Positions 1 to 64,000 of a stretch of DNA of 64,000 nt are shown in pieces. This DNA comes from Candidatus Omnitrophota bacterium (GTDB lineage Bacteria > Omnitrophota > Gorgyraeia > Gygaellales > Profunditerraquicolaceae): positions 291,682-355,681 of the forward strand of contig JBAZKL010000003.1 of NCBI GenBank assembly GCA_041650835.1, in the 5' to 3' direction. Numbering within the stretch: the stretch's first letter is position 1; every line of letters starts with the position of its first letter. The notes below the pieces were generated by a model. It saw only the letters and a program-made list of their open reading frames with translations. It was not told the DNA's origin and searched no databases. The translations under genes and the position numbers were made by a program.

Positions 1-314
1 AAGCATATTTGGCGCAAGGCCGCAGTATTGCTTTGTGCCTTGACTTTAAGGGCGCGCTGCGATTGAAAAAACTTTATCCGGCTGCCGCGGTGACGGTTTT
101 TGTCCGGCCCTCTTCGGTAAAAGACCTGTCGCGGAGAATAGAGGGCAGGTGCCGTAATACCGATAAAGAGGAAATTAAAAAGAGGGTCGAGCTTGCAGAG
201 AAGGAGATGCTGCAGGCGGATAAGTACGATTATTGCGTAGTTAATAAGAAGTTGGATGTGGCGGTAGAAAAGCTTAAAAAAGTGATAATGAAAGAAATAG
301 GAAAAACAGTGTAA
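1..314 (+). CDS. gmk: Guanylate kinase, C-terminal part (5' end truncated by window edge)
   Basis: ORF 9..314 translation matches the conserved C-terminal region of guanylate kinases and runs off the left edge with no plausible start; it sits in the conserved gmk-rpoZ arrangement. Confidence 0.7.
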   Translation, partial: AYLAQGRSIALCLDFKGALRLKKLYPAAAVTVFVRPSSVKDLSRRIEGRCRNTDKEEIKKRVELAEKEMLQADKYDYCVVNKKLDVAVEKLKKVIMKEIGKTV

Positions 315-318
315 TGAG

Positions 319-534
319 GTGTCTATGGCGTATATTGATTTGGAAAGGCTTTTAGAAAAAAGCGGCGGCTCGATCTATAAATTAGTAGTCGTGGCATCCC
401 GCAGGGCTTTAGAGATAGCCGAAGGACAGGCAAAGCTTGTTGAAGTAAGCAGCGCTGTCAAGCCGTCGAGCGTTGCTCTTATGGAAATTGCTGCGGGCAA
501 GGTGCGGTATAAGAAAGCTGCCGCGGCAAAATAA
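319..534 (+). CDS. rpoZ: DNA-directed RNA polymerase subunit omega
   Basis: 71-aa product with a YKLVVVASRRA-type core typical of RpoZ, immediately downstream of gmk. The true start may be the ATG at 325 rather than the GTG at 319. Confidence 0.8.
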   Translation: MSMAYIDLERLLEKSGGSIYKLVVVASRRALEIAEGQAKLVEVSSAVKPSSVALMEIAAGKVRYKKAAAAK

Positions 535-593
535 GCGTTTCTTTTAACGCAAGCCCCACTAACAGGATGATAGGGCGAGTGAAGGTAACGATG

Positions 594-1127
594 GGGAACA
601 AGCATGTTATTGTAGGAGTAACCGCAGGAATCGCTATTTATAAAGCCTGCGAGGTCGTGCGTCAGCTTAAGAAGCTTGGGCTGGCGGTAACGGTAGTCAT
701 GACCAAAGAGTCGGAGGAATTCATTAAACCGGCGCTTTTTCGGGGCCTCTCAGGTAATAAGGTGTATCAAGGATTATTTGATGATCCTGAATCCTGGGAG
801 ATCGGGCATATTTCCCTGTCTGATAAAGCCGCGGCCGTCGTCGTAGTCCCGGCGACCGCGAATTGTATCGGAAAGATCTCCGCCGGTATTTGTGATGATC
901 TCTTGACCTGCGTGATCGCGGCGACAAAAGCCCCGGTATTGATCTGCCCGGCAATGAACGAAAACATGTACACGAACAGGATCGTTCAGGACAATATAAA
1001 AAAATTAAAAGCGGCAGGATATAGATTCGTTGAACCAAAGATCGGCAGGCTTGCCTGCGGGAAGACGGGGATCGGCTGTTTGGCAGAAGTTGAAACGATA
1101 GTGAAATCGCTACAAAAGCTTATTTAG
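594..1127 (+). CDS. coaC: Phosphopantothenoylcysteine decarboxylase-like flavoprotein (stand-alone CoaC domain)
   Basis: Product aligns to the N-terminal flavoprotein (PPC decarboxylase) half of Dfp/CoaBC (GVTGGIAAYK-like FMN-binding region, PAMN motif). Start taken at the ATG giving MGNKHVIVGV. Confidence 0.7.
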   Translation, partial: GNKHVIVGVTAGIAIYKACEVVRQLKKLGLAVTVVMTKESEEFIKPALFRGLSGNKVYQGLFDDPESWEIGHISLSDKAAAVVVVPATANCIGKISAGICDDLLTCVIAATKAPVLICPAMNENMYTNRIVQDNIKKLKAAGYRFVEPKIGRLACGKTGIGCLAEVETIVKSLQKLI

Positions 1128-1131
1128 ATTT

Positions 1132-1203
1132 GGCGACGTAGCCAAGTGGCAAGGCAGCTGTCTGCAAAACAGCTATTCAGCGGTTCGAATCCGCTCGTCG
1201 CCT
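1132..1203 (+). tRNA. tRNA-Cys (anticodon GCA)
   Basis: Manual cloverleaf: 7-bp acceptor GGCGACG/CGTCGCC, anticodon loop CTGCAAA, T-arm AGCGGTTCGAATCCGCT, discriminator U as typical for tRNA-Cys. Confidence 0.85.
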
Positions 1204-1205
1204 CA

Positions 1206-1239
1206 TAAAATTGCTTTTGCTTTGCAAAAGCAATTTTAA
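1206..1239 (+). terminator. Hairpin AATTGCTTTTGC...GCAAAAGCAATT following tRNA-Cys
   Basis: Perfect 12-bp inverted repeat with a short loop in a T/A-rich context directly after the tRNA. Confidence 0.45.
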
Positions 1240-1316
1240 TCCCGAGCTGCTTTCATTTTTCTGTCGGCAGCGAGGGACAAATACTGAACGCCGTTTGGGG
1301 AAAAAATAGATCATCC

Positions 1317-1399
1317 GGGCAAGTGGTGGAATGGCATACACGATAGACTTAAAATCTATTGGCTGAAAGGCTGTGAGGGTCCGACTCCCTCCTTGCCCA
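1317..1399 (+). tRNA. tRNA-Leu (anticodon TAA)-like, type II, with atypical T-loop
   Basis: Perfect 7-bp acceptor GGGCAAG/CTTGCCC plus discriminator A, 3-bp D-stem, anticodon stem ATAGA/TCTAT with loop CTTAAAA, long variable arm, and a 5-bp T-stem. The T-loop reads TCCGACT (C at position 55 instead of the near-universal T), so it may be a degenerate copy. Confidence 0.55.
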
Positions 1400-1487
1400 T
1401 AAATGATATTGATTCTTTGTTTTAAAAGATTTAAGTAAGGCTCATGGTTCGACGTTGCTCACCGTGGCATCGGTAATAAATAGATTA

Positions 1488-1564
1488 GGGCTCATAGCTC
1501 AGTTGGTTAGAGCGTTGCGTTGACATCGCAAAGGTCTGAGGTTCAAGTCCTCATGGGCCCACCA
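1488..1564 (+). tRNA. tRNA-Val (anticodon GAC), CCA encoded
   Basis: GGGCTCATAGCTCAGTTGGTTAGAGC D-arm, anticodon loop TTGACAT, T-arm GGTTCAAGTCC, 3' ...GGGCCCACCA. Confidence 0.85.
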
Positions 1565-1772
1565 TTTTTTCGCGAAGCGAAAAAATGACCCCGAGCCGCC
1601 CTTGTTCTATTGTCAGCGGCGAGGGGCCATTCGACTCGCTGCTTCGCAGCTCGCTCATGGTTAAGGGTATCCGAATGATACCGAGCGAACAGCCTGAGTA
1701 GTGAGTCGAGGTACCATTCGACTCGCTTCGCGCGCGGGAAGTTAGGACAAAGATCATCAAGCAAGAAAGAGT

Positions 1773-2843
1773 ATGGATAAAATCGATTTAGGGCCGATCC
1801 AGGACCTTATTAATGATCCGCTGGTCTCTGAAATCATGATCAACGGCCCGAAAAAAATTTTCGCGGAAAAAAAAGGCAAGAAGCTCCTTACCGGCATCAC
1901 TTTTTCCGGCGAAGAAGAATTACGCGCTTTGCTCGACCGTATCTTTAGCGCTTCAAGTAAAAGAGTTGACGGGGATGTCCCGTATGCCGATGTTTGTTTG
2001 GATGACGGCACGCGCATTAATGCCATTATTCCTCCCTTATCGCGTTTTGGAATAAGCGTTACGTTCCGGAAATTCTCCCAGGAAATCAAGTCCCTCGACG
2101 ACCTTATTAAGAACGGCACCGTGACACAGAAGGCTGCCGATCTTTTGGTCGCCTGTATCAAGGGGAAGGTCAATATGATCTTTTCCGGGGGTACCGGCGT
2201 CGGCAAGACAACAACGCTGCAGGTCTTGTCCCGGTGCTGCCCGCCGGAAGAACGCGTGATCACCATTGAGGACGCGGCAGAATTACGCTTGGAGCAGGAA
2301 AACGTTATTTCTTTGGAAACCAAGGTGGCGGATAAGAACGGCCGCGGAGAAGTTACGATCCGCGACCTGATCCGTAACGCCTTGCGCATGTCTCCCGACC
2401 GGATCATCATCGGAGAGGTCAGAGGGGGAGAAGCTATCGATATGATCCAGGCAATGGCGACGGGCCATACGGGGACGATCGGTATCGTCCATGGAAATTC
2501 CCCCCGGGATGTCATTGCCCGGTTGGAAACGATGATCCTTATGTCGGGCTTGCTGCTTCCTCTGGCGGAGATCAGGAAAATGATCTGCTCAACGATCAAT
2601 ATCATCGTTCACCAGGAGCGCATGAGGGACGGGGTCCGCAGGGTCACCTATATTACCGAAGTCCGGGGTATTGAGCGCGAAGATATTGTTTTTAACGACC
2701 TGTTTACGTTTCAAACAGATGCTATTGAAGAGAGCGGGGCTATTCGAGGGGCATTAAAGCCGTCGATGCGCTATTACCCGTTGTTTTTCCAAAGGTTCCA
2801 GAAGATGGGGCTGCTTTCCAGCGACGTATTAGTGAAGGGGTAA
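1773..2843 (+). CDS. cpaF: CpaF/TadA-family type II/IV secretion ATPase
   Basis: VSEIMINGP N-terminal motif, Walker A GGTGVGKTT and a Walker B / His-box region typical of CpaF/VirB11-like ATPases. Confidence 0.75.
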   Translation: MDKIDLGPIQDLINDPLVSEIMINGPKKIFAEKKGKKLLTGITFSGEEELRALLDRIFSASSKRVDGDVPYADVCLDDGTRINAIIPPLSRFGISVTFRKFSQEIKSLDDLIKNGTVTQKAADLLVACIKGKVNMIFSGGTGVGKTTTLQVLSRCCPPEERVITIEDAAELRLEQENVISLETKVADKNGRGEVTIRDLIRNALRMSPDRIIIGEVRGGEAIDMIQAMATGHTGTIGIVHGNSPRDVIARLETMILMSGLLLPLAEIRKMICSTINIIVHQERMRDGVRRVTYITEVRGIEREDIVFNDLFTFQTDAIEESGAIRGALKPSMRYYPLFFQRFQKMGLLSSDVLVKG

Positions 2844-2845
2844 CC

Positions 2846-4588
2846 ATGGATTTAGAGATATTACGGCATTCGTGTTCTCATATTATGGCGCAGGCCGTGC
2901 AGGCATTATGGCCGCAGGTGAAATTAGGAATCGGCCCTTCCATTGAAGACGGGTTTTATTACGATTTCGAAAAGAAAGAGGCGTTTACCGACGAAGACCT
3001 CGCGCGGATCGAGCAGAAGATGCGCCAGATCATCGCTAAAGACGAGCCTTTTGTCAGGCGGGAACTTTCCAAGGATGAGGCGCGGGACTTGTTCCAAAAG
3101 CTCGGCCAGCAGTATAAGCTGGAGTTGATCCGCGATATTCCCGATGAAAAAGTTTCGGCCTATAAGACGGGCGATGATTTTATCGATCTGTGCCGCGGGC
3201 CGCACATAGAATCCACCGGAAAAATAAAGGTATTTAAGTTGTTATCGGTTGCCGGGGCGTATTGGCGCGGTATCGAGACCAATCCTATGCTGCAGAGGAT
3301 CTACGGCACCTGTTTTGAGACGCAAAAAGAACTGGATGATTACCTGAAGGTCATCGCGGACAGTAAGCTCTATGACCACAGGAAGCTGGGGCCGGCGCTG
3401 GAATTATTCGATGTTTACCAGGAAGAAGCAGGCGCGGGCCTGGTCTTTTATCATCCTAAAGGCGCTCTTTTGCGTAAGATCATCGAGGATTATGAGAAGA
3501 ACGAGCATTTAAAACGAGGGTATCAGCTGGTGATGACCCCGCATATCATGCAGGCGCAGCTGTGGCAACAGTCCGGGCATTACGACTATTACCGGGAGAA
3601 CATGTATACCCTCAAAGTGGATGACAAGGAATTTGTTTTAAAGCCGATGAATTGCCCGGGGCATATCCTGATCTATAAGTCGAAAAGCCGCAGTTACCGG
3701 GAAATGCCGGTACGCTTCTTTGAGCTGGGGACGGTCTACCGCTATGAAAAGGCAGGGGTGTTGCACGGGCTTTTACGTGTCCGCGGTTTTACGCAGGATG
3801 ACGCCCATATTTTTTGCCTGCCGTCGCAGTTGAAAGCGGAGATAAAGGCTATCGTTGAATTCGTTTTCTCCACCATGAAGATGTTCGGTTTCGAGTCGCT
3901 GGGAGTCGAATTGAGCACCCGCCCGGAAAAATCCATTGGCAGCGATGAGGATTGGCAGGAGGCTACCTTTGGCCTTACAGAATCATTGAAAGAGCTGGGG
4001 CTTGCCTATGAGGTCAATGAGGGGGAAGGGGCTTTTTACGGCCCCAAAATAGATATTAAATTAAAGGACGCGTTAAAGCGTTCCTGGCAGTGCGCGACGA
4101 TACAGTGCGATTTCGCGTTACCGAAGCGTTTCGACCTGAAGTATGTCGATACCGACGGCGCCCTTAAGCAGCCGGTCATGCTGCATAGGGTTTTATTAGG
4201 CAGTCTTGAGCGTTTTATCGCCTGTTTGACCGAACATTACGCCGGGACATTCCCGCTCTGGTTATCTCCGACGCAAGTAATGATCATACCGATCAAAGAA
4301 AGCGTTTATGAATACGGCAGCCGCGTGCAGGCGGCTTTAGAAGTTAACGGGATCCGCGTGGAAGTCGATAGCAGGAATGAGACATTGGATAAGCGCATAC
4401 GGGAAGCTGAGCTGGCGAAGGTCCCCTATACCCTGGTTTTGGGGGAGCGCGAGGCCAAGCAGGATACCGTATCGCTGCGGAAAAAAGGCGCGGGAAACCT
4501 CGGGGTTGTTCCCCTGGAAGATTTAATTAAAAAATTAAAAGAAGAAATAGATAACAAAAGTGCCGTGGACCAAGTGCGGAAAGAATAA
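2846..4588 (+). CDS. thrS: Threonyl-tRNA synthetase (short form lacking N-terminal TGS domain)
   Basis: 580-aa product with the second additional domain CSHIMAQA, a class II core and a C-terminal anticodon-binding domain; DHRKLG motif present. Confidence 0.9.
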   Translation: MDLEILRHSCSHIMAQAVQALWPQVKLGIGPSIEDGFYYDFEKKEAFTDEDLARIEQKMRQIIAKDEPFVRRELSKDEARDLFQKLGQQYKLELIRDIPDEKVSAYKTGDDFIDLCRGPHIESTGKIKVFKLLSVAGAYWRGIETNPMLQRIYGTCFETQKELDDYLKVIADSKLYDHRKLGPALELFDVYQEEAGAGLVFYHPKGALLRKIIEDYEKNEHLKRGYQLVMTPHIMQAQLWQQSGHYDYYRENMYTLKVDDKEFVLKPMNCPGHILIYKSKSRSYREMPVRFFELGTVYRYEKAGVLHGLLRVRGFTQDDAHIFCLPSQLKAEIKAIVEFVFSTMKMFGFESLGVELSTRPEKSIGSDEDWQEATFGLTESLKELGLAYEVNEGEGAFYGPKIDIKLKDALKRSWQCATIQCDFALPKRFDLKYVDTDGALKQPVMLHRVLLGSLERFIACLTEHYAGTFPLWLSPTQVMIIPIKESVYEYGSRVQAALEVNGIRVEVDSRNETLDKRIREAELAKVPYTLVLGEREAKQDTVSLRKKGAGNLGVVPLEDLIKKLKEEIDNKSAVDQVRKE

Positions 4589-4632
4589 TATTTATTATTA
4601 TTCCGTGATTTTGGCGCGACAAGGAGGAGATT

Positions 4633-5196
4633 GAGATTAAAAAATTTATTCGAATAAACGAAAGGATCCGTGTGCCGCAAGTGAGGCTGGTAGGAGCAGA
4701 AGGCAGCCAGCTGGGTGTTGTTACTATTGATAAAGCGCAGGAGTTGGCGAGCCAAGCCGCGTTAGACCTGGTTGAAGTAGCGCCCCAGGCAAACCCCCCG
4801 GTCTGCCGTATCATGGATTTCAGCAAATTTAAATACGACCAGGAGAAAAAAGAGCGCGAGGCAAAGAAGCATCAGCGCCAGAGCCGGCTTAAAGAGATCC
4901 GCCTGCACCCGAATATCGATGAACATGACCTGCAGGTAAAAGTAAAACAGGCGATCGGTTTCCTGGCTAAAAAAGACAGAGTGAAAGTCGATCTTTTCTT
5001 CAAGGGCAGGCAGATGGAGCATATGGACCTGGGAAGAAAAGTTTTAGATAAATTTATCAGTGATACGCAGAATGACGCGCTGGTGGAAAAAGAGCCTTCC
5101 TTGGAGGGGCGGATCATTTCATTGGTGCTTGCTCCTAAAAAGGGCGATGTGGTAAAGGTTGTCGCGAGTCCCGCGAAAAAAGAGGAAAAAAGTTAA
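4633..5196 (+). CDS. infC: Translation initiation factor IF-3, probable non-ATG (ATT/ATA) start
   Basis: ORF-track ORF begins at the GTG at 4672, but the reading frame is open upstream and encodes IKKFIRINERIRVPQVRLV, the canonical IF-3 N-terminus. An AAGGAGG Shine-Dalgarno sits at 4621-4627 and no ATG/GTG lies between. The exact start codon is uncertain. Confidence 0.75.
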   Translation, partial: EIKKFIRINERIRVPQVRLVGAEGSQLGVVTIDKAQELASQAALDLVEVAPQANPPVCRIMDFSKFKYDQEKKEREAKKHQRQSRLKEIRLHPNIDEHDLQVKVKQAIGFLAKKDRVKVDLFFKGRQMEHMDLGRKVLDKFISDTQNDALVEKEPSLEGRIISLVLAPKKGDVVKVVASPAKKEEKS

Positions 5197-5218
5197 ACTA
5201 TCGAGGCTGGAGCGTAAA

Positions 5219-5419
5219 ATGAAAAAGTTAAAGACAAAAAAGGGAGTTGCAAAAAGGTTCAAGTTGACCAAAAAAGGAAAGATCAAATATAAGGCCTGCG
5301 GAAAGGGCCATCTTTTGACCAATAAAAAATCTTCACGCATCCGCCGCTTGCGCAAAGCAGGTGTCTTGGAGGAATGCAAGGAAGTGAAATATCTAAAACG
5401 CATGCTGCCGTACGGATAA
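5219..5419 (+). CDS. rpmI: 50S ribosomal protein L35
   Basis: MKKLKTKKGVAKRFKLT... matches the L35 N-terminus. Start chosen at the internal ATG of ORF 5159..5419 because the upstream part overlaps the infC 3' end. Confidence 0.8.
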   Translation: MKKLKTKKGVAKRFKLTKKGKIKYKACGKGHLLTNKKSSRIRRLRKAGVLEECKEVKYLKRMLPYG

Positions 5420-5469
5420 ACACGCGCGTATAACGAAAAAATAATAAAAGAAGTTTTAAGGAGGATGTA

Positions 5470-5826
5470 ATGGCAAAGGCAAAACACAGCGTGGCAACAC
5501 GCAAACGTAAGAAGAAGCTGCTCAAACAAACAAAAGGATATTTCGGCGACCGCAGCAAGCAGTTCCAGCAGGCGCGGCGCGCGCTTGCCCAGGCGTTGGA
5601 ATACAGCTACCGCGACCGCCGTACCAAGAAGCGCGATTTTCGCAGGCTTTGGATCGCCCGTATTAACGCCGCCTGCAGGCAAGAGGGCATGACTTACAGC
5701 GCGTTTATGAAGGGTATGAAGAGCGCAGGCGTTGGTTTGGACCGGAAGATCATCGCTGAACTCGCGGTAAGAGAGCTTGCCGCATTTAAAAGGCTCCTCG
5801 AGATCGCGAAAAAACCTAAAGCGTAA
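5470..5826 (+). CDS. rplT: 50S ribosomal protein L20
   Basis: 118-aa basic protein with the conserved L20 core; completes the canonical infC-rpmI-rplT operon. Confidence 0.9.
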   Translation: MAKAKHSVATRKRKKKLLKQTKGYFGDRSKQFQQARRALAQALEYSYRDRRTKKRDFRRLWIARINAACRQEGMTYSAFMKGMKSAGVGLDRKIIAELAVRELAAFKRLLEIAKKPKA

Positions 5827-5866
5827 ACGGTTTTCAAACCGCAGGTAAAAACATTACGTAAAAAAT

Positions 5867-6511
5867 ATGTTTATTATCATTGTGGGATGCGGCAGGGTAG
5901 GGGCGGAGCTCGCCAAGTTATTATCGAGCGAAGGGCATAATGTGGCGGTCATCGACAAGAACCGCGCGTCCTTCGACCGTTTAGGCAACGCCTTTAACGG
6001 CCTGGTCCTGATCGGCAACGGCTTTGATCTGGGCCTGCTGAAGCAGGCGGGCATAGAAAAAGCGGACGCCTTTTGCGCGGTCACCAACGGCGATAATACG
6101 AATTTAGTCGCCGCCCAGGTCGCGCAAAAAATATTTAAGGTGCCGAAAGTGCTTGCCCGCGTCTATGACCCGCAGCGCGCCCATATTTACAGCGCCCTGG
6201 GCTTGAATATTATCAGCGGGACCATCCTTTTCGCGGCGATGCTGCGCGATAAGATCGTGGAAAGCCGTTTTTCGAGTTACCTGATCGAAAGCAATGAGAT
6301 CGGGGTCATCGAGATCGAGGTCAAAAACGGGTTGGTGCATAAAAAGATACAGGATATCAATATCCCCCAGGAATTTCTGGTCGTCGCTATCCGCCGGCTG
6401 GATGGGGTCGTCATTCCGGAGCCCAAGACGGTATTGCGCGATAAGGATATTTTAATGGCGGTAGTCAAAGTTTCCAGTTTAGCTAAAATCAAGGCGGAAT
6501 TTAAATTGTAA
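5867..6511 (+). CDS. trkA: Trk/Ktr potassium uptake NAD-binding regulatory subunit (TrkA-N + TrkA-C)
   Basis: IIVGCGRVG Rossmann motif at the N-terminus and a TrkA-C (RCK_C) C-terminal domain. Confidence 0.75.
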   Translation: MFIIIVGCGRVGAELAKLLSSEGHNVAVIDKNRASFDRLGNAFNGLVLIGNGFDLGLLKQAGIEKADAFCAVTNGDNTNLVAAQVAQKIFKVPKVLARVYDPQRAHIYSALGLNIISGTILFAAMLRDKIVESRFSSYLIESNEIGVIEIEVKNGLVHKKIQDINIPQEFLVVAIRRLDGVVIPEPKTVLRDKDILMAVVKVSSLAKIKAEFKL

Positions 6512-6517
6512 AGTAAG

Positions 6518-7186
6518 GTGTCTATGTATATTATTATCGTAGGCGCGGGAAAAGTCGGGTATTTCTTAGCTAAGCGGCTGTGTTTAAGCAAACACACGAT
6601 CAGTATCATCGATAAAGACAAGCAGGTCTGTGAAGCGGTCGCGAAAGAATTAGAGGCGCTGGTCATTAACGGCGACGGCTGCGACCCGGTCGTCCTGGAA
6701 GAAGCAGGCGGCTCGCGCGCCGATGTGCTTGCTTCGGTGACCGGTGAAGATGAAGACAACCTGATCATCTGCCAGCTTGCCAAACAAAAATTCAGGGTCC
6801 ATCGCACCATCGCCCGCGTAAACAACCCCGATAATGAACATATTTTTTCTGAGCTGGGGATCGATATCCCCGTTGATTCGACCAAGATCATCGCCAAGAT
6901 AGTCGAGGAAGAAGTATCGTTCTCGGATTTCGTGAATTTGATGAGCTTTAAGCGGGGGAAGCTGGCGATCGTGCGCGTTGACCTCCCCGAAGATTCTCCG
7001 GTCATCAATAAAGAGATAAAAAATGTCCATCTCCCGCAGAACTCGGTCCTGGTTTCGGTTGTGCGCGGGGAGGAAGTCATTGTCCCCAAGGGGGACACCA
7101 TCCTTAAGCCGGGCGACGATGTCATTGCCATTACTTCTATCGGGAACGAGCCCCAACTTTTAAATTTACTGGTCGGGAGGTTATGA
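6518..7186 (+). CDS. Second Trk/Ktr NAD-binding regulatory subunit paralog
   Basis: IIVGAGKVG Rossmann motif plus RCK_C; tandem with the first TrkA, as in KtrA/TrkA pairs. Confidence 0.75.
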   Translation: MSMYIIIVGAGKVGYFLAKRLCLSKHTISIIDKDKQVCEAVAKELEALVINGDGCDPVVLEEAGGSRADVLASVTGEDEDNLIICQLAKQKFRVHRTIARVNNPDNEHIFSELGIDIPVDSTKIIAKIVEEEVSFSDFVNLMSFKRGKLAIVRVDLPEDSPVINKEIKNVHLPQNSVLVSVVRGEEVIVPKGDTILKPGDDVIAITSIGNEPQLLNLLVGRL

Positions 7187-7187
7187 G

Positions 7188-7307
7188 ATGAAGATAGCGC
7201 CTCTCATGAACACGATTGCCGGTATTGCCGTTGAGGTCATGTACGCGGCATCCATTATCCTTACAGCGTTTATAACCTGCCTTATTTTAACGTCTATAAA
7301 AATATGA
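7188..7307 (+). CDS. Putative 39-aa hydrophobic micro-protein between trkA and trkH
   Basis: ATG one nt after the trkA stop; translation MKIAPLMNTIAGIAVEVMYAASIILTAFITCLILTSIKI is a single predicted TM helix. Its stop overlaps the trkH ATG (ATATGA). It is below the 60-aa cutoff of the ORF track. Confidence 0.3.
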   Translation: MKIAPLMNTIAGIAVEVMYAASIILTAFITCLILTSIKI

Positions 7308-8806
7308 TCCTGCGGCCGCATGTAGATGATGTCAAAATAATCGGGTATTATTTAGGCAGGATCATTCTTGGCCTGGGGCTGACAATGGTCGTTCCGATCA
7401 TTCTGGGCCTTTTTCTGGGAGAAGTTAACCCGGTGCTCGATTTTGTTATCGGCCTTGAGGTCACGATGATCTTCGGTTTATTGCTGACCAAGATCTGCTC
7501 GACCGATAAAGAAATGGGCTGGATGCACGGGATGATCGTCGTGTCTCTCTCGTGGCTGGCGGCAACGCTGGCAGGCGCTTTACCGCTGGTCTTAAGCGGC
7601 CATTGGAGCTCCTACCTTGATGCCTGTTTTGACGCTATGTCGGGCTTCGCGACAACCGGATTGACGCTGGTAGAGAACCTGGACCATTTGTCTTATACCC
7701 ATAATCTTTGGCGGCATTTGATCATGTTCATCGGCGGGCAAGGTATTGTTATTGTTGCCCTGTCGTTCCTGGTCAAAGGAGGCAGTGGCGCTTTAAAGAT
7801 GTATTTCGGGGAAGGCCGCGATGAAAAGATCATGCCGAACGTTATTAATACCAGCCGTTTTATCTGGCTGGTCAGTATCGTTTTTCTGGTTTTAGGCACG
7901 CTCGCTTTGGGGCTTGTCAGCCTCTTGAACGGAATGAAGCCGTTCAACAGCTTTTTTCACGGCGCCTGTATTTTTATGGCGGCCTTTGACACCGGCGGCT
8001 TTGCCCCGCAATCGCAAAACGTACTGTATTATCACAGCTTGCCGTATGAGATCATAACCGTCATTATTATGATACTGGGCGCGATCAATTTTAAGCTCCA
8101 TTATCATGTCTGGATGGGCAACCGTAAAGAGATCATAAAAAATATAGAGACCATCACTTTGTTTGTCACCGTCTTTATTACTTTTTTCGTGACCGCCGCG
8201 GGGCTGGCGCAAACCGGCGTTTATCCGAAAGCGCTCATGTTGTTGCGTAAAGGTTTTTATCAGTTGATCTCCGGCCATACCGGAACGGGGTACCAGACGC
8301 TTTATCCGTCGCAACTCATTAATGATTGGAACCATCTTTCGCTGGTAGCGCTTATTTGCGCCATGGGCCTGGGAGGCGCGGTTTGTTCGACCACCGGCGC
8401 GATCAAAATGCTGCGCGTCGGCGTTATTTTTAAGGCGCTCATCCAGGATATTAAACGGATCATGATGCCGGAAAAAGCCGTTGTTCTGCAAAAAATACAC
8501 CATATTAGAGGGATCTTTCTGGCCGATAAACAGGTGCGCGCGGTTTTCCTGATCACCCTGGCGTACCTTTTACTTTACGGCGCGGGCGCCATGGTCGGGA
8601 TGTGGTACGGGTATCCGTTCATAAATTCACTGTTCGAATCTACCTCCGCGGCGGCAAACGTCGGCCTGTCGTGCGGGGTGACGGCTGTCTCTATGCCTGC
8701 GGGGTTAAAGCTGACCTATATCGCGCAGATGTGGGCAGGCAGGCTTGAATTCATGTCGATATTTACGCTGCTCGGTTTTTTTGTCGCCGCGGTGAAAGGC
8801 AAGTAA
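7304..8806 (+). CDS. trkH: Trk/Ktr potassium transporter membrane subunit
   Basis: Polytopic membrane protein with repeated GxxTxG-like selectivity-filter regions (GFATTGLT), TrkH/KtrB family. Confidence 0.8.
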   Translation: MILRPHVDDVKIIGYYLGRIILGLGLTMVVPIILGLFLGEVNPVLDFVIGLEVTMIFGLLLTKICSTDKEMGWMHGMIVVSLSWLAATLAGALPLVLSGHWSSYLDACFDAMSGFATTGLTLVENLDHLSYTHNLWRHLIMFIGGQGIVIVALSFLVKGGSGALKMYFGEGRDEKIMPNVINTSRFIWLVSIVFLVLGTLALGLVSLLNGMKPFNSFFHGACIFMAAFDTGGFAPQSQNVLYYHSLPYEIITVIIMILGAINFKLHYHVWMGNRKEIIKNIETITLFVTVFITFFVTAAGLAQTGVYPKALMLLRKGFYQLISGHTGTGYQTLYPSQLINDWNHLSLVALICAMGLGGAVCSTTGAIKMLRVGVIFKALIQDIKRIMMPEKAVVLQKIHHIRGIFLADKQVRAVFLITLAYLLLYGAGAMVGMWYGYPFINSLFESTSAAANVGLSCGVTAVSMPAGLKLTYIAQMWAGRLEFMSIFTLLGFFVAAVKGK

Positions 8807-9288
8807 TGCGCAAATACCTTATTTTTTATTTTTTTATTCTTTCTTTCGCTTTTTTATCCTTACCCTCGACGGCTTACGCCGCGCCTTTATCAAGCGACGA
8901 ATTGATCTCCAATGCCAAAGGCTATGACGGTGAGCCTGTGAGTTTTGCGGGGGAAGTTATTGGTGATATAATGTTCAGAGGTGCTCACGCCTGGGTCAAT
9001 ATCAACGACGGTGAGAGCGCGATCGGCGTCTGGATGCCGGGAGAACTTGCGAAAAAGGTCCGGTTTACCGGCAGCTATAAATTCATAGGGGACTGGGTCG
9101 AGATAACCGGCGTTTTCCATCGCGCCTGCCCGGAGCATGGGGGAGACCTGGATATCCACGCGCAGTCTATCGATAAAATAAGCACCGGCCGTCAAAAAAC
9201 CGAGAAATTCAATAATGAAAAAAAGAACCTGGCGCTCTTTTTGCTGGGTATATTGGGGTTAGTATGGATATTGAAGCTATTAAAATAA
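8806..9288 (+). CDS. Hypothetical secreted/membrane-anchored protein
   Basis: N-terminal signal peptide (FAFLSLPSTAYAAP) and C-terminal hydrophobic anchor; no recognisable domain. Confidence 0.4.
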   Translation: MRKYLIFYFFILSFAFLSLPSTAYAAPLSSDELISNAKGYDGEPVSFAGEVIGDIMFRGAHAWVNINDGESAIGVWMPGELAKKVRFTGSYKFIGDWVEITGVFHRACPEHGGDLDIHAQSIDKISTGRQKTEKFNNEKKNLALFLLGILGLVWILKLLK

Positions 9289-10295
9289 ATATAGACGCGG
9301 AAGTTCGCAGTATCGCGTCTCCTATGGGATTGGAAGAATTGCGGGTAAAATACCTGGGGAGAAAAGGCGTTCTTGCCGAACTTACCGGTTCTATCCCCAC
9401 GCTTCCTGTCGAGCGGCGCGCCGCTTTCGGCCAGAGCGTCAACGCCCTCAAGAATAAGATCGTGCTTTTAATTGAAGAAAAGAAAAAATTGTTGGCGGGC
9501 TCAGATGCCGGGGAGCCGTTAGCGTGCGTCGACATCGGGATGCCGGGGATCGTCCATGAACCGGGCCGCCTTCATCCGTTGACGCAGGTAACGCGGGAAA
9601 TTTGCGCGATTTTTACCCGGATGGGCTTTTCCATAATTGAAGGCCCTGAGGTAGAGACGGAGTTTAATAATTTTACCGGGCTTAATATTCCCCTGGAGCA
9701 TCCTTCACGCGAAGCCTTCGACACCTTTTACCTCAACTCCGATAACCGAAAACCGCAAGCCGAGAACCTTTTATTACGCAGCCATACCTCTCCTGTTCAG
9801 ATCCGGGTGATGAAGGAAGCGCGGCCTCCTTTAGCTGTTGTCGTCCCGGGGAGGGTTTATCGTCCGGACGCGGTTGACGCGTCGCATTCCTTCATGTTCA
9901 ACCAGATCGAAGGGTTTATCGTGGACAAAAATATCAGGTTTTCCGATCTGAAGGGAATATTGGAATTTTTCGCCAAACAAGTATTCGGACAGGATATCCT
10001 TATGCGCTTTCGGCCGCATTTTTTCCCTTTTACCGAACCTTCGGCGGAAGTCGATATTTCCTGCGTTATATGTAAAGCCAAAGGCTGTTCGGCCTGCGGC
10101 AGGAAGGGCTGGATAGAGATCCTGGGTTCGGGGATGATCCACCCCAATGTTTTCAAGCATGTCGGTTATGACCCCAAAAAGTATTCCGGATTTGCTTTCG
10201 GGATGGGGGTTGAAAGGATCGCCATGCTCAAATACGGGATCAATGATATCCGCCTGTTTTATGAAAATGACCTGCGTTTTCTTAAACAGTTTTAA
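9264..10295 (+). CDS. pheS: Phenylalanyl-tRNA synthetase alpha subunit
   Basis: Class II motifs including FNQIEGF and FRPHFFPFTEPSAEVD. Confidence 0.9.
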   Translation: MDIEAIKINIDAEVRSIASPMGLEELRVKYLGRKGVLAELTGSIPTLPVERRAAFGQSVNALKNKIVLLIEEKKKLLAGSDAGEPLACVDIGMPGIVHEPGRLHPLTQVTREICAIFTRMGFSIIEGPEVETEFNNFTGLNIPLEHPSREAFDTFYLNSDNRKPQAENLLLRSHTSPVQIRVMKEARPPLAVVVPGRVYRPDAVDASHSFMFNQIEGFIVDKNIRFSDLKGILEFFAKQVFGQDILMRFRPHFFPFTEPSAEVDISCVICKAKGCSACGRKGWIEILGSGMIHPNVFKHVGYDPKKYSGFAFGMGVERIAMLKYGINDIRLFYENDLRFLKQF

Positions 10296-10311
10296 ATACC
10301 TGGTATAAAAT

Positions 10312-12360
10312 ATGAAGCTTACCTATAATTGGTTAAAAGAGTTTGTCGATATAACGATATCCCCGCGGGAGTTGGCGGATAAGCTGACCATGGCCGGCTT
10401 AGAGGTGACGTCTTTGGAAGCGCGCGACGGTGATACCGTCATTGAAATAGAGATCACCTCTAATCGCCCCGATTGGTTGAGCGTCGCCGGTATCGCGCGG
10501 GAAGTGGCGGCGATTACAGGTAAAAAATTAAAGTTGTCGCAAGACACAAGACACAAGACACAAGAGCGAAGCAAGCTGTCGGCGAGTGGCGTGCCCCATT
10601 TTGATATTATAATTGAAGATAAAAAGGACTGCCCGCTCTATACGGCGCGGGTCATTACCGCAGTTACGGTTGAGCCGTCTCCTGAGTGGTTGCAGAGGCG
10701 ACTGGAGCTTATCGGCTGCCGCAGCGTCAATAATATCGTGGATATCACGAATTATATTTTATTTACCTGGGGAGAGCCGCTGCACGCGTTCGACCTTGAT
10801 ACCTTAAGCGGGGGATCTATTATTGTGCGCCGCGCAGAGGTGGGTGAGAAAATAACGATGATCAACGGACAGGAGAAACAGCTCGATCCGGGTATATTGG
10901 TGATCGCTGACCGGCAAAAGCCCGTCGCGGTGGCAGGGGTGATGGGTGGCAAAGATTCGGAAGTGGGAGAGAGAACAAAAAATATTCTTTTGGAAGCGGC
11001 GGTCTTCAATCCTGTTGTGGTCCGCCGCGGCCGTCAGGCTTTAGGGCTTCAGAGTGAGTCGGCCTATCGTTTTGAGCGGGGCGTTGACACAGAGAATGTC
11101 GACTTTTCATCGCAAAAAGCGCTTGCTTTGATAGGGGGATCGGCAGGCGGCAGCTGCGTGTTGGTGAAGCATTCGGGAATACAGCACGCCCCCGGCAGGC
11201 AGGTATCGTTGGAATTAGAGGCCCTTAACCGGCTCCTGGGGGTTGTTATTGAGCCGGCACAGGTAAAGCGTATTTTAATATCTTTAGGCTTTAAAGTTTC
11301 CGTTAAATCAAAAAATGTTTTCTCCGCGCAAGTCCCGTCTTTTCGCCAGGATGTTTGCCTCGACAGGGACCTGGTGGAGGAGGCCGCGCGTATCTTCGGC
11401 TATGATAATATTCCGGCGAGCCTGCCCGCGTTCATCGCGCAGGCGCGTTATACCAATTCATTGAGTGAGGCCGATCTCATAAAGGATTGTTTAACCAGCC
11501 TGGGGCTTTTTGAGGTGGTGACGCACAGCCTTGTTGATGACGCCTTCTTGCGTAAATCCTGTGTCAGCTCTGCCGATCCGGTAGCATTGCAAAATCCATT
11601 GAGTGAGGAGCAGGGAGTACTGCGCACGACGCTTATCCCGAGCTTACTGCGCTGCGCCGCCGGCAACCTTAATCAAAATCAGGAGCTGGTCAATATTTTT
11701 GAAGTGGCGCATGTGTTTTCACGCGTAGAGGGGGAGGTTTTAGAAAAGCCGGTGGTAAGCTTTGTTTTATGCGGAGAGAGGAATTTCTGGCTCACCGAGG
11801 GGCGCCTCCGGGATGAAATGGGCATGTTACACGTTAAGGGGATCATAGAAGCTGTTTTTTCGCAAGCGGGGATCCGCGATTACAGCTTTCGGGCGCAAGA
11901 GGGCTGTGCCGAGATCGAGGTGCTGGTAAAGCGTGAACCCGTCGGTAAGATGTACGCGCTGCGCAAGAATATACTTGAACAATTCCAGATCAAGAATAGG
12001 TCGCTTTTCGCCGCGGAGCTTTCTTTGGAAAAAATTTTCGCCGCGGCTGATCTTAAAAAGAAATTCAAGGCCATGCCGGCGTATCCCGCGATATCCCGCG
12101 ACATAAGCCTGGTCATAAAAGCGGGAGTCCCGGTCGCTGATATTTTAAGCGCGATCAAAGAAAAAGCGGGAGCGCTCCTGCGGGAGGCGGCGGTCGTTGA
12201 TTGTTATCAGGGCAAGCAGATACCCGTCGGATTTAAAGGATTGACTATTTCCTGCCTTTATCGCTCTGATGAGGGGACGCTGGTTGAATCTCAAATAGCC
12301 CCGCTGCACGCTGGGGCGTCTGAAGTTTTACGCGAACGATTCGCTGCTGTGTTGAGGTGA
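10312..12360 (+). CDS. pheT: Phenylalanyl-tRNA synthetase beta subunit (short, 682 aa)
   Basis: MKLTYNWLKEFVD N-terminus and B3/4, B5 and FDX-ACB-like regions. Contains a CAAGACA x3 tandem repeat encoding SQDTRHKTQ near 10541-10563. Confidence 0.85.
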   Translation: MKLTYNWLKEFVDITISPRELADKLTMAGLEVTSLEARDGDTVIEIEITSNRPDWLSVAGIAREVAAITGKKLKLSQDTRHKTQERSKLSASGVPHFDIIIEDKKDCPLYTARVITAVTVEPSPEWLQRRLELIGCRSVNNIVDITNYILFTWGEPLHAFDLDTLSGGSIIVRRAEVGEKITMINGQEKQLDPGILVIADRQKPVAVAGVMGGKDSEVGERTKNILLEAAVFNPVVVRRGRQALGLQSESAYRFERGVDTENVDFSSQKALALIGGSAGGSCVLVKHSGIQHAPGRQVSLELEALNRLLGVVIEPAQVKRILISLGFKVSVKSKNVFSAQVPSFRQDVCLDRDLVEEAARIFGYDNIPASLPAFIAQARYTNSLSEADLIKDCLTSLGLFEVVTHSLVDDAFLRKSCVSSADPVALQNPLSEEQGVLRTTLIPSLLRCAAGNLNQNQELVNIFEVAHVFSRVEGEVLEKPVVSFVLCGERNFWLTEGRLRDEMGMLHVKGIIEAVFSQAGIRDYSFRAQEGCAEIEVLVKREPVGKMYALRKNILEQFQIKNRSLFAAELSLEKIFAAADLKKKFKAMPAYPAISRDISLVIKAGVPVADILSAIKEKAGALLREAAVVDCYQGKQIPVGFKGLTISCLYRSDEGTLVESQIAPLHAGASEVLRERFAAVLR

Positions 12361-12524
12361 TACTCGGTGCTCGGTGGTCGGTTATTGGTTGTCGGTTAAA
12401 GTCACCGATCACCTATAACCGAGTCACCGATAACCGGGCTACTCTTCCCTGTCATGCCCGCCCCGTTAAAAACTGCGTTTCTAACGGGGCCCGCGAAAGC
12501 GGGCATCTATGTTTTAGAATTCCC

Positions 12525-12553
12525 TTGACTATTTCTCCTCGCTGTGGTATAGT
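12525..12553 (+). promoter_or_regulatory. Near-consensus sigma70 promoter (TTGACT-17 bp-TATAGT)
   Basis: TTGACT at 12525-12530, a 17-bp spacer, TATAGT at 12548-12553; no protein-coding ORF follows within about 700 bp. Confidence 0.5.
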
Positions 12554-12559
12554 ATAGTC

Positions 12560-12747
12560 AATAAAGGAATTAAGAAAATATCCCTGCGGTGTGCGTTGGA
12601 TAATTTGATGATTGGTGAACCAACACCTTATTACAGGGAGCCAAAACTCTCTTATCGCTTTGGCGTTTAAGAGGCGGTTCCCACCTGTAACCAAAACGGT
12701 TCACACCCATCATGTCTAACGGCACGGTGGGGTTTTTTTTTGCGCCA
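12560..12747 (+). ncRNA. Candidate small non-coding RNA (unassigned family)
   Basis: Promoter just upstream and nested complementary segments (TCCCTG...CAGGGAG; GGTGTGCGTTGG...CCAACACC). 3' end is a stem UCCCACC...GGUGGGG followed by U9. Length about 180 nt, the 6S-RNA size range, but no family-specific motif recognised. Confidence 0.3.
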
Positions 12748-13266
12748 GAAAGGCGCATACCCGCGCCATTCCGCCGCAGCAAGCGGCGTACCCGCGCAAC
12801 TCCGATCAACGCGGGGTGCGCAGGCAGCAAGCGGCGTACCCAGCCATTCCAATGAGGCTGGATGCGATCTGCGCTGGGTGTAAATCAGAAGGTCTGTTTT
12901 AATCAGGGATTAATCTAATTGAAACATCAGCGGTTATAGATTGGGTTATGCCCGCTTCTCTTATTTAACAATGCCTTCGTTATCTTTCATATCCTTAATT
13001 AACGATATCCACACATTGCCCCTGTTTCTCTTAGTTACTTCCCCAGCGTCATTCCCGTTCTCTTGCATAGCTCTAACGGGGCCCGCTTAGAGCCGAGTAA
13101 ACACGCGGGCATGACAAGAGGGCTGTCGATATTTTCCCTTGTTACAACATCTAAAGCATGATAAAATTTATAGTTAAGAATGAGTATAATTTCATCCCTC
13201 GCTGCCGGCAGTAAAAGCAGGGCAGTTCGGGATAAGGTTTTCTATGCGTAAAAGAGAGAAAATTTT

Positions 13267-13917
13267 ATGATCGTTACTCAACAAAAAACAATTACAGAGA
13301 TCACCGACAGCCTCAAGGGCTGTAAGAAAATATTTCTTGTGGGTTGCGGAGAATGCGCTACTACGTGTAAGACTGGCGGTAAGCATGAAATTGAGCAGAT
13401 GCAAAAGCAGTTGGAATCAGCCGGCTTCTCTGTCGTCGGAAGTTGCATTCCCGACGCTCCCTGTGTTGCCGCGCAGATAAAGACGGAATTTGCCAAACAG
13501 ATGAAAGCTTTGCGGGAAGCCGAGGCGGTTGTTGTCCTCTCCTGTGGTTTAGGCGTGCAGTCTGCCAAAGATAACGACCGTTTGGGTTTGACGGTTGTGC
13601 CTGCCTGTAATAGTTTATTCGGCGCCGTAGTTGACGCTCAAGGGGCTTTTGTTGAAAAATGCTCTTTATGCGGCGCTTGTGTTTTACAGGATACGGGGGG
13701 TATCTGCCCGGTCACCTTATGCGCGAAAGGCTTGTTGAACGGCCCCTGCGGCGGCGCGGATAAGGGTAAATGCGAAGCGGATAAAGAAAAAGACTGCGCC
13801 TGGATATTGATCTACCGCGAGCTTGAGAAAAAGAACCGCGTGGAGAAGTTGAAGAAAATTCAGCCTCCGCAAGATCATAAAAAAACAGGAAAACCGCGTA
13901 AAATAAGCGTTCAATGA
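13267..13917 (+). CDS. Cys-rich protein with MTHFR C-terminal-like domain (NGPCGG motif)
   Basis: GCGECATTC and CSLCGACV...GICPVTLCAKGLLNGPCGG motifs resemble the zinc-ribbon-like MTHFR_C/MetV family; adjacent to a folate enzyme. Confidence 0.45.
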   Translation: MIVTQQKTITEITDSLKGCKKIFLVGCGECATTCKTGGKHEIEQMQKQLESAGFSVVGSCIPDAPCVAAQIKTEFAKQMKALREAEAVVVLSCGLGVQSAKDNDRLGLTVVPACNSLFGAVVDAQGAFVEKCSLCGACVLQDTGGICPVTLCAKGLLNGPCGGADKGKCEADKEKDCAWILIYRELEKKNRVEKLKKIQPPQDHKKTGKPRKISVQ

Positions 13918-14504
13918 AAAATAAGCCGGAAATTATAAAAGAGCATAGGGCACTTAAAGATGTAGCATTGACAAAACAGCTAATTCGTAATAAAATTTTA
14001 ATTAAGCTAAAAAGACAGAAGGAGGAAGACCGCGTTATAAAGAGCCGGAAAATAAAAGAAAAACTTTTTAGTGAAAAAGCGTTCAAGAAAGCAAAGATAG
14101 TAATGTTTTATATATCAGTGGTTGGCGAGGTGGATACAACGGAGATGATAAAAGAAGCGCAAATTTTAGGTAAAATGATCCTGGTACCTGTTTGTTGGGA
14201 TAAAACTATAGTAGCCTGTTTGTTGGATAATAAGGCAAAACTCCAAAAAGGCCCGTATGGTATATGGGAACCTGTGGTTAAGAAGCCTTTTCCTGGAGAA
14301 AATATAAGCCTTGTCATTGTGCCGGGGCTGGCGTTTAATAAAAAAGGCAATCGATTAGGCCGCGGCAAGGGCTATTATGACCGCTTCTTGAGTAATATTC
14401 CTTCGAAAGTAACCTCTATTGGCTTGGCATTTGATTTTCAAATCCTGCCACGTATCCCTTCTACTCCCACTGACGTAAGCGTTGATAAAGTCGTTTGTGC
14501 TTAA
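13914..14504 (+). CDS. 5-formyltetrahydrofolate cyclo-ligase
   Basis: About 196 aa with the diagnostic G-x-G-x-GYYDR motif (RLGRGKGYYDRFL). Confidence 0.7.
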   Translation: MKNKPEIIKEHRALKDVALTKQLIRNKILIKLKRQKEEDRVIKSRKIKEKLFSEKAFKKAKIVMFYISVVGEVDTTEMIKEAQILGKMILVPVCWDKTIVACLLDNKAKLQKGPYGIWEPVVKKPFPGENISLVIVPGLAFNKKGNRLGRGKGYYDRFLSNIPSKVTSIGLAFDFQILPRIPSTPTDVSVDKVVCA

Positions 14505-14693
14505 GATCAACGGACGTACCCGGGTAAACGAGCAAGCAGAAACAACAATTGCAATCTCACGGTAAACTAAAACTGCAACGGTAATGCCATGGCGTTAAAA
14601 CGCAAGAATATCATGAAAATGGCATTAGTTGTGAGCTATTGGTGTTAATGAAGCGCTGTTTAACGCGATAGCTTGAAGGAGGTTGAGTAATCG

Positions 14694-16250
14694 ATGTTGA
14701 TGAATATAGTGCTTTTTATTGTTATTGCCGCAGTAGCGGCGTTTGTGGGGTATTTTTTAAGACGGTATGTTGCTGAAAAAAAGATCCAGGATGCCGAGAC
14801 CACCGTAAAACATATCCTGGAGCAGGGTAAAAAAGAAGTGGAAGACCGCCGCCGCGGCGCGGAGTTGGAAGCAAAGGACCTCTTGTACCGGATGAGGCAG
14901 GACTTCGAGAAAGAGACCAAAGACAGGCGGCAGGAAATATTTAATTTAGAGAAACGGCTTACCCAGAAAGAGGAGAATATCGACCGCAGGCTCGACCTTT
15001 TGGAAAAGAAAGAAAAAGAGATCGAGCAGCGCCAGGAAGGCGTGAAGCGGCAGGAAGAAGGCGTTAAGGCAAAGGACAACCAGCTGCATCAACTCATCGC
15101 GGAAGAGAAGGAGCGGCTGCAAAAGATCTCTTCGCTTTCCATCGAGGAAGCGCGGCAGATCCTGCTTTCCCGTTTAAGCGATGAATTAAATTCCGAGAAA
15201 GCGGTCTTGATAAAGCGGCAGGAAGAAGAGCTGCGCAGCAGCGCCGATAAAAAAGCCAAAGAGATCATCAGCCTTTCCATCCAGCGCTGCGCGGCGGATC
15301 ACGCGGTTGAGTCGACCGTAAGCGTTGTCACGCTTCCCAGCGATGAAATGAAAGGCCGGGTTATCGGGCGTGAAGGCCGTAATATCCGCGCTTTTGAAAT
15401 GGCGACGGGCGTCGATGTTATTATCGATGATACCCCTGAAGCGGTAACGCTCTCCTGCTTTGATACGGTACGCAGGGAAGTCGCGCGCTTGAGCCTGGAG
15501 AAGCTGATCAATGACGGAAGGATACACCCGGGGAGGATCGAAGAAGTCGTCGAGAAAACAAAGCAGGAGATGGATGAGAAGATCCGCGAGGAGGGCGAAC
15601 GCGCCGCGTTCGATGCCGGAGTCGACGGGCTGCATGTTGAAATAATCAAGCTGTTGGGCCGTTTGAAATACCGGACCAGCTTTGGCCAGAATGCCCTGCA
15701 GCATTCCAAGGAAGTATCTTTTCTTATCGGGGTCATGGCCTCGGAATTAGGGTTGGATTTTAAGTTGGCAAAGCGTATCGGCTTGCTGCATGATATCGGC
15801 AAGGCCGTTGACCATCAGGTTGAAGGCACGCACGCCAAGCTCGGCGCCGACCTGGCTAAGAAATTTAACGAGTCTTTTGAAGTCATACACGCTATTGAGG
15901 CGCATCACGAAGAAACTGAAGCGAAAAGTTTTTACGCTGTTTTAGCGGTCGCGGCTGATGCTATCAGCGCGGCCCGTCCCGGCGCCCGCAGAGAGACGCT
16001 TGAGACATACATTAAGCGGCTGGAGAAGCTTGAGTCCATCGCGAATGTCTTTAAAGGCGTGGAAAAGTCTTTTGCCATACAGGCAGGCCGTGAGATCAGG
16101 GTTGTCGTGCAGCCGGAAAAGATCTCGGATAATGACGCGGTCAACCTTGCCAGAGAGATCCGCAAGAAGATCGAAGAGGGCATGGAATATCCCGGCCAGA
16201 TCAAGGTGACCGTGATCCGGGAAACCAGGGCTATCGAGTACGCGAAGTAA
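14694..16250 (+). CDS. rny: Ribonuclease Y
   Basis: N-terminal TM helix, long coiled coil, KH domain ([12 protein letters not shown]) and HD domain (LLHDIGK). Confidence 0.9.
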
Positions 16251-16254
16251 TAAC

Positions 16255-16398
16255 AGGTTAAGTCTAAAGGTTAAAGTTTAAATAACAAAGGAAATTCAAA
16301 GGTCAAAGGGCCCTGCCTGCCGGCAGGTAATTTGAAATTTAACCTTAAATCTTTAACCTTGCTTTGTTATTTAGACTTTATACTTTAAAATTTAAGCA
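16255..16398. repeat. About 140-bp imperfect palindromic MITE-like intergenic element, copy 1
   Basis: TAAATAACAAAGGAAATTCAAAGGTCAAAGG...CCTTAAATCTTTAACCTTGCTTTGTTATTTAGACTTTATACTTTAAAAT with a central CCTGCCGGCAGG palindrome; related copies at about 20652-20762 and 27398-27650. Confidence 0.6.
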
Positions 16399-16401
16399 TA
16401 T

Positions 16402-17187
16402 ATGAATATACTCTTTATCGGCGATATCGTCGGAAGCCCCGGCAGGGCAGCGATCAAACAGCTGGTGCCCGTCCTTAAAAAGGAATACGCGCTTGATTTT
16501 GTGGTCGCTAACGCTGAAAACGCCGCCGGCGGCTCAGGAGTGAACGCCAGGGTAGCTGGTGAGCTTTTTGACGGCGGGGTTGACGTATTGACGACCGGCG
16601 ACCATATCTGGAAAAAGAAAGAAGTCTTTGAGATCATTCGGGAAGAACGGCGCATCGTGCGCCCGCTTAATTTCCCTCTGGGCGCTCCCGGTTATGGTTT
16701 TGGGATCTTTACCTTGAAGAACGGCGTAAAGCTCGGGGTGATCAATGTCCTGGGCAGGGTTTTTATGGAGCCGCTCGAATGCCCTTTCCGGACGACGCGT
16801 GAAGCAGTGGAGGAGATATCGAAAACAACGCGCAATATTATTGTCGATATCCACGCGGAGGCAACTTCGGAAAAAGTAGCGCTTGGGTGGTACCTTGACG
16901 GTAAGGTTTCGGCGGTCCTGGGGACCCATACGCATATCCAGACCGCGGATGAGAAGATATTGCCTCAAGGGACCGCGTACCTGACGGACGCGGGCATGAC
17001 GGGTCCGTATGACTCGGTCATCGGCAGAAGGGTCGAAGACGTCCTGGAAAAGTTCGTTACTTCGGTGCCGGTACGTTTCGAAGTCGCTGAAAATAATATC
17101 CAGCTTCACGGCGCGGTCATTGCGATCGACGATTCAACCGGCAAGGCGCAGTCGATCGTCAGAATACAAAAAAAGTTAAATGAATAA
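16402..17187 (+). CDS. ymdB: YmdB-like metallophosphoesterase (2',3'-cyclic-nucleotide phosphodiesterase family)
   Basis: MNILFIGDIVG...DFVVANAENAAGG calcineurin-like fold; sits directly downstream of rny as in the Bacillus rny-ymdB operon. Confidence 0.8.
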   Translation: MNILFIGDIVGSPGRAAIKQLVPVLKKEYALDFVVANAENAAGGSGVNARVAGELFDGGVDVLTTGDHIWKKKEVFEIIREERRIVRPLNFPLGAPGYGFGIFTLKNGVKLGVINVLGRVFMEPLECPFRTTREAVEEISKTTRNIIVDIHAEATSEKVALGWYLDGKVSAVLGTHTHIQTADEKILPQGTAYLTDAGMTGPYDSVIGRRVEDVLEKFVTSVPVRFEVAENNIQLHGAVIAIDDSTGKAQSIVRIQKKLNE

Positions 17188-19324
17188 TCTTAAAAAGATC
17201 TTTTTCTCCCGGCCTCAAAGCCTTATGTTCGCGTGTGCCCTTTACCTGGGCGCTTGTTTTTTTTCAAGGCCCTTTGCTCCCTTTGCTTTCGGGCAGGACA
17301 ACGACCTTGAATTCACGATTGATGTCTCATCCAATGTCAGCGTGCTCCCCTCGGTATTTAAGCCGAGCATCGACCTGAGCGGCCGCGGTTACCATAACGA
17401 TATTTCCTGGCCGCAGGAGCTCGCGGCGAAGAATGTCCTGGAATCATGGGCGACCGATGTCGGTTTCAAGGGCATGTACCGGCTGCAATACAACCTTTGG
17501 CAGATCAACCAGCTGGCTAAAGACAAAGCGGCGCAGGAAAAGCTTATCGCCAATTACGAATGGATCATTAAAAAAGTCAGCGACGCCGGCGGCACCGTTA
17601 TCCTGGACCTCTTCGGCATGCCTCCGGGCCTGGGGAAAGTCCTCGATAAAAAAAGCGCGCCCTGGAACCTGAACGCCTTTAAAAAGCTCGTCAAGAGCAG
17701 GATCAGGGATTTAAGCTGCAATAAGAAATATAATATCTGGTATGAAGTCTGGAGCGCTCCCGACCTGGGGGACTTTTTTTTAGGCAGAAAGCAGGAATAT
17801 TTAAACCTTTATAAAGCGGTCGCGGAAGCCGCGCGGGAACTTGAGAATGAGACCAAGGCCTCGATCCCCGTCGGCGGCCCGAGCACGAGCTGGTGGTTCC
17901 AGAACTTCGACGGTAACGCTATCGTTAACCCCGAGAACAGCCTGATCTATGAGCTGATCAAGTTTTGCTTCCGTTACAAATTGCCTCTGGATTTCATCTC
18001 CTGGCACGCGTATTCGACCGATCCTTCGGTAGAGCGCGAAATAACTTCATATAACAAGACGCCTCCGGCGCTCGTGCGCGACTGGCTCAGTTATTTTAAA
18101 CTGAATAAGGATATCCCGCTCATTGTCGACGAATGGAATTTCGACAGCGGCGATAATGTCCTTTCCGAACGCAAAGAAAATTCATTCGTCTGCGCCAGCT
18201 ATATCCCCAGCAGGATCAAGAACATGTATAAGGCGGGGCTTGATTACCAGCTGTTCTTTTCATTGGAAGATTTTCAGGACAATATGGAAGGGGTCAAACG
18301 TAACGTCGGCGTTTTCTGGTTTGAGCAGGATTCCCCGAATTACCAGGGAGGGCATAAGTCGATATATAATATGTTCCGCATGCTTTCAACCCTCGGTAAT
18401 ACTTTGGTGGCGTCATCTTCAAAGGCCGGCGACGAATTTATCGACCTCATAGCCACGAAAAAAGACAATGAAGTCGTTATCCTGGTCTATAATTATATCG
18501 ACCCGGATATTTTTACCAATTACCTGACGAGGAATATCGCCAGTTTGAATAAGGCCGAACGCGCCATTATGGTCAGTCTCCTGAGCCAGAACCAGCTCGA
18601 GAAGATCATGCGTAAGGAATTGGATTTCTCGCGCATGCACGCCCACAATAAGTATAACAAGGTTAAGAACATACTCAAGCGCGCCCAGGAATTAAACGAC
18701 CGCGCCACAAAATACAAGTTTTACGCGCGCAAGATCGATGTGACGGTCAAGAACCTTAACCGCCTGAGCGCCGCGGGGGATGCCCCCCGCCAGGAGCAGC
18801 CTTCTGCGGCGGCAGAGAAGGCGAAGTATATATACCAGCGTTATATTATTGATTCCTCCTGCAGCATGAATTGTAATTTTGTCCCTATCGAGGAAAAAGA
18901 GGTCGTGGTCAACGGCAATTACCGGGAATCATTTATCGTTAATCCCTATTCCGTCAATATGATCATTTTAAAGAAGAAGCCAAAGGAGCCTGAGCCGCCT
19001 GTAGTCGTTGTCGAAGAGCAAAAAGCCGTGGAAGCGCCTGCGGGTACTGTGGAATCAAATGGAGAGAAGCCTGTTGCTTCTGCCCCGGCGGCGCAAAACA
19101 ACGCGCCTGTTGCTCAGCAGCCTGAAGCTAGGAAAGCCCCTGCGGTAAAGAACGGGGCGGCCGCGCCTGCCGCGCAGGAGTTAACGGCTCCCGCGGCAAT
19201 AAAGAACGGCTTGGAGCATAAACCCGCGGCCCCGGCGCAGCCTGAAGCGAAGAAGCCGGTACCCGCCGCGGTGCTGAAAGATGAACCATCCGTTGATACG
19301 CAAACGCAAGAGCAGAGTGAATAA
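17180..19324 (+). CDS. Secreted hypothetical protein, possible glycoside-hydrolase-like domain, Pro/Ala-rich low-complexity C-terminal tail
   Basis: Signal-peptide-like N-terminus. Central region has TIM-barrel GH-like motifs (EVWSAPD, DEWNFDSG) but no firm family assignment. The C-terminal roughly 110 aa are P/A/E/K-rich. Confidence 0.4.
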   Translation: MNNLKKIFFSRPQSLMFACALYLGACFFSRPFAPFAFGQDNDLEFTIDVSSNVSVLPSVFKPSIDLSGRGYHNDISWPQELAAKNVLESWATDVGFKGMYRLQYNLWQINQLAKDKAAQEKLIANYEWIIKKVSDAGGTVILDLFGMPPGLGKVLDKKSAPWNLNAFKKLVKSRIRDLSCNKKYNIWYEVWSAPDLGDFFLGRKQEYLNLYKAVAEAARELENETKASIPVGGPSTSWWFQNFDGNAIVNPENSLIYELIKFCFRYKLPLDFISWHAYSTDPSVEREITSYNKTPPALVRDWLSYFKLNKDIPLIVDEWNFDSGDNVLSERKENSFVCASYIPSRIKNMYKAGLDYQLFFSLEDFQDNMEGVKRNVGVFWFEQDSPNYQGGHKSIYNMFRMLSTLGNTLVASSSKAGDEFIDLIATKKDNEVVILVYNYIDPDIFTNYLTRNIASLNKAERAIMVSLLSQNQLEKIMRKELDFSRMHAHNKYNKVKNILKRAQELNDRATKYKFYARKIDVTVKNLNRLSAAGDAPRQEQPSAAAEKAKYIYQRYIIDSSCSMNCNFVPIEEKEVVVNGNYRESFIVNPYSVNMIILKKKPKEPEPPVVVVEEQKAVEAPAGTVESNGEKPVASAPAAQNNAPVAQQPEARKAPAVKNGAAAPAAQELTAPAAIKNGLEHKPAAPAQPEAKKPVPAAVLKDEPSVDTQTQEQSE

Positions 19325-19334
19325 AAATAAAGAT

Positions 19335-20648
19335 ATGACTCATGACCTTTTTTCTCAACCCGGTGAAAAAAAACCTGACAGGCATGTTTTCTCGGTTTCG
19401 GAAATTACCCAGGGGATAAAATTCACCTTGGAAAGCACCTTTAACGAAATTTGGGTGGAAGGGGAGATCTCGGGAGTGTCGCGGATCTCTACCGGAACGG
19501 TTTTCTTCTCCCTTAAAGACGATAAAAGTATTTTGAAATGCGTGATATTCTATTCTTTTTCCCGCGCCCTTAAAGTTGAGATCAAGGACGGCATGAAGGT
19601 GATCTGTTTCGGGCGGGTGAGCGTTTATGAGAAAGACGGCAAATACCAGCTGTATGTCGAAAGCCTCGAGCCCAAAGGTATCGGGAGCCTGCAGCTGGCG
19701 CTGGAGCAATTGAAAGAAAAGCTGGAAAAAGAGGGATTGTTCGCCCCTGAGGGTAAAAAGCCCATCCCCTATCTTCCGTCGCGTATCGGGGTGGTGACCT
19801 CTCCGACGGGAGCGGCGGTCCGCGATATGCTCAAGGTCCTCAATGGGCGCTTTAAGGATGTGCATATCATTATAAATCCCGTGCGCGTCCAGGGGGAAGG
19901 CGCAAAAGAAGAGATCGCCCAGGCGATCGATGAGTTTAACCGCTGGGGAAATATCGACGTGATGATCGTCGGCCGCGGCGGCGGCAGTATTGAGGATCTA
20001 TGGGCTTTTAATGAGGAGATCGTCGCGCGGGCAATATACCGTTCAGCGATACCGGTCATTTCCGCGGTAGGCCATGAGCGGGACTGGACCGTCGCCGATC
20101 TTGTCGCCGATAAGCGCGCGGCAACTCCGTCGGTCGCGGCGGAAATGGTCATCCCTAAAAAAGAAGATTTACTGGAACAGCTCGAAGCTTTGGTAAAACA
20201 GCTTAAGAGATCGTTGTCCGATCTTTCTGTCGGCCTGCAGGAAGACTTGGACGGCTTGGCGCACCGGTTGCGCATAGCGTGCGATCACGCGCTGGAATTA
20301 AACGCGCGGCAGCTGGAATCGACGATAAAGAAGCTCTCTTTGTTGAATCCGGTTGTTTTGATCCCGCAATACAAGACAAAGGCGCTTGACCTGGCAAGGC
20401 AGATGTATGTCCTCCTCAGGCATTCGCTCGCGTTGAAAGAATCGGGTTTTACCAAGGCAATAGAAAAATTATCGAATTTGAATCCTTTGAATATCCTCTC
20501 GCGCGGCTATAGCGTTACTTTTAAAGTCCCCGGGTTAAGCGTTGTCAAAGACGCATCCGTGCTTAAGAAGGACGATGTTATTAAAACGCGGCTCCATCAG
20601 GGGAGCGTGATAAGTAGAGTGGAAGAAGTTGAGAAGGATGGAGAATAA
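19335..20648 (+). CDS. xseA: Exodeoxyribonuclease VII large subunit
   Basis: OB-fold N-terminus (VSEITQGIKFTLESTFNEIWVEGEIS) and the conserved catalytic core. Start set at the ATG giving MTHDLF because the upstream part overlaps the previous gene. Confidence 0.85.
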   Translation: MTHDLFSQPGEKKPDRHVFSVSEITQGIKFTLESTFNEIWVEGEISGVSRISTGTVFFSLKDDKSILKCVIFYSFSRALKVEIKDGMKVICFGRVSVYEKDGKYQLYVESLEPKGIGSLQLALEQLKEKLEKEGLFAPEGKKPIPYLPSRIGVVTSPTGAAVRDMLKVLNGRFKDVHIIINPVRVQGEGAKEEIAQAIDEFNRWGNIDVMIVGRGGGSIEDLWAFNEEIVARAIYRSAIPVISAVGHERDWTVADLVADKRAATPSVAAEMVIPKKEDLLEQLEALVKQLKRSLSDLSVGLQEDLDGLAHRLRIACDHALELNARQLESTIKKLSLLNPVVLIPQYKTKALDLARQMYVLLRHSLALKESGFTKAIEKLSNLNPLNILSRGYSVTFKVPGLSVVKDASVLKKDDVIKTRLHQGSVISRVEEVEKDGE

Positions 20649-20651
20649 GTA

Positions 20652-20762
20652 TAAAGGTTAAAGAACAAAGGAAATTCAAAGGTCAAAGGTTTAATTTTAA
20701 AATTTAACCTTAAATCTTTAGCCTTGCTTTGTTATTTAGACTTTATACTTTAGAATTAATAT
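20652..20762. repeat. MITE-like imperfect palindromic element, copy 2
   Basis: AAGGTTAAAGAACAAAGGAAATTCAAAGGTCAAAGG...TTAACCTTAAATCTTTAGCCTTGCTTTGTTATTTAGACTTTATACTTTAGAAT; same family as 16255-16398. Confidence 0.6.
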
Positions 20763-20797
20763 ACGGTTATATTCAGTGTAATAAACAGGGGGGAAGA

Positions 20798-21058
20798 ATG
20801 TCGGAAACAAAATTTGAAGACGCGTTAAAGAAGCTGGAAAAGATAGTCGAAGACCTGGAAAAAGGCGATTTGTCGCTCGATGAGGCGTTAAAGAAATATC
20901 AGGACGGCATTGAATTATCGCGCCTGTGCTCCCAGCGCCTGGATACGGCTAAGAAAAAGATCGATATGCTGGTCAAGAACAAAAAAGGCGAATTCGAATT
21001 AAAAGCCTTTGATGAGGGCCAGGTGGAAGAGGACGATGATAAAAAAAGAAATACCTAA
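20798..21058 (+). CDS. xseB: Exodeoxyribonuclease VII small subunit
   Basis: MSETKFEDALKKLEKIVEDLEKGDLSLDEAL is the typical XseB N-terminus; internal start of ORF 20729..21058. Confidence 0.8.
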   Translation: MSETKFEDALKKLEKIVEDLEKGDLSLDEALKKYQDGIELSRLCSQRLDTAKKKIDMLVKNKKGEFELKAFDEGQVEEDDDKKRNT

Positions 21059-22934
21059 ACCTTCTGTAGCTTCGTGCGGCTGCCGCGTCTCTCTTGATTC
21101 TATAGAGTGCCCCGCGGACCTCAAAAAGCTCACCTTTGACCAGTTGTCTCAATTGGCCGCGCAGGTGCGTAAACGCATGATCGATGTCGTTTCCAGGAAC
21201 GGAGGCCATTTGGCCTCCAGCCTCGGGACGGTGGAGTTGATCATGGCGCTGCATTATTGTTTTAACGCCCCTGAAGATAAGATCGTTTTTGACGTCGGCC
21301 ACCAGGCCTACGCGCATAAAATACTCACCGGGCGTAATAAGAATTTCGACAGCCTGCGCAAGCACCTGGGGATAACGGGCTTCCCCTGTAAAGAAGAGTC
21401 GCCCTACGATATTTTTACTACCGGACACTCCTCCAACGCTATTTCCCTGTCACTCGGGTTAGTCGCCGCCCGGGACAGCCAGAAGCAGTCGTATAGGGTT
21501 GCCGCGGTCATCGGCGACGGCTCCTTGAGCGGGGGCTTATGCTTTGAGGGCCTGAATAACGCGGGCCATCTGAAAAAAGACATCCTCATCGTTTTGAATA
21601 CCAATGAATTAAGTATCGCTCCTAATGTCGGCTCGTTAAGCACCTATCTGAACAAGGTCATTTCATTGCCGCTCTATAACCGTTTCAGGGATTCTCTTGA
21701 AGGCTTTGTGAAATCGCGTATCCCTAAAGGCCGCCGTTTGATCACCATCGCCAATAAATTCGAAGAAGGCCTGAAGGGGCTCTTTGTTCCGGGAATGCTC
21801 TTTGAAGAATTAGGCTTTCGTTATTTCGGCCCCTTCGACGGGCATAACCTGCATACGCTTATCCCGGCGCTCAAGAACATCCTGAATATTAAAGGGCCGC
21901 GCCTCGTGCATATCATTACGAAGAAGGGCAAGGGTTACGCGCCGGCGGAAAATGACCCGGTACGCTTTCACAGCGCCGGGCCTTTTGAAATAGCTACCGG
22001 AAAGCCTCTCGCCGGTGGATCTTCCGGGGCCAAGAGCTACACGGAAGTCTTCAGCAATAAAATTGTCGCTATGGCGGAGGAGAACCCCAGGATCGTGGCG
22101 ATCACTGCCGCGATGCCGGAAGGTACGGGCTTGGATAAATTCCGGGACCGTTTTCCTGAGCGCTTCTTTGATGTAGGCATTGCCGAAGCCCACGCGGTCT
22201 GTTTTGCCGGAGGATTGGCCGCCGGAGGCTTTAGGCCGGTCGTGGCGATATATTCTACTTTTCTGCAGCGGGCAATCGACCAGGTCGTCGAAGATGTGGC
22301 GCTGCAGAAATTACCGGTGGTTTTCGCTCTTGACCGCGCCGGCGTTGTTGGAGAAGACGGCGCGACGCATCAGGGTATTTATGATATCGCGTTTTTGCGC
22401 ACTATCCCGAACCTGACGATCATGGCGCCTGCCGACGCTGCGGAATTTGAGAAAATGCTTGAACTGGCTTGCGGCTCGGATATGCCGTCGGTGATACGCT
22501 ATCCTAAAGGAATATGCCCGGTCTCCGACCGGCAGGGGAGCGCTTTAGAAAAAGGCAAGGCTGAAGTGATCAGGACGGGAAAGAATTGCTGCCTGATCGC
22601 CTTAGGGAGCATGGTTACGGTCGCCTGTGAAGCAGCCGCCTTGTTAGAGAAGCAGGGAATTTCCGTCACGGTCATAAACGGGCGTTTTGTAAAACCATTG
22701 GACGTCGCTTTGTTTAAGGATGCCGCGGCAAAGTATAAATATATATTCAGTATAGAAGAAGGAGTCATCGACGGTGGTTTTGGCAGCGCGGTCAGCGAAG
22801 CGATCAATAAGCAGGTCGTCAGGATAGGGTTACCTTCGGAATTCCTTCAGCACGGAAAAAGAGAGATCTTGTTAGAGAAATACGGCTTGACGAAGGAAGG
22901 GATTGTTAAAGCGGTATTGCAGCATGTGCGGTGA
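21036..22934 (+). CDS. dxs: 1-deoxy-D-xylulose-5-phosphate synthase
   Basis: GGHLASSLGTVEL TPP-binding region and transketolase-like pyrimidine and C-terminal domains. Start approximate (MIKKEI). Confidence 0.9.
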   Translation: MIKKEIPKPSVASCGCRVSLDSIECPADLKKLTFDQLSQLAAQVRKRMIDVVSRNGGHLASSLGTVELIMALHYCFNAPEDKIVFDVGHQAYAHKILTGRNKNFDSLRKHLGITGFPCKEESPYDIFTTGHSSNAISLSLGLVAARDSQKQSYRVAAVIGDGSLSGGLCFEGLNNAGHLKKDILIVLNTNELSIAPNVGSLSTYLNKVISLPLYNRFRDSLEGFVKSRIPKGRRLITIANKFEEGLKGLFVPGMLFEELGFRYFGPFDGHNLHTLIPALKNILNIKGPRLVHIITKKGKGYAPAENDPVRFHSAGPFEIATGKPLAGGSSGAKSYTEVFSNKIVAMAEENPRIVAITAAMPEGTGLDKFRDRFPERFFDVGIAEAHAVCFAGGLAAGGFRPVVAIYSTFLQRAIDQVVEDVALQKLPVVFALDRAGVVGEDGATHQGIYDIAFLRTIPNLTIMAPADAAEFEKMLELACGSDMPSVIRYPKGICPVSDRQGSALEKGKAEVIRTGKNCCLIALGSMVTVACEAAALLEKQGISVTVINGRFVKPLDVALFKDAAAKYKYIFSIEEGVIDGGFGSAVSEAINKQVVRIGLPSEFLQHGKREILLEKYGLTKEGIVKAVLQHVR

Positions 22935-23090
22935 TCGGCTCTCGGTTATCAGCCAACACGGGTACCGAGCACCGAGTATCGAGCATCGATAATTGAGATA
23001 TGTGTCATTGCGAGGAGCCCGTCGAAGTTTTTCTGGCGGGCGACGAAGCAATCTTTTTAAACATGGCTAAAAAAACTATAGATAAGAAGC

Positions 23091-23128
23091 TAAGGTGACT
23101 GTCACGTTTTTTGTGACTGTCACCTTAG
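23091..23128 (+). terminator. Double-palindrome hairpin TAAGGTGACTGTCACG-TTTTTT-GTGACTGTCACCTTA (GGTGAC-N-GTCACC family)
   Basis: Inverted repeat with a T-rich loop, and each arm is itself a palindrome. Family members also at 23364-23386, 27319-27358, 27654-27693, 34455-34490 and 34990-35024. Confidence 0.5.
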
Positions 23129-23143
23129 CTGATCTCGTAAAAC

Positions 23144-23347
23144 ATGGCTAAGATAACCATAGATAAGAATAGATGTAAAGGCTGTCTTTTATGCATCCGC
23201 TTTTGCCCCAAGGGCTCATTGCTGGTGGATGAAGATTTAAATGCCCGGGGTATCCGGCCGGTCAAATTTAAAGATGATGCTGAGTGCCTGGGCTGTATGA
23301 TGTGCGCTCTCATGTGCCCGGATTGTTGTATTGAGGTTTTTAAATAG
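23144..23347 (+). CDS. korD: 2-oxoacid:ferredoxin oxidoreductase delta subunit (2x[4Fe-4S] ferredoxin)
   Basis: 67 aa with two CxxCxxCxxxCP clusters, immediately upstream of the alpha, beta and gamma subunits. Confidence 0.7.
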   Translation: MAKITIDKNRCKGCLLCIRFCPKGSLLVDEDLNARGIRPVKFKDDAECLGCMMCALMCPDCCIEVFK

Positions 23348-23414
23348 AAAGTCTCAAGTCGAAGCTCAGGTGACTGTCACCTGAGCTGTGCGACCTGTGA
23401 CCGGTGACTGTGCT

Positions 23415-24488
23415 ATGACTAAACGAATTCTAATGACAGGCAACGAGGCTATTGCTGCCGGAGCTCTCCAGGCGGGATGCCGCTTTTACGCGGGATATCC
23501 TATTACGCCTCAAAATGAGCTGATCGCCTATATGGCAAAATATATGCCGCAGGCAGGCGGAGTCTTCATCCAGGCGGAATCGGAATTGGCCGCGATCAAT
23601 ATGGTCTTCGGCGCATCTGCCGCGGGCGCGCGGGCGATGACTTCATCATCCAGCCCGGGGATGAGCCTGAAGCAGGAAGGCATCTCTTATATCGCGGGCG
23701 CTGAGTTGCCCGCGGTGATCGTGAACATGATGCGCGGCGGCCCCGGATTAGGCAATATCGCTCCTTCCCAATCGGATTATTTTCAGGCGACCCGCTGCGG
23801 GCACGGCGATTACCATTCGATCGTTTTAGCGCCTGCAACGGTGCATGAAGCCTATTATGGCATGAGAGACGCCTTTGATCTGGCGGATAAGTACCGTACC
23901 CCCGTTATTGTCCTGGGAGACGGGATGCTCGGTCAGATGATGGAGCCTTTAGAGCTCACTCAGGCAGCAGCTGAAAGTAGCGAGTATAAAAAAGACTGGG
24001 CATTGAGCGGATGCGCCGGCCGGCCGGCCAATGTCGTCAAATCGTTTTATTTGCATGAAGGAAAATTAGAGGAATTTAATTTACTTTTACAAAAGAAATA
24101 CAAGCGTATCAAAGAAAAAGAGCAGCGCGCTGAAAGTATCCTGACGGATGATGCCGAGATCATTTTGGTCGCCTATGGCTCAATGGCGCGGATCGCTAAA
24201 ACCGCGGTGAAAACTTTACGCGCTCAAGGCGTCAAAGCCGGATTGATCCGGCCGATCAGCTTATGGCCTTTTCCCGAAGCCGTATTCAAGAAATTAGCTG
24301 CCGGCAGGAAAAAAAGGTCGTTACTGGTTGTGGAAATGTCCTATGGACAAATGATCGAAGATGTCCGCTTATCAATAGGCGATAGGTTCCCGGTTGAGTT
24401 CCTGGGGCGCGGCGGCGGCGGAGTGCCGTCGGAAAAAGAGATCATCGTCAAGGTTAAGCATTTAACAGGCAAAAAATCACATCGATGA
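23415..24488 (+). CDS. korA: 2-oxoacid:ferredoxin oxidoreductase alpha subunit
   Basis: MTKRILMTGNEAIAAGALQAGCRFYAGYPITP is typical of the KorA/PorA N-terminus. Confidence 0.85.
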   Translation: MTKRILMTGNEAIAAGALQAGCRFYAGYPITPQNELIAYMAKYMPQAGGVFIQAESELAAINMVFGASAAGARAMTSSSSPGMSLKQEGISYIAGAELPAVIVNMMRGGPGLGNIAPSQSDYFQATRCGHGDYHSIVLAPATVHEAYYGMRDAFDLADKYRTPVIVLGDGMLGQMMEPLELTQAAAESSEYKKDWALSGCAGRPANVVKSFYLHEGKLEEFNLLLQKKYKRIKEKEQRAESILTDDAEIILVAYGSMARIAKTAVKTLRAQGVKAGLIRPISLWPFPEAVFKKLAAGRKKRSLLVVEMSYGQMIEDVRLSIGDRFPVEFLGRGGGGVPSEKEIIVKVKHLTGKKSHR

Positions 24489-25213
24489 ATAAAATATACA
24501 GCCACCCTCGAGCGTTACGCGCGTCATCCACGCACTATTGTCCCGGCTGCGGGCATGGGATAGCGCACCGGCTTGTCGCTGAAGTTATTGACGAGCTGGG
24601 CATCCGGGAGAGCGTGATCGCGGTAGCTCCCGTCGGCTGCGCGGTGGTCGCCTATGATTATTGGGATTTTGATTGTTCGGAAGCAGCGCACGGCCGGGCG
24701 CTGGCTGTGGCAACCGCGATAAAGCGCGTGCGGCCGCGGAATATTGTCTTTACCTATCAGGGCGACGGTGATCTGGCGGCGATAGGGACTAATGAGACTA
24801 TCCATGCCGCCAACCGCGGAGAAAAACTGACCGTCATTTTTATCAATAATGCCATTTACGGGATGACCGGCGGCCAGATGGCGCCGACAACGCTTTTGCA
24901 GCAAAAGACGGCAACGACCCCGCTGGGCAGGGACGCCGCGCTGCAGGGGTATCCGCTCAAAATCTCAGAAATGCTGGCTTTGTTGAACGGCGTTAAATAT
25001 GTCGAACGTGTTTCTATGCATTCGCCGCAGGAAGTAGTAAAAGCTAAAAAAGCGATTAAGCAGGCGTTCCAGAACCAGATCGACGGTATCGGCTTCTCGC
25101 TGGTCGAGGTGATATCTCCGTGCCCGACGTATTGGGAGATGCCGCCGGCGCAGGCCCTTGATTGGATAAAGAATACTATGCTCAAAGAATTTCCTTTAGG
25201 ACGGATCAAATGA
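24485..25213 (+). CDS. korB: 2-oxoacid:ferredoxin oxidoreductase beta subunit (TPP-binding)
   Basis: YCPGCGHG motif and GDG TPP-binding region; start overlaps the korA stop. Confidence 0.85.
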   Translation: MNKIYSHPRALRASSTHYCPGCGHGIAHRLVAEVIDELGIRESVIAVAPVGCAVVAYDYWDFDCSEAAHGRALAVATAIKRVRPRNIVFTYQGDGDLAAIGTNETIHAANRGEKLTVIFINNAIYGMTGGQMAPTTLLQQKTATTPLGRDAALQGYPLKISEMLALLNGVKYVERVSMHSPQEVVKAKKAIKQAFQNQIDGIGFSLVEVISPCPTYWEMPPAQALDWIKNTMLKEFPLGRIK

Positions 25214-25776
25214 CGGAGAAGATCATTATCGCCGGCGCCGGAGGACAGGGTATCATGCTTTTAGGCAAGATCCTGGCAGAGGCCGCGATGCGGGAAAACC
25301 GCTTTGTTACCTGGCTGCCCGCGTATGGCGCCGAAGTCAGGGGCGGGACAGCGCATTGTATGGTGATTATTTCCGATGAAGAGATCGGCTCTCCTTCGAT
25401 CAGTGTCGCCGACAGCTTGATCGTCATGAACGCTCCTTCATACGCGCGTTTTAAGCCGCGGCTTAAAACGAAAGGCCTGCTGGTGGGAAACAGTACTTTG
25501 GTGAAGAATAATTTAGCTGTGCATTCTTCTGATTTATGGTATCCTTTTACGGATATCGCCTTGAAGCTGGAGAATGTGAAAGTGGCGAATATGATCGCGT
25601 TGGGGTGCTTTATCGCCCGGCGCCCTATCGTTGAAGTTGAGAATATCGCGCGGGTGATCGAGGAAATAGCCCCCGCGCACAAAAAAGACCTCATTGAGAT
25701 AAATAAACGGGCGCTCTCAGCCGGTATCGCGCTCGTTACAGAGGCAAATAAAAAGTCAGGAGAAAAAAATGGTTAG
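25210..25776 (+). CDS. korC: 2-oxoacid:ferredoxin oxidoreductase gamma subunit
   Basis: MTEKIIIAGAGGQGIM gamma-subunit motif; start overlaps the korB stop. Confidence 0.8.
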   Translation: MTEKIIIAGAGGQGIMLLGKILAEAAMRENRFVTWLPAYGAEVRGGTAHCMVIISDEEIGSPSISVADSLIVMNAPSYARFKPRLKTKGLLVGNSTLVKNNLAVHSSDLWYPFTDIALKLENVKVANMIALGCFIARRPIVEVENIARVIEEIAPAHKKDLIEINKRALSAGIALVTEANKKSGEKNG

Positions 25777-27100
25777 GGTACGCTTTGCTCCCAGTCCGAC
25801 GGGAAATCTGCACATCGGCGGAGCGCGCACTGCGTTATTTAATTGGCTTTACGCGAAAGCAAAAAAGGGAATATTTGTTTTAAGGATAGAAGATACCGAC
25901 CGGGAGCGTTCAAAGAAGGAATACCTGGATGAGATCGTATACAGCTTGAAATGGCTGGGTTTTGAGTGGGATGAGATCTATTATCAGAGCGAGCGCTTTG
26001 AGATCTACCACCAGTACGCCAAAAAGCTGGTTGACGCGGGTTTAGCGTACGTGGCTTCCTCCGATGATGAACAGGCGCAGAAGATCGTTAATAAAAAACA
26101 AGATGCCATAATTTTTAAGGTCACACCCCAGAAGATCAAGATCAATGACCTGATCAGGGGAGAGATCGAGTTTGACGCTGAAACCATCAAAGACCAGGTC
26201 CTGATCAAATCCGACGGCACGCCGACCTATAATTTCGCCTGCGTGGTCGATGACGCCCAAATGAAAATAACTCATGTTATCAGGGGCGACGACCATATTT
26301 CCAATACTCCCAAGCAGATACTTTTATATAAAGCGCTGGGGTTCCCGGTGCCGGAATTCGCGCACCTTCCTTTAATATTATCAAAGGCAGGCGGCAGGCT
26401 TTCTAAGCGTAAAGGCGCCACCGCGATCTCGGAATTCCACGCGATGGGCTATCTTTCCGCGGCGCTGGACAATTATTTACTGCTCCTGGGATGGTCTCCG
26501 GGAGGAAACCGCGAGATCGTCAGTATGGATGAAGCGATCAAACTCTATGACCTGAAGAATATCAATAAGACAGCGGCGGTGCTTGACCTGGATAAGCTGG
26601 ACTGGATGAACAACCAGTATTTGAAAAATGAGGACCCTGAGAAGTTGACCGATGAAGTTATCCCTGCGTTAGTTGAGAAGAAATATATCGATAAAGATAA
26701 TTTTGATAGAAATTATGTGGTTTCTTTGGTAAAATTGTTCCAGGGGAGGCTTACGACGATCAGCGATTTTGCCGATTGGGCGGATTTCTTCTTTGTGCGG
26801 GAGCCGGTGATCGACCCGGCGGCGCAGGAGAAATTCTTATCGAAAGACCTCTCAAAAGAGTTCGGACTTTTTATTAAAAGGCTGGAGAGCTTAGAGGTTT
26901 ACGATATTGCCAATATTGAAGCGGGTTTCCGCGCGATGGCAAAGGAGCTCGATCTTGAGCCTAAGGTTTTAATTCATCCGATCAGAGTGGCCCTTACCGG
27001 CAAGACCATCGGCCCGGGCCTTTTTGAAGTTATCTATTATTTAGGTATAGAGCGGGTAAAAGCGCGGCTGGGTAAATTTATAAAAAAGGAGCAGGGATGA
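25769..27100 (+). CDS. gltX: Glutamyl-tRNA synthetase
   Basis: Class I HIGG (LHIGGART) and KMSKS-like (RLSKRK) motifs. Confidence 0.9.
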   Translation: MVRVRFAPSPTGNLHIGGARTALFNWLYAKAKKGIFVLRIEDTDRERSKKEYLDEIVYSLKWLGFEWDEIYYQSERFEIYHQYAKKLVDAGLAYVASSDDEQAQKIVNKKQDAIIFKVTPQKIKINDLIRGEIEFDAETIKDQVLIKSDGTPTYNFACVVDDAQMKITHVIRGDDHISNTPKQILLYKALGFPVPEFAHLPLILSKAGGRLSKRKGATAISEFHAMGYLSAALDNYLLLLGWSPGGNREIVSMDEAIKLYDLKNINKTAAVLDLDKLDWMNNQYLKNEDPEKLTDEVIPALVEKKYIDKDNFDRNYVVSLVKLFQGRLTTISDFADWADFFFVREPVIDPAAQEKFLSKDLSKEFGLFIKRLESLEVYDIANIEAGFRAMAKELDLEPKVLIHPIRVALTGKTIGPGLFEVIYYLGIERVKARLGKFIKKEQG

Positions 27101-27276
27101 AGACGAAGGGATTATGTATCGCTTTAGGCCTTTTTTACTGTCTGGTGTTGCTCGGCGGTTGTAACACGGTATGTAAGACCACCAAAGGCGCGGCAGAAGG
27201 CGCCAAAGAAGGCGTAAAAGAAGACTGGAAAGCGGCGCAGGGCGCTGACGCCTGGATGAAAAAGAATTTGTGGTAG
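27097..27276 (+). CDS. Small putative lipoprotein (59 aa)
   Basis: ATG overlaps the gltX stop (ATGA). Signal peptide with lipobox LLGGC and a Lys/Ala-rich mature part; below the ORF-track size cutoff. Confidence 0.4.
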   Translation: MKTKGLCIALGLFYCLVLLGGCNTVCKTTKGAAEGAKEGVKEDWKAAQGADAWMKKNLW

Positions 27277-27318
27277 GGTTGTAGATACCAGGCTTCGCTA
27301 TTCTCTGTAATTGTTTAA

Positions 27319-27365
27319 AGCAAGGTGACTGTCACGCTGTTTGTGATTGTCACCTTGCTTTTTTT
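27319..27365 (+). terminator. Rho-independent terminator GCAAGGTGACTGTCAC-GCTGTTT-GTGATTGTCACCTTGC + T7
   Basis: 16-bp stem of the GGTGAC-N-GTCACC family followed by a run of 7 T; it terminates the gltX and lipoprotein transcript. Confidence 0.6.
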
Positions 27366-27397
27366 AGAGTAGTTCATTTTTATATAGCTGCGCGCGA

Positions 27398-27650
27398 GCA
27401 AAGTCTAAAGTATAAAGTCTAAATATCAAAGGAAATTCAAAGATTAAAGATCAAATTTTAAATTTCCTACCTGCCGGCAGGAAGAATCAAAGCCATGTCA
27501 TTCCCGCGAGCCCGCAAAAGCTTTAGTGGCGGGCGAAAGCGGGAATCCAAAGAAATGCAAGAATAAAGGTTCAATTTTAAAATTTAGCCTTAAGCCTTAA
27601 ATCTTCCTTTGTTATTTATACTTTAGACTTTAAAATTAACCACATCATAT
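27398..27650. repeat. MITE-like imperfect palindromic element, copy 3, with about 90-bp internal insertion
   Basis: Arms match copies 1 and 2 (CAAAGGAAATTCAAAG...CCTTAAATCTTCCTTTGTTATTTATACTTTAGACTTTAAAAT). Centre contains CCTGCCGGCAGG plus an extra hairpin TGTCATTCCCGCGAGCCCGC...GCGGGCGAAAGCGGGAAT. Confidence 0.5.
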
Positions 27651-28014
27651 CAAAGCAAGGTGACTGTCACGCTTTTTGTGACTGTCACCTTGCTTGCCCT
27701 AAAATAACTCTTAAATGATACCATGAAAGTGCTATAATACGCATATGTGACACAGGGGGGACAATGAAGCTGGACTTGGTCAATTTTTAGGCAATCTTCT
27801 ATGCAGGTAGGGGGTTGCCGTTTTTGTTATGATGATTAAGTGATGTGTTACCCGAATTCCCCCATGCTGCCGAGATGGGCATATAATGAGATTTATATCG
27901 CTTGTAGGGATGGCTTGTTCTGTCCCCACAAATGGAAAAGGGACTACTCTGGGTTTAGGAAAATATGACTGTAACCCAATAATAAAAGATTAAATTTCTC
28001 AAAAAGGTGGAACT

Positions 28015-29052
28015 ATGAATGAAAAATGTCCTAATTGTGGTAATCCATTTGAAGGTAATAACCTACAAAAATGTTTAAAATGTGGCATTGATATTTTACA
28101 ATATACTCGAGAGAAATTAGAAGAAATGGAAAATGAGAAAGAATTATTAGTAAATAATGAAAGGCGGATAGCGAATAATATTTTTCAGAAAACTTGGAAT
28201 AAGTTAATCAAGGTGATATGGTTTTGGATTGGTGTTATTGTAGTTTTATGGGGGTTTGCAGTTGGGCTTAGTTTAAGAGAAATCTATAAAAATGTAGTAA
28301 ATGTTACTAAGAATCAAATTATAGAACTTATAACTAAACAATTTGAAGAGCCTCGCATAAGACAAACTTTAACTGAGGTAGCTAATACTGAAGCCGAAGA
28401 TATTCTTGCAAATCAAGTTCGACCAGAAATAGATAGTTTTAAAGAAGGAATAAACAAAGAATTAGATTCAGTTAAACGATTTTCAGAGGATTTAAAAACA
28501 AAATATACAATTGATTATAACACTTTTAATCTTGAAGTTGCTAAATTAAAAGACCGAAACAGGCTAATAGAATTGGGGGATATGGTTATTGCAAACAGAG
28601 ATGTGGCTGCTTATAAAGAATTGGAGCGCATTGCTAAAGATTCTGTAAAACCAGAATTGATGTCGGCGGCAGTGTCAGAAATAAAGCGAGTTAAGGTATT
28701 TTTTGCGACAATGACTAGTGTGAAAGGGGCGTCTATTTCATATAAAGGTCCCCTGGGGAGTGAATTAAAAGATAATGATATGACTAGGGATAGACTTATT
28801 TTTAATTTAAAGAATGATAATTGGTTAATTAGGGTAAAAGCAGCTCAATTGCTTCAGGGTAAAAAAGAAAAAAGTTCCGCAGAAGCCCTTTTAGAAAGTA
28901 TGAATAATGATCCTGATATGGAAGTAAGAAAAGAAGCTTTGGAATCATTTGATGCGATAACAGGGCACATAAGCAATGATGTCTTTGGTTTTGAAGCCGC
29001 GAATGAATGGTGGACTCAAAATAAGTTCGAGGTTGATAAAAAATTAAAATAA
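28015..29052 (+). CDS. Hypothetical protein: N-terminal zinc ribbon, one TM helix, C-terminal HEAT-like repeats
   Basis: CPNCGNPFEGNNLQKCLKCG zinc ribbon, a hydrophobic segment (VIWFWIGVIVVLWGFAVGL), and C-terminal LIRVKAAQLL / EVRKEALESF HEAT-like units. AT-rich compared with the flanking core genes. Confidence 0.45.
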   Translation: MNEKCPNCGNPFEGNNLQKCLKCGIDILQYTREKLEEMENEKELLVNNERRIANNIFQKTWNKLIKVIWFWIGVIVVLWGFAVGLSLREIYKNVVNVTKNQIIELITKQFEEPRIRQTLTEVANTEAEDILANQVRPEIDSFKEGINKELDSVKRFSEDLKTKYTIDYNTFNLEVAKLKDRNRLIELGDMVIANRDVAAYKELERIAKDSVKPELMSAAVSEIKRVKVFFATMTSVKGASISYKGPLGSELKDNDMTRDRLIFNLKNDNWLIRVKAAQLLQGKKEKSSAEALLESMNNDPDMEVRKEALESFDAITGHISNDVFGFEAANEWWTQNKFEVDKKLK

Positions 29053-29188
29053 TTTAAGAAGACAGGAGAGTTCTTACTTCTTTTGAATTAAGCTGGTTTT
29101 AGAATAAGAGTAGAGTTGTAGAAAAAGTAAATTAAAACATTAATTTGGTTAACCCTTGATGTTAATTTTTACTTGACAAGGTTAATGT

Positions 29189-29521
29189 ATGGATATATAC
29201 TTTAGTAGCAATAAAGATATGAGAATTTTTAATTCGGATAGAGAACTGCAAAAGAAATATGGTCATCTTTCGAAAAAGATTCAGCAAAGATTAGTAGAGT
29301 TGAGAGCGGTTAATTTTTTAGCTGATATTTCTGATTCACCTCCTCCAAGGCGTCATAAATTGGTTAATGATCGTGAAGGTCAATGGGCTGTTGATCTTAA
29401 TGGAAACAAACGATTGATTTTTGAACCAAGCAATGATCCAATTCCTAAAACTGAAACTGGGGCAATTGATTTAACTAAGGTTACCGAAATAACTATTATC
29501 GAAGTAGCGGATTATCATTAA
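29189..29521 (+). CDS. higB: HigB-family (RelE/ParE superfamily) toxin
   Basis: LVNDREGQWAVDLNGNKRLIFEP...VADYH resembles the HigB 'plasmid maintenance system killer' family (C-terminal DYH); the partner HTH gene follows 3 nt downstream. Confidence 0.6.
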   Translation: MDIYFSSNKDMRIFNSDRELQKKYGHLSKKIQQRLVELRAVNFLADISDSPPPRRHKLVNDREGQWAVDLNGNKRLIFEPSNDPIPKTETGAIDLTKVTEITIIEVADYH

Positions 29522-29523
29522 TT

Positions 29524-30627
29524 ATGACGGATAAATCGAAACCTTTCAAATATAGCCCTGATTATGCTGTTCCTCCCGGTGTTACTATTAGTGAATTACT
29601 TAATCATTTAGGAATGACTCAGGTTGAACTAGCCGATAGAACGGGTCGGCCAGAGAAAACAATAAGCGATATAGTAAATGGTAAACAAGGAGTAACTCCG
29701 GAAACTGCGTTACAGTTTGAGCGAGTACTTGGTATGTCAGCAAGCTTTTGGAATAATCTTGAAAAAAATTATCGAGAATCTTTAGTTCGTATTGAAGAGG
29801 TTAAAGCTTTAGAAAAACAAATTAATTGGCTAGAAAACTTTCCAATTGAAAGCATTATTAAAAATGGATGGATGCAGAAACATGATAATGCAGTGGCTCA
29901 ATTGCAAGAGTTGTTATCTTTTATGGGAGTTGCATCACCGAAGGAACTGAGCGTTAGTTGTTCTTCCGCGATTTTCCGAAAATCGAAGAAGATTCAAACA
30001 GATCCTTGGACGCTTTGTGCATGGCTTAGAAAGGGAGAGTTAGAGGCACAATCGGTTGAGTGTAAACCCTATGATAAAAATAAATTTAAGGAATCCTTAT
30101 ATAAAATTCGGGAAATGACAATTACTCCTGATACTCCATCAATTTTACCTCATTGGGGAAAGCTTTGTGCAGAATCTGGAGTGGCGTTAGTTATCATTCA
30201 AGAATTGCCTAAATTAAAAGTCAATGGGGCCACCCGTTGGTTAAAAGATAAGGCAGTAATTCAGCTCTCCCTTTTAAATAAATATGAAGATATTTTATGG
30301 TTTTCTTTTTTTCATGAAGCAGCACATATCTTGTTGCATGGAAGAAAGGATGTTTTTATTGAGGATAGAAATAAATTTGATCAAAATGACATGGAGAAAG
30401 AAGCGGATCAATTTGCTGAAGACTTTCTTGTCCCTCGTAACGAGTACAATGAATTTATATTAAAAGACGATTTTAACCATTCTACCGTAAATAATTTTGC
30501 AAAAAAGATAGGTGTTGGTCCGGGTATTGTAGTAGGAAGGCTTCAGCATGAAGGACTAATTAAATATAACGAACTTGCTAGTTTTAAACCTCGACTTTGC
30601 TGGAAACAACCCTCCAAGAATAACTAA
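29524..30627 (+). CDS. HigA-like HTH antitoxin fused to ImmA/IrrE-family HExxH metallopeptidase domain
   Basis: N-terminal XRE HTH (ISELLNHLGMTQVELADRTGRPEKTISDIVNG) and a C-terminal region with an HEAAH zinc-peptidase motif (FFHEAAHILLHG), COG2856-like. Confidence 0.6.
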   Translation: MTDKSKPFKYSPDYAVPPGVTISELLNHLGMTQVELADRTGRPEKTISDIVNGKQGVTPETALQFERVLGMSASFWNNLEKNYRESLVRIEEVKALEKQINWLENFPIESIIKNGWMQKHDNAVAQLQELLSFMGVASPKELSVSCSSAIFRKSKKIQTDPWTLCAWLRKGELEAQSVECKPYDKNKFKESLYKIREMTITPDTPSILPHWGKLCAESGVALVIIQELPKLKVNGATRWLKDKAVIQLSLLNKYEDILWFSFFHEAAHILLHGRKDVFIEDRNKFDQNDMEKEADQFAEDFLVPRNEYNEFILKDDFNHSTVNNFAKKIGVGPGIVVGRLQHEGLIKYNELASFKPRLCWKQPSKNN

Positions 30628-31043
30628 CAAAATAAGAAATTAAAAGATAACAAGACGTTTTCTATAACTATCTTAGAAAGACGGTGACTGCTTACATTCA
30701 AGTTTCTAATGCAACAATTTTAGTAATATGGAGTTCCGGGGACACATTACTTAATTCAAAAAGCAGATTCCCGCTAAAAGCATGCGGGAATGACAAATAG
30801 GAGTGAAATGGGGGACGTATTCGGTTCTCGATAACCGAACACCGAGCACCGATAACCCGGAAGCGGTGACAGTTACTTTGTGGACAGGCATTTTAGTGGG
30901 CTTTTAATATTGACATAAGGTAAATAAAAGGTTATGCTTTGATGAATAATCTAGTCAATTGTTCGGATTTCTATGCGTAGTAAATTTGGAGGTATACGAA
31001 ATGTAAGCGTATACCTTTTTTTATTTTAAGGAGGATACAAATT

Positions 31044-34000
31044 ATGGAGAATATAAAGAAGGCGGTATTCTTAGCCGGTATTGCGGCTGTGTGTTTTTTG
31101 TGTACCCCCGCATTCGCTTTAGTTGACAATAGCCAAGCGGTAATCGAGCAGCAAGCTGTTTCATCACAGGACACACAGCTTCCATCCCAGCCCCAACAGC
31201 CTCAAACCCCCGCGTTTGCCCCGGGAGAGCTTATCGTAAAGATCAAAGACGGAAAAACCATGGATGAACTCAGTGAGCTAAACGCTCAATATGACGTTAC
31301 TTCCATAGAAGGGATTTTCCAAAGCCCGGGTAGCCCCGAGGATATGCTTAAGAGCCTGCAACAGAAATTAGCCGGCCTTGATTCTCAACACGATAGCTGG
31401 TATTGGCAGATGGATAAAGATTCCAAGGAATATAAAGATTATGTCGCCAAGATAGAAGCGCAAAAAGAAACACTGAAAAACCAGATCAGCGCCGAAGAAG
31501 AGCTTATCGCTCATTTAGCCCAGAGACAATCCCGGGCGGATAACTCAGTAACTACTCCCGATTTAACAAACACCTATATTCTTAAAACCAATAGCTCAGT
31601 CAATATCGTCGCGATAGCTGAAGATTACTCCGCTCATCCCGCGGTAGAATACGCAGAGCCGAATTATGTGCGTAAAGTAGAGCAATCTTCTCCTATCCTT
31701 GGGCCTCCTCCTCTGCCCAGCTGGCCATATGTCCTGCCTAATGACGCGTATGTAGACCCTAACCATACTAATACCTGGACTAAAGGCGCCTGGGGGCAGG
31801 CCTACGAAGACATGTGGGGCCTCAAGAAGATCCAGGCAGATAAGGCTTGGCGATTATCGTTAGGTGAGGGGGTGATCGTAGCTGTAATCGATACCGGAGT
31901 TGATCATACCCACGAAGATATATCCGGTAATATCTGGATAAATACAAGAGAAAAACCCGGTAACGGCATAGATGACGACGGTAACGGTTATGTGGATGAT
32001 GTCAGGGGTTGGGATTTTGTCAATGATAGTAATGACCCCAAGGATGGTTTTGGCCATGGCACCCACTGCGCGGGCACCATAGCCGCAATAGGCAATAATA
32101 AGATCGGCATTATCGGACTATCTCCCAAAGCAAAGATCATGCCGGTAAAGGGGCTTGATGATTTCGGTTACGGCACTGACGCTGCATTAGTCAAATGTAT
32201 TTATTATGCCGCCAATAACGGCGCGGATGTTTTAAGCAATTCCTGGGGCGGGTCGGGAAGCAGCCAAGTAATAACAGATGCCGTTAATTATGCCTATGCG
32301 AAAGGATGCGTCGTGGTAGCATCGGCGGGCAATTCAAGCGCCGATGTTAAATATTTTTCCCCGGCCAATATTGATAAGGTTATAGCAGTCGCAGCTACCG
32401 GCCAAAATGATAAAGTATGCCTTTTTTCTAATTTCGGCAATAAAATTGATGTGACCGCTCCGGGAGGCGATGATACTCTCACATCTCTTTACGTCAATTT
32501 CAATAATGTCCTTTCATTATTAGCCCCTAATTCATATCTGGCAAAAAATTATGGCGCGGATATCGTTGGGTATAAATACCTGAAATTAGCCGGCACATCC
32601 ATGGCCTGCCCGCATGTTTCGGGCCTGGCGGCCCTGCTTATAGCCAAATACCCCGCGGATACAAATAAACAGATCAGAGGCAGGATCATGGAGACCGCTG
32701 ATGTATTATCTCAGGAGCCTTTGTATTCAGCGGGGCTCTTGGGTTCGGGGAGGATCAATTCTTATCGTGCTTTAAGCGAATCGTTTAAGCCATATTTTAA
32801 ATTTAAGGATCTGTCTCTTAAAGAGCTCAGCGGAGACGCCGACCAGATACCGGAATCCGGAGAAAGAATAAAGCTCGTCATTAAGCTGGAATCTATCGGC
32901 AAGGATATAAGCGTGGTGAAGGGCTCAATCAGCACAGACACAGACAGCCTGTACATTTCCCGTATAGACATTCCGGTTTCCTCGTTCTATAGGTCTCAAG
33001 ACGGCACAATGGATAATGCAAACAGCCCATTTGTATTTACGGTCGGCAAAGTAGAATACCAATCGCCGGTGAATATCAAGCTGACAATTAATGTCGGCGG
33101 ATATATCCAGATGTTGAATTTAAAGATAAATTTAGGCATCAGGCAGCTGCCTATTGATTACAACACCTATAAGATCGGCGCGTATTCTCTGTATAATAAT
33201 AAAATAGCCTGGGACCGTACTACGGTGGACAGCCATGTCGGTTATGTTTATAGCGGAGAGATCTATCTTTATGACATTAAGAGTAACCAGGTTAAGCAAA
33301 TATCCGCGAATGACGGCCGCATAAAAGCCTGGCCGGCAATGTATGAAAACAAAATTGCCTGTTTGGACAAGAGCTCGCCCTATTCGAATTGGAACGTGTT
33401 CCTGTATGACCTTACCGCGAAAACAGGCAAGCTCATAACCCAGGATTCCTTTAATCATCGGGATCCCGCTATCTACAAGAATAAGATCGTATGGTCTGAT
33501 GACCGTAACGGTAATAATGATATTTACCTGTATGATATCGATAAAAAGCAGGAGAGAAGGATCACGACAAATCCCGCCGGCCAGATCACTCCGAAAATTT
33601 ACGGAAATAAGATCGCGTGGATAGATTTTCGCAATGGCCCGTATGACTGGTACCGGTATGATGTTTATGTCTATGATCTGGATAAGAACGAAGAGAAGCT
33701 GATTCCCCGGACGGGGAGCAATGTCATTTGGCCGATTGATATTTTCGGTAATAAGGTCGTATGGGCGGATGATAATAATATTTATCTTTACGACTTAGAT
33801 AAGAATGAGCAGAAACTTATCAGCTCCCGTAACTATCAGTATTACATTACTTCTTTGCGGATCTACGGAAATAAAATAATCTGGGATGACAGCGTTTCCG
33901 GGAATTCAGTACAGGTGTTCATTTACGATTTAAATACCAACCAAAAAACAATGGTTACAAAAGATCAGTACGCGGTTTCGCCGATGATTTATGCCAGGAA

Positions 34001-34355
34001 TATTACCTGGCTTAACTGGAACGATGATCTTTATAAGCCGCATATGTATATTACCGAGATCCCCGATATTACTCCTCCCATCGGCTCAATAAGAATAAAT
34101 AACGGCGTTCTTTACACAAGGTTTCCCATAGTCATGCTTAATTTATATGCTCAAGATGATGAAAGCGGTATGGGAAATGGCGCGCAAATGCAATGTTCTA
34201 ATGACGGCGCGCGATGGTCAGCTCCCGGGCCATACGTAACAAGCAAATTGTGGTTTTTGACACCGGGGATCGGGTTAAAGATCGTATACGTGCGATTTAA
34301 GGATGCGGCGGGAAATTGGTCGCGTGTCTATTCAGCATACATAAAGGTATACTAG
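31044..34355 (+). CDS. Secreted subtilisin-like serine protease (peptidase S8) with C-terminal beta-propeller repeats
   Basis: Signal peptide and the catalytic triad motifs VAVIDTGVD (Asp), HGTHCAGTIAA (His) and GTSMACPHVSGLAALL (Ser), followed by at least 8 roughly 45-aa IYLYDxxxxxxxxI(T/S)...GNKI(V/A)W repeats. Confidence 0.85.
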   Translation: MENIKKAVFLAGIAAVCFLCTPAFALVDNSQAVIEQQAVSSQDTQLPSQPQQPQTPAFAPGELIVKIKDGKTMDELSELNAQYDVTSIEGIFQSPGSPEDMLKSLQQKLAGLDSQHDSWYWQMDKDSKEYKDYVAKIEAQKETLKNQISAEEELIAHLAQRQSRADNSVTTPDLTNTYILKTNSSVNIVAIAEDYSAHPAVEYAEPNYVRKVEQSSPILGPPPLPSWPYVLPNDAYVDPNHTNTWTKGAWGQAYEDMWGLKKIQADKAWRLSLGEGVIVAVIDTGVDHTHEDISGNIWINTREKPGNGIDDDGNGYVDDVRGWDFVNDSNDPKDGFGHGTHCAGTIAAIGNNKIGIIGLSPKAKIMPVKGLDDFGYGTDAALVKCIYYAANNGADVLSNSWGGSGSSQVITDAVNYAYAKGCVVVASAGNSSADVKYFSPANIDKVIAVAATGQNDKVCLFSNFGNKIDVTAPGGDDTLTSLYVNFNNVLSLLAPNSYLAKNYGADIVGYKYLKLAGTSMACPHVSGLAALLIAKYPADTNKQIRGRIMETADVLSQEPLYSAGLLGSGRINSYRALSESFKPYFKFKDLSLKELSGDADQIPESGERIKLVIKLESIGKDISVVKGSISTDTDSLYISRIDIPVSSFYRSQDGTMDNANSPFVFTVGKVEYQSPVNIKLTINVGGYIQMLNLKINLGIRQLPIDYNTYKIGAYSLYNNKIAWDRTTVDSHVGYVYSGEIYLYDIKSNQVKQISANDGRIKAWPAMYENKIACLDKSSPYSNWNVFLYDLTAKTGKLITQDSFNHRDPAIYKNKIVWSDDRNGNNDIYLYDIDKKQERRITTNPAGQITPKIYGNKIAWIDFRNGPYDWYRYDVYVYDLDKNEEKLIPRTGSNVIWPIDIFGNKVVWADDNNIYLYDLDKNEQKLISSRNYQYYITSLRIYGNKIIWDDSVSGNSVQVFIYDLNTNQKTMVTKDQYAVSPMIYARNITWLNWNDDLYKPHMYITEIPDITPPIGSIRINNGVLYTRFPIVMLNLYAQDDESGMGNGAQMQCSNDGARWSAPGPYVTSKLWFLTPGIGLKIVYVRFKDAAGNWSRVYSAYIKVY

Positions 34356-34520
34356 TTCGAGTTATCCTAATTCCGGGAATGGTGACAGTCACTTTTGGGG
34401 ACAGGCATTTTGGTGAGCGATAACCGACAACCGAGTACCGATAACCCGAACACGGTGACAGTCACAAAAAACGTGACAGTCACCGTTTTCTTGGATAAAT
34501 CATAGACGTTTTATTATTTC

Positions 34521-34919
34521 TTACTTTTGCGAGTTTTTTGATTCAAATACGATCTGTCTTAAAGCAAACTGTATTTCTTCGCCGGAATTGCCGGTTTCAA
34601 GTAACGTCAGAATATCTTTTAAGCCGGTTTCAGTCTTGATAGTCCCATTCTCTTGTGTGCGCAGAATGATGGCAAAACCGGCGATGACCGTATCCGCTTG
34701 ACGATCGAGATTTCTCACCGACAGCAGGTATTCACGTATGCGCTCAGGAGACGCTTCGATGCCTGAGATCGCCATCTTTTCGATCTCACGCCATTGCGCG
34801 TCCTGGTTCTCCGCTTCTTCGGAGCTGAGCTCCGGGGCGACAGCACTCGGAATCCTGCCTGGGGGACGTTCTGTTACGGATATTTTCTCAAGTCTCGTAT
34901 ACTGGGGGAGTGAGCGCAT
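34521..34919 (-). CDS. Hypothetical protein (orphan) flanked by composite repeats
   Basis: ORF 34521..35000 trimmed to the internal Met (MRSLPQYTRLEK...) because the upstream 80 nt are a copy of the GTGACAGTCAC composite repeat; no recognisable domain. Confidence 0.3.
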   Translation of the reverse strand: MRSLPQYTRLEKISVTERPPGRIPSAVAPELSSEEAENQDAQWREIEKMAISGIEASPERIREYLLSVRNLDRQADTVIAGFAIILRTQENGTIKTETGLKDILTLLETGNSGEEIQFALRQIVFESKNSQK

Positions 34920-35169
34920 ATCAATCCCGCCGCAAGAACGGTGACAGTCACTTTTGGGGACAGGCATTTTGGTGAGCGATACGAAAACGGTGACAGTCAC
35001 AAATTACGTGACAGTCACCGTTTTCTCAGGTATAATTAAAATTCGATTCCACGAGTATATCTCGCCAGTTAGTATTAGTAAATTTGACATATTACCCTGT
35101 CCCTCGTCGCCGACGATGTTGAATGAGAGCGACTCGGGATTGGCAAAAGAGATAAGTAAAATTAGGTTT

Positions 35170-35241
35170 TGCCCTGTCGTCTAATCGGTAGGACTTCAGA
35201 TTCTGGATCTGACTATCATGGTTCGATTCCATGCGGGGCAG
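35170..35241 (+). tRNA. tRNA-Gln (anticodon CTG)
   Basis: U1-A72 acceptor (TGCCCTG/CGGGGCA), D-arm GTCTAATCGGTAGGAC, anticodon loop TTCTGGA, T-arm ATGGTTCGATTCCAT, discriminator G. Confidence 0.8.
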
Positions 35242-35345
35242 TACTTCGACTCGCCCCTTCGGGGCTCGCTCAGTACAAGTTTTTGTGCTTGAGCCTTTGA
35301 TGCGCGTGTGGTTCTCCTCCTTCGCCCTTTAATAGACAAATTATA
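35236..35345 (+). repeat. About 110-bp direct repeat, copy 1 (starts inside the tRNA-Gln 3' end); copy 2 at 36231..36340
   Basis: GGGCAGTACTTCGACTCGCCCCTTCGGGGCTCGCTCAGTACAAGT...TTCGCCCTTTAATAGACAAATTATA present twice at about 95% identity, bracketing the 35423-36130 toxin-antitoxin pair. Confidence 0.7.
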
Positions 35346-35422
35346 TAAAGCAATAAAATATTTTTATCTTGACAATACAACCATTTAGTTGTATGCTTTA
35401 GTTGGGATAGAAGAGGGGCAAA

Positions 35423-35773
35423 TTGGCGAACATTAGCTGCTTTTATTATGTAACCGAATCCGGGAAATCGGCGGTAAGAGATTTTATTGATTCTTTGGAT
35501 GCAAGCAGCCAGAGAAAATTCTTCTTTGCCAAAAGCTTGCTTGAGGAATTTGGGCATAAGTTACCTCAACCACACGCTAAATATATAGGAGATGAGATAT
35601 TTGAGTTGAGGTTTAAAGGGCAAGAAGGCAATATCAGGGCCTTATATTTTTTCTTTCATCAAGACAAGGTCTTATTTACCAACGGATTTATTAAAAAGAC
35701 CGCTAAAGTGCCGGAAAAAGAGAAGAAGCTGGCTATTGAGAGAAGAAAAGCGTTTCTTGAAAGACATAAATAA
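35423..35773 (+). CDS. Gp49-like/HigB-type type II toxin (RelE/ParE superfamily)
   Basis: IRALYFFFHQDKVLFTNGFIKKTAKVP matches the phage Gp49-like (COG4679) toxin signature. A TTGACA-17-TATGCT promoter lies at about 35372-35400. Confidence 0.65.
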   Translation: MANISCFYYVTESGKSAVRDFIDSLDASSQRKFFFAKSLLEEFGHKLPQPHAKYIGDEIFELRFKGQEGNIRALYFFFHQDKVLFTNGFIKKTAKVPEKEKKLAIERRKAFLERHK

Positions 35774-35785
35774 GGAAGGTGCGCT

Positions 35786-36130
35786 ATGAATATGGAAAGG
35801 GTTGATGAACACTTAAAAGAGAAATTAAAGGATCCGTATTTTAAAGAACTTTATGAACTCCAAGAGCAGAAACTTGATATCGTAAAGCGGGTTATTGACT
35901 ATAGGGTTAAAAATAAGCTGACTCAAGGTCAATTAGCTAAAAAAGCGAAGGTTACCCAACAGCACATCTCTAAGATTGAAAACGGAGATTTCAGCAGTAT
36001 AGTAACCTTGGAGAAGATTTTGCTGTTTATCGGCTATACCGTGAAAATCCAAGCTGTTCCCCTTAGCAATAAAGTCAGGAATAGCATTGAGCGTCTTGTT
36101 CGGGCTAAGCATGGACTTCAGTTTGCTTAA
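35786..36130 (+). CDS. XRE-family HTH antitoxin (HigA-like)
   Basis: LTQGQLAKKAKVTQQHISKIENGDFS HTH; 13 nt downstream of the toxin gene. Confidence 0.65.
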   Translation: MNMERVDEHLKEKLKDPYFKELYELQEQKLDIVKRVIDYRVKNKLTQGQLAKKAKVTQQHISKIENGDFSSIVTLEKILLFIGYTVKIQAVPLSNKVRNSIERLVRAKHGLQFA

Positions 36131-36230
36131 TTTATTCAGGTAAAAAGCGGATTTTGGCGTGCCTATTGAAGATCTGTGTTATTTTTAGCCTGTTCCCCAG
36201 CCATAAAACCGCGCAGTCAGACGTCAATCC

Positions 36231-36340
36231 GGGCAGTACTTCGACTCGCCCCTTCGGGGCTCGCTCAGTACAAGTCTTTGCGCTTGAGCCTTTGATACGC
36301 GCGTGGTTCTCCTCCTTCGCCCTTTAATAGACAAATTATA
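36231..36340 (+). repeat. About 110-bp direct repeat, copy 2
   Basis: See copy 1 at 35236..35345. Confidence 0.7.
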
Positions 36341-36448
36341 GCTCTGACGGGCTCGGGAGGATTTGGGAAATAGGTGTCTGTGCTAACTCTGGCAGAGCAT
36401 AAATAATCATGGCATACTTAAATATTCGATGAAGCAGGGGGGCTTTCT

Positions 36449-36787
36449 ATGGAAAAAAAGAATTGTTGGGAAGTTAAAAAATGCGGCCGGGAGCCGGGTG
36501 GGGCTAAAGCGAAGGAATTAGGCGTCTGCCCCGCGGCGCTCGAATGCAGGGTCAACGGCGTTAATCGCGGTAAAAATGCCGGCAGGTGCTGCTGGGCGGT
36601 GGCGGGAACTTTTTGCGATGATAAAGTTTCGGGCTCTTTTGCCTCCAAAATGACCTCGTGCGTTAATTGTGAGTTCTTTAAAAAGGTTGTTGAAGAAGAA
36701 GGGCCGTGTTTAAAGACGACACGCGATATCTTGGAAAAGCTATACAGCCAAAAGAAAAGTGACGAAAAGAAATCGGTTGATTCTTGA
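36449..36787 (+). CDS. Small cysteine-rich protein with duplicated C-W-x(4-5)-C motifs (two-CW-like)
   Basis: 10 Cys in 112 aa, including NCWEVKKCG and CCWAVAGTFC; no signal peptide; acidic/lysine-rich tail. Confidence 0.45.
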   Translation: MEKKNCWEVKKCGREPGGAKAKELGVCPAALECRVNGVNRGKNAGRCCWAVAGTFCDDKVSGSFASKMTSCVNCEFFKKVVEEEGPCLKTTRDILEKLYSQKKSDEKKSVDS

Positions 36788-36867
36788 TTTCTAAAAGGAT
36801 ATAATAAAACAACTTTTGAAGGTTAATGTTTCGCCGGCTTGCCGGTAAAATTTGATCCTTAGATTTC

Positions 36868-36948
36868 GCGCGGGTGGTGGAATGGCAGACACGCAAGCAT
36901 GAGGGGCTTGTGCCGAGAGGTGTGGGGGTTCAACTCCCCCCCTGCGCA
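36868..36948 (+). tRNA. tRNA-Leu (anticodon GAG), type II
   Basis: Acceptor GCGCGGG/CCTGCGC, anticodon stem CAAGC/GCTTG with loop ATGAGGG (U33, G37), long variable arm, T-arm GGGGGTTCAACTCCCCC, discriminator A. Confidence 0.8.
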
Positions 36949-36951
36949 TTA

Positions 36952-37000
36952 AATAAAAGATCCCCGGTTCAATAAAATGAGCCGGGGATCTTTTATTTGT
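36952..37000. terminator. Bidirectional hairpin terminator AAAAGATCCCCGGTTCA...TGAGCCGGGGATCTTTTATTTG
   Basis: 14-bp perfect stem flanked by A-runs on one side and T-runs on the other, between tRNA-Leu (+) and the convergent GGDEF gene (-). Confidence 0.6.
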
Positions 37001-37001
37001 T

Positions 37002-37931
37002 TTAAGAGCTGCGCTTGTCTTTTACGTAATTGCTCCGCCCTATATTCTTGGCGTAGGATTTGAGCTCCGCGCCGATCTCCCCTATCTGCGCCACGTGCTC
37101 GATAGTGCGGAATTCGTTGGTGACCACTCCTATAGAGATCGACAGCAGCGTTACGTTCTGCGCTTTGCCCTGGCGGTCTTTAGCGATAATATAGCCGCGG
37201 GTACGGTCTGCCTCGTTATAAAAAGAAGGGACCGTTTTGTCGAAATCGTCAATGATCCTTTTGCAAATAGCGTCGGAGGTAGGTATCGAGGTGACGACGA
37301 TGAAATCGTCTCCGCCGATATGCCCGATAAAATCGTCGGGGTTGCCCACCGTTTGCACCGCTCGGATCAGGATGCGCGCGGTCTCTCTGATGACTTCATC
37401 CCCGTGTTCAAAGCCGTAGATGTCGTTATACGCCTTGAATTTATCCAGGTCGATATAACAGACCGCGAACGGCGCTTTGCTCGCCAGCTTCAGTGAAAAC
37501 TCGTTTAAAATAGAGACGTTGCCCGGCAGGCGGGTGAGGGGATTTGCTTCCAGGTCGATGGAGGTCCGCCGCAGGATCATGCGGATGTGCGCCATCAACT
37601 CTTTCGGCTCGAAAGGCTTGACGATATAATCATCGGCGCCCGCGTCGATACCGTCTAATTTGTCGGTAATATCGCCTTTTCCCGTTACCATGATGATAGG
37701 CAGATGCCGCAAGAGCAGGTCTTTTTTTATCAGGCGGCAGACTTCTCTTCCGTCCATGATCGGCATTTGGTAATCCAGTAAAACCAGGTCCGGAGATTTG
37801 GTGTGGATAGCTTTTAAGGCTTCTTCGCCGTTACCGGCCTCGGTGACATCGTAATTCTCCTCTGAAAGCGTAAGCTTCAGCACGTCCCTGATATCAGGGT
37901 CATCATCGACAATAAGTATTTTTATCGGCAT
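37002..37931 (-). CDS. Response regulator: receiver domain + GGDEF-type diguanylate cyclase domain (motif reads GGDDF)
   Basis: MPIKILIVDDDPDIRDVL receiver with a phospho-acceptor Asp, and a C-terminal GGDEF fold with HIGGDDFIVV. Confidence 0.85.
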   Translation of the reverse strand: MPIKILIVDDDPDIRDVLKLTLSEENYDVTEAGNGEEALKAIHTKSPDLVLLDYQMPIMDGREVCRLIKKDLLLRHLPIIMVTGKGDITDKLDGIDAGADDYIVKPFEPKELMAHIRMILRRTSIDLEANPLTRLPGNVSILNEFSLKLASKAPFAVCYIDLDKFKAYNDIYGFEHGDEVIRETARILIRAVQTVGNPDDFIGHIGGDDFIVVTSIPTSDAICKRIIDDFDKTVPSFYNEADRTRGYIIAKDRQGKAQNVTLLSISIGVVTNEFRTIEHVAQIGEIGAELKSYAKNIGRSNYVKDKRSS

Positions 37932-37959
37932 AGAATTATGGAACCCGTGGTTTTAGTTG

Positions 37960-39459
37960 TTATGCTGGCTGCGGCAACGTAAAAGAAAAAGTCGACCCCG
38001 CGCCCAGCTTGCTGCTGACCCAGATCTTTCCTTTGTGCGCCTCGATAATATGCTTTACCAGCGCCAGCCCCAGGCCGGTGCCTTTGACCTGCTGGTTGAT
38101 CAGGTTATCGACGCGGTAAAATTCTTCGAATATCGCCTTTTGCGCTTCTAAGGGGATCCCCGTCCCGGTATCGGTAATATCGATCTGTATATAATTGTTT
38201 TCAATTTTCTTGCAGGCCGCGGTGATCGAGCCTTGCGCGGGCGTGAACTTGATGGCGTTGTTGATGATATTGATGAATACCCGCTGTAACTGGTTGCGGT
38301 CCGCCAGGACCATAACGGTATCGTCGGATATCTTGTTGACGAGTTGGATCTGTTTTTCTTTTGACTGCACGCCGAGCAGGTCCATGACTTCATCGGCTGT
38401 TTTCTTTAAGTTCTGTTCTCCGAGCTTCATGGTGACCTTGCCCGATTCGATGCGCGATATGTCCAGGAGGTCGTTGACGAGCTGGACCAATTCGTCGCTG
38501 TGCCGGTTTATCTTTTCCATGCGGAGGTTGACTTCCGGCGGCAGGGCCCCGAGCTTGCCCGCCAGTAAAATGGAGGCGTATCCTTTGATCGAGGTCAGGG
38601 GGGTCCTGAGTTCGTGCGAAACGCTGGAGACAAAATCGGTTTTGCGCTGGCTGATGTTCTTTACTTCTTCCAACGCGTGGCTTAATTCGCGCGTGCGTTC
38701 TTCGACCCGTTTCTCGAGCTCCTGGTGGGCATGCCAGGTCTTTTCGAAGAGGCGGGCGTTTTCCAGAGATTGGCCGATCTGGTTCGCTAAGATCGATATC
38801 GACTCTTCGTCGCCTTCGTTGATCGTGGCTTCTTTATCGTTGATCCCGACAAAAAGGAACCCTTTGGCTCCGTCTTTCGGCAAGAGGGGGGCAATGACGA
38901 ACAAATTCGCTTTGAAAGCCGTCGGGAGCAGCTCCTGGAACGCTCCGATCTTCGACGATGTCAGGCAGGAAACGATCTTTTCGTTCTTAATGATCCCTAC
39001 GAATTCTCCCGTGTAGGCCGCCACGAAAGATTCAGCCGAATACATGTCCTGCTCTTGGTACCCCAGCGATAATTGCCTGGAAAAGCCTTTTCTTTCTTCG
39101 TCCCAAAGGAAGGCAAGCGCTTTTTCAAAGCCGAGGTCTTCCAGGTAGGAGGCGTCGATCCGTTCAAATATCTGGCTTTCTTCCAGCGTGGTGCTCATCT
39201 CCCGCGATAATTGCTGCAGCGCGTAAAGCCCGGTTATTTTTTTATCAAGTTCTTCCTGCGTCCTGTTCAATTCAAGGTCGGTGCGCACGACCAGCTTGGA
39301 CTGCTCGTCCATTTCCTCCAATGATTTATTTAATTTATCAACTTCTACCTGTAATTGCGCGGCCTTGTCGATCTTTAAAACAAGCAGGATGCTGATCGTG
39401 ACAATGGCCAGGATACTGATGAAGCCGCCGACATTCAATAATGTTTCGGGATTATACAT
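37960..39459 (-). CDS. Sensor histidine kinase (TM, coiled coil, GAF-like sensor, HisKA, HATPase_c)
   Basis: N-terminal TM helix, H-box SHELRTPLTSIKGY, and N/G-box region DTGTGIP...GTGLGLALVK. Confidence 0.85.
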   Translation of the reverse strand: MYNPETLLNVGGFISILAIVTISILLVLKIDKAAQLQVEVDKLNKSLEEMDEQSKLVVRTDLELNRTQEELDKKITGLYALQQLSREMSTTLEESQIFERIDASYLEDLGFEKALAFLWDEERKGFSRQLSLGYQEQDMYSAESFVAAYTGEFVGIIKNEKIVSCLTSSKIGAFQELLPTAFKANLFVIAPLLPKDGAKGFLFVGINDKEATINEGDEESISILANQIGQSLENARLFEKTWHAHQELEKRVEERTRELSHALEEVKNISQRKTDFVSSVSHELRTPLTSIKGYASILLAGKLGALPPEVNLRMEKINRHSDELVQLVNDLLDISRIESGKVTMKLGEQNLKKTADEVMDLLGVQSKEKQIQLVNKISDDTVMVLADRNQLQRVFINIINNAIKFTPAQGSITAACKKIENNYIQIDITDTGTGIPLEAQKAIFEEFYRVDNLINQQVKGTGLGLALVKHIIEAHKGKIWVSSKLGAGSTFSFTLPQPA

Positions 39460-39460
39460 A

Positions 39461-40669
39461 TTAACCGCCGATATTTAAGATGGTGATGCTTTGATTATGT
39501 AAATATACCTTCCCTAAATAATTCTCCGCCGTCAAGGGAGCGACCTCGCCGTGGGTATAAAGGCCTAAAATAGGAGTGTCTTGCCCGAAGCTCTTTTTTA
39601 TGATCTCCAGCTCTTGTTCTGCTTCGCGTTTGAGCAATAAATACCGCGACAGGGAGCTAAAGGCTATAATGAAATTCCGCTCGTTTTCTTTGCGATGCTC
39701 CGTCATAGGATTATAGATGCTTTTCTTGGAATCGTCAATGGCCTGGCGGGTCGCTTCCAGGCAGGTCTCTTTGGTGCTGATCATGATGCGCACCATGCTT
39801 CCCTGGGGCACGTCGCCCTGAAAGCGTAAAGAGCCGTCGTTATCCACGGAGAGCACGTTGCGTAATAAATATTCTTTTTCTCCGGGAAGGTATATCCCTA
39901 TGGGATAAAAAATAGAAATGTGTTTTAATTCGCGTTTTAGCTTTGCCAGGTTGTACCCCAGGTACGATTCGTAGAGTTGCGCGGCGGGGATATCGTCAAT
40001 GGTAACGACGATATTGCCCTGGGATAAGGTCACGGTATGCGGCTTTCCCAGTGGTTTCCAGCCGTGTTTTATGCCCATTCCGAAATTCAATTTCCCGCCC
40101 CAGAGCATCCCGACGCAGCCGTCGGAAAATATCTCCTGGTTGTAATAGAGGTTTGTTTTCACCTGGGTCAGATTATCGGCAGCCGAACCTCCGATAAAGG
40201 GGAAGCTTTTCCCCAGCTTTTCCTGGATCCCTGAAATGAGGTTGGCGCTTTCTTCGATGAGGGCGTCTGAAAAGATAACGCTGAAAGCCCGGCGCATATT
40301 CCCAAAACCCGTCAGCAGGTGGTCTCCCAGTTCCTGCCCCGCCGAGGAGCCCGATTTGCTCTTGATATTCTTGACGGCGGCCGTATGAATGTAGACCCCT
40401 TCGGGAAGGCTGATAAGCATTATTGCCAGCCCGTGCTTTAAAATGCCCTGGTTCGTCATGATAGCTTCTCCGCTGGACCCGATAAGGGGCACCCCCGGCA
40501 AGAGTCCGGAGATGGTTTTTAAAAGCGTAAAGCAGGAGAGGTCTATCGAGCTGAAGCATATTGCCAGGTCGATCTTTCTTTTGTTTAAACAGGATACTGC
40601 TTGTGAGGTTGCTTCTTTTGCGGCTTGCGTGGGGGTTTTTTCCAGACTTATGCCTAAGCCTATATTCAT
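39461..40669 (-). CDS. FIST-domain sensory protein (FIST_N + FIST_C)
   Basis: About 400 aa, soluble, with a Gly-rich organisation typical of FIST proteins; head of the FIST-HK-RR(GGDEF) operon. Assigned by overall resemblance only. Confidence 0.5.
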   Translation of the reverse strand: MNIGLGISLEKTPTQAAKEATSQAVSCLNKRKIDLAICFSSIDLSCFTLLKTISGLLPGVPLIGSSGEAIMTNQGILKHGLAIMLISLPEGVYIHTAAVKNIKSKSGSSAGQELGDHLLTGFGNMRRAFSVIFSDALIEESANLISGIQEKLGKSFPFIGGSAADNLTQVKTNLYYNQEIFSDGCVGMLWGGKLNFGMGIKHGWKPLGKPHTVTLSQGNIVVTIDDIPAAQLYESYLGYNLAKLKRELKHISIFYPIGIYLPGEKEYLLRNVLSVDNDGSLRFQGDVPQGSMVRIMISTKETCLEATRQAIDDSKKSIYNPMTEHRKENERNFIIAFSSLSRYLLLKREAEQELEIIKKSFGQDTPILGLYTHGEVAPLTAENYLGKVYLHNQSITILNIGG

Positions 40670-40835
40670 ATTCGTTAAGATCGTTTAGTTCGTTAATGCC
40701 GTTATTTTCGTTATATATGAACAACTTTCAGGCGGAGCTTTCAGAAATGGCCATAAAACAGTATATACTACCATAACTTGAGGGTCAATAAATTTATTGA
40801 CCAAATGCCGTCTTTATATTAGAATTATCACCTGC

Positions 40836-40913
40836 GGCCCCATCGTCTAGCCTGGCCTAGGACGAATGGTTCTCAGCCATTAAACACCGGTTCAAATCCG
40901 GTTGGGGCTACCA
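40836..40913 (+). tRNA. tRNA-Glu (anticodon CTC), CCA encoded
   Basis: GGCCCCATCGTCTAGCCTGGCCTAGGAC D-arm as in bacterial tRNA-Glu, anticodon loop TTCTCAG, T-arm CCGGTTCAAATCCGG, 3' ...GGGGCTACCA. Confidence 0.8.
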
Positions 40914-41257
40914 GTAATCTCTCTCTCGTTTCAAAAGGAGAGAGGCATAAAGCTCTGATTGATTTAGTTGATCAGGGCTTTTTCTTTCTCTTTACGTGTC
41001 AAAGAGTTAGGGCATTGTTTTCCGACGATGACGCTAGTTTTGAATACCATTCTCTTTTAGTGTATAAAATTTCTCCGAAAGTAGACGACTAATCTCCAAA
41101 TAAGCGCGATTTATCTCTGATTTGGCTTATTTTAGGACGCGTGTAGTAAATGGTTTTTTAGCGATTATTCGTTACTTTTGATTAAACAAATAACCATTTA
41201 CTAGGAATTGGCGGATATTTGGCTGGATTTATCTCTAGTAAATGGCGTGGTTATGGG

Positions 41258-42853
41258 CTAGTTTTGTCGAGATTTGAGGAGGCGATTCCAGATTTCTTGC
41301 TGCTTATTCCAGTCGACTTCTACGCTTACGTTGCGCAGCTTGTATTCAGGTATGTTGAATAGCGCTTTATCATTAGAGAGGAGTATTTCTTCTTGGATTT
41401 TTGACGATATGAGGAGCATATTTGCTATATGGCATATCCTTGCTGGGGTTATACCGATCCAGCCAGCGATTTCTTTCAAGGTACATTTTCTTTCGCGCGC
41501 CACTTGGTCTATCTGATGAGCTAAGATTAGATTCTGGCGTATAAGTGGTTCCTTGTTTATCTCGGCCTGCTGGCGATGGTAAGGTATATGCTTCAATTCA
41601 GCGAGCTTTAGCGTGAATTGGTGGCTCTTTTCGCCATTATGGGGCATTATTTCGAGGACTCCGTTAATCGCGTCATAATGTGCGACCTTGGCGATTGATT
41701 TGATTATTGGTATCTTTTCTTCTAAGGTTAGCGCTTCCCATCTATTGGCTTCAATACTTGGATCATTGGACATCATTCTTAAGAATTCCATAAACTTATT
41801 CTCGATCACTTGAGCGGAAACAAGACGCGTAGGGCAGTTTTTGTAGCCGCGTTTCTGGGCGTTCATACAAAGGTAGTAATGGTATTTATTGGCGCCTTTC
41901 TTGCTATAAATGTAATACATGGTACTGTCGCAGGCCTTACAGCGTAGGATGCTGTTTAGTAGGCCAGTGCTTGTTACTACGCCTGCAACCTTACGCTCTC
42001 GACGATTATTGGCTAGTATTTCTTGAGTTTTTTGGAATACGTCGTCCGGTATTATACGTTCCTGCTCACCTTGGTAAAGCACTCCAGCATGGTGGACTTT
42101 ACCGATATAAAATGGATTCTTAACTATCGTTTGGATACTCGTGCTTTTAAACTTTATGCCACCAGATTTTTTATTCTTCAGAGTTGCATAGCTTTTTGTT
42201 GTGTGATTCTTTTCATTAAGTACTATTGCTACTGAGAGAAGGGATCGCTTTTCAAGGTAAAGGCCGAATATTTCTTTTACAAGCTTTGCTTCCTTTGAGT
42301 TTATGACGAGTCTGCGGTTTATCTTGTCGATATCATAGCCTAAAGGTGGCCTACCGCCGACCCATTTGCCTTTCTTTTTGGAAGCGGCCATCTTATCGCG
42401 CGTGCGTTCACTTATGATTTCGCGCTCAAACTGGGCGAAGGAAAGGAGTATATTTAATGTCAGACGTCCCATAGAGGTAGTGGTATTAAAATGCTGCGTT
42501 ATTGAAACGAACGTTACGTTGTTTTGTTCAAAAGACTCTAAGAGCTGACTAAAGTCAAGCAGCGATCGCGATAACCTATCAACCTTATATACCACTACAC
42601 AGTTAATCTTGCCGTCTTTAATGTCAGCCATGAGCTTTTGCAGGGCAGGTCGCTCAGTATTCGCTCCTGTGTAGCCAGGATCATCATAACGTTCTGGCAA
42701 TGCTACCCAGCCTTCCGACTTTTGGCTTTGGATGTAGCTTTCAGCGGATTCGCGTTGGTTATCTAAAGACGTAAATTCCTGCGCTAGTCCTTCAGTAGTT
42801 GAGACGCGCGTATATATAGCACAGTTGATCTTTTTCTTTTCAGTTTTTTCCAT
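41258..42853 (-). CDS. Large serine recombinase (integrase)
   Basis: N-terminal resolvase catalytic domain (CAIYTRVSTTEG with the Ser nucleophile; VVVYKVDRLSRS), then a recombinase domain and a zinc-ribbon/coiled-coil C-terminus; 531 aa. Confidence 0.85.
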   Translation of the reverse strand: MEKTEKKKINCAIYTRVSTTEGLAQEFTSLDNQRESAESYIQSQKSEGWVALPERYDDPGYTGANTERPALQKLMADIKDGKINCVVVYKVDRLSRSLLDFSQLLESFEQNNVTFVSITQHFNTTTSMGRLTLNILLSFAQFEREIISERTRDKMAASKKKGKWVGGRPPLGYDIDKINRRLVINSKEAKLVKEIFGLYLEKRSLLSVAIVLNEKNHTTKSYATLKNKKSGGIKFKSTSIQTIVKNPFYIGKVHHAGVLYQGEQERIIPDDVFQKTQEILANNRRERKVAGVVTSTGLLNSILRCKACDSTMYYIYSKKGANKYHYYLCMNAQKRGYKNCPTRLVSAQVIENKFMEFLRMMSNDPSIEANRWEALTLEEKIPIIKSIAKVAHYDAINGVLEIMPHNGEKSHQFTLKLAELKHIPYHRQQAEINKEPLIRQNLILAHQIDQVARERKCTLKEIAGWIGITPARICHIANMLLISSKIQEEILLSNDKALFNIPEYKLRNVSVEVDWNKQQEIWNRLLKSRQN

Positions 42854-42861
42854 CAGCCCTC

Positions 42862-43305
42862 CTATAGATTAAAAAACAAGTAGCCATTCCAATGCGCTCC
42901 AGTTATCTCTTTGGCAATGGCGGATAAAGTCTTATAAATCTTTCCATTATACTCGAAACTTTTCTCAAGTACTTTTACTTGGCGCTTTGTGTTTTTATAT
43001 TCCTTAGTGATTACAGTCCCCGGAATAGGCAGACGCTTATCTTTGGCTGTAACCGGCAGACATGAAGCTGGCTTATCTGGCCTAAGGGCTTTATTATTGA
43101 TAGGATCGTATTCCTCAATAAGTGCTTTCAGTCGACTATTGGCTTTGGCTGATAGGCTGCCTTGTTCACGCTCCTGTAGTCTATAAGCAATCCTTCGCCA
43201 TAGATAGAGCCTATGTGTTCCGGCAGCATCCTCGTCGTAGAGTTCTTTGTACCGCCTTAGAAGCTCTTCAACAGGCGCGTTTTTAAGTGCCATTATCTCA
43301 TTCAT
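42862..43305 (-). CDS. Hypothetical protein co-oriented with the serine recombinase (DUF2924-like, possible directionality/accessory factor)
   Basis: 147 aa; the C-terminal ...YNGKIYKTLSAIAKEITGAHWNGYLFF resembles the small conserved proteins often found upstream of large serine recombinases. Assigned from memory only. Confidence 0.35.
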   Translation of the reverse strand: MNEIMALKNAPVEELLRRYKELYDEDAAGTHRLYLWRRIAYRLQEREQGSLSAKANSRLKALIEEYDPINNKALRPDKPASCLPVTAKDKRLPIPGTVITKEYKNTKRQVKVLEKSFEYNGKIYKTLSAIAKEITGAHWNGYLFFNL

Positions 43306-43431
43306 TTTGGTCTCCTTTCCTTAGGACAATAGGGCCATAGAATCAGAGATATATCAAGGGGAATAGAGAGGTATTTTTTCGATTGTGTAAGGTAGAGAAA
43401 AGCAGTATAATAAAATACAAATTGTTACATT

Positions 43432-43635
43432 TTGTATCTTGGAGAGTTAATGGGCAAAAAGATAGAGGTCTATACTGTAGAAGAAGTCGCAAGCGCTTTG
43501 AAATTACATCCATATACGATAAGAAGATTGAGCCGGGAAAAGAAAATCCCGGCTTTTAAATTTGGCGGCCAGTGGCGATTCCGAAAAGATGAAATTGATA
43601 AATGGTCGAAAAATCCGCAAGTAATTAATAAATAA
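43432..43635 (+). CDS. Excisionase-family HTH DNA-binding protein
   Basis: YTVEEVASALKLHPYTIRRLSREKKIPAFKFGGQWRF is an HTH_17/Xis-like signature. Confidence 0.6.
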   Translation: MYLGELMGKKIEVYTVEEVASALKLHPYTIRRLSREKKIPAFKFGGQWRFRKDEIDKWSKNPQVINK

Positions 43636-43637
43636 CT

Positions 43638-46433
43638 ATGACGCGTAGCGAAGCACAAACTAGACAGCAGATCATTGACCAGCGTCTTAAATTGGTTGGC
43701 TGGGATGTAAAAAATCCAACCCATGTCACCGAAGAGCTTGATATTTGGGTTGGTTTGCCCGATGGTGTTGCCGAGTCACAAACGCCATATCAAGGGCATC
43801 TATTTGCTGATTATGCGCTTCTTGGGCAAGACGGAAAGCCATTGGCTGTAGTTGAGGCAAAAAAGACTTCGGTTGAAGCTGAGAAAGGTAAAGAACAAGC
43901 GCGTATTTATACTGAAAAGATCCAGAAGACTACTGGTGGACCTATGCCGTTTGTGTTTTACACAAATGGTTATGACTTTTTTTTCTGGGATACTGAACGA
44001 TACCCTCCACGAAAAGTATATGGCTTTCCTTCACGAGCTGATTTAGATCGCATGCAATTCCTGCGCGACAATAGTAAAGTTTTATCCAGCGAACTTATTA
44101 ACCCGGCCATTGCGGGCAGGCCGTATCAGCTTCAAGCTATACGGGCAATGCTAGAAAATTTTGAACTCAAGCGTCGAAAGAGCTTGCTTGTTATGGCAAC
44201 TGGTACCGGTAAGACGCGGACTTGTATGGGATTGATTGATGTACTAATGCGTACAAATTGGGTTCAACGTGTTTTGTTTCTAGTAGATAGAATCGCTCTG
44301 CAGGAGCAAGCTCTCGATGCTTTCAAGGAGCATCTGCCTAATGCCCCGATTTGGCCCAAACAAGGGGAAGTTAAATTCGCGACAGATCGTCGGGTTTATG
44401 TTGCTACTTACCCGACTATGTTGAATATTATTGAGCAAGACAATTGTCAACTTACATCACATTTTTTCGATATGATTATTGCGGATGAAAGTCACCGGTC
44501 AATTTATAATGTTTATAAAAACATCTTTGATTATTTCGATACGATACAATTAGGACTTACCGCCACCCCCAAGGATCATGTTGACCATAACACTTTTAAA
44601 CTTTTTAACTGTGAAGAAGGTTTACCTACATTTGCATATTCATATGAAGAGGCTCTTAGTAATATTCCGCCCTATTTATCTGATTTTGAAGTCTTGAAAG
44701 TTAGAACAAAGTTTCAGCAGGAAGGCATAAACAGTAAGACAATAGCCGAGGCAGATAAGAAGCGGCTTCTTGCCGAAGGAAGCGATCCAGACGCCTTTAA
44801 TTTTGAAGGAACAGAATTAGAAAAGAAAATTTCGAATAAAGGGACTAATGCAGTTATTGTCCGCGAATTCATGGAAGAGTGTATTAAGGATCCCAATGGT
44901 GTCCTACCGGGTAAAACCATAATCTTCGCACTTTCTAAGAAGCACGCTTATCGCCTTTGTGAGGTTTTCGATGCTCTCTATCCTGAATACAAAGGTCGTC
45001 TGGCAGAAGTAATTATTTCAGATATCAAAGGAGTTCATGGTAAAGGTGGCATTCTTGATCGATTTAAGAATACCGATATGCCACGTGTAGCTATAAGCGT
45101 TGATATGCTTGATACTGGCATCGATATTCTCGAAGTGGTTAATCTCGTATTTGCCAAACCTGTCTTATCTTTCACGAAATTTTGGCAGATGATCGGACGT
45201 GGGACACGTATTTTAGACTCTGAAAAGATTAAGCCATGGTGTACCGAGAAGGAAAAATTTTTAATTATGGATTGTTGGGAGAATTTTGAGTATTTCAAGA
45301 TGAAACCTAAAGGCAAAGAAGAATCTCCGACAATCCCGCTTCCAGTGCGGCTTTTTGAATCCCGACTCAATAAATTATGGATCGCCCTCGAAGCAAAGGA
45401 AGATGAAATTGCAGAAAAGACAAAGAAGAAAATCCAGGACGATATTAAATCCTTACCACAAAATTCTGTTATTGTTCTCGACCACAAGGAATACTTAGAT
45501 CAGGTACAAGAGGAAGCATTTTGGAAGAAGTTATATTTTGGTGAGATTGACTATCTTCGTATTAATGTTGCGCCTGCCATGCGCGCTAAGTCAGACGCGG
45601 ATTTTAAAGCCATGCATTTCGAGTTAGACGTTGTGGACTTGGCAACAGCACACCTAGCTGGACGCGACGAACAATTTGAGGTATTGAAGGAAGGCATAAT
45701 TGAAACGGTCAGCGAGTTACCCTTAACCGTGAATATTGTCGCGCAGGAAAAGGCGTTTATCGAAAAAGTTCAGAGCAAGAATTTTTGGATAATATTCACT
45801 GATTTAGATCTGGATGAAATGGTAGCGCGCTTAGCGCCACTTATGAAGTTTCGCGAGCAGAATAAAATCAAACAAACCAAGGCTGATTTAATGGATTTAT
45901 TAACTGTTAAAGAGTATATCGAATTTGGCCCTGAGCATGAGCGGCTTACCATTGGTAAATATCGCCAGAAGGTTGAGGACGCAGTTCGTGAACTGATCAA
46001 ATCAAACGAGGTTTTGCAGAAGCTTCTTGCCGGAGATGACCTTTCGGAGGATGAAATCAGAAAATTGGCTGAGATTTTAGAAACCCAATACCCGAACGTT
46101 ACAGAATACATCTTGCGTGAGATTTACGATAATCGAAGCGCGAAGTTTATTCAGTTTATTAAGCACATTTTAGGGTTGGAACCACTAGGGACGTTTACCG
46201 AAACAGTTTCGATGGCGTTTGATGATTTTATCAGAAAACACAATAACTATACTCAACAACAAATCCAATTTTTGTTGACGTTAAAGACATTTATCCTGCA
46301 AAAGGGTAAAGTTGAAAAACGAGACTTAGTTAACGCCCCATTTACCCAATTGCATCCACAGGGTATTCGGGGGATTTTTCAATCGAATGAAATTAATGAG
46401 ATTCTAGCGTTGGCGCAGAAACTTGAGGGCTAA
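43638..46433 (+). CDS. hsdR: Type I restriction enzyme R subunit
   Basis: N-terminal SEAQTRQQIIDQRL...GW motif, DEAD/DEAH helicase motifs (MATGTGKT, DESH) and a C-terminal helical domain; 931 aa. Confidence 0.9.
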   Translation: MTRSEAQTRQQIIDQRLKLVGWDVKNPTHVTEELDIWVGLPDGVAESQTPYQGHLFADYALLGQDGKPLAVVEAKKTSVEAEKGKEQARIYTEKIQKTTGGPMPFVFYTNGYDFFFWDTERYPPRKVYGFPSRADLDRMQFLRDNSKVLSSELINPAIAGRPYQLQAIRAMLENFELKRRKSLLVMATGTGKTRTCMGLIDVLMRTNWVQRVLFLVDRIALQEQALDAFKEHLPNAPIWPKQGEVKFATDRRVYVATYPTMLNIIEQDNCQLTSHFFDMIIADESHRSIYNVYKNIFDYFDTIQLGLTATPKDHVDHNTFKLFNCEEGLPTFAYSYEEALSNIPPYLSDFEVLKVRTKFQQEGINSKTIAEADKKRLLAEGSDPDAFNFEGTELEKKISNKGTNAVIVREFMEECIKDPNGVLPGKTIIFALSKKHAYRLCEVFDALYPEYKGRLAEVIISDIKGVHGKGGILDRFKNTDMPRVAISVDMLDTGIDILEVVNLVFAKPVLSFTKFWQMIGRGTRILDSEKIKPWCTEKEKFLIMDCWENFEYFKMKPKGKEESPTIPLPVRLFESRLNKLWIALEAKEDEIAEKTKKKIQDDIKSLPQNSVIVLDHKEYLDQVQEEAFWKKLYFGEIDYLRINVAPAMRAKSDADFKAMHFELDVVDLATAHLAGRDEQFEVLKEGIIETVSELPLTVNIVAQEKAFIEKVQSKNFWIIFTDLDLDEMVARLAPLMKFREQNKIKQTKADLMDLLTVKEYIEFGPEHERLTIGKYRQKVEDAVRELIKSNEVLQKLLAGDDLSEDEIRKLAEILETQYPNVTEYILREIYDNRSAKFIQFIKHILGLEPLGTFTETVSMAFDDFIRKHNNYTQQQIQFLLTLKTFILQKGKVEKRDLVNAPFTQLHPQGIRGIFQSNEINEILALAQKLEG

Positions 46434-46449
46434 AATTTAAGGAGTAAAA

Positions 46450-48003
46450 ATGCTCACACAAAATATGAAAGCGCTTATAAATTCGCTTTGGGATAAATTC
46501 TGGAGCGGCGGTATTTCAAATCCTCTAACTGCAATTGAGCAAATTTCCTATCTCTTGTTCATGCGTAGGCTGGATGATATGGATACTAAGTTTAAAAGTG
46601 ACTCCGATTTTACTGGTGAGAAATATCAATCTATATTTGAAGGCAAGTTTGCGATCCCAAATACCAAGGAATCGGTTGATAAGGCTACTCTTCGCTGGAG
46701 CTATTTTAAGCAGATGGAAGGTGGTGAAATGCTTAGACACGTCCAGTTGAAGGTGTTTCCATTTGTGAAACAGGTCAATGGTAGAAATACGGTTTTTACA
46801 AAGCAGATGGAGGATGCGGTATTTATTATTCCTAAAGCATCTCTTCTAGTTGAGGCGGTCAGTATTATTGATAAGCTCTACGAAGAAATTGAGATCGGAA
46901 TGCGGGGAGGGCAAACATTTCATGATACCCAAGGCGATATGTATGAATTCCTTCTGGCAGAAATTGCCACAGCTGGGAAGAATGGTCAATTTCGTACGCC
47001 ACGGCATATTATTCAGATGATGTGTGAGCTTGTGGATCCTAAAATGTTAGAGCTTGTCTGCGACCCAGCGTGTGGTACTGGTGGTTTCTTGCTTGGTGCT
47101 TACCAACATATTTTAACTCACTATACGAGTAAAAATCGTCTGCAGAAAGACGAGAATGGCTTTATGCGGGGCACTTTGGCCGATAAACTCACAGATGAGC
47201 GATTATGGAAACAACTGAAAGAGGAAACATTTTATGGTTATGATTTTGATTCAACCATGGTTCGTATAGGTTTGATGAATCTTATTCTTCACGGAATTTC
47301 CTATCCAAATATTAATCGTAGGGACACGCTTTCTAAAAACTACAATGAGGATAATAAATATCATGTTATTTTGGCTAATCCTCCATTTAAAGGGAGCATT
47401 GATGAGGGCGATATAAATGAAAGTTTATCTTTAGATACAACAAAGACAGAGCTTCTTTTTGTTAATCGCATTATTAATTCATTACGGATTGGTGGTCGTG
47501 CTGGCGTTATTGTGCCGGATGGTGTTCTTTTTGGCTCAAGCAGAGCACATAGAGATTTACGTAGGATGTTAATTGATAAGTGTGAACTTCAAGGTATTAT
47601 TTCTATGCCAAGTGGAGTTTTTAAGCCGTACGCCGGAGTTAGTACTGCGGTTTTAGTTTTTGTTAAAGGGGGAACGACAGAAAAGGTGTGGTTTTACGAT
47701 ATGCAGGCAGATGGGTATTCGCTTGATGACAAACGTGAAAAGATTGAGACGACAGATCTGCCGACTATTGTAGAAGAATGGGGAAATCGGCATAAAGGAA
47801 AGGACAATGATCGTAAAGCCAAACATTTTTTTGTACCCGTTAAAGAAATTATCAACAAAGATTATGATCTAAGTATTAATCGCTATAAAGAAATCGACTA
47901 TCAGCCAGTCAAATATGAAAAACCAGAGAAAATTCTATTAAAGATCGAGAAAATAGAATGTGACATACAAAAAGGTATTAAGGACTTAAAGGATTTATTG
48001 TAA
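46450..48003 (+). CDS. hsdM: Type I restriction-modification N6-adenine DNA methyltransferase subunit
   Basis: HsdM N-terminal domain, AdoMet motif I (DPACGTGGF) and catalytic NPPF. Confidence 0.9.
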   Translation: MLTQNMKALINSLWDKFWSGGISNPLTAIEQISYLLFMRRLDDMDTKFKSDSDFTGEKYQSIFEGKFAIPNTKESVDKATLRWSYFKQMEGGEMLRHVQLKVFPFVKQVNGRNTVFTKQMEDAVFIIPKASLLVEAVSIIDKLYEEIEIGMRGGQTFHDTQGDMYEFLLAEIATAGKNGQFRTPRHIIQMMCELVDPKMLELVCDPACGTGGFLLGAYQHILTHYTSKNRLQKDENGFMRGTLADKLTDERLWKQLKEETFYGYDFDSTMVRIGLMNLILHGISYPNINRRDTLSKNYNEDNKYHVILANPPFKGSIDEGDINESLSLDTTKTELLFVNRIINSLRIGGRAGVIVPDGVLFGSSRAHRDLRRMLIDKCELQGIISMPSGVFKPYAGVSTAVLVFVKGGTTEKVWFYDMQADGYSLDDKREKIETTDLPTIVEEWGNRHKGKDNDRKAKHFFVPVKEIINKDYDLSINRYKEIDYQPVKYEKPEKILLKIEKIECDIQKGIKDLKDLL

Positions 48004-49157
48004 TGAATAAGCAGGTGAATATTATCGATGCTGTCGAAATAATAAATAATCGAGTAAGGCCATTTAAGGGGCAGCGAAGATATTTAGCAACCGGTGACTT
48101 GGCTGGTGATGAAATTAATGAAACTGCTTTTGTGGATTATGAATCTAGGCCTAGCCGAGCAGATTTATTGGTAAATGAGGGCGAGATTATAGTTGCTCGC
48201 ATGCAAGCTACTAATAAAGTTCTCTTGATTGATGATACGACGAAAGATCTTATTGTTTCTACAGGATTTTTAACGCTTGCTCCGAAAAAAGGCTTTGATA
48301 TAAGATATCTTGCTCATTATTTTCGATCTGATATATTTCAACGCCAAAAAGACAGATATTGTTCTGGCGCAACGCAAAAAGCCATCAATAACGGGGCTTT
48401 TGAAAAATTATGTGTTCCAAGTTATCCGCTAGATGAGCAAAGAAAGATCGCTAAAATTTTAAGCCATGTTGAATTATTACGCCAGAAACGCAAGCAATCA
48501 TTTTGGTTTCTTAATGATTTTCTTCATGCAACATTCTTGCACATGTTTGGGGATCCTATACAAAATCCTAATAATCTGGCACAGAAGAAAATCGGAGAGC
48601 TCGGAAAAGTTATTACTGGCAACACTCCCCCTCGCCATAAGAAGGAATATTATGGAAATTATATTGAATGGATTAAATCAGATAATATAAATACACCACA
48701 ATTTACACTTACGAGAGCAGAGGAATATTTATCGAAAAAGGGTGCAGGAGTCGGTAGGGTTGCTCCTAAAGGATCAGTGTTGGTGACATGTATAGCCGGT
48801 ACGCCCGATTGTATTGGTAATATTGCAATGGCAGACCGTGAAGTTGCGTTTAATCAACAAATTAATGCATTTGTCCCGGGAGGAGAAATCTCCCAAACAA
48901 TATTTTTTGCCCAGGTGTTATTTTGCAAGAAGCTGATTCAACAAGCATCTACAAACAGCATGAAGGGTCTTGTATCAAAAGGCAAATTTTCTGAGATCAA
49001 AATTATCGTTCCTCCCAAAAAACAGCAAAATCGATTCGAAGCAATATTTGATAGGGTTGTGATCTTACGTTTACAGCAGCAAAGAAGCGCATTAGAGCTG
49101 GATAATCATTTTAATGTTTTAATACAAAAAGTATTTGGAGAAGCTGAAAATGTTTAA
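48003..49157 (+). CDS. hsdS: Type I restriction-modification specificity subunit
   Basis: Two target-recognition domains separated by conserved coiled-coil spacers; start overlaps the hsdM stop. Confidence 0.8.
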   Translation: MNKQVNIIDAVEIINNRVRPFKGQRRYLATGDLAGDEINETAFVDYESRPSRADLLVNEGEIIVARMQATNKVLLIDDTTKDLIVSTGFLTLAPKKGFDIRYLAHYFRSDIFQRQKDRYCSGATQKAINNGAFEKLCVPSYPLDEQRKIAKILSHVELLRQKRKQSFWFLNDFLHATFLHMFGDPIQNPNNLAQKKIGELGKVITGNTPPRHKKEYYGNYIEWIKSDNINTPQFTLTRAEEYLSKKGAGVGRVAPKGSVLVTCIAGTPDCIGNIAMADREVAFNQQINAFVPGGEISQTIFFAQVLFCKKLIQQASTNSMKGLVSKGKFSEIKIIVPPKKQQNRFEAIFDRVVILRLQQQRSALELDNHFNVLIQKVFGEAENV

Positions 49158-49812
49158 GCGGTATTTTGAGTATAATCAAGCATTATTAAATGCTCAATAT
49201 GGAGTTTCTGAAATTATAGAGCACCTGCAAACACGAGGCGAAGTAAGGGAAGATTTTATTCGCGATTTGATTATTAAGAGAAAACGTAATTTATTGGTTG
49301 GGACAGGATTCCTATCTGATGGTCGAGCTCAAAGTCCACAATGCGATATTATTATTGCACGAGATAATGCTCCTGTTATTTCTTTTGGCCAAAAAATTTG
49401 TTTAAATGTTTCTGATTGTAAAATTGTTGTTGAAGTTAAGAGTAATCTAACGAGTCAAGATATAAAGGTGTGTAACGAGAAAGCAGCTCAGATAAAAAGA
49501 ATGGCTGGTGAGTCAAAACCATTGTATGGTATTTTCTGTTATAAATTTAATTTTAAGAAAAATACTTTATTGCGGAGTTTTCGATTTGTTTATGATCCTG
49601 AGATTATGGAATATAACGAAAATCCGGCACTTCCTATGGTTTATCCAAATATTGATTTTATAATTTCAATAAGTGATGAAGAAGAATATCTGGAAAACGA
49701 AGATATTAAAAAGCAGTTTTTCGTAATAAAAAATGAAGTGACAGGAGGATATTCTTTCTTTAATGATTATCCTCCCATTAGGTACTTTTGGCGTTTGATA
49801 GATGGATTATAA
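49135..49812 (+). CDS. Hypothetical PD-(D/E)xK nuclease-like protein overlapping hsdS 3' end
   Basis: CDIIIARD...KIVVEVKSN gives a D...(E)VK restriction-endonuclease-fold motif. Overlaps the hsdS stop by 23 nt, suggesting co-transcription. Confidence 0.4.
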   Translation: MEKLKMFKRYFEYNQALLNAQYGVSEIIEHLQTRGEVREDFIRDLIIKRKRNLLVGTGFLSDGRAQSPQCDIIIARDNAPVISFGQKICLNVSDCKIVVEVKSNLTSQDIKVCNEKAAQIKRMAGESKPLYGIFCYKFNFKKNTLLRSFRFVYDPEIMEYNENPALPMVYPNIDFIISISDEEEYLENEDIKKQFFVIKNEVTGGYSFFNDYPPIRYFWRLIDGL

Positions 49813-49997
49813 AGAAATAGACATTTAGCTAAGGTAATGACGTGGTTAAGTAAATAAAATAATAATGGAAAACGGTATGCCTGAAGCGAAACAAATTATT
49901 GTTGAAGACGAAACTCTAAATGCGGTTACAAGCGACAACCTTTTTGAGAAAATCAATATTCCCCTCAGACGGATAAGTAATAAAAGGAGGTTTGAAC

Positions 49998-50879
49998 ATG
50001 GCTGAGCAGATAGAACAGAGAAAGAAAAGATCTCAGCAAATTGTTTTTCATCTGTTCCGATATCAAATTCTGCCTACGACGCAAACAATCCAATTGCGAT
50101 TTGATTCGCCAGTTAAGAATCTGGAAGATTTAAAGGCCAAAAAGAATAACTTTTTTTCTCAGGCGTTGACGGGCATGAAAAGAATTAATTATTCAAGAAC
50201 AGAGTTAACGCATAAAGTGAGTGAAATCGATAAAGATTTTTATCTTATAAAATTAGCTGCAAAAAGAAGTCTTAAGCGGTCGACACGCGATTTTAAGGAA
50301 GAGAAGATTGAAAATTGGCCTGCCACGAATATTATTATCAATAACCATCCGGCTGTTCAGAAAGCCATTATTCAGTTTAACCAAAAGGTTTTTAATGACA
50401 CAAAGAATATTGCTGATATTTTGCAGGATAGTTTAAACGATATGCTTAAAGAGTACCAACTTCATGTAATTTTTGAGAAAATTTTTGATGAAGTTAAATT
50501 TTGGCAAGTCGTCAATCTTTATAAGAACAGGATTATTCAGGCTGAATTCGAGCTAATTTCTCCTAATTTGGCGAATATTTCAAAATCCCTACAATTTGAT
50601 TTACAAGCGTTAAATCGTTCGACTAATACACAAAAAACAAAACTGCAGCTTAACAGTGATAAGGAAGCGATACTGACTCTGTCGCAAGAAGATCCCCTGG
50701 TTTCCGGCTTAGTAGATTATGCATCTCAAGGGGGAGGCAAAATTAACCTTAAGGTTCGGGGATTAAATAAAAAAATACATACTTCTGATAAAGCCACGGA
50801 AATAACAATTGATGAGATGGTATTTAATAACGCGGATCCAAAGGATATTCTAAAGATAATTGGTGGGATTATCAAATGA
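49998..50879 (+). CDS. Hypothetical soluble protein (gene A of a two-gene module)
   Basis: ATG at 49998 preceded by AAAGGAGG; no recognisable domain. Its stop overlaps the start of the downstream membrane-protein gene (ATGATGG). Confidence 0.45.
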   Translation: MAEQIEQRKKRSQQIVFHLFRYQILPTTQTIQLRFDSPVKNLEDLKAKKNNFFSQALTGMKRINYSRTELTHKVSEIDKDFYLIKLAAKRSLKRSTRDFKEEKIENWPATNIIINNHPAVQKAIIQFNQKVFNDTKNIADILQDSLNDMLKEYQLHVIFEKIFDEVKFWQVVNLYKNRIIQAEFELISPNLANISKSLQFDLQALNRSTNTQKTKLQLNSDKEAILTLSQEDPLVSGLVDYASQGGGKINLKVRGLNKKIHTSDKATEITIDEMVFNNADPKDILKIIGGIIK

Positions 50880-51313
50880 TGGACGTCATAAAAAATATAT
50901 CGGTTTCGGTGTTACTAGGAATTATTATTAACTCGTTATCTTCCTGGATGGGAAGCCATTTTTTATTAAAGTTTTTGGATTGCAATTTGATTACTTTACT
51001 CGTTGCCTTGATGGCGATTAATACTACTACGATGAGCGTCATGATGACTAAGATGAGCGAGATTAAAGAGCGACACAAAATTGATTTTCCAAAGACTATT
51101 CGTGAGATGACGGCTTCGATTTATGAACAAATATCGTTAATATGTATTGCGGTGGCTTTACAGATTATTAGCGATAGTCCGAAGATGAAACAATTGTGGC
51201 CAAATCCCGAGTTTATTATTTCAAGTTTTTTAGTGGCAGTTTTTGTATATGCAATGTTGATATTGTTTGATACTGCAAAAGGCATATTTGTTTTATTGGA
51301 GAATGAAAAGTAG
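50876..51313 (+). CDS. Small polytopic membrane protein (gene B of a two-gene module)
   Basis: 145 aa with about 4 predicted TM helices; translationally coupled to the upstream gene. Confidence 0.45.
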   Translation: MMDVIKNISVSVLLGIIINSLSSWMGSHFLLKFLDCNLITLLVALMAINTTTMSVMMTKMSEIKERHKIDFPKTIREMTASIYEQISLICIAVALQIISDSPKMKQLWPNPEFIISSFLVAVFVYAMLILFDTAKGIFVLLENEK

Positions 51314-51392
51314 CCAAGATATCAGAATTACGGAAGACTTTAAATAAGAGACGTTCTTCAAGAATCGTTTCGACGGTTAGAATAATAATTAA

Positions 51393-53132
51393 ATGAAGAT
51401 AAGATCACTAAAAATCCATAATTTCCGTTCAATTCTGGATTCACCCGAGATAATTTTTAACGACTTCTCATTATTAGTTGGAGCAAATAATGTCGGGAAG
51501 TCTAACTTAATCGATGTTTTAAGAATTTTATATGATGATGAAAAATTTGATAGTAAACGAGATTTTCCCAAGGTTTCTTTAAAACCAACCGATAATGAAA
51601 GTTGGGTTGATGTTAAATATATCCTTTCTGAAGAAGAATATAAGAATTTGCCTGATTATGCTAAAAAATTTACAAATAAATTAAGAATCAGAAAATATTT
51701 TAAATCTGACAATTCAGAACAGTTCAAATCTGGTCAGAGCAATATCTTTGCTTATGAAGAAGAAGGAGTGATATCTAAGAACCTGTTTCATGGAGCCAAG
51801 AATGTTTCTGAAGCAAAACTTGGACGGATTATATTTATTCCATCAGTTAACAAAACAGAAGATGTATTAAAAACTTCTGGTCCCTCTCCTTTGAGGCAGA
51901 TAGCTACATTTGTTTTTGAAAAAGTTGCCAAGAAAAGTCCTGCTTTTAATAATCTTGAAACGGCGTTTTCGAGTTTTGAGAGTGATTTTTCTACTGAATC
52001 TTCTTCAGATGGTTTTTCTATCAAAGATCTTATTGTCGATGTGAATAAGCATCTGGAGGAATGGCAGATATCATTCGGCATAAATATTAAAAAAATTAAG
52101 ATTGATGATATCATCAAAAACTTATTTGAGCATAATTGGAAAGATGATAACCTTGACGGTGAGGTTATAGACATAAATCAATATGGTCAGGGGTTTCAGC
52201 GCCACATAATCTATACACTTATTAAGTTATCAGCAAAGTATGTAGATAAAAGAACATCAAGCAAAAAAGAATTTATACCAGAATTTACGCTGATTCTATT
52301 TGAGGAACCAGAAGCATTTTTGCATCCGGCTCAGCAGGAAATATTACATGCGGGTTTGAAAGAAATCACTAGCGATGGGGAAGAACAAACCCAGGTTTTA
52401 ATTTCGACTCATTCCCCCATTTTTGTATCTAGAAACATTGATGATTTAACTTCGGTAATTAGATTGCAAAAGGAAAAAGGAAATACTAGGATTTCACAAA
52501 TTACCGAAATTAATGAGGATATTTTGTTCGGTGAAAATGCAAAATTGCTAGATTTTTTAAAAACAAAGTTAACTGAAACGTCAACTCCCGCAGATGTAAA
52601 ATCAGAAATTAAAAATATTGTTAATGGAACCGATGATTCTCTTAAGCTAGAAGAAGAATCAATGCGATATTTTTTATGGTTGAATTCAGAAAGGTGCTCA
52701 TTATTTTTTGCTGATTTTGTAATTATTTGTGAGGGAGCATCAGAAAAAATATTTGTTGAGTATTTGTTTAAATCAAAATGGGAAGATTTACGAAAGAAAC
52801 GTATTTATTTACTTGACGCAGGAGGTAAATACAATATTCATAGGTATATGAATTTATTTGAATTGTTATGTATTTCCCACAGCATTTTGTTGGATTCTGA
52901 TGGTGATAGGAAACATCAGAAATATATAAATGAATTTATTGATAGTAATAAGCGTCCCCAAACTAGATCGATTCATAAGTTTAATCCTGATTTTGAGAAT
53001 TTTCTAACTATTACTCCTGCTAAGAGGCCCGATAAAAAGCCTTTAAATGTATTTCTACATTTTCGAAATGGAAAAATTACTGATGCTAAGATAAATGAGC
53101 TGAAAGAAATTATTCAAAGAATTAGTACTTAG
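51393..53132 (+). CDS. OLD-family ATP-dependent endonuclease (ABC-type ATPase + Toprim)
   Basis: Walker A GANNVGKSN, Walker B/D-loop LILFEEPEAFLHP and a C-terminal Toprim with the EGxSE-type motif (VIICEGASEKIFVE). Confidence 0.75.
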   Translation: MKIRSLKIHNFRSILDSPEIIFNDFSLLVGANNVGKSNLIDVLRILYDDEKFDSKRDFPKVSLKPTDNESWVDVKYILSEEEYKNLPDYAKKFTNKLRIRKYFKSDNSEQFKSGQSNIFAYEEEGVISKNLFHGAKNVSEAKLGRIIFIPSVNKTEDVLKTSGPSPLRQIATFVFEKVAKKSPAFNNLETAFSSFESDFSTESSSDGFSIKDLIVDVNKHLEEWQISFGINIKKIKIDDIIKNLFEHNWKDDNLDGEVIDINQYGQGFQRHIIYTLIKLSAKYVDKRTSSKKEFIPEFTLILFEEPEAFLHPAQQEILHAGLKEITSDGEEQTQVLISTHSPIFVSRNIDDLTSVIRLQKEKGNTRISQITEINEDILFGENAKLLDFLKTKLTETSTPADVKSEIKNIVNGTDDSLKLEEESMRYFLWLNSERCSLFFADFVIICEGASEKIFVEYLFKSKWEDLRKKRIYLLDAGGKYNIHRYMNLFELLCISHSILLDSDGDRKHQKYINEFIDSNKRPQTRSIHKFNPDFENFLTITPAKRPDKKPLNVFLHFRNGKITDAKINELKEIIQRIST

Positions 53133-53144
53133 CGCAAAAACGAT

Positions 53145-54272
53145 ATGAAGTTAGTTCATTTCTCAGATACGCATTTAGGTTTTTCTGATTACAATAAGGT
53201 TGATCCAGAAACAGGTATCAACTTAAGAGAAGCCGATGTATATCATGCCTTTGCGCGGGTTATTGATTACATTATCAATAACCCGCCAGATATAGTAATT
53301 CACTCTGGTGATCTTTTTGATACTCATAGGCCTTCCAATAGAGCTATCAATATTGCTTTAAAAGAAATTGCAAAAATATCTCAAAAACAAATCCCCCTTG
53401 TAATGATTTCGGGTAATCATTCAACGCCGCGCGTAAAAACCTCCGGTTCTATTTTCGAAATATTCGAAATATTCGATAATGTATATCCAGTATATCAATC
53501 AAAGTATAAAGAGATTATCATAAAAGATGCAGCATTGCATTGCGTACCACATATGGCTACAGAAGAGGAGTTAAGGAAGGTTTTTGATAATCTCAAGCCA
53601 AACAGTAAGGTTAAGTATAATATAATAATTGCTCACATGGGAGTGACAGCAGATGTACAGTATAAGATGGGTGAGTTCAACGAATTGATTATTCCCTACG
53701 GCGTCATTAAGAAAAAAAACAATTTTGATTACATAGCTCTTGGCCATTATCATAAAAACCTACTCCTAGCAGACAATTGTTATTATTCAGGTTCAACGGA
53801 ACGTTTTAGTTTTAATGAGGTAGGGCAGGATAAAGGATTTATCGAAGTAAATCTATCTCAGAAGAAAACGGTGTTTATTCCTCTAAAAGTACGAGAAATG
53901 ATAGCTTTGGAATCAATTGATTGTCGAGATCTCAATATAAATGAGATTGTTAAGAAAGTGGAGCAACTCATTACTGGAAAAACCCTGGGGAGTATACTTC
54001 AGGTTACTTTTGATAATATAAAAAAACACCAATACGCCGAGTTAAACTTTCAAAAACTAAGAGACTTAACTAAAGATGCTGTTCATCTGAAAATAATCTG
54101 CAATTGGATGAGTGAAAAAGGGAAGGAAAGCACTAATACCGCGATAGGTACGCTTTCGGCAGAATTTGAGAGCTTTATCGAACACCAAGATATCAAAGAT
54201 TTAGATAAGAAAAAACTCAAAGAATTAGGAATAAATTATCTTTCGATTACTCAGGGGGCAGAGGAAGAATAA
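53145..54272 (+). CDS. sbcD: SbcD/Mre11-family nuclease (calcineurin-like phosphoesterase)
   Basis: Phosphoesterase motifs HFSDTHLG, GDLFD, GNHS and the later His motifs; 12 nt after the OLD gene. Confidence 0.8.
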   Translation: MKLVHFSDTHLGFSDYNKVDPETGINLREADVYHAFARVIDYIINNPPDIVIHSGDLFDTHRPSNRAINIALKEIAKISQKQIPLVMISGNHSTPRVKTSGSIFEIFEIFDNVYPVYQSKYKEIIIKDAALHCVPHMATEEELRKVFDNLKPNSKVKYNIIIAHMGVTADVQYKMGEFNELIIPYGVIKKKNNFDYIALGHYHKNLLLADNCYYSGSTERFSFNEVGQDKGFIEVNLSQKKTVFIPLKVREMIALESIDCRDLNINEIVKKVEQLITGKTLGSILQVTFDNIKKHQYAELNFQKLRDLTKDAVHLKIICNWMSEKGKESTNTAIGTLSAEFESFIEHQDIKDLDKKKLKELGINYLSITQGAEEE

Positions 54273-56678
54273 ATGTTTTTAAGAAGCCTTAAATTAAAAA
54301 ACTATAGGAAGTTTCGAGAAGAAATAATCGAATTCCCAGAAGGCATAATAGCTGTAATAGGACCTAATGGTGCAGGAAAATCCTCTATTTTAGAGGCCAT
54401 AGGATGGACTTTGTATGGCAACGCAATGGCGCGGACAGACAAGCTAGAAGTAAAGAGTCAAAATGCTTCTGAGGAAGAAGGCTGTGAAGCCGAACTTGTC
54501 TTTGATTTTGGAGACCACTCATACAAGATTTTTAGAGAGCTCAAGGGGAAAAACGCTATTTCGAATGCGTTAGCATATGTAGATGGAAGTATAGATCCTA
54601 TTGCAGAAAGAGATAGTGGTGTCAATCAATATATAGAAAGTTTGCTTGGGATGGATTACGGCACTTTCATAAAAACTGTTTATGCTAAACAAAAAGAATT
54701 AGCGGCTTTTTCGATTCTTCGTGCGGAAGATAGGAAAAAAGTCATAAGGAGGATGCTTAATATTGATCGTATTGACTTAGCCGTGACGAAAATTAGATCA
54801 GACGAGAGAGATAAACAGAAATTTATCGAAGGTATTCAAACTAGTCTTGAAGATCTTGATAAGTTAGAACAAGAAAAAAACGATATCATAAACCAACAGA
54901 AAAAGATAAATAAAGATGTCAATGATCGTGCCTTGACTTTAAAAACTATTGCGGAGGACAGGGATAAAATAAAGAAAGATAAAGATCATCAAGAACAAAA
55001 ATTTAAGATTTTTAATTCTTTTAATAAAGATAGCTCTCGTTTTGATACACAAAAATCCTCACTTGATAGAAGATTGAAAGAATTATTGAAGGAGCTAGGA
55101 GAATTAAAACAAAAAAAAGAGTCATTGGAAAAAATAGAATCTAAAGAACAGGAATATTTGAAAACTAAAAAAGATAAAGAGGATCAAGAAACATTGCGCT
55201 TACAATATCAAGAAAAGGTTGCCTTAATAAAGAGAATCAAGGAGAACAACGATGATATGGCTCAACGTTAAGGCAAGCATAAATTATCCACAGAACAATT
55301 AAAAGACTTTTCCGGAGCGCAGGAAGATTCAGACAAAACAGAAAAAACTATACATGAACAAGAAATTATAAGAAGAAGGCTTGAGAAAGAGACTAAAGAA
55401 ATTGAAGGAGAAGTGCGTATTTGTTCTTCGAAAATCGGAGAATTGCTATCACAAAAAAAGAAGTTCACTCAATTAGGCAGAAATGGCAAATGTCCTACTT
55501 GTTTCCGTGAGTTAGGAGACAATTACGAGGATATAGGAGGACATATTGATAGTGAGATAAAAAGCATTAAAGAAAAATTGCAACCAATACAAGAAAAAAG
55601 AGATAAGCTTAACAAACAATTAGAGGAGGTTATTGAGAATATAGATAAATTGGTTGAGAAAAAAAATAAACTAAATGAGAAATTGAAAAGAAAGTCTAGA
55701 GCTGAACAATCAATCGAAGAGCAAGACATCGAAATTAAAAAACTAAAAATAAAAATCGAGAAAGAAAAAGAGAAGCTAGAGGGCATGAGGGATATTAAAT
55801 TTGATCAAAACGCTTACGAGAAATTGGTAGATAAATTTGATGCGTTGTCAGAAATTAGGGATACTATTTTAGCGTTAAGAAAAGAAATTCAGAGAATTCC
55901 TAAAATCAATGAGATGATAGATGCTACGGAAAAAGAAATACAACTATTAGATTCTCAAATTAAACAAGTAGAAGATGAGCTAAAGAAGCTAGATTTTGAT
56001 GAGGGTAAATATGATAGGGTTAAAGCCAGCTATGAAGTTATAAATGATAAATTAAGCGAAATACAGAATAAATTGAATGATTCTAAAAGTCAACTCGCAG
56101 TTTCGAAGCAGAGACTGATCAATCTTGAAGAAAAGATTGATCGTCAAAAAGCGAGTAGAAATAAAATAGAAGAAGCTCGTGCGGTGCTTCAATATCTACA
56201 GCGTCTTGAATCTCTCCTGGAGAGTTTTAGGCTTGAATTAACAAGCAGAATTCGTCCTTTACTTGAGACCAGGGCTTCTTATCTTTTTAGTGAAATTACA
56301 AATGGACGTTATCCTTCTATAGAATTAGATGAAGACTACGAAATGTCTATACTCGATGGTAATAAAGTTTTTAGATTAAAAAGATTCTCGGGAGGAGAAG
56401 AAGATCTAGCCAATTTATGCCTAAGAATAGCAATGTCACAAGTTATCGCAGAGCGGAGTGGAGGCATAGAGATAAATTTTATTGCTTTAGACGAAATATT
56501 CGGTAGTCAAGATGAAGACCGTAGACAAAATATCTTGAATTCTCTTAATAAATTAGCATCTCAGTTTCGTCAGATTTTTTTGATTACTCATATAGAAGAT
56601 ATTAAAGAGATGCTTTCTAGGGTTTTACTGGTAGAGGAGAATATTACGACCAAGGAAAGCAAGGTGTCATTAGGATAA
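54273..56678 (+). CDS. sbcC: SbcC/Rad50-family ATPase, interrupted by one in-frame TAA (55269-55271)
   Basis: N-terminal Walker A (GPNGAGKSS), long coiled coil with a CPTC zinc hook, and C-terminal signature and Walker B/D-loop (LDEIFGSQD). ORFs 54273..55271 and 55413..56678 share one frame and are separated only by a single TAA, with no other stops. Confidence 0.7.
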
Positions 56679-56997
56679 GAAAGAACCTGATATACAACAA
56701 GGATATGAAAGAATTCATGGTGCTGGTCAAAATTACTTCAAAGGAAAGCCATCTAAATCTAGCCTTGTTGATGAATATTATAAATCATCGGAGTCGGATA
56801 ACAAGGGAGATGAAAAACTTTTAAAAATCGCTAAGTTATTTTTGGATAAATATAATACGGAAGACTTCCCCGAAAGTGTTAAAAATTTAGCCAAACTTAT
56901 AAAATAATTCAGCATAGAAAAATCCTCCTCACTTAGAGCGGTCCATCATAAAATAAAAGAAATAGAGACAAAATACACAAATATCGGAAAGGGAGAT

Positions 56998-58851
56998 ATG
57001 AAATCCGAAACTGAAGTTAGAGATGTTTTTCTTTGTCACGCAAGTGTTGATAAAAAAGAGTATGTAAAACCGTTATTAGATCAGTTGTCATTAACAGGCA
57101 TTACTTATTGGTATGATGAAGCAGAGATAAGATGGGGTGATAGTTTAGTAGGAAAAATTAACGAAGGCTTAAGAAGATCACGCTTTGTTTTAATCTTTCT
57201 GAGCAAGAACTTTGTCGAAAGAAATTGGCCTGAGAAAGAATTAAATGCTGCGATAGGCCTGGGAATAAATTCTGGGACTACGATTGCGTTGCCTCTATTG
57301 ATAGGAAATGACAATGATATTGAAGCGATTTTGGGAAAATATCCATTATTACGGGATAAAAAATATGAAAGGTGGGACAAAGGAGTCGATTCATTGATAA
57401 TTTCATTAAAGGCGAGACTTCAGGAAGGCGCATCGCAATCAGACCCTGACAAAAACGTATATATTTATGAGCAAAAAGATAATAAGAAATATCAAAAATT
57501 CAACGGAGGCAAGATGACTCAATTTATTATTTATTTAATTTTATTTTTCATCTCTTCTGCAGGAGTCTGGTTTTTTGGAAGCAAAGCCTGGGAAACAGGA
57601 ACGAATCTTTGGTGGAAGAAGCCCGAGACACAACAAATGCAACCTCATCAATCAGCTAGCGGTAATAATAGTGTTCAATTGATGAGCACGGGCAACAATA
57701 GCCCTGTAACGTATATAGACAAACAAGTTGTTAATCCTAGTCCCAAAAATGAAGTGGTAAATAATATTGTCAATATCCCTAATGCACTTGGAAATGAATC
57801 GCAGGGGTCTGGGCGAATAATGGAAGGGAAGAGAAGTAATATTCTTGAACAAGGTTGCATTGAAAAGATTGTTGAGAAAAACTCAGGAATAGCCAAAATA
57901 GAAGTATCTCCAGTTGCGCCAGCCTTTAAACAAGCTACATTCCATCTTGAGCCCAAATCGATTGTTAACATTGAGTTTGAAGGTAAGCCGATACTTCTTA
58001 GCAACTATTATACATTTTCTTTTATTATTTTCTCAAGAAATCAAATTGTAAAATCAGACGTTTGGTTAGCTATCCAAGGCGATAATGTTGAGGCTCCTAC
58101 CAATTTTTATTTTGAAGATGCCATACCATATCAGGATATCAAGGCAGAAAATATAAAAACTTTTCGTCCACAAGTTTCAAGTTATTTCCCCGAAGCCCCA
58201 CATTCTATTAAGGGGAAAATACGAATAACAAATACAAGAGATGAGCCGTCCGATATCTCAATTGTTTTACCTGTTATAGAAGAAGGATCGTTTGCGTCTA
58301 CTCCTATTGTAAGTGGAGCAACAAGGAATGCAGTGTTTTTGAGTTATGAAAGTAAAGGTAACTTGCCATCCGATTTGAATAATGGTGGCACAATTGGATT
58401 TATGTTTTCTCCTTACTGGGATGCTAGCCGTTTAACACCAGGATACAATCCACATTTTCTTAATTGGACAGACAAAAATGGTACAAACGGGATAAAAATA
58501 ATCGCAGATTCTAAAGATAAAGGAAAAATTAAGGTTTCGATAGCAGTAGATGGTAAAACTACTACGATATCCAGCGATGTAGTTCCGCTAAAAGGCGAAG
58601 TTTATTCAGTAATTTTTAGATTCCAGAAAGGCAGTGCCGATTTAATTGTTAACGGAAATAATAAAACACCCGGTAAAAATATCGCGTTTCCAGATGTAGC
58701 TAAATTAGATACTAAATTCTTTATCGGATGCAATCCCTACAATGAGAATGATGGGGCTTTTAGCGTAATAAAAAATATTTTTGCATACGCAAGATGGCTA
58801 AATGATGATGAGGTTAAAGCCATAATAAATTATACACTAGAGAAAAGGTAA
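56998..58851 (+). CDS. TIR-domain protein with a TM segment and C-terminal concanavalin-A-like (LamG-type) domain
   Basis: N-terminal TIR signature (DVFLCHASVDK...VLIFLSKNFVERNWPEKEL), one hydrophobic helix (FIIYLILFFISSAGVWFF), and a C-terminal ...FFIGCNPYNENDGAFSVIKNIFAYARWLNDDEVKAI matching the LamG_3 consensus end. Confidence 0.7.
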   Translation: MKSETEVRDVFLCHASVDKKEYVKPLLDQLSLTGITYWYDEAEIRWGDSLVGKINEGLRRSRFVLIFLSKNFVERNWPEKELNAAIGLGINSGTTIALPLLIGNDNDIEAILGKYPLLRDKKYERWDKGVDSLIISLKARLQEGASQSDPDKNVYIYEQKDNKKYQKFNGGKMTQFIIYLILFFISSAGVWFFGSKAWETGTNLWWKKPETQQMQPHQSASGNNSVQLMSTGNNSPVTYIDKQVVNPSPKNEVVNNIVNIPNALGNESQGSGRIMEGKRSNILEQGCIEKIVEKNSGIAKIEVSPVAPAFKQATFHLEPKSIVNIEFEGKPILLSNYYTFSFIIFSRNQIVKSDVWLAIQGDNVEAPTNFYFEDAIPYQDIKAENIKTFRPQVSSYFPEAPHSIKGKIRITNTRDEPSDISIVLPVIEEGSFASTPIVSGATRNAVFLSYESKGNLPSDLNNGGTIGFMFSPYWDASRLTPGYNPHFLNWTDKNGTNGIKIIADSKDKGKIKVSIAVDGKTTTISSDVVPLKGEVYSVIFRFQKGSADLIVNGNNKTPGKNIAFPDVAKLDTKFFIGCNPYNENDGAFSVIKNIFAYARWLNDDEVKAIINYTLEKR

Positions 58852-59094
58852 AAATCTTTAACTTTAATAAAAGCAATAACTTATGGGTTGACATTTCTCA
58901 ATCTCATGGTATATTTATAGCTAGAATATTAATGCAAAATATTCTTTGGGGTAGCAGATAATACCGCTACTGAATTCAAGTGGCGCCTTATAGCGGCTTG
59001 AGTTCGCAAAACGAATGCACCTGCATTCGTCAAACGAACCAAGCCGCTTTTTGTTTGTTAAAAAGCGGCACCAACAAAATTTGGAGGTGTCGCC

Positions 59095-60375
59095 ATGAAG
59101 ATTCAAAAAATAAAAGTTTCGGAAATAAACCCCGCCGTTTATAACCCTCGCATTACGCTTCGTCCGGGCGATGCCGAGTACGAACGTCTTAAGAAGAGCA
59201 TCTTAACATTCGGCTTGGTCGAGCCTCTTATCCTTAATAAGCGCACAGGTAATCTTGTTGGTGGTCACCAGCGACTAAATATCTTAATTGAACAAGGCGT
59301 AACGGAAGTGGAAGTAAGCATAGTGGATTTGTCGCTAGAAATGGAGAAAGCTCTCAATATAGCACTCAACAAAATCTCTGGCGCCTGGGATGAGGAGAAA
59401 CTTTCAACACTACTATCCGAAATGCAAAAGATCCCGGATTTTGAAGTGGGGCTAACGGGTTTTGAGCCAAAAGAGATAAGTGAGCTCTTGGATGAGTTTG
59501 CTACGCCGCAGGAAGAAGATGACTTTGATTTCGAAGCAGAAGTCAATTCCATGCAGGAGCCGATCACAAAGCGAGGAGATATTATCGAGCTTGGTAGACA
59601 CAGAATCATATGTGGTGATTCATCTTCGTTAGAGGACGTAAAAGCGCTGATCGGTAACGAAAAAATCAACCTTATCCATACCGACCCGCCTTATAACGTC
59701 AACTACTATGGCGGTAATCGTCCGGTTCCAAATGTTCGACCAAAAGAGTCCAGAAATTGGGAGAGGATATATTCTGATAACTTAAACCAGGAGGAATATG
59801 AGATCTGGCTTAAGAAGATATTCAGTAATGTAGACTCTTTTCTTGAGACTGGTGCGTCCTTCTACATTTGGAATGGGCACAAGCAGTTCGGCCAGATGCA
59901 TGTGATGCTCGAGGGATTAGGTTATCATATTGCCTGTGTTATAACCTGGGCAAAGCCTAATTTTGCGATATCGTATGCTGACTATAATCAGCAAACGGAA
60001 TTCTGTTTGTACGGCTGGAAGAAGGATAATGGCGCTCACGCCTGGTATGGTCCTACCAACGCAAGTACTCTTTGGGAAATTAAGCGCGACAGCACTAAAG
60101 AATACATCCACCCTACCCAGAAGCCGACAGCGTTAGCGCAAAGAGCCATGAAGAATAGTTCGAAGCGTGGCGACATTGTCTTGGATCTATTCCTGGGATC
60201 TGGTTCGACATTGATAGCCGCTGAAGGTCTGGAAAGAAGATGTTTTGGCTTGGAGATCGATCCTAAGTATTGCGACTCGATCATTAGGCGCTACATTTCT
60301 TATGTAGGTAAGGATAAAGCTCCGGCTGATCTTGTGAAAAAGTATTGCAAGGAGGAGCAACATGTCGGCAAATAA
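59095..60375 (+). CDS. ParB-like nuclease domain fused to N6/N4 DNA methyltransferase (phage-type orphan methylase)
   Basis: N-terminal ParB/Srx fold (LVGGHQRL) and a C-terminal MTase with DPPY (IHTDPPYNV) and an AdoMet-binding region. Confidence 0.8.
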   Translation: MKIQKIKVSEINPAVYNPRITLRPGDAEYERLKKSILTFGLVEPLILNKRTGNLVGGHQRLNILIEQGVTEVEVSIVDLSLEMEKALNIALNKISGAWDEEKLSTLLSEMQKIPDFEVGLTGFEPKEISELLDEFATPQEEDDFDFEAEVNSMQEPITKRGDIIELGRHRIICGDSSSLEDVKALIGNEKINLIHTDPPYNVNYYGGNRPVPNVRPKESRNWERIYSDNLNQEEYEIWLKKIFSNVDSFLETGASFYIWNGHKQFGQMHVMLEGLGYHIACVITWAKPNFAISYADYNQQTEFCLYGWKKDNGAHAWYGPTNASTLWEIKRDSTKEYIHPTQKPTALAQRAMKNSSKRGDIVLDLFLGSGSTLIAAEGLERRCFGLEIDPKYCDSIIRRYISYVGKDKAPADLVKKYCKEEQHVGK

Positions 60376-61036
60376 CGACCAGGCTAATAAAGAGCAACCG
60401 ATTCTTGCGCTCATTCAGGATATAAAAGATGGCCGCATAGCTCCGGAAACCATCGACAAGGAGTTGCGTCAGCAGTGTATTGAGGTGTTTTTGGCTGAAG
60501 GCTATACCACTTCTTCAATAGCTCAGATATTCAAAAAGACCGATAGGACAATTCGTCGGGATATAGAGGATATAAGAGCGCAAAACGCCATTACCCCGGA
60601 TATAGACCTGGCTAAGAAGACCATCGGCGAAATGGTTGTATATATGCATACTCACCGAGCTTATCTTATGCGCCTTGCTCGCTTAAAAGATGCCTCAGTA
60701 GCTGAAAAAGCTCAGGCCGAATACCTGGCCGCTCGTATTGGTATCGAACTAGTCGCCAGGCTGCAAACCTTGGGGTTCCTACCTTTAAAGCCTCAGGAGA
60801 TTATTGCTGACATCTCTCACCATGTAACCGCCGATAACGAGAGTTCGTTTGACGAGTTGAGATCTCAGATAGTGGAAATCGAGAGAATTTCGAAGGAGTC
60901 TGGAGAGCTAACGCCGGAAATGACAAAAGAACTTGAGAACTTGAAGAAGAGAATTGAAAAAGCGGAAATACAAGATAAGGTAACTAAAATATTATCCCAT
61001 ACGGATGAGAAAGGAAAAGATGAAAAAGATAATTGA
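60362..61036 (+). CDS. Putative terminase small subunit / HTH DNA-binding protein
   Basis: Internal HTH (TTSSIAQIFKKTDRTIRRDIEDI) and a charged coiled-coil tail; positioned immediately upstream of, and overlapping, the terminase large subunit. Confidence 0.4.
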   Translation: MSANNDQANKEQPILALIQDIKDGRIAPETIDKELRQQCIEVFLAEGYTTSSIAQIFKKTDRTIRRDIEDIRAQNAITPDIDLAKKTIGEMVVYMHTHRAYLMRLARLKDASVAEKAQAEYLAARIGIELVARLQTLGFLPLKPQEIIADISHHVTADNESSFDELRSQIVEIERISKESGELTPEMTKELENLKKRIEKAEIQDKVTKILSHTDEKGKDEKDN

Positions 61037-62597
61037 AAATATCAGCAGTGAGATTGTGAGGTTCAGGAGGAGGGTGGGGATGGATTTCATCAGCTTCCGC
61101 AATTTTTATTTCCCAAATTATAATAAAAATCCTGACGGTGAATTCCAAAAAGAATTATCACAGATCCTCGTCAATATGAAGACTAAAAGAGGCGCGCGAT
61201 ATGCGATAGCGGCGCCACGGGGGTTCGCAAAGAGCACGATCGTAGGGTTACAGTATGTGATCTATTGTATCTGTTATAAGCTAGAGGATTTTATTGTGCT
61301 AGCTTCAAGCACAAGTAGCCAGGCGACGGATTTCTTGAGACACATTAAAGAAGAATTCGAAGCTAATGAAAGATTAAAAGCGGATTTCCCGGAAGTCTGC
61401 GAAGTCGGCAGCAAGCTAAGTCCTCCTCGCTGGACACAAAGCGAGATTATCACCAGTAATGACGTAAAAGTTATTGCTCTAGGTACAGGGCAGCAGCTTA
61501 GAGGTCGTAGACACAAAGAATCGCGGCCTACGCTGATAATTCTCGACGATATCGAAACCGATGAGACGGTGGAGAATCCTGACAGTCGTTATAAACTGGA
61601 AGATTGGATAAATAAAACCGTCTTAAAGGCAGGCGAAGCAAGGACCAATGTTATAATTATTGGTACGTTGCATCACCCTGCCTCGTTATTAGCCAAATAC
61701 ACTGATTCCAAGCAATCCCCCGGCTGGACTAGCAAAGTATATAAGGCGATAATATCGTATGCAGAACGCGTTGAATTATGGGAAGAATGGAAGCGGATAC
61801 TTCTAGGAAAAGAGCCCTACAATGGTGAATTTGGTTTAGATGCGGCGCTGGCGTTTTACAAAAAGCACGAAAGCGTCATGCTAAAAGGAGTAAAACTTCT
61901 ATGGCCAGAATTCAAAAGCTACTATGATCTTATGCTGATGAGAGAACAAGAGGGGTATTCCAGCTTTGATTCCGAGATGCAAAACGAACCCATAAATCCA
62001 CGGGACTGTGCTTTTAATATGGAAGAGGTGAGTTTTTGGGAGGATGGATTTGAATCCGAGGACAATCTAATGCATGTAATGCGCCATGAGATACTTTGTT
62101 ATGGAGCATGCGATCCAAGCCTTGGTAGAGAAGGGAAACAAAGTGATGATTCGGCCATAGTTGTTGTAGCCTGGAATCCGGAAAAAGGGAAGATATATAT
62201 ACTGGAGGCCGATATCGCCAGGCGAAGCCCTGATAAGACGATTGAAGATATCTTAGCCTATCATATGAACCGCGAGATTATAGGGTTTGGTTTTGAAACC
62301 AACCAATTTCAAGAAGTGATGGCTCAGGACCTTATGAGGCGTGCAAGGGAAGGGTGCATAGCAATAAAACTTAAGGAAATAAGAAATACCGTTGATAAAC
62401 TTGCCAGGATCCAGTCTCTCCAGGTCCTCATTAAGAGCGGCACCATACTGTTCTCTAGGAAGCACCAGACATTGCTTGAACAGTTAAGGTATTTCCCTAA
62501 GGGGCCTCATGACGATGGACTGGATGCGCTGGAGATGGTAGTGCGGTTGTGCTATAAGCCATCGAGAAACCCAAGATGCTTATCTATACCGCGGTAA
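61005..62597 (+). CDS. Phage terminase large subunit
   Basis: Walker A (APRGFAKST), Walker B (LIILDDIE), and a C-terminal RNaseH-like nuclease domain with conserved Asp residues (ACDPSLGREGKQSDDSAIVVV). Confidence 0.8.
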   Translation: MRKEKMKKIIENISSEIVRFRRRVGMDFISFRNFYFPNYNKNPDGEFQKELSQILVNMKTKRGARYAIAAPRGFAKSTIVGLQYVIYCICYKLEDFIVLASSTSSQATDFLRHIKEEFEANERLKADFPEVCEVGSKLSPPRWTQSEIITSNDVKVIALGTGQQLRGRRHKESRPTLIILDDIETDETVENPDSRYKLEDWINKTVLKAGEARTNVIIIGTLHHPASLLAKYTDSKQSPGWTSKVYKAIISYAERVELWEEWKRILLGKEPYNGEFGLDAALAFYKKHESVMLKGVKLLWPEFKSYYDLMLMREQEGYSSFDSEMQNEPINPRDCAFNMEEVSFWEDGFESEDNLMHVMRHEILCYGACDPSLGREGKQSDDSAIVVVAWNPEKGKIYILEADIARRSPDKTIEDILAYHMNREIIGFGFETNQFQEVMAQDLMRRAREGCIAIKLKEIRNTVDKLARIQSLQVLIKSGTILFSRKHQTLLEQLRYFPKGPHDDGLDALEMVVRLCYKPSRNPRCLSIPR

Positions 62598-62662
62598 TAA
62601 AGCTAAAATAGCCCTAAATGATTGAATGCATCCAGGGCTATTTTTATTGACCTAATAAGCTA

Positions 62663-62881
62663 TCAAATGAAGAAATCCAAGTTCTTCTTATAAATTCTCG
62701 CGAATTCTTTGAGCTGCATAATGTCAATTCGCCGTTGTCCCGCTTCTATTTTTGAAACAAAAGATTGTGTTCTATGTAGCAATTTTGCAACATCCTCTTG
62801 CTTAAGGCCCATATCCTTGCGGGCTTTTATCAGCCTTTCAACAAGCGCCTTATGTCCCTTCGTGTAGATCGTTTTATCCAT
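62663..62881 (-). CDS. XRE-family HTH transcriptional regulator (Cro/CI-like)
   Basis: LKQEDVAKLLHRTQSFVSKIEAGQRR HTH; 72 aa; divergent from the downstream gene. Confidence 0.7.
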   Translation of the reverse strand: MDKTIYTKGHKALVERLIKARKDMGLKQEDVAKLLHRTQSFVSKIEAGQRRIDIMQLKEFARIYKKNLDFFI

Positions 62882-62967
62882 ATAATTTGACTTCCTTTAG
62901 CTGTATGGTATATTACGTATTGGAATATGCCAAAATGGAATATAGATAAATCAGCATAGTTAAAGGT

Positions 62968-63519
62968 ATGGAAAAGACGTTAAGGAAGCGAGATTTTAAG
63001 CTAGGCCAGATACATGGTAGACTTCAGGCAGAGAATGATAAGTCAGAAGCCCAAATCCAGAGAACCGTCTTTTTAAGTCAAAAACTGAAGATCTGGAGAA
63101 AACGAAACGAGGCTACCACGGTGCGTATCTTCGGTTATGAAGTGCCGCTAAAAACAGGTTGCACGCGCGGCGAGTGCATTGATTTAATCGGTTACGATAA
63201 GGACTATAATCTTTATTTAATCGAGCTTAAAAAGAAAGAATCCCAAGAACGAATACCCGATATAATTGAACAGCTAAATGGATATGAAAATTCAATTAAG
63301 CAGATTCTTCCGTATATAAAAGAAGAATTTAAGAACGAATACTTTCTTCCTATTAATTTTGAAGCAGTGAAGAAAATCATATTGGCTCCGCGAGAATTTT
63401 ATGAGACAAGGAAGAAAGACCTAATTCCTGGCTCTATCGAATATGCATATTTTGGCGACAGAGATATTAACAAAAGAAAGCCAGGTGAGATTATTAATAT
63501 CCATCTAGTAAGAAAGTAA
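62968..63519 (+). CDS. Hypothetical protein with a possible PD-(D/E)xK motif
   Basis: CIDLIGYDKDYNLYLIELKK gives D...(E)LK; no other assignable domain. Confidence 0.3.
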   Translation: MEKTLRKRDFKLGQIHGRLQAENDKSEAQIQRTVFLSQKLKIWRKRNEATTVRIFGYEVPLKTGCTRGECIDLIGYDKDYNLYLIELKKKESQERIPDIIEQLNGYENSIKQILPYIKEEFKNEYFLPINFEAVKKIILAPREFYETRKKDLIPGSIEYAYFGDRDINKRKPGEIINIHLVRK

Positions 63520-64000
63520 TGAAGTTAATCATCCATCGTGGCACACAGGAAATTGGCGGCAGTTGTGTAGAGTTAAAAACACGTGCAATCCGTCTCCTAA
63601 TTGATTTTGGCATCCCCTTAACAACCACTCAAAATGAAAGATTTGATTCAAAAGTCCTTCTTGGAAAATCAATTGAAGAACTCAAAGCGCTAAAAATTCT
63701 GCCTCAGATAAACGGTCTTTACAGAAACCAAGACAGAGAAGTCGATGCGATCCTGATTTCCCACGCTCATCTTGACCATTACGGTCTATTAAATTACGTC
63801 CATCCGGATATCCCGGTTTATATGAGCCAAGGCGCAGAGGAGTTAATCGAGATATCCAATATCTTTACGCCAAATAAACTGAATAAGATAAATATAAAGG
63901 TAATCAACAATAAAAAGCCTTTTAATGTTGGTGATGTCAAGATTACGCCATACCTAGTGGATCATTCGGCATTTGACGCGCTTGCCTATTTGGTAGAAGC
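63519..64000 (+). CDS. Metallo-beta-lactamase-fold hydrolase (3' end beyond window)
   Basis: ATG overlaps the previous stop (TAATG); HAHLDH metal-binding motif. The frame is open to the window edge, so the ORF is absent from the track. Confidence 0.55.
   Translation, partial: MKLIIHRGTQEIGGSCVELKTRAIRLLIDFGIPLTTTQNERFDSKVLLGKSIEELKALKILPQINGLYRNQDREVDAILISHAHLDHYGLLNYVHPDIPVYMSQGAEELIEISNIFTPNKLNKINIKVINNKKPFNVGDVKITPYLVDHSAFDALAYLVE

What the first reader, a model, noticed from the sequence alone, without database searches (positions are those of the whole stretch)
55200..55420. Single in-frame TAA splits the SbcC/Rad50-like gene; the reading frame is otherwise uninterrupted
Codon-by-codon reading shows that ORFs 54273..55271 and 55413..56678 share one frame. 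The 141 nt between them contain no further stops. That stretch continues the coiled coil into the CPTC zinc hook. The protein would be an intact 801-aa Rad50-like ATPase but for this one TAA. Possibilities are a recent nonsense mutation (decaying defence gene), a sequencing or assembly error, or programmed readthrough or a split-subunit arrangement. Other genes in the window use TAA as a normal stop, which argues against recoding.
Basis: seen in the sequence. Interest (0 to 1): 0.6.

Follow-up and report, generated by a model that had tools for sequence, protein, structure and literature searches.

The report
Recent nonsense mutation in Rad50-like gene
A single C-to-T change has turned a glutamine codon into a stop in the middle of an otherwise intact Rad50-type DNA-repair/defence ATPase gene carried on a mobile island of an Omnitrophota bacterium, which is an ordinary, evolutionarily young gene break rather than recoding or a designed split.

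Summary
Window 54273..56678 (+) is one reading frame of 802 codons, broken only by TAA at 55269-55271 (codon 333). All orthologs examined encode one uninterrupted protein of about 801 aa: 18 close ones and 79 of 80 distant loci. The nearest relative (89% nt identity, no indels) and the next two carry CAA (Gln) at this codon, so the stop is a lineage-specific CAA>TAA transition. Three assemblies give the same product, and the two whose DNA I compared are base-identical, so mis-assembly is unlikely. Recoding is rejected. TAA ends 28 of 44 genes in the window, including the Mre11-like gene 1 kb upstream, and no suppressor tRNA is present in the window. dN/dS across the stop (0.12) and on the window branch matches the intact relatives. 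No second stop or indel has accumulated in the 468 downstream codons. The break is therefore young (less than about 16-22% of the branch), or the pieces are still used. A two-chain Rad50 translated from GTG 55413 cannot be excluded but has no positive support. The gene pair lies in an AT-rich integrative island next to tRNA-Glu, among restriction-modification, OLD-nuclease and TIR genes. Verdict: an ordinary recent pseudogenising mutation, of low interest.

The parts
53145..54272 (+). Mre11/SbcD-like phosphoesterase gene (375 aa), intact. Its TAA stop abuts the ATG of the Rad50-like gene.
   Evidence: Pfam Metallophos 1.5e-17 and NCBIfam sbcd TIGR00619 above its cut-off. It is 94.7% identical to the L003 ortholog, with dN/dS 0.09. 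The same gene lies directly upstream in at least 45 of 80 distant loci.
54273..55271 (+). 5' part of the Rad50-like gene: codons 1-332 plus the premature TAA. It encodes the N-terminal head lobe (Walker A GPNGAGKS at residues 30-37, Q-loop Q140) and about 165 residues of ascending coiled coil.
   Evidence: AF2 model of the collinear ortholog.
55269..55271 (+). Premature stop TAA (codon 333), derived from CAA (Gln).
   Evidence: L003, L004 and L005 have CAA. L006 and L009 have GAG/GAA.
55272..55412 (+). 141 nt in frame and free of stops (codons 334-380). It still encodes the conserved ascending coiled-coil segment and would not be translated unless the stop is read through.
   Evidence: 42/47 residues identical to the intact ortholog P0122. 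dN/dS 0.07.
55413..56678 (+). 3' part of the gene, from the first in-frame canonical start (GTG, codon 381). It encodes the zinc hook, the descending coiled coil and the C-terminal head lobe (signature SGGE 706-709, Walker B DE 740-741, H773).
   Evidence: An AGGAG lies only 2 nt upstream of the GTG. No promoter-like site lies in the gap.
55491..55502 (+). CPTC zinc-hook motif (codons 407-410).
   Evidence: C407 and C410 are invariant in 42 orthologs and P408 is nearly so. The motif sits in the loop between the ascending and descending helices of the AF2 model.
55219..55276 (+). Window-specific perfect 9-nt inverted repeat (55219-55227 / 55268-55276). Its 3' arm contains the stop codon and the neighbouring derived G at 55272.
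   Evidence: The RNA hairpin has -17.2 kcal/mol and z = -3.15, and is absent in orthologs (3-6 of 9 positions complementary).
51393..53132 (+). OLD-family ATPase-TOPRIM nuclease gene (579 aa) immediately upstream of the Mre11/Rad50 pair.
   Evidence: Pfam AAA_15 + OLD-like_TOPRIM. PADLOC Old 1.7e-55. It is syntenic in L003 (95% identity over the last 100 aa).

Best explanation
The TAA at 55269-55271 is a genuine, lineage-specific and evolutionarily recent nonsense mutation (CAA Gln333 > TAA, one C>T transition). It lies in an archaeal-type Rad50/SbcC-like ATPase gene that is normally one 801-aa polypeptide, co-transcribed with an Mre11-like nuclease gene. Translation from ATG 54273 now ends after 332 residues. 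That product has the Walker A/Q-loop lobe and part of the ascending coiled coil. It lacks the zinc hook, the descending coil, and the signature, Walker B, D-loop and H-loop motifs, so it cannot form an ATPase site on its own. The gene is therefore most likely inactivated, or at best severely weakened. The break is so recent that no further decay has accumulated. Shown here: the stop, its ancestral state, its absence in orthologs, the normal use of TAA, and the lack of relaxed selection. Inferred: loss of function, and that the cause was either a neutral accident or counter-selection of a costly island gene.
For: One frame with a single stop.
Eighteen orthologs at 40-89% identity are collinear proteins of about 801 aa. 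P0001 and P0002 only appear shorter because their starts were mis-called.
The nearest relative L003 is 89% identical in DNA without any indel and has CAA at codon 333, as do L004 and L005.
79 of 80 distant family loci are uninterrupted.
The same 332-aa product is on record from NCBI, JGI, ENA and Logan. The ENA and Logan contigs are 100% identical to the window, including the TAA.
TAA ends 28 of 44 genes, including the upstream Mre11 gene.
dN/dS window vs L003 is 0.12, against 0.11-0.13 for intact pairs. Branch-polarised synonymous/nonsynonymous counts are 44/36 for the window and 60/46 for L003 (p = 0.88).
There is no second stop in the 468 downstream codons. About 19 (equal rates) would be expected had the region been neutral along the whole branch, so the stop is younger than about 16-22% of that branch.
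The AF2 model of the collinear ortholog (pLDDT 84) places residue 333 inside ascending helix 290-344, about 70 residues before the hook. All C-terminal catalytic motifs lie after the stop.
Against: Unchanged purifying selection on both halves fits a very recent break, but it fits a still-functional two-piece gene equally well.
Only one population carries the allele, and no closer relative (more than 90% identity) exists in the collections searched. Fixation and age therefore cannot be measured directly.
Raw reads could not be inspected. The assemblies may all derive from the same read set.
Confidence: 0.75

Rival explanations
1. Tolerated or functional split. The N-terminal 332-aa fragment and a C-terminal 421-aa fragment started at GTG 55413 are both made. 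They reassemble through the antiparallel coiled coil and the two head lobes into a working two-chain Rad50.
For: Both halves show the same strong purifying selection as intact orthologs, and no further lesion exists.
An in-frame GTG with an AGGAG just upstream exists at codon 381. The three closest relatives use GTT, GTC and GTA there.
Solved Rad50 head structures such as 1F2T, 1II8, 1US8 and 3QKR were deposited as separate N- and C-terminal chains, so the lobes can associate non-covalently.
On the window branch the 47 gap codons have 2 synonymous and 4 nonsynonymous changes, against 7 and 0 on the L003 branch (p = 0.02 uncorrected). This is what one expects if only the gap lost constraint.
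Against: No ortholog is split at or near this site.
The AGGAG-GTG spacing is 2 nt, shorter than 10 of the 12 other motif-to-start spacings found in the window (1-11 nt).
All four Val codons occur at that site among relatives, so GTG has about a 1 in 4 chance expectation.
No promoter-like site lies in the gap.
A GTG-started fragment would lack 47 residues of the ascending helix, leaving part of the descending helix unpaired.
The gap-relaxation signal rests on 13 substitutions, was found post hoc, and disappears with four outgroups (p = 0.21).
Confidence: 0.12
2. Sequencing or consensus artefact, or a minority allele. The organism's real, or majority, sequence has CAA and the gene is intact.
For: All sequences carrying the stop may come from one sample. 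Reads were not available. The only other contig of the lineage found (L003, 89% identity) is intact.
Against: NCBI/JGI (434,960-bp contig), ENA MEGAHIT (369,946 bp) and Logan (9,178 bp) assemblies all record the same 332-aa product. The ENA and Logan contigs are 100% identical to the window over 19.7 and 9.2 kb, including the TAA.
A substitution error in a consensus is far rarer than a real nonsense allele. About 1 in 80 family members carries one.
The site is not in a homopolymer or a simple repeat.
Confidence: 0.06
3. Programmed readthrough or codon reassignment. The TAA is decoded as an amino acid, giving the full 801-aa protein.
For: The frame is open and conserved on both sides of the stop. 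The stop lies in the 3' arm of a locally stable hairpin (z = -3.15).
Against: TAA is the commonest stop in the window (28 of 44) and ends the adjacent Mre11 gene at the position where its orthologs end.
None of the six tRNAs in the window has a UUA anticodon.
The stop is not conserved in any ortholog, and neither is the hairpin.
From general knowledge, UAA is read by both release factors and is the least leaky stop. Known readthrough-stimulating structures lie downstream of the stop rather than around it.
Confidence: 0.02

Closest known systems
Archaeal Rad50-Mre11 (Pyrococcus furiosus, Methanocaldococcus jannaschii; PDB 3QKU, 5F3W, 3AUX, 5DNY) and bacterial SbcCD (PDB 6S6V, 7YZP)
   Same: Gene order mre11 then rad50, with abutting ORFs. 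An ABC-ATPase head split between the N and C termini. A long antiparallel coiled coil with a central CxxC hook. The best sequence matches are archaeal Rad50 heads (E 1e-31) and the best fold matches are Rad50 (7ZR1 E 7e-26; archaeal heads TM 0.7-0.8). NCBIfam's best models are archaeal Rad50 and Mre11.
   Different: Shorter (801 aa against about 880-1050). Far below the curated Rad50 equivalog cut-offs (116 and 80 bits against 700). No Pfam Rad50_zn_hook hit. Located in an AT-rich mobile island beside OLD, TIR and R-M genes rather than a repair operon with herA/nurA. In this genome it is interrupted by a stop.
Engineered two-chain Rad50 catalytic domains (PDB 1F2T, 1II8, 1US8, 3QKR)
   Same: The N-terminal and C-terminal halves are separate polypeptides that associate into one ATPase head. 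This is the physical precedent for the split-subunit reading.
   Different: Those are laboratory constructs that lack the coiled coil and hook. Here the break is a natural nonsense codon within the coil, and expression of the C-terminal piece is unproven.
Ordinary bacterial pseudogenes created by a single nonsense mutation, common in accessory and defence islands
   Same: One point mutation, an otherwise intact frame, intact orthologs in relatives, and a location in horizontally acquired DNA. A second independent case occurs in the same family (L044, TAG just before Walker B).
   Different: Nothing substantive. The only special features are its youth (no secondary lesions) and its position in a local inverted repeat.
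SMC/ABC-ATPase defence components (Lamassu LmuB, PARIS AriA, PbeC/DndD, Gabija GajA)
   Same: Weak PADLOC hits to the ATPase head and coil (E 1e-13 to 1e-17), and a defence-island neighbourhood.
   Different: The hits are partial and generic to the ABC head. The partner genes of those systems are absent, and the partner here is an Mre11-type phosphoesterase. No evidence shows that this pair is a defence system.

Membership tests
Rad50/SbcC (ATPase of the Mre11-Rad50 complex) | N-terminal Walker A P-loop and Q-loop | tested here: met
   GPNGAGKS at residues 30-37. G30, N32, G33, G35, K36 and Q140 are invariant in 18 and in 42 orthologs. Pfam AAA_23, SMC_N and AAA_29 hits.
Rad50/SbcC (ATPase of the Mre11-Rad50 complex) | C-terminal signature motif, Walker B, D-loop and H-loop | tested here: met
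   S706-G-G-E709 and D740-E741 are invariant, and H773 is invariant or nearly so. Pfam SbcC_Walker_B 2.6e-07. All lie downstream of the premature stop.
Rad50/SbcC (ATPase of the Mre11-Rad50 complex) | Long antiparallel coiled coil with a central CxxC zinc hook | tested here: met
   The AF2 model of the collinear ortholog P0003 (pLDDT 84) has helices 165-401 going up, a loop at 402-416, and helices 417-675 coming down. C407 and C410 are invariant. Pfam Rad50_zn_hook itself gave no hit at E<=0.001. Zinc binding is not testable here.
Rad50/SbcC (ATPase of the Mre11-Rad50 complex) | Adjacent, co-oriented Mre11/SbcD phosphoesterase gene | tested here: met
   53145..54272 has Metallophos and TIGR00619 sbcd at 94.6 bits, above its cut-off of 77.65. 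It is conserved directly upstream in all 6 close loci and in at least 45 of 80 distant loci.
Rad50/SbcC (ATPase of the Mre11-Rad50 complex) | Score above the curated NCBIfam Rad50/SbcC cut-offs | tested here: not met
   The best model, PRK03918, gives 115.7 bits (N half) and 80.3 bits (C half) against a cut-off of 700. TIGR00618 sbcc gives 79.6 and 51.1 against 478.5. This is a divergent Rad50-like clade, named only 'SMC family ATPase' by NCBI.
Rad50/SbcC (ATPase of the Mre11-Rad50 complex) | Encoded as one uninterrupted polypeptide | tested here: not met
   TAA at codon 333 in the window. The feature is met in 18 close orthologs and in 79 of 80 distant loci.
Rad50/SbcC (ATPase of the Mre11-Rad50 complex) | ATP-dependent DNA end or hairpin processing together with Mre11 | not testable with these tools
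   This needs biochemistry.
Stop-codon reassignment or programmed readthrough | The stop codon is not used as a terminator elsewhere, or it is conserved in orthologs together with a stimulatory element | tested here: not met
   TAA ends 28 of 44 genes. Orthologs have CAA, GAG or GAA at the site. The hairpin is window-specific. No suppressor tRNA lies in the window; the rest of the genome was not available.
Naturally split (two-gene) Rad50 | Orthologs encode two ORFs with their own start signals at the same point | tested here: not met
   None of the 18 close orthologs is split. Only 1 of 80 distant loci is interrupted, and at a different site.
Naturally split (two-gene) Rad50 | A credible translation start for the downstream piece | tested here: inconclusive
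   GTG 55413 has an AGGAG 2 nt upstream. Only 13 of 44 genes here have any Shine-Dalgarno-like motif, with spacings of 1-11 nt. No expression data exist.
Known anti-phage systems with SMC/ABC ATPases (Lamassu, PARIS, Pbe/Dnd, Gabija) | A full-length match to the system's ATPase, plus its partner genes | tested here: not met
   Only partial PADLOC hits at 45-59 bits. No LmuA/LmuC, AriB, PbeABD or GajB partners among the neighbours.

The most novel reading that the evidence does not exclude
The stop has converted a one-chain Rad50 into a working two-chain enzyme. An N-terminal head-plus-coil fragment would combine with a hook-bearing C-terminal fragment started at GTG 55413, and selection would maintain both. 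This would explain why both halves still evolve under dN/dS of about 0.12 while the 47 codons between the TAA and the GTG show a hint of relaxation. A lesser novelty concerns how the stop arose. The stop and the neighbouring T>G change may have come from one quasipalindrome template-switch event that perfected a 7/9 inverted repeat.
Probability: 0.1. Interest if true: 0.45.

Novelty: already known. Interest (0 to 1): 0.12.

Why it matters
It matters little beyond annotation. The two ORFs that NCBI deposits as separate proteins (MFA5118797.1 and MFA5118798.1) are the halves of one nonsense-interrupted gene and should be flagged as a pseudogene. The case is a clean example of how young a gene break can be: one substitution, no secondary decay, and an intact operon partner. 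It is also one more case of an accessory or defence-island gene being knocked out. Only if the two fragments proved to be co-expressed and active would it become a natural experiment on whether the Rad50 coiled coil must be covalently continuous.

Tried and rejected
1. Alternative alleles in JGI metagenome contigs. I searched with the lineage-specific 21-mer GCTCAACGTNAAGGCAAGCAT. The only match (L091) is an unrelated contig with different flanks and no BLAST similarity to the window, so it is a chance match. No CAA allele and no further TAA carrier was found.

2. Literature. A search for an OLD + SbcCD defence module returned 32 papers sharing at least three terms, but none was opened and the titles and abstracts listed describe no such module. 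A search for a deviant genetic code in Omnitrophota found no paper.

3. Partner genes in the 80 distant loci. tblastn for OLD, HerA, NurA, the AAA_23 protein and TIR found nothing at 1e-6. Only weak hits appeared at 1e-3 (14 for the L009 OLD, 2 for the window OLD), probably ABC-head cross-matches. Neighbours other than Mre11 are therefore not conserved.

4. The hairpin argument. All four window-vs-L003 differences in the two arms raise their complementarity (from 6/9 to 9/9). This first looked like evidence for a selected hairpin. I rejected it as ascertainment: once the window repeat is required to be perfect, every difference in a relative must lower the complementarity. The rate of change (4 of 18 nt) is not unusual either.

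5. Phase variation. No homopolymer or simple repeat lies at the site.

6. An internal promoter for the 3' half. No sigma-70-like site lies on the + strand in 55272-55412.

7. Frameshifting is irrelevant, because both ORFs are in the same frame.

Full report
**The observation**

Window 54273..56678 (+) translates as one frame of 802 codons with a single internal stop, TAA at 55269-55271 (codon 333). The ORF list gives 54273..55271 (332 aa) and 55413..56678 (421 aa, GTG start) in the same frame. The 141 nt between them carry no stop. At the local composition (35% GC) a 47-codon open stretch has a chance probability of about 0.02. More to the point, those 47 codons are 42/47 identical in protein to the nearest intact ortholog. 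One detail of the finding needs correcting. The CPTC motif (codons 407-410, nt 55491-55502) lies in the second ORF, 26 codons after the GTG, not in the gap.

**What the gene is**

- The N-terminal part hits AAA_23, SMC_N and AAA_29, and the C-terminal part hits SbcC_Walker_B.
- The best NCBIfam models are archaeal Rad50 (PRK03918), but far below the curated cut-offs.
- The upstream gene 53145..54272 is an Mre11/SbcD phosphoesterase. Its TAA abuts the ATG at 54273.
- The closest solved sequences are the M. jannaschii and P. furiosus Rad50 heads.
- An AlphaFold model of the collinear 801-aa ortholog P0003 (42-sequence alignment, mean pLDDT 84) shows the classical Rad50 anatomy:
  - head lobe at residues 1-165
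  - ascending helices at 165-401
  - hook loop at 402-416
  - descending helices at 417-675
  - second head lobe at 682-800
- Foldseek puts Rad50 of the MRN complex first (7ZR1, E 7e-26), and archaeal Rad50 heads score TM 0.7-0.8.
- Residue 333 lies inside helix 290-344 of the ascending coil.

**Source and reality of the stop**

The 332-aa product is on record from NCBI (MFA5118797.1, MAG of Candidatus Omnitrophota), JGI, ENA and Logan. The ENA contig (369,946 bp) and the Logan contig (SRR8542065, 9,178 bp) are 100% identical to the window over 19.7 and 9.2 kb, including the TAA. The NCBI/JGI contig is 434,960 bp long, which makes it a separate assembly. Mis-assembly is therefore unlikely. I could not show that the underlying reads are independent.

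**Orthologs**

- A search with the fused protein found many full-length relatives, and the best 17 align collinearly at about 801 aa.
- P0001 and P0002 look shorter only because their starts were mis-called. In both, MFLR... follows the Mre11 stop directly.
- The 90%-identity cluster of the window's N-terminal ORF contains an 801-aa member, P0122.
- The P0122 gene (L003:1443-3848) is 89.2% identical in DNA to the window gene, with no indel, and has CAA where the window has TAA.
- L004 and L005 also have CAA at this codon. L006 and L009 have GAG and GAA.
- Among 80 loci of the wider family in species-representative genomes (bacteria and archaea), 79 are uninterrupted.
- The one exception is L044, a Nitrosopumilaceae MAG. 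It has an in-frame TAG at a different place, just before Walker B, where its relative L027 has Gln.

The family is therefore a single-chain protein, and the window's stop is a private CAA>TAA transition.

**Recoding**

TAA terminates 28 of the 44 long non-overlapping ORFs in the window. It ends the Mre11 gene at the same position as in its orthologs. None of the six tRNAs in the window could read UAA. From general knowledge, UAA is recognised by both release factors. I consider reassignment or programmed readthrough rejected.

**Age and selection**

- Nei-Gojobori dN/dS between the window and L003 is 0.12 overall. By segment it is 0.11 (N part), 0.07 (gap) and 0.14 (C part). Intact pairs give 0.11-0.13.
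- I polarised substitutions with L004 and L005 as outgroups. The window branch has 44 synonymous and 36 nonsynonymous changes, and the L003 branch has 60 and 46 (Fisher p = 0.88).
- The 468 downstream codons contain about 84 equal-rate 'nonsense sites'. Had they been neutral along the whole branch (dS about 0.22), about 19 further stops would be expected. None is seen.
- This puts the stop within the last ~16% of the branch, or about 22% with a transition bias of 3 (and my own arithmetic).
- The Mre11 partner is intact, with dN/dS 0.09.

The break is therefore very young, or both pieces are still under selection. These data cannot separate the two possibilities.

**The split-gene alternative**

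- The first canonical in-frame start after the stop is GTG at 55413 (codon 381), with an AGGAG only 2 nt upstream. Only 13 of 44 genes in the window have a Shine-Dalgarno-like motif at all, with spacings of 1-11 nt.
- The Val codon at that position is GTT, GTC and GTA in the three nearest relatives, so GTG may be a coincidence.
- No promoter-like site lies in the gap.
- PDB entries with separate N- and C-terminal Rad50 chains show that the lobes can associate non-covalently.
- A GTG-started piece would lack 47 residues of the ascending helix.
- On the window branch the gap has 2 synonymous and 4 nonsynonymous changes, against 7 and 0 on the L003 branch (p = 0.02). With four outgroups this falls to p = 0.21, and the test was post hoc.

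I give this reading about 0.1.

**Origin of the mutation (a lead, not a result)**

- The stop lies in the 3' arm of a perfect 9-nt inverted repeat: TTGCCTTAA at 55219-55227 and TTAAGGCAA at 55268-55276, with a 40-nt loop.
- As RNA, this region folds into a hairpin of -17.2 kcal/mol, z = -3.15.
- Orthologs have only 3-6 of the 9 positions complementary and do not form this hairpin.
- The two derived changes in the 3' arm are 55269 C>T, which makes the stop, and 55272 T>G. Both are exactly the bases complementary to the 5' arm.
- The two changes in the 5' arm are synonymous.
- This is the pattern expected from quasipalindrome template switching. However, perfect repeats of 9 nt or more cover 3.6% of the gene. 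Conditioning on a perfect repeat in the window also biases the comparison. I regard the pattern as suggestive at most.

**Context**

- The backbone of the window is about 50% GC, while roughly 44-60 kb is 33-40% GC.
- tRNA-Glu lies at 40836-40913.
- It is followed by a large serine recombinase (41258..42853, -) and a DUF2924 gene.
- Next come a type I R-M system, DUF6602 and two unknown genes.
- Then come the OLD-family nuclease, the Mre11/Rad50 pair, a TIR protein, a ParB-methyltransferase and a terminase-like gene.

This reads as an integrative mobile element with defence-type cargo.

The Mre11/Rad50 cassette itself is found next to different neighbours in each relative:

| Locus | Neighbours of the cassette |
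|---|---|
| L003 | OLD upstream, AEP-like primase downstream |
| L005 | SNF2 helicase, RNase H-like gene |
| L006 | NurA, HerA |
| L009 | R-M genes, a diverged OLD |

**Verdict**

This is a real, private, recent nonsense mutation in a Rad50-like gene on a mobile island. It is an ordinary phenomenon. Interest is low.

Noticed in passing
window 40836-62597: An AT-rich block (33-40% GC against about 50% for the backbone) starts beside tRNA-Glu (40836-40913). It carries a large serine recombinase (41258..42853, -), DUF2924 (42862..43305, -), type I R-M hsdR/M/S (43638..49157), DUF6602, OLD, Mre11/Rad50, a TIR protein, a ParB-N6/N4 methyltransferase (59095..60375) and a terminase-like ORF (61005..62597). 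It looks like an integrated mobile element or prophage remnant with defence cargo. Its ends were not mapped.
   Followed up: partly
window 51393-53132; L003:1-303; L009:6868-8796: An OLD-family ATPase-TOPRIM gene sits directly upstream of the Mre11/Rad50 pair in the window and in L003 (95% identical over the last 100 aa). A very diverged OLD (about 22% identity) sits in the same place in another Omnitrophota MAG (L009/L010). No clear OLD match was found in the 80 distant loci (only weak tblastn hits at 1e-3, nothing at 1e-6). This could be a functional OLD-Mre11-Rad50 module or just island neighbourhood.
   Followed up: partly
window 55219-55227 / 55268-55276: A perfect 9-nt inverted repeat (RNA hairpin -17.2 kcal/mol, z = -3.15) is present only in this lineage. 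Its 3' arm contains the premature TAA and the adjacent derived G. Both derived bases are the complements of the 5' arm, as expected for a quasipalindrome template-switch mutation.
   Followed up: partly
L044:6001-8370 (Nitrosopumilaceae MAG OZ242365.1): This is a second, independent interruption in the same protein family. An in-frame TAG lies just before the Walker B motif, where the related L027 has Gln. It was the only interrupted copy among the 80 loci.
   Followed up: partly
L004:2220-4622; L005:6826-9231: The database proteins P0001 (793 aa) and P0002 (784 aa) have mis-called starts. In both loci the frame opens with ATG (MFLR...) immediately after the Mre11 stop, giving about 801 aa like all other orthologs.
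   Followed up: yes
window 53145-56678 vs L003:315-3848: Synonymous divergence between the window and L003 is uneven along the operon. dS is about 0.20 for the OLD 3' end, 0.26 for Mre11, and 0.45 for Rad50 (0.54 in the coiled-coil part). This could reflect recombination mosaicism or poor dS estimation in the A-rich, low-complexity coil.
   Followed up: no
window 56998-58851: In a 617-aa protein only the N-terminal ~130 residues match TIR models (retron RT-TIR, ThsB, PDC-S66). The remaining ~480 residues have no family hit. In L003 this position is occupied by an AEP-like primase gene instead.
   Followed up: no
window 28000-30700: A second low-GC patch (33%) holds a weak HigB-like toxin ORF (29189..29521) followed by an HTH + M78 (IrrE-like) peptidase ORF (29524..30627). 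This may be a toxin-antitoxin or a small inserted element.
   Followed up: no
window 12578-12737: 6S RNA (Rfam RF00013, 62.7 bits), in the backbone part of the window.
   Followed up: no
window 49992-51313: Two ORFs (about 293 and 145 aa) lie between DUF6602 and the OLD gene. They have no Pfam, NCBIfam or PADLOC match. The TTG start listed at 49992 is probably wrong, since gene callers start 6 nt later.
   Followed up: no
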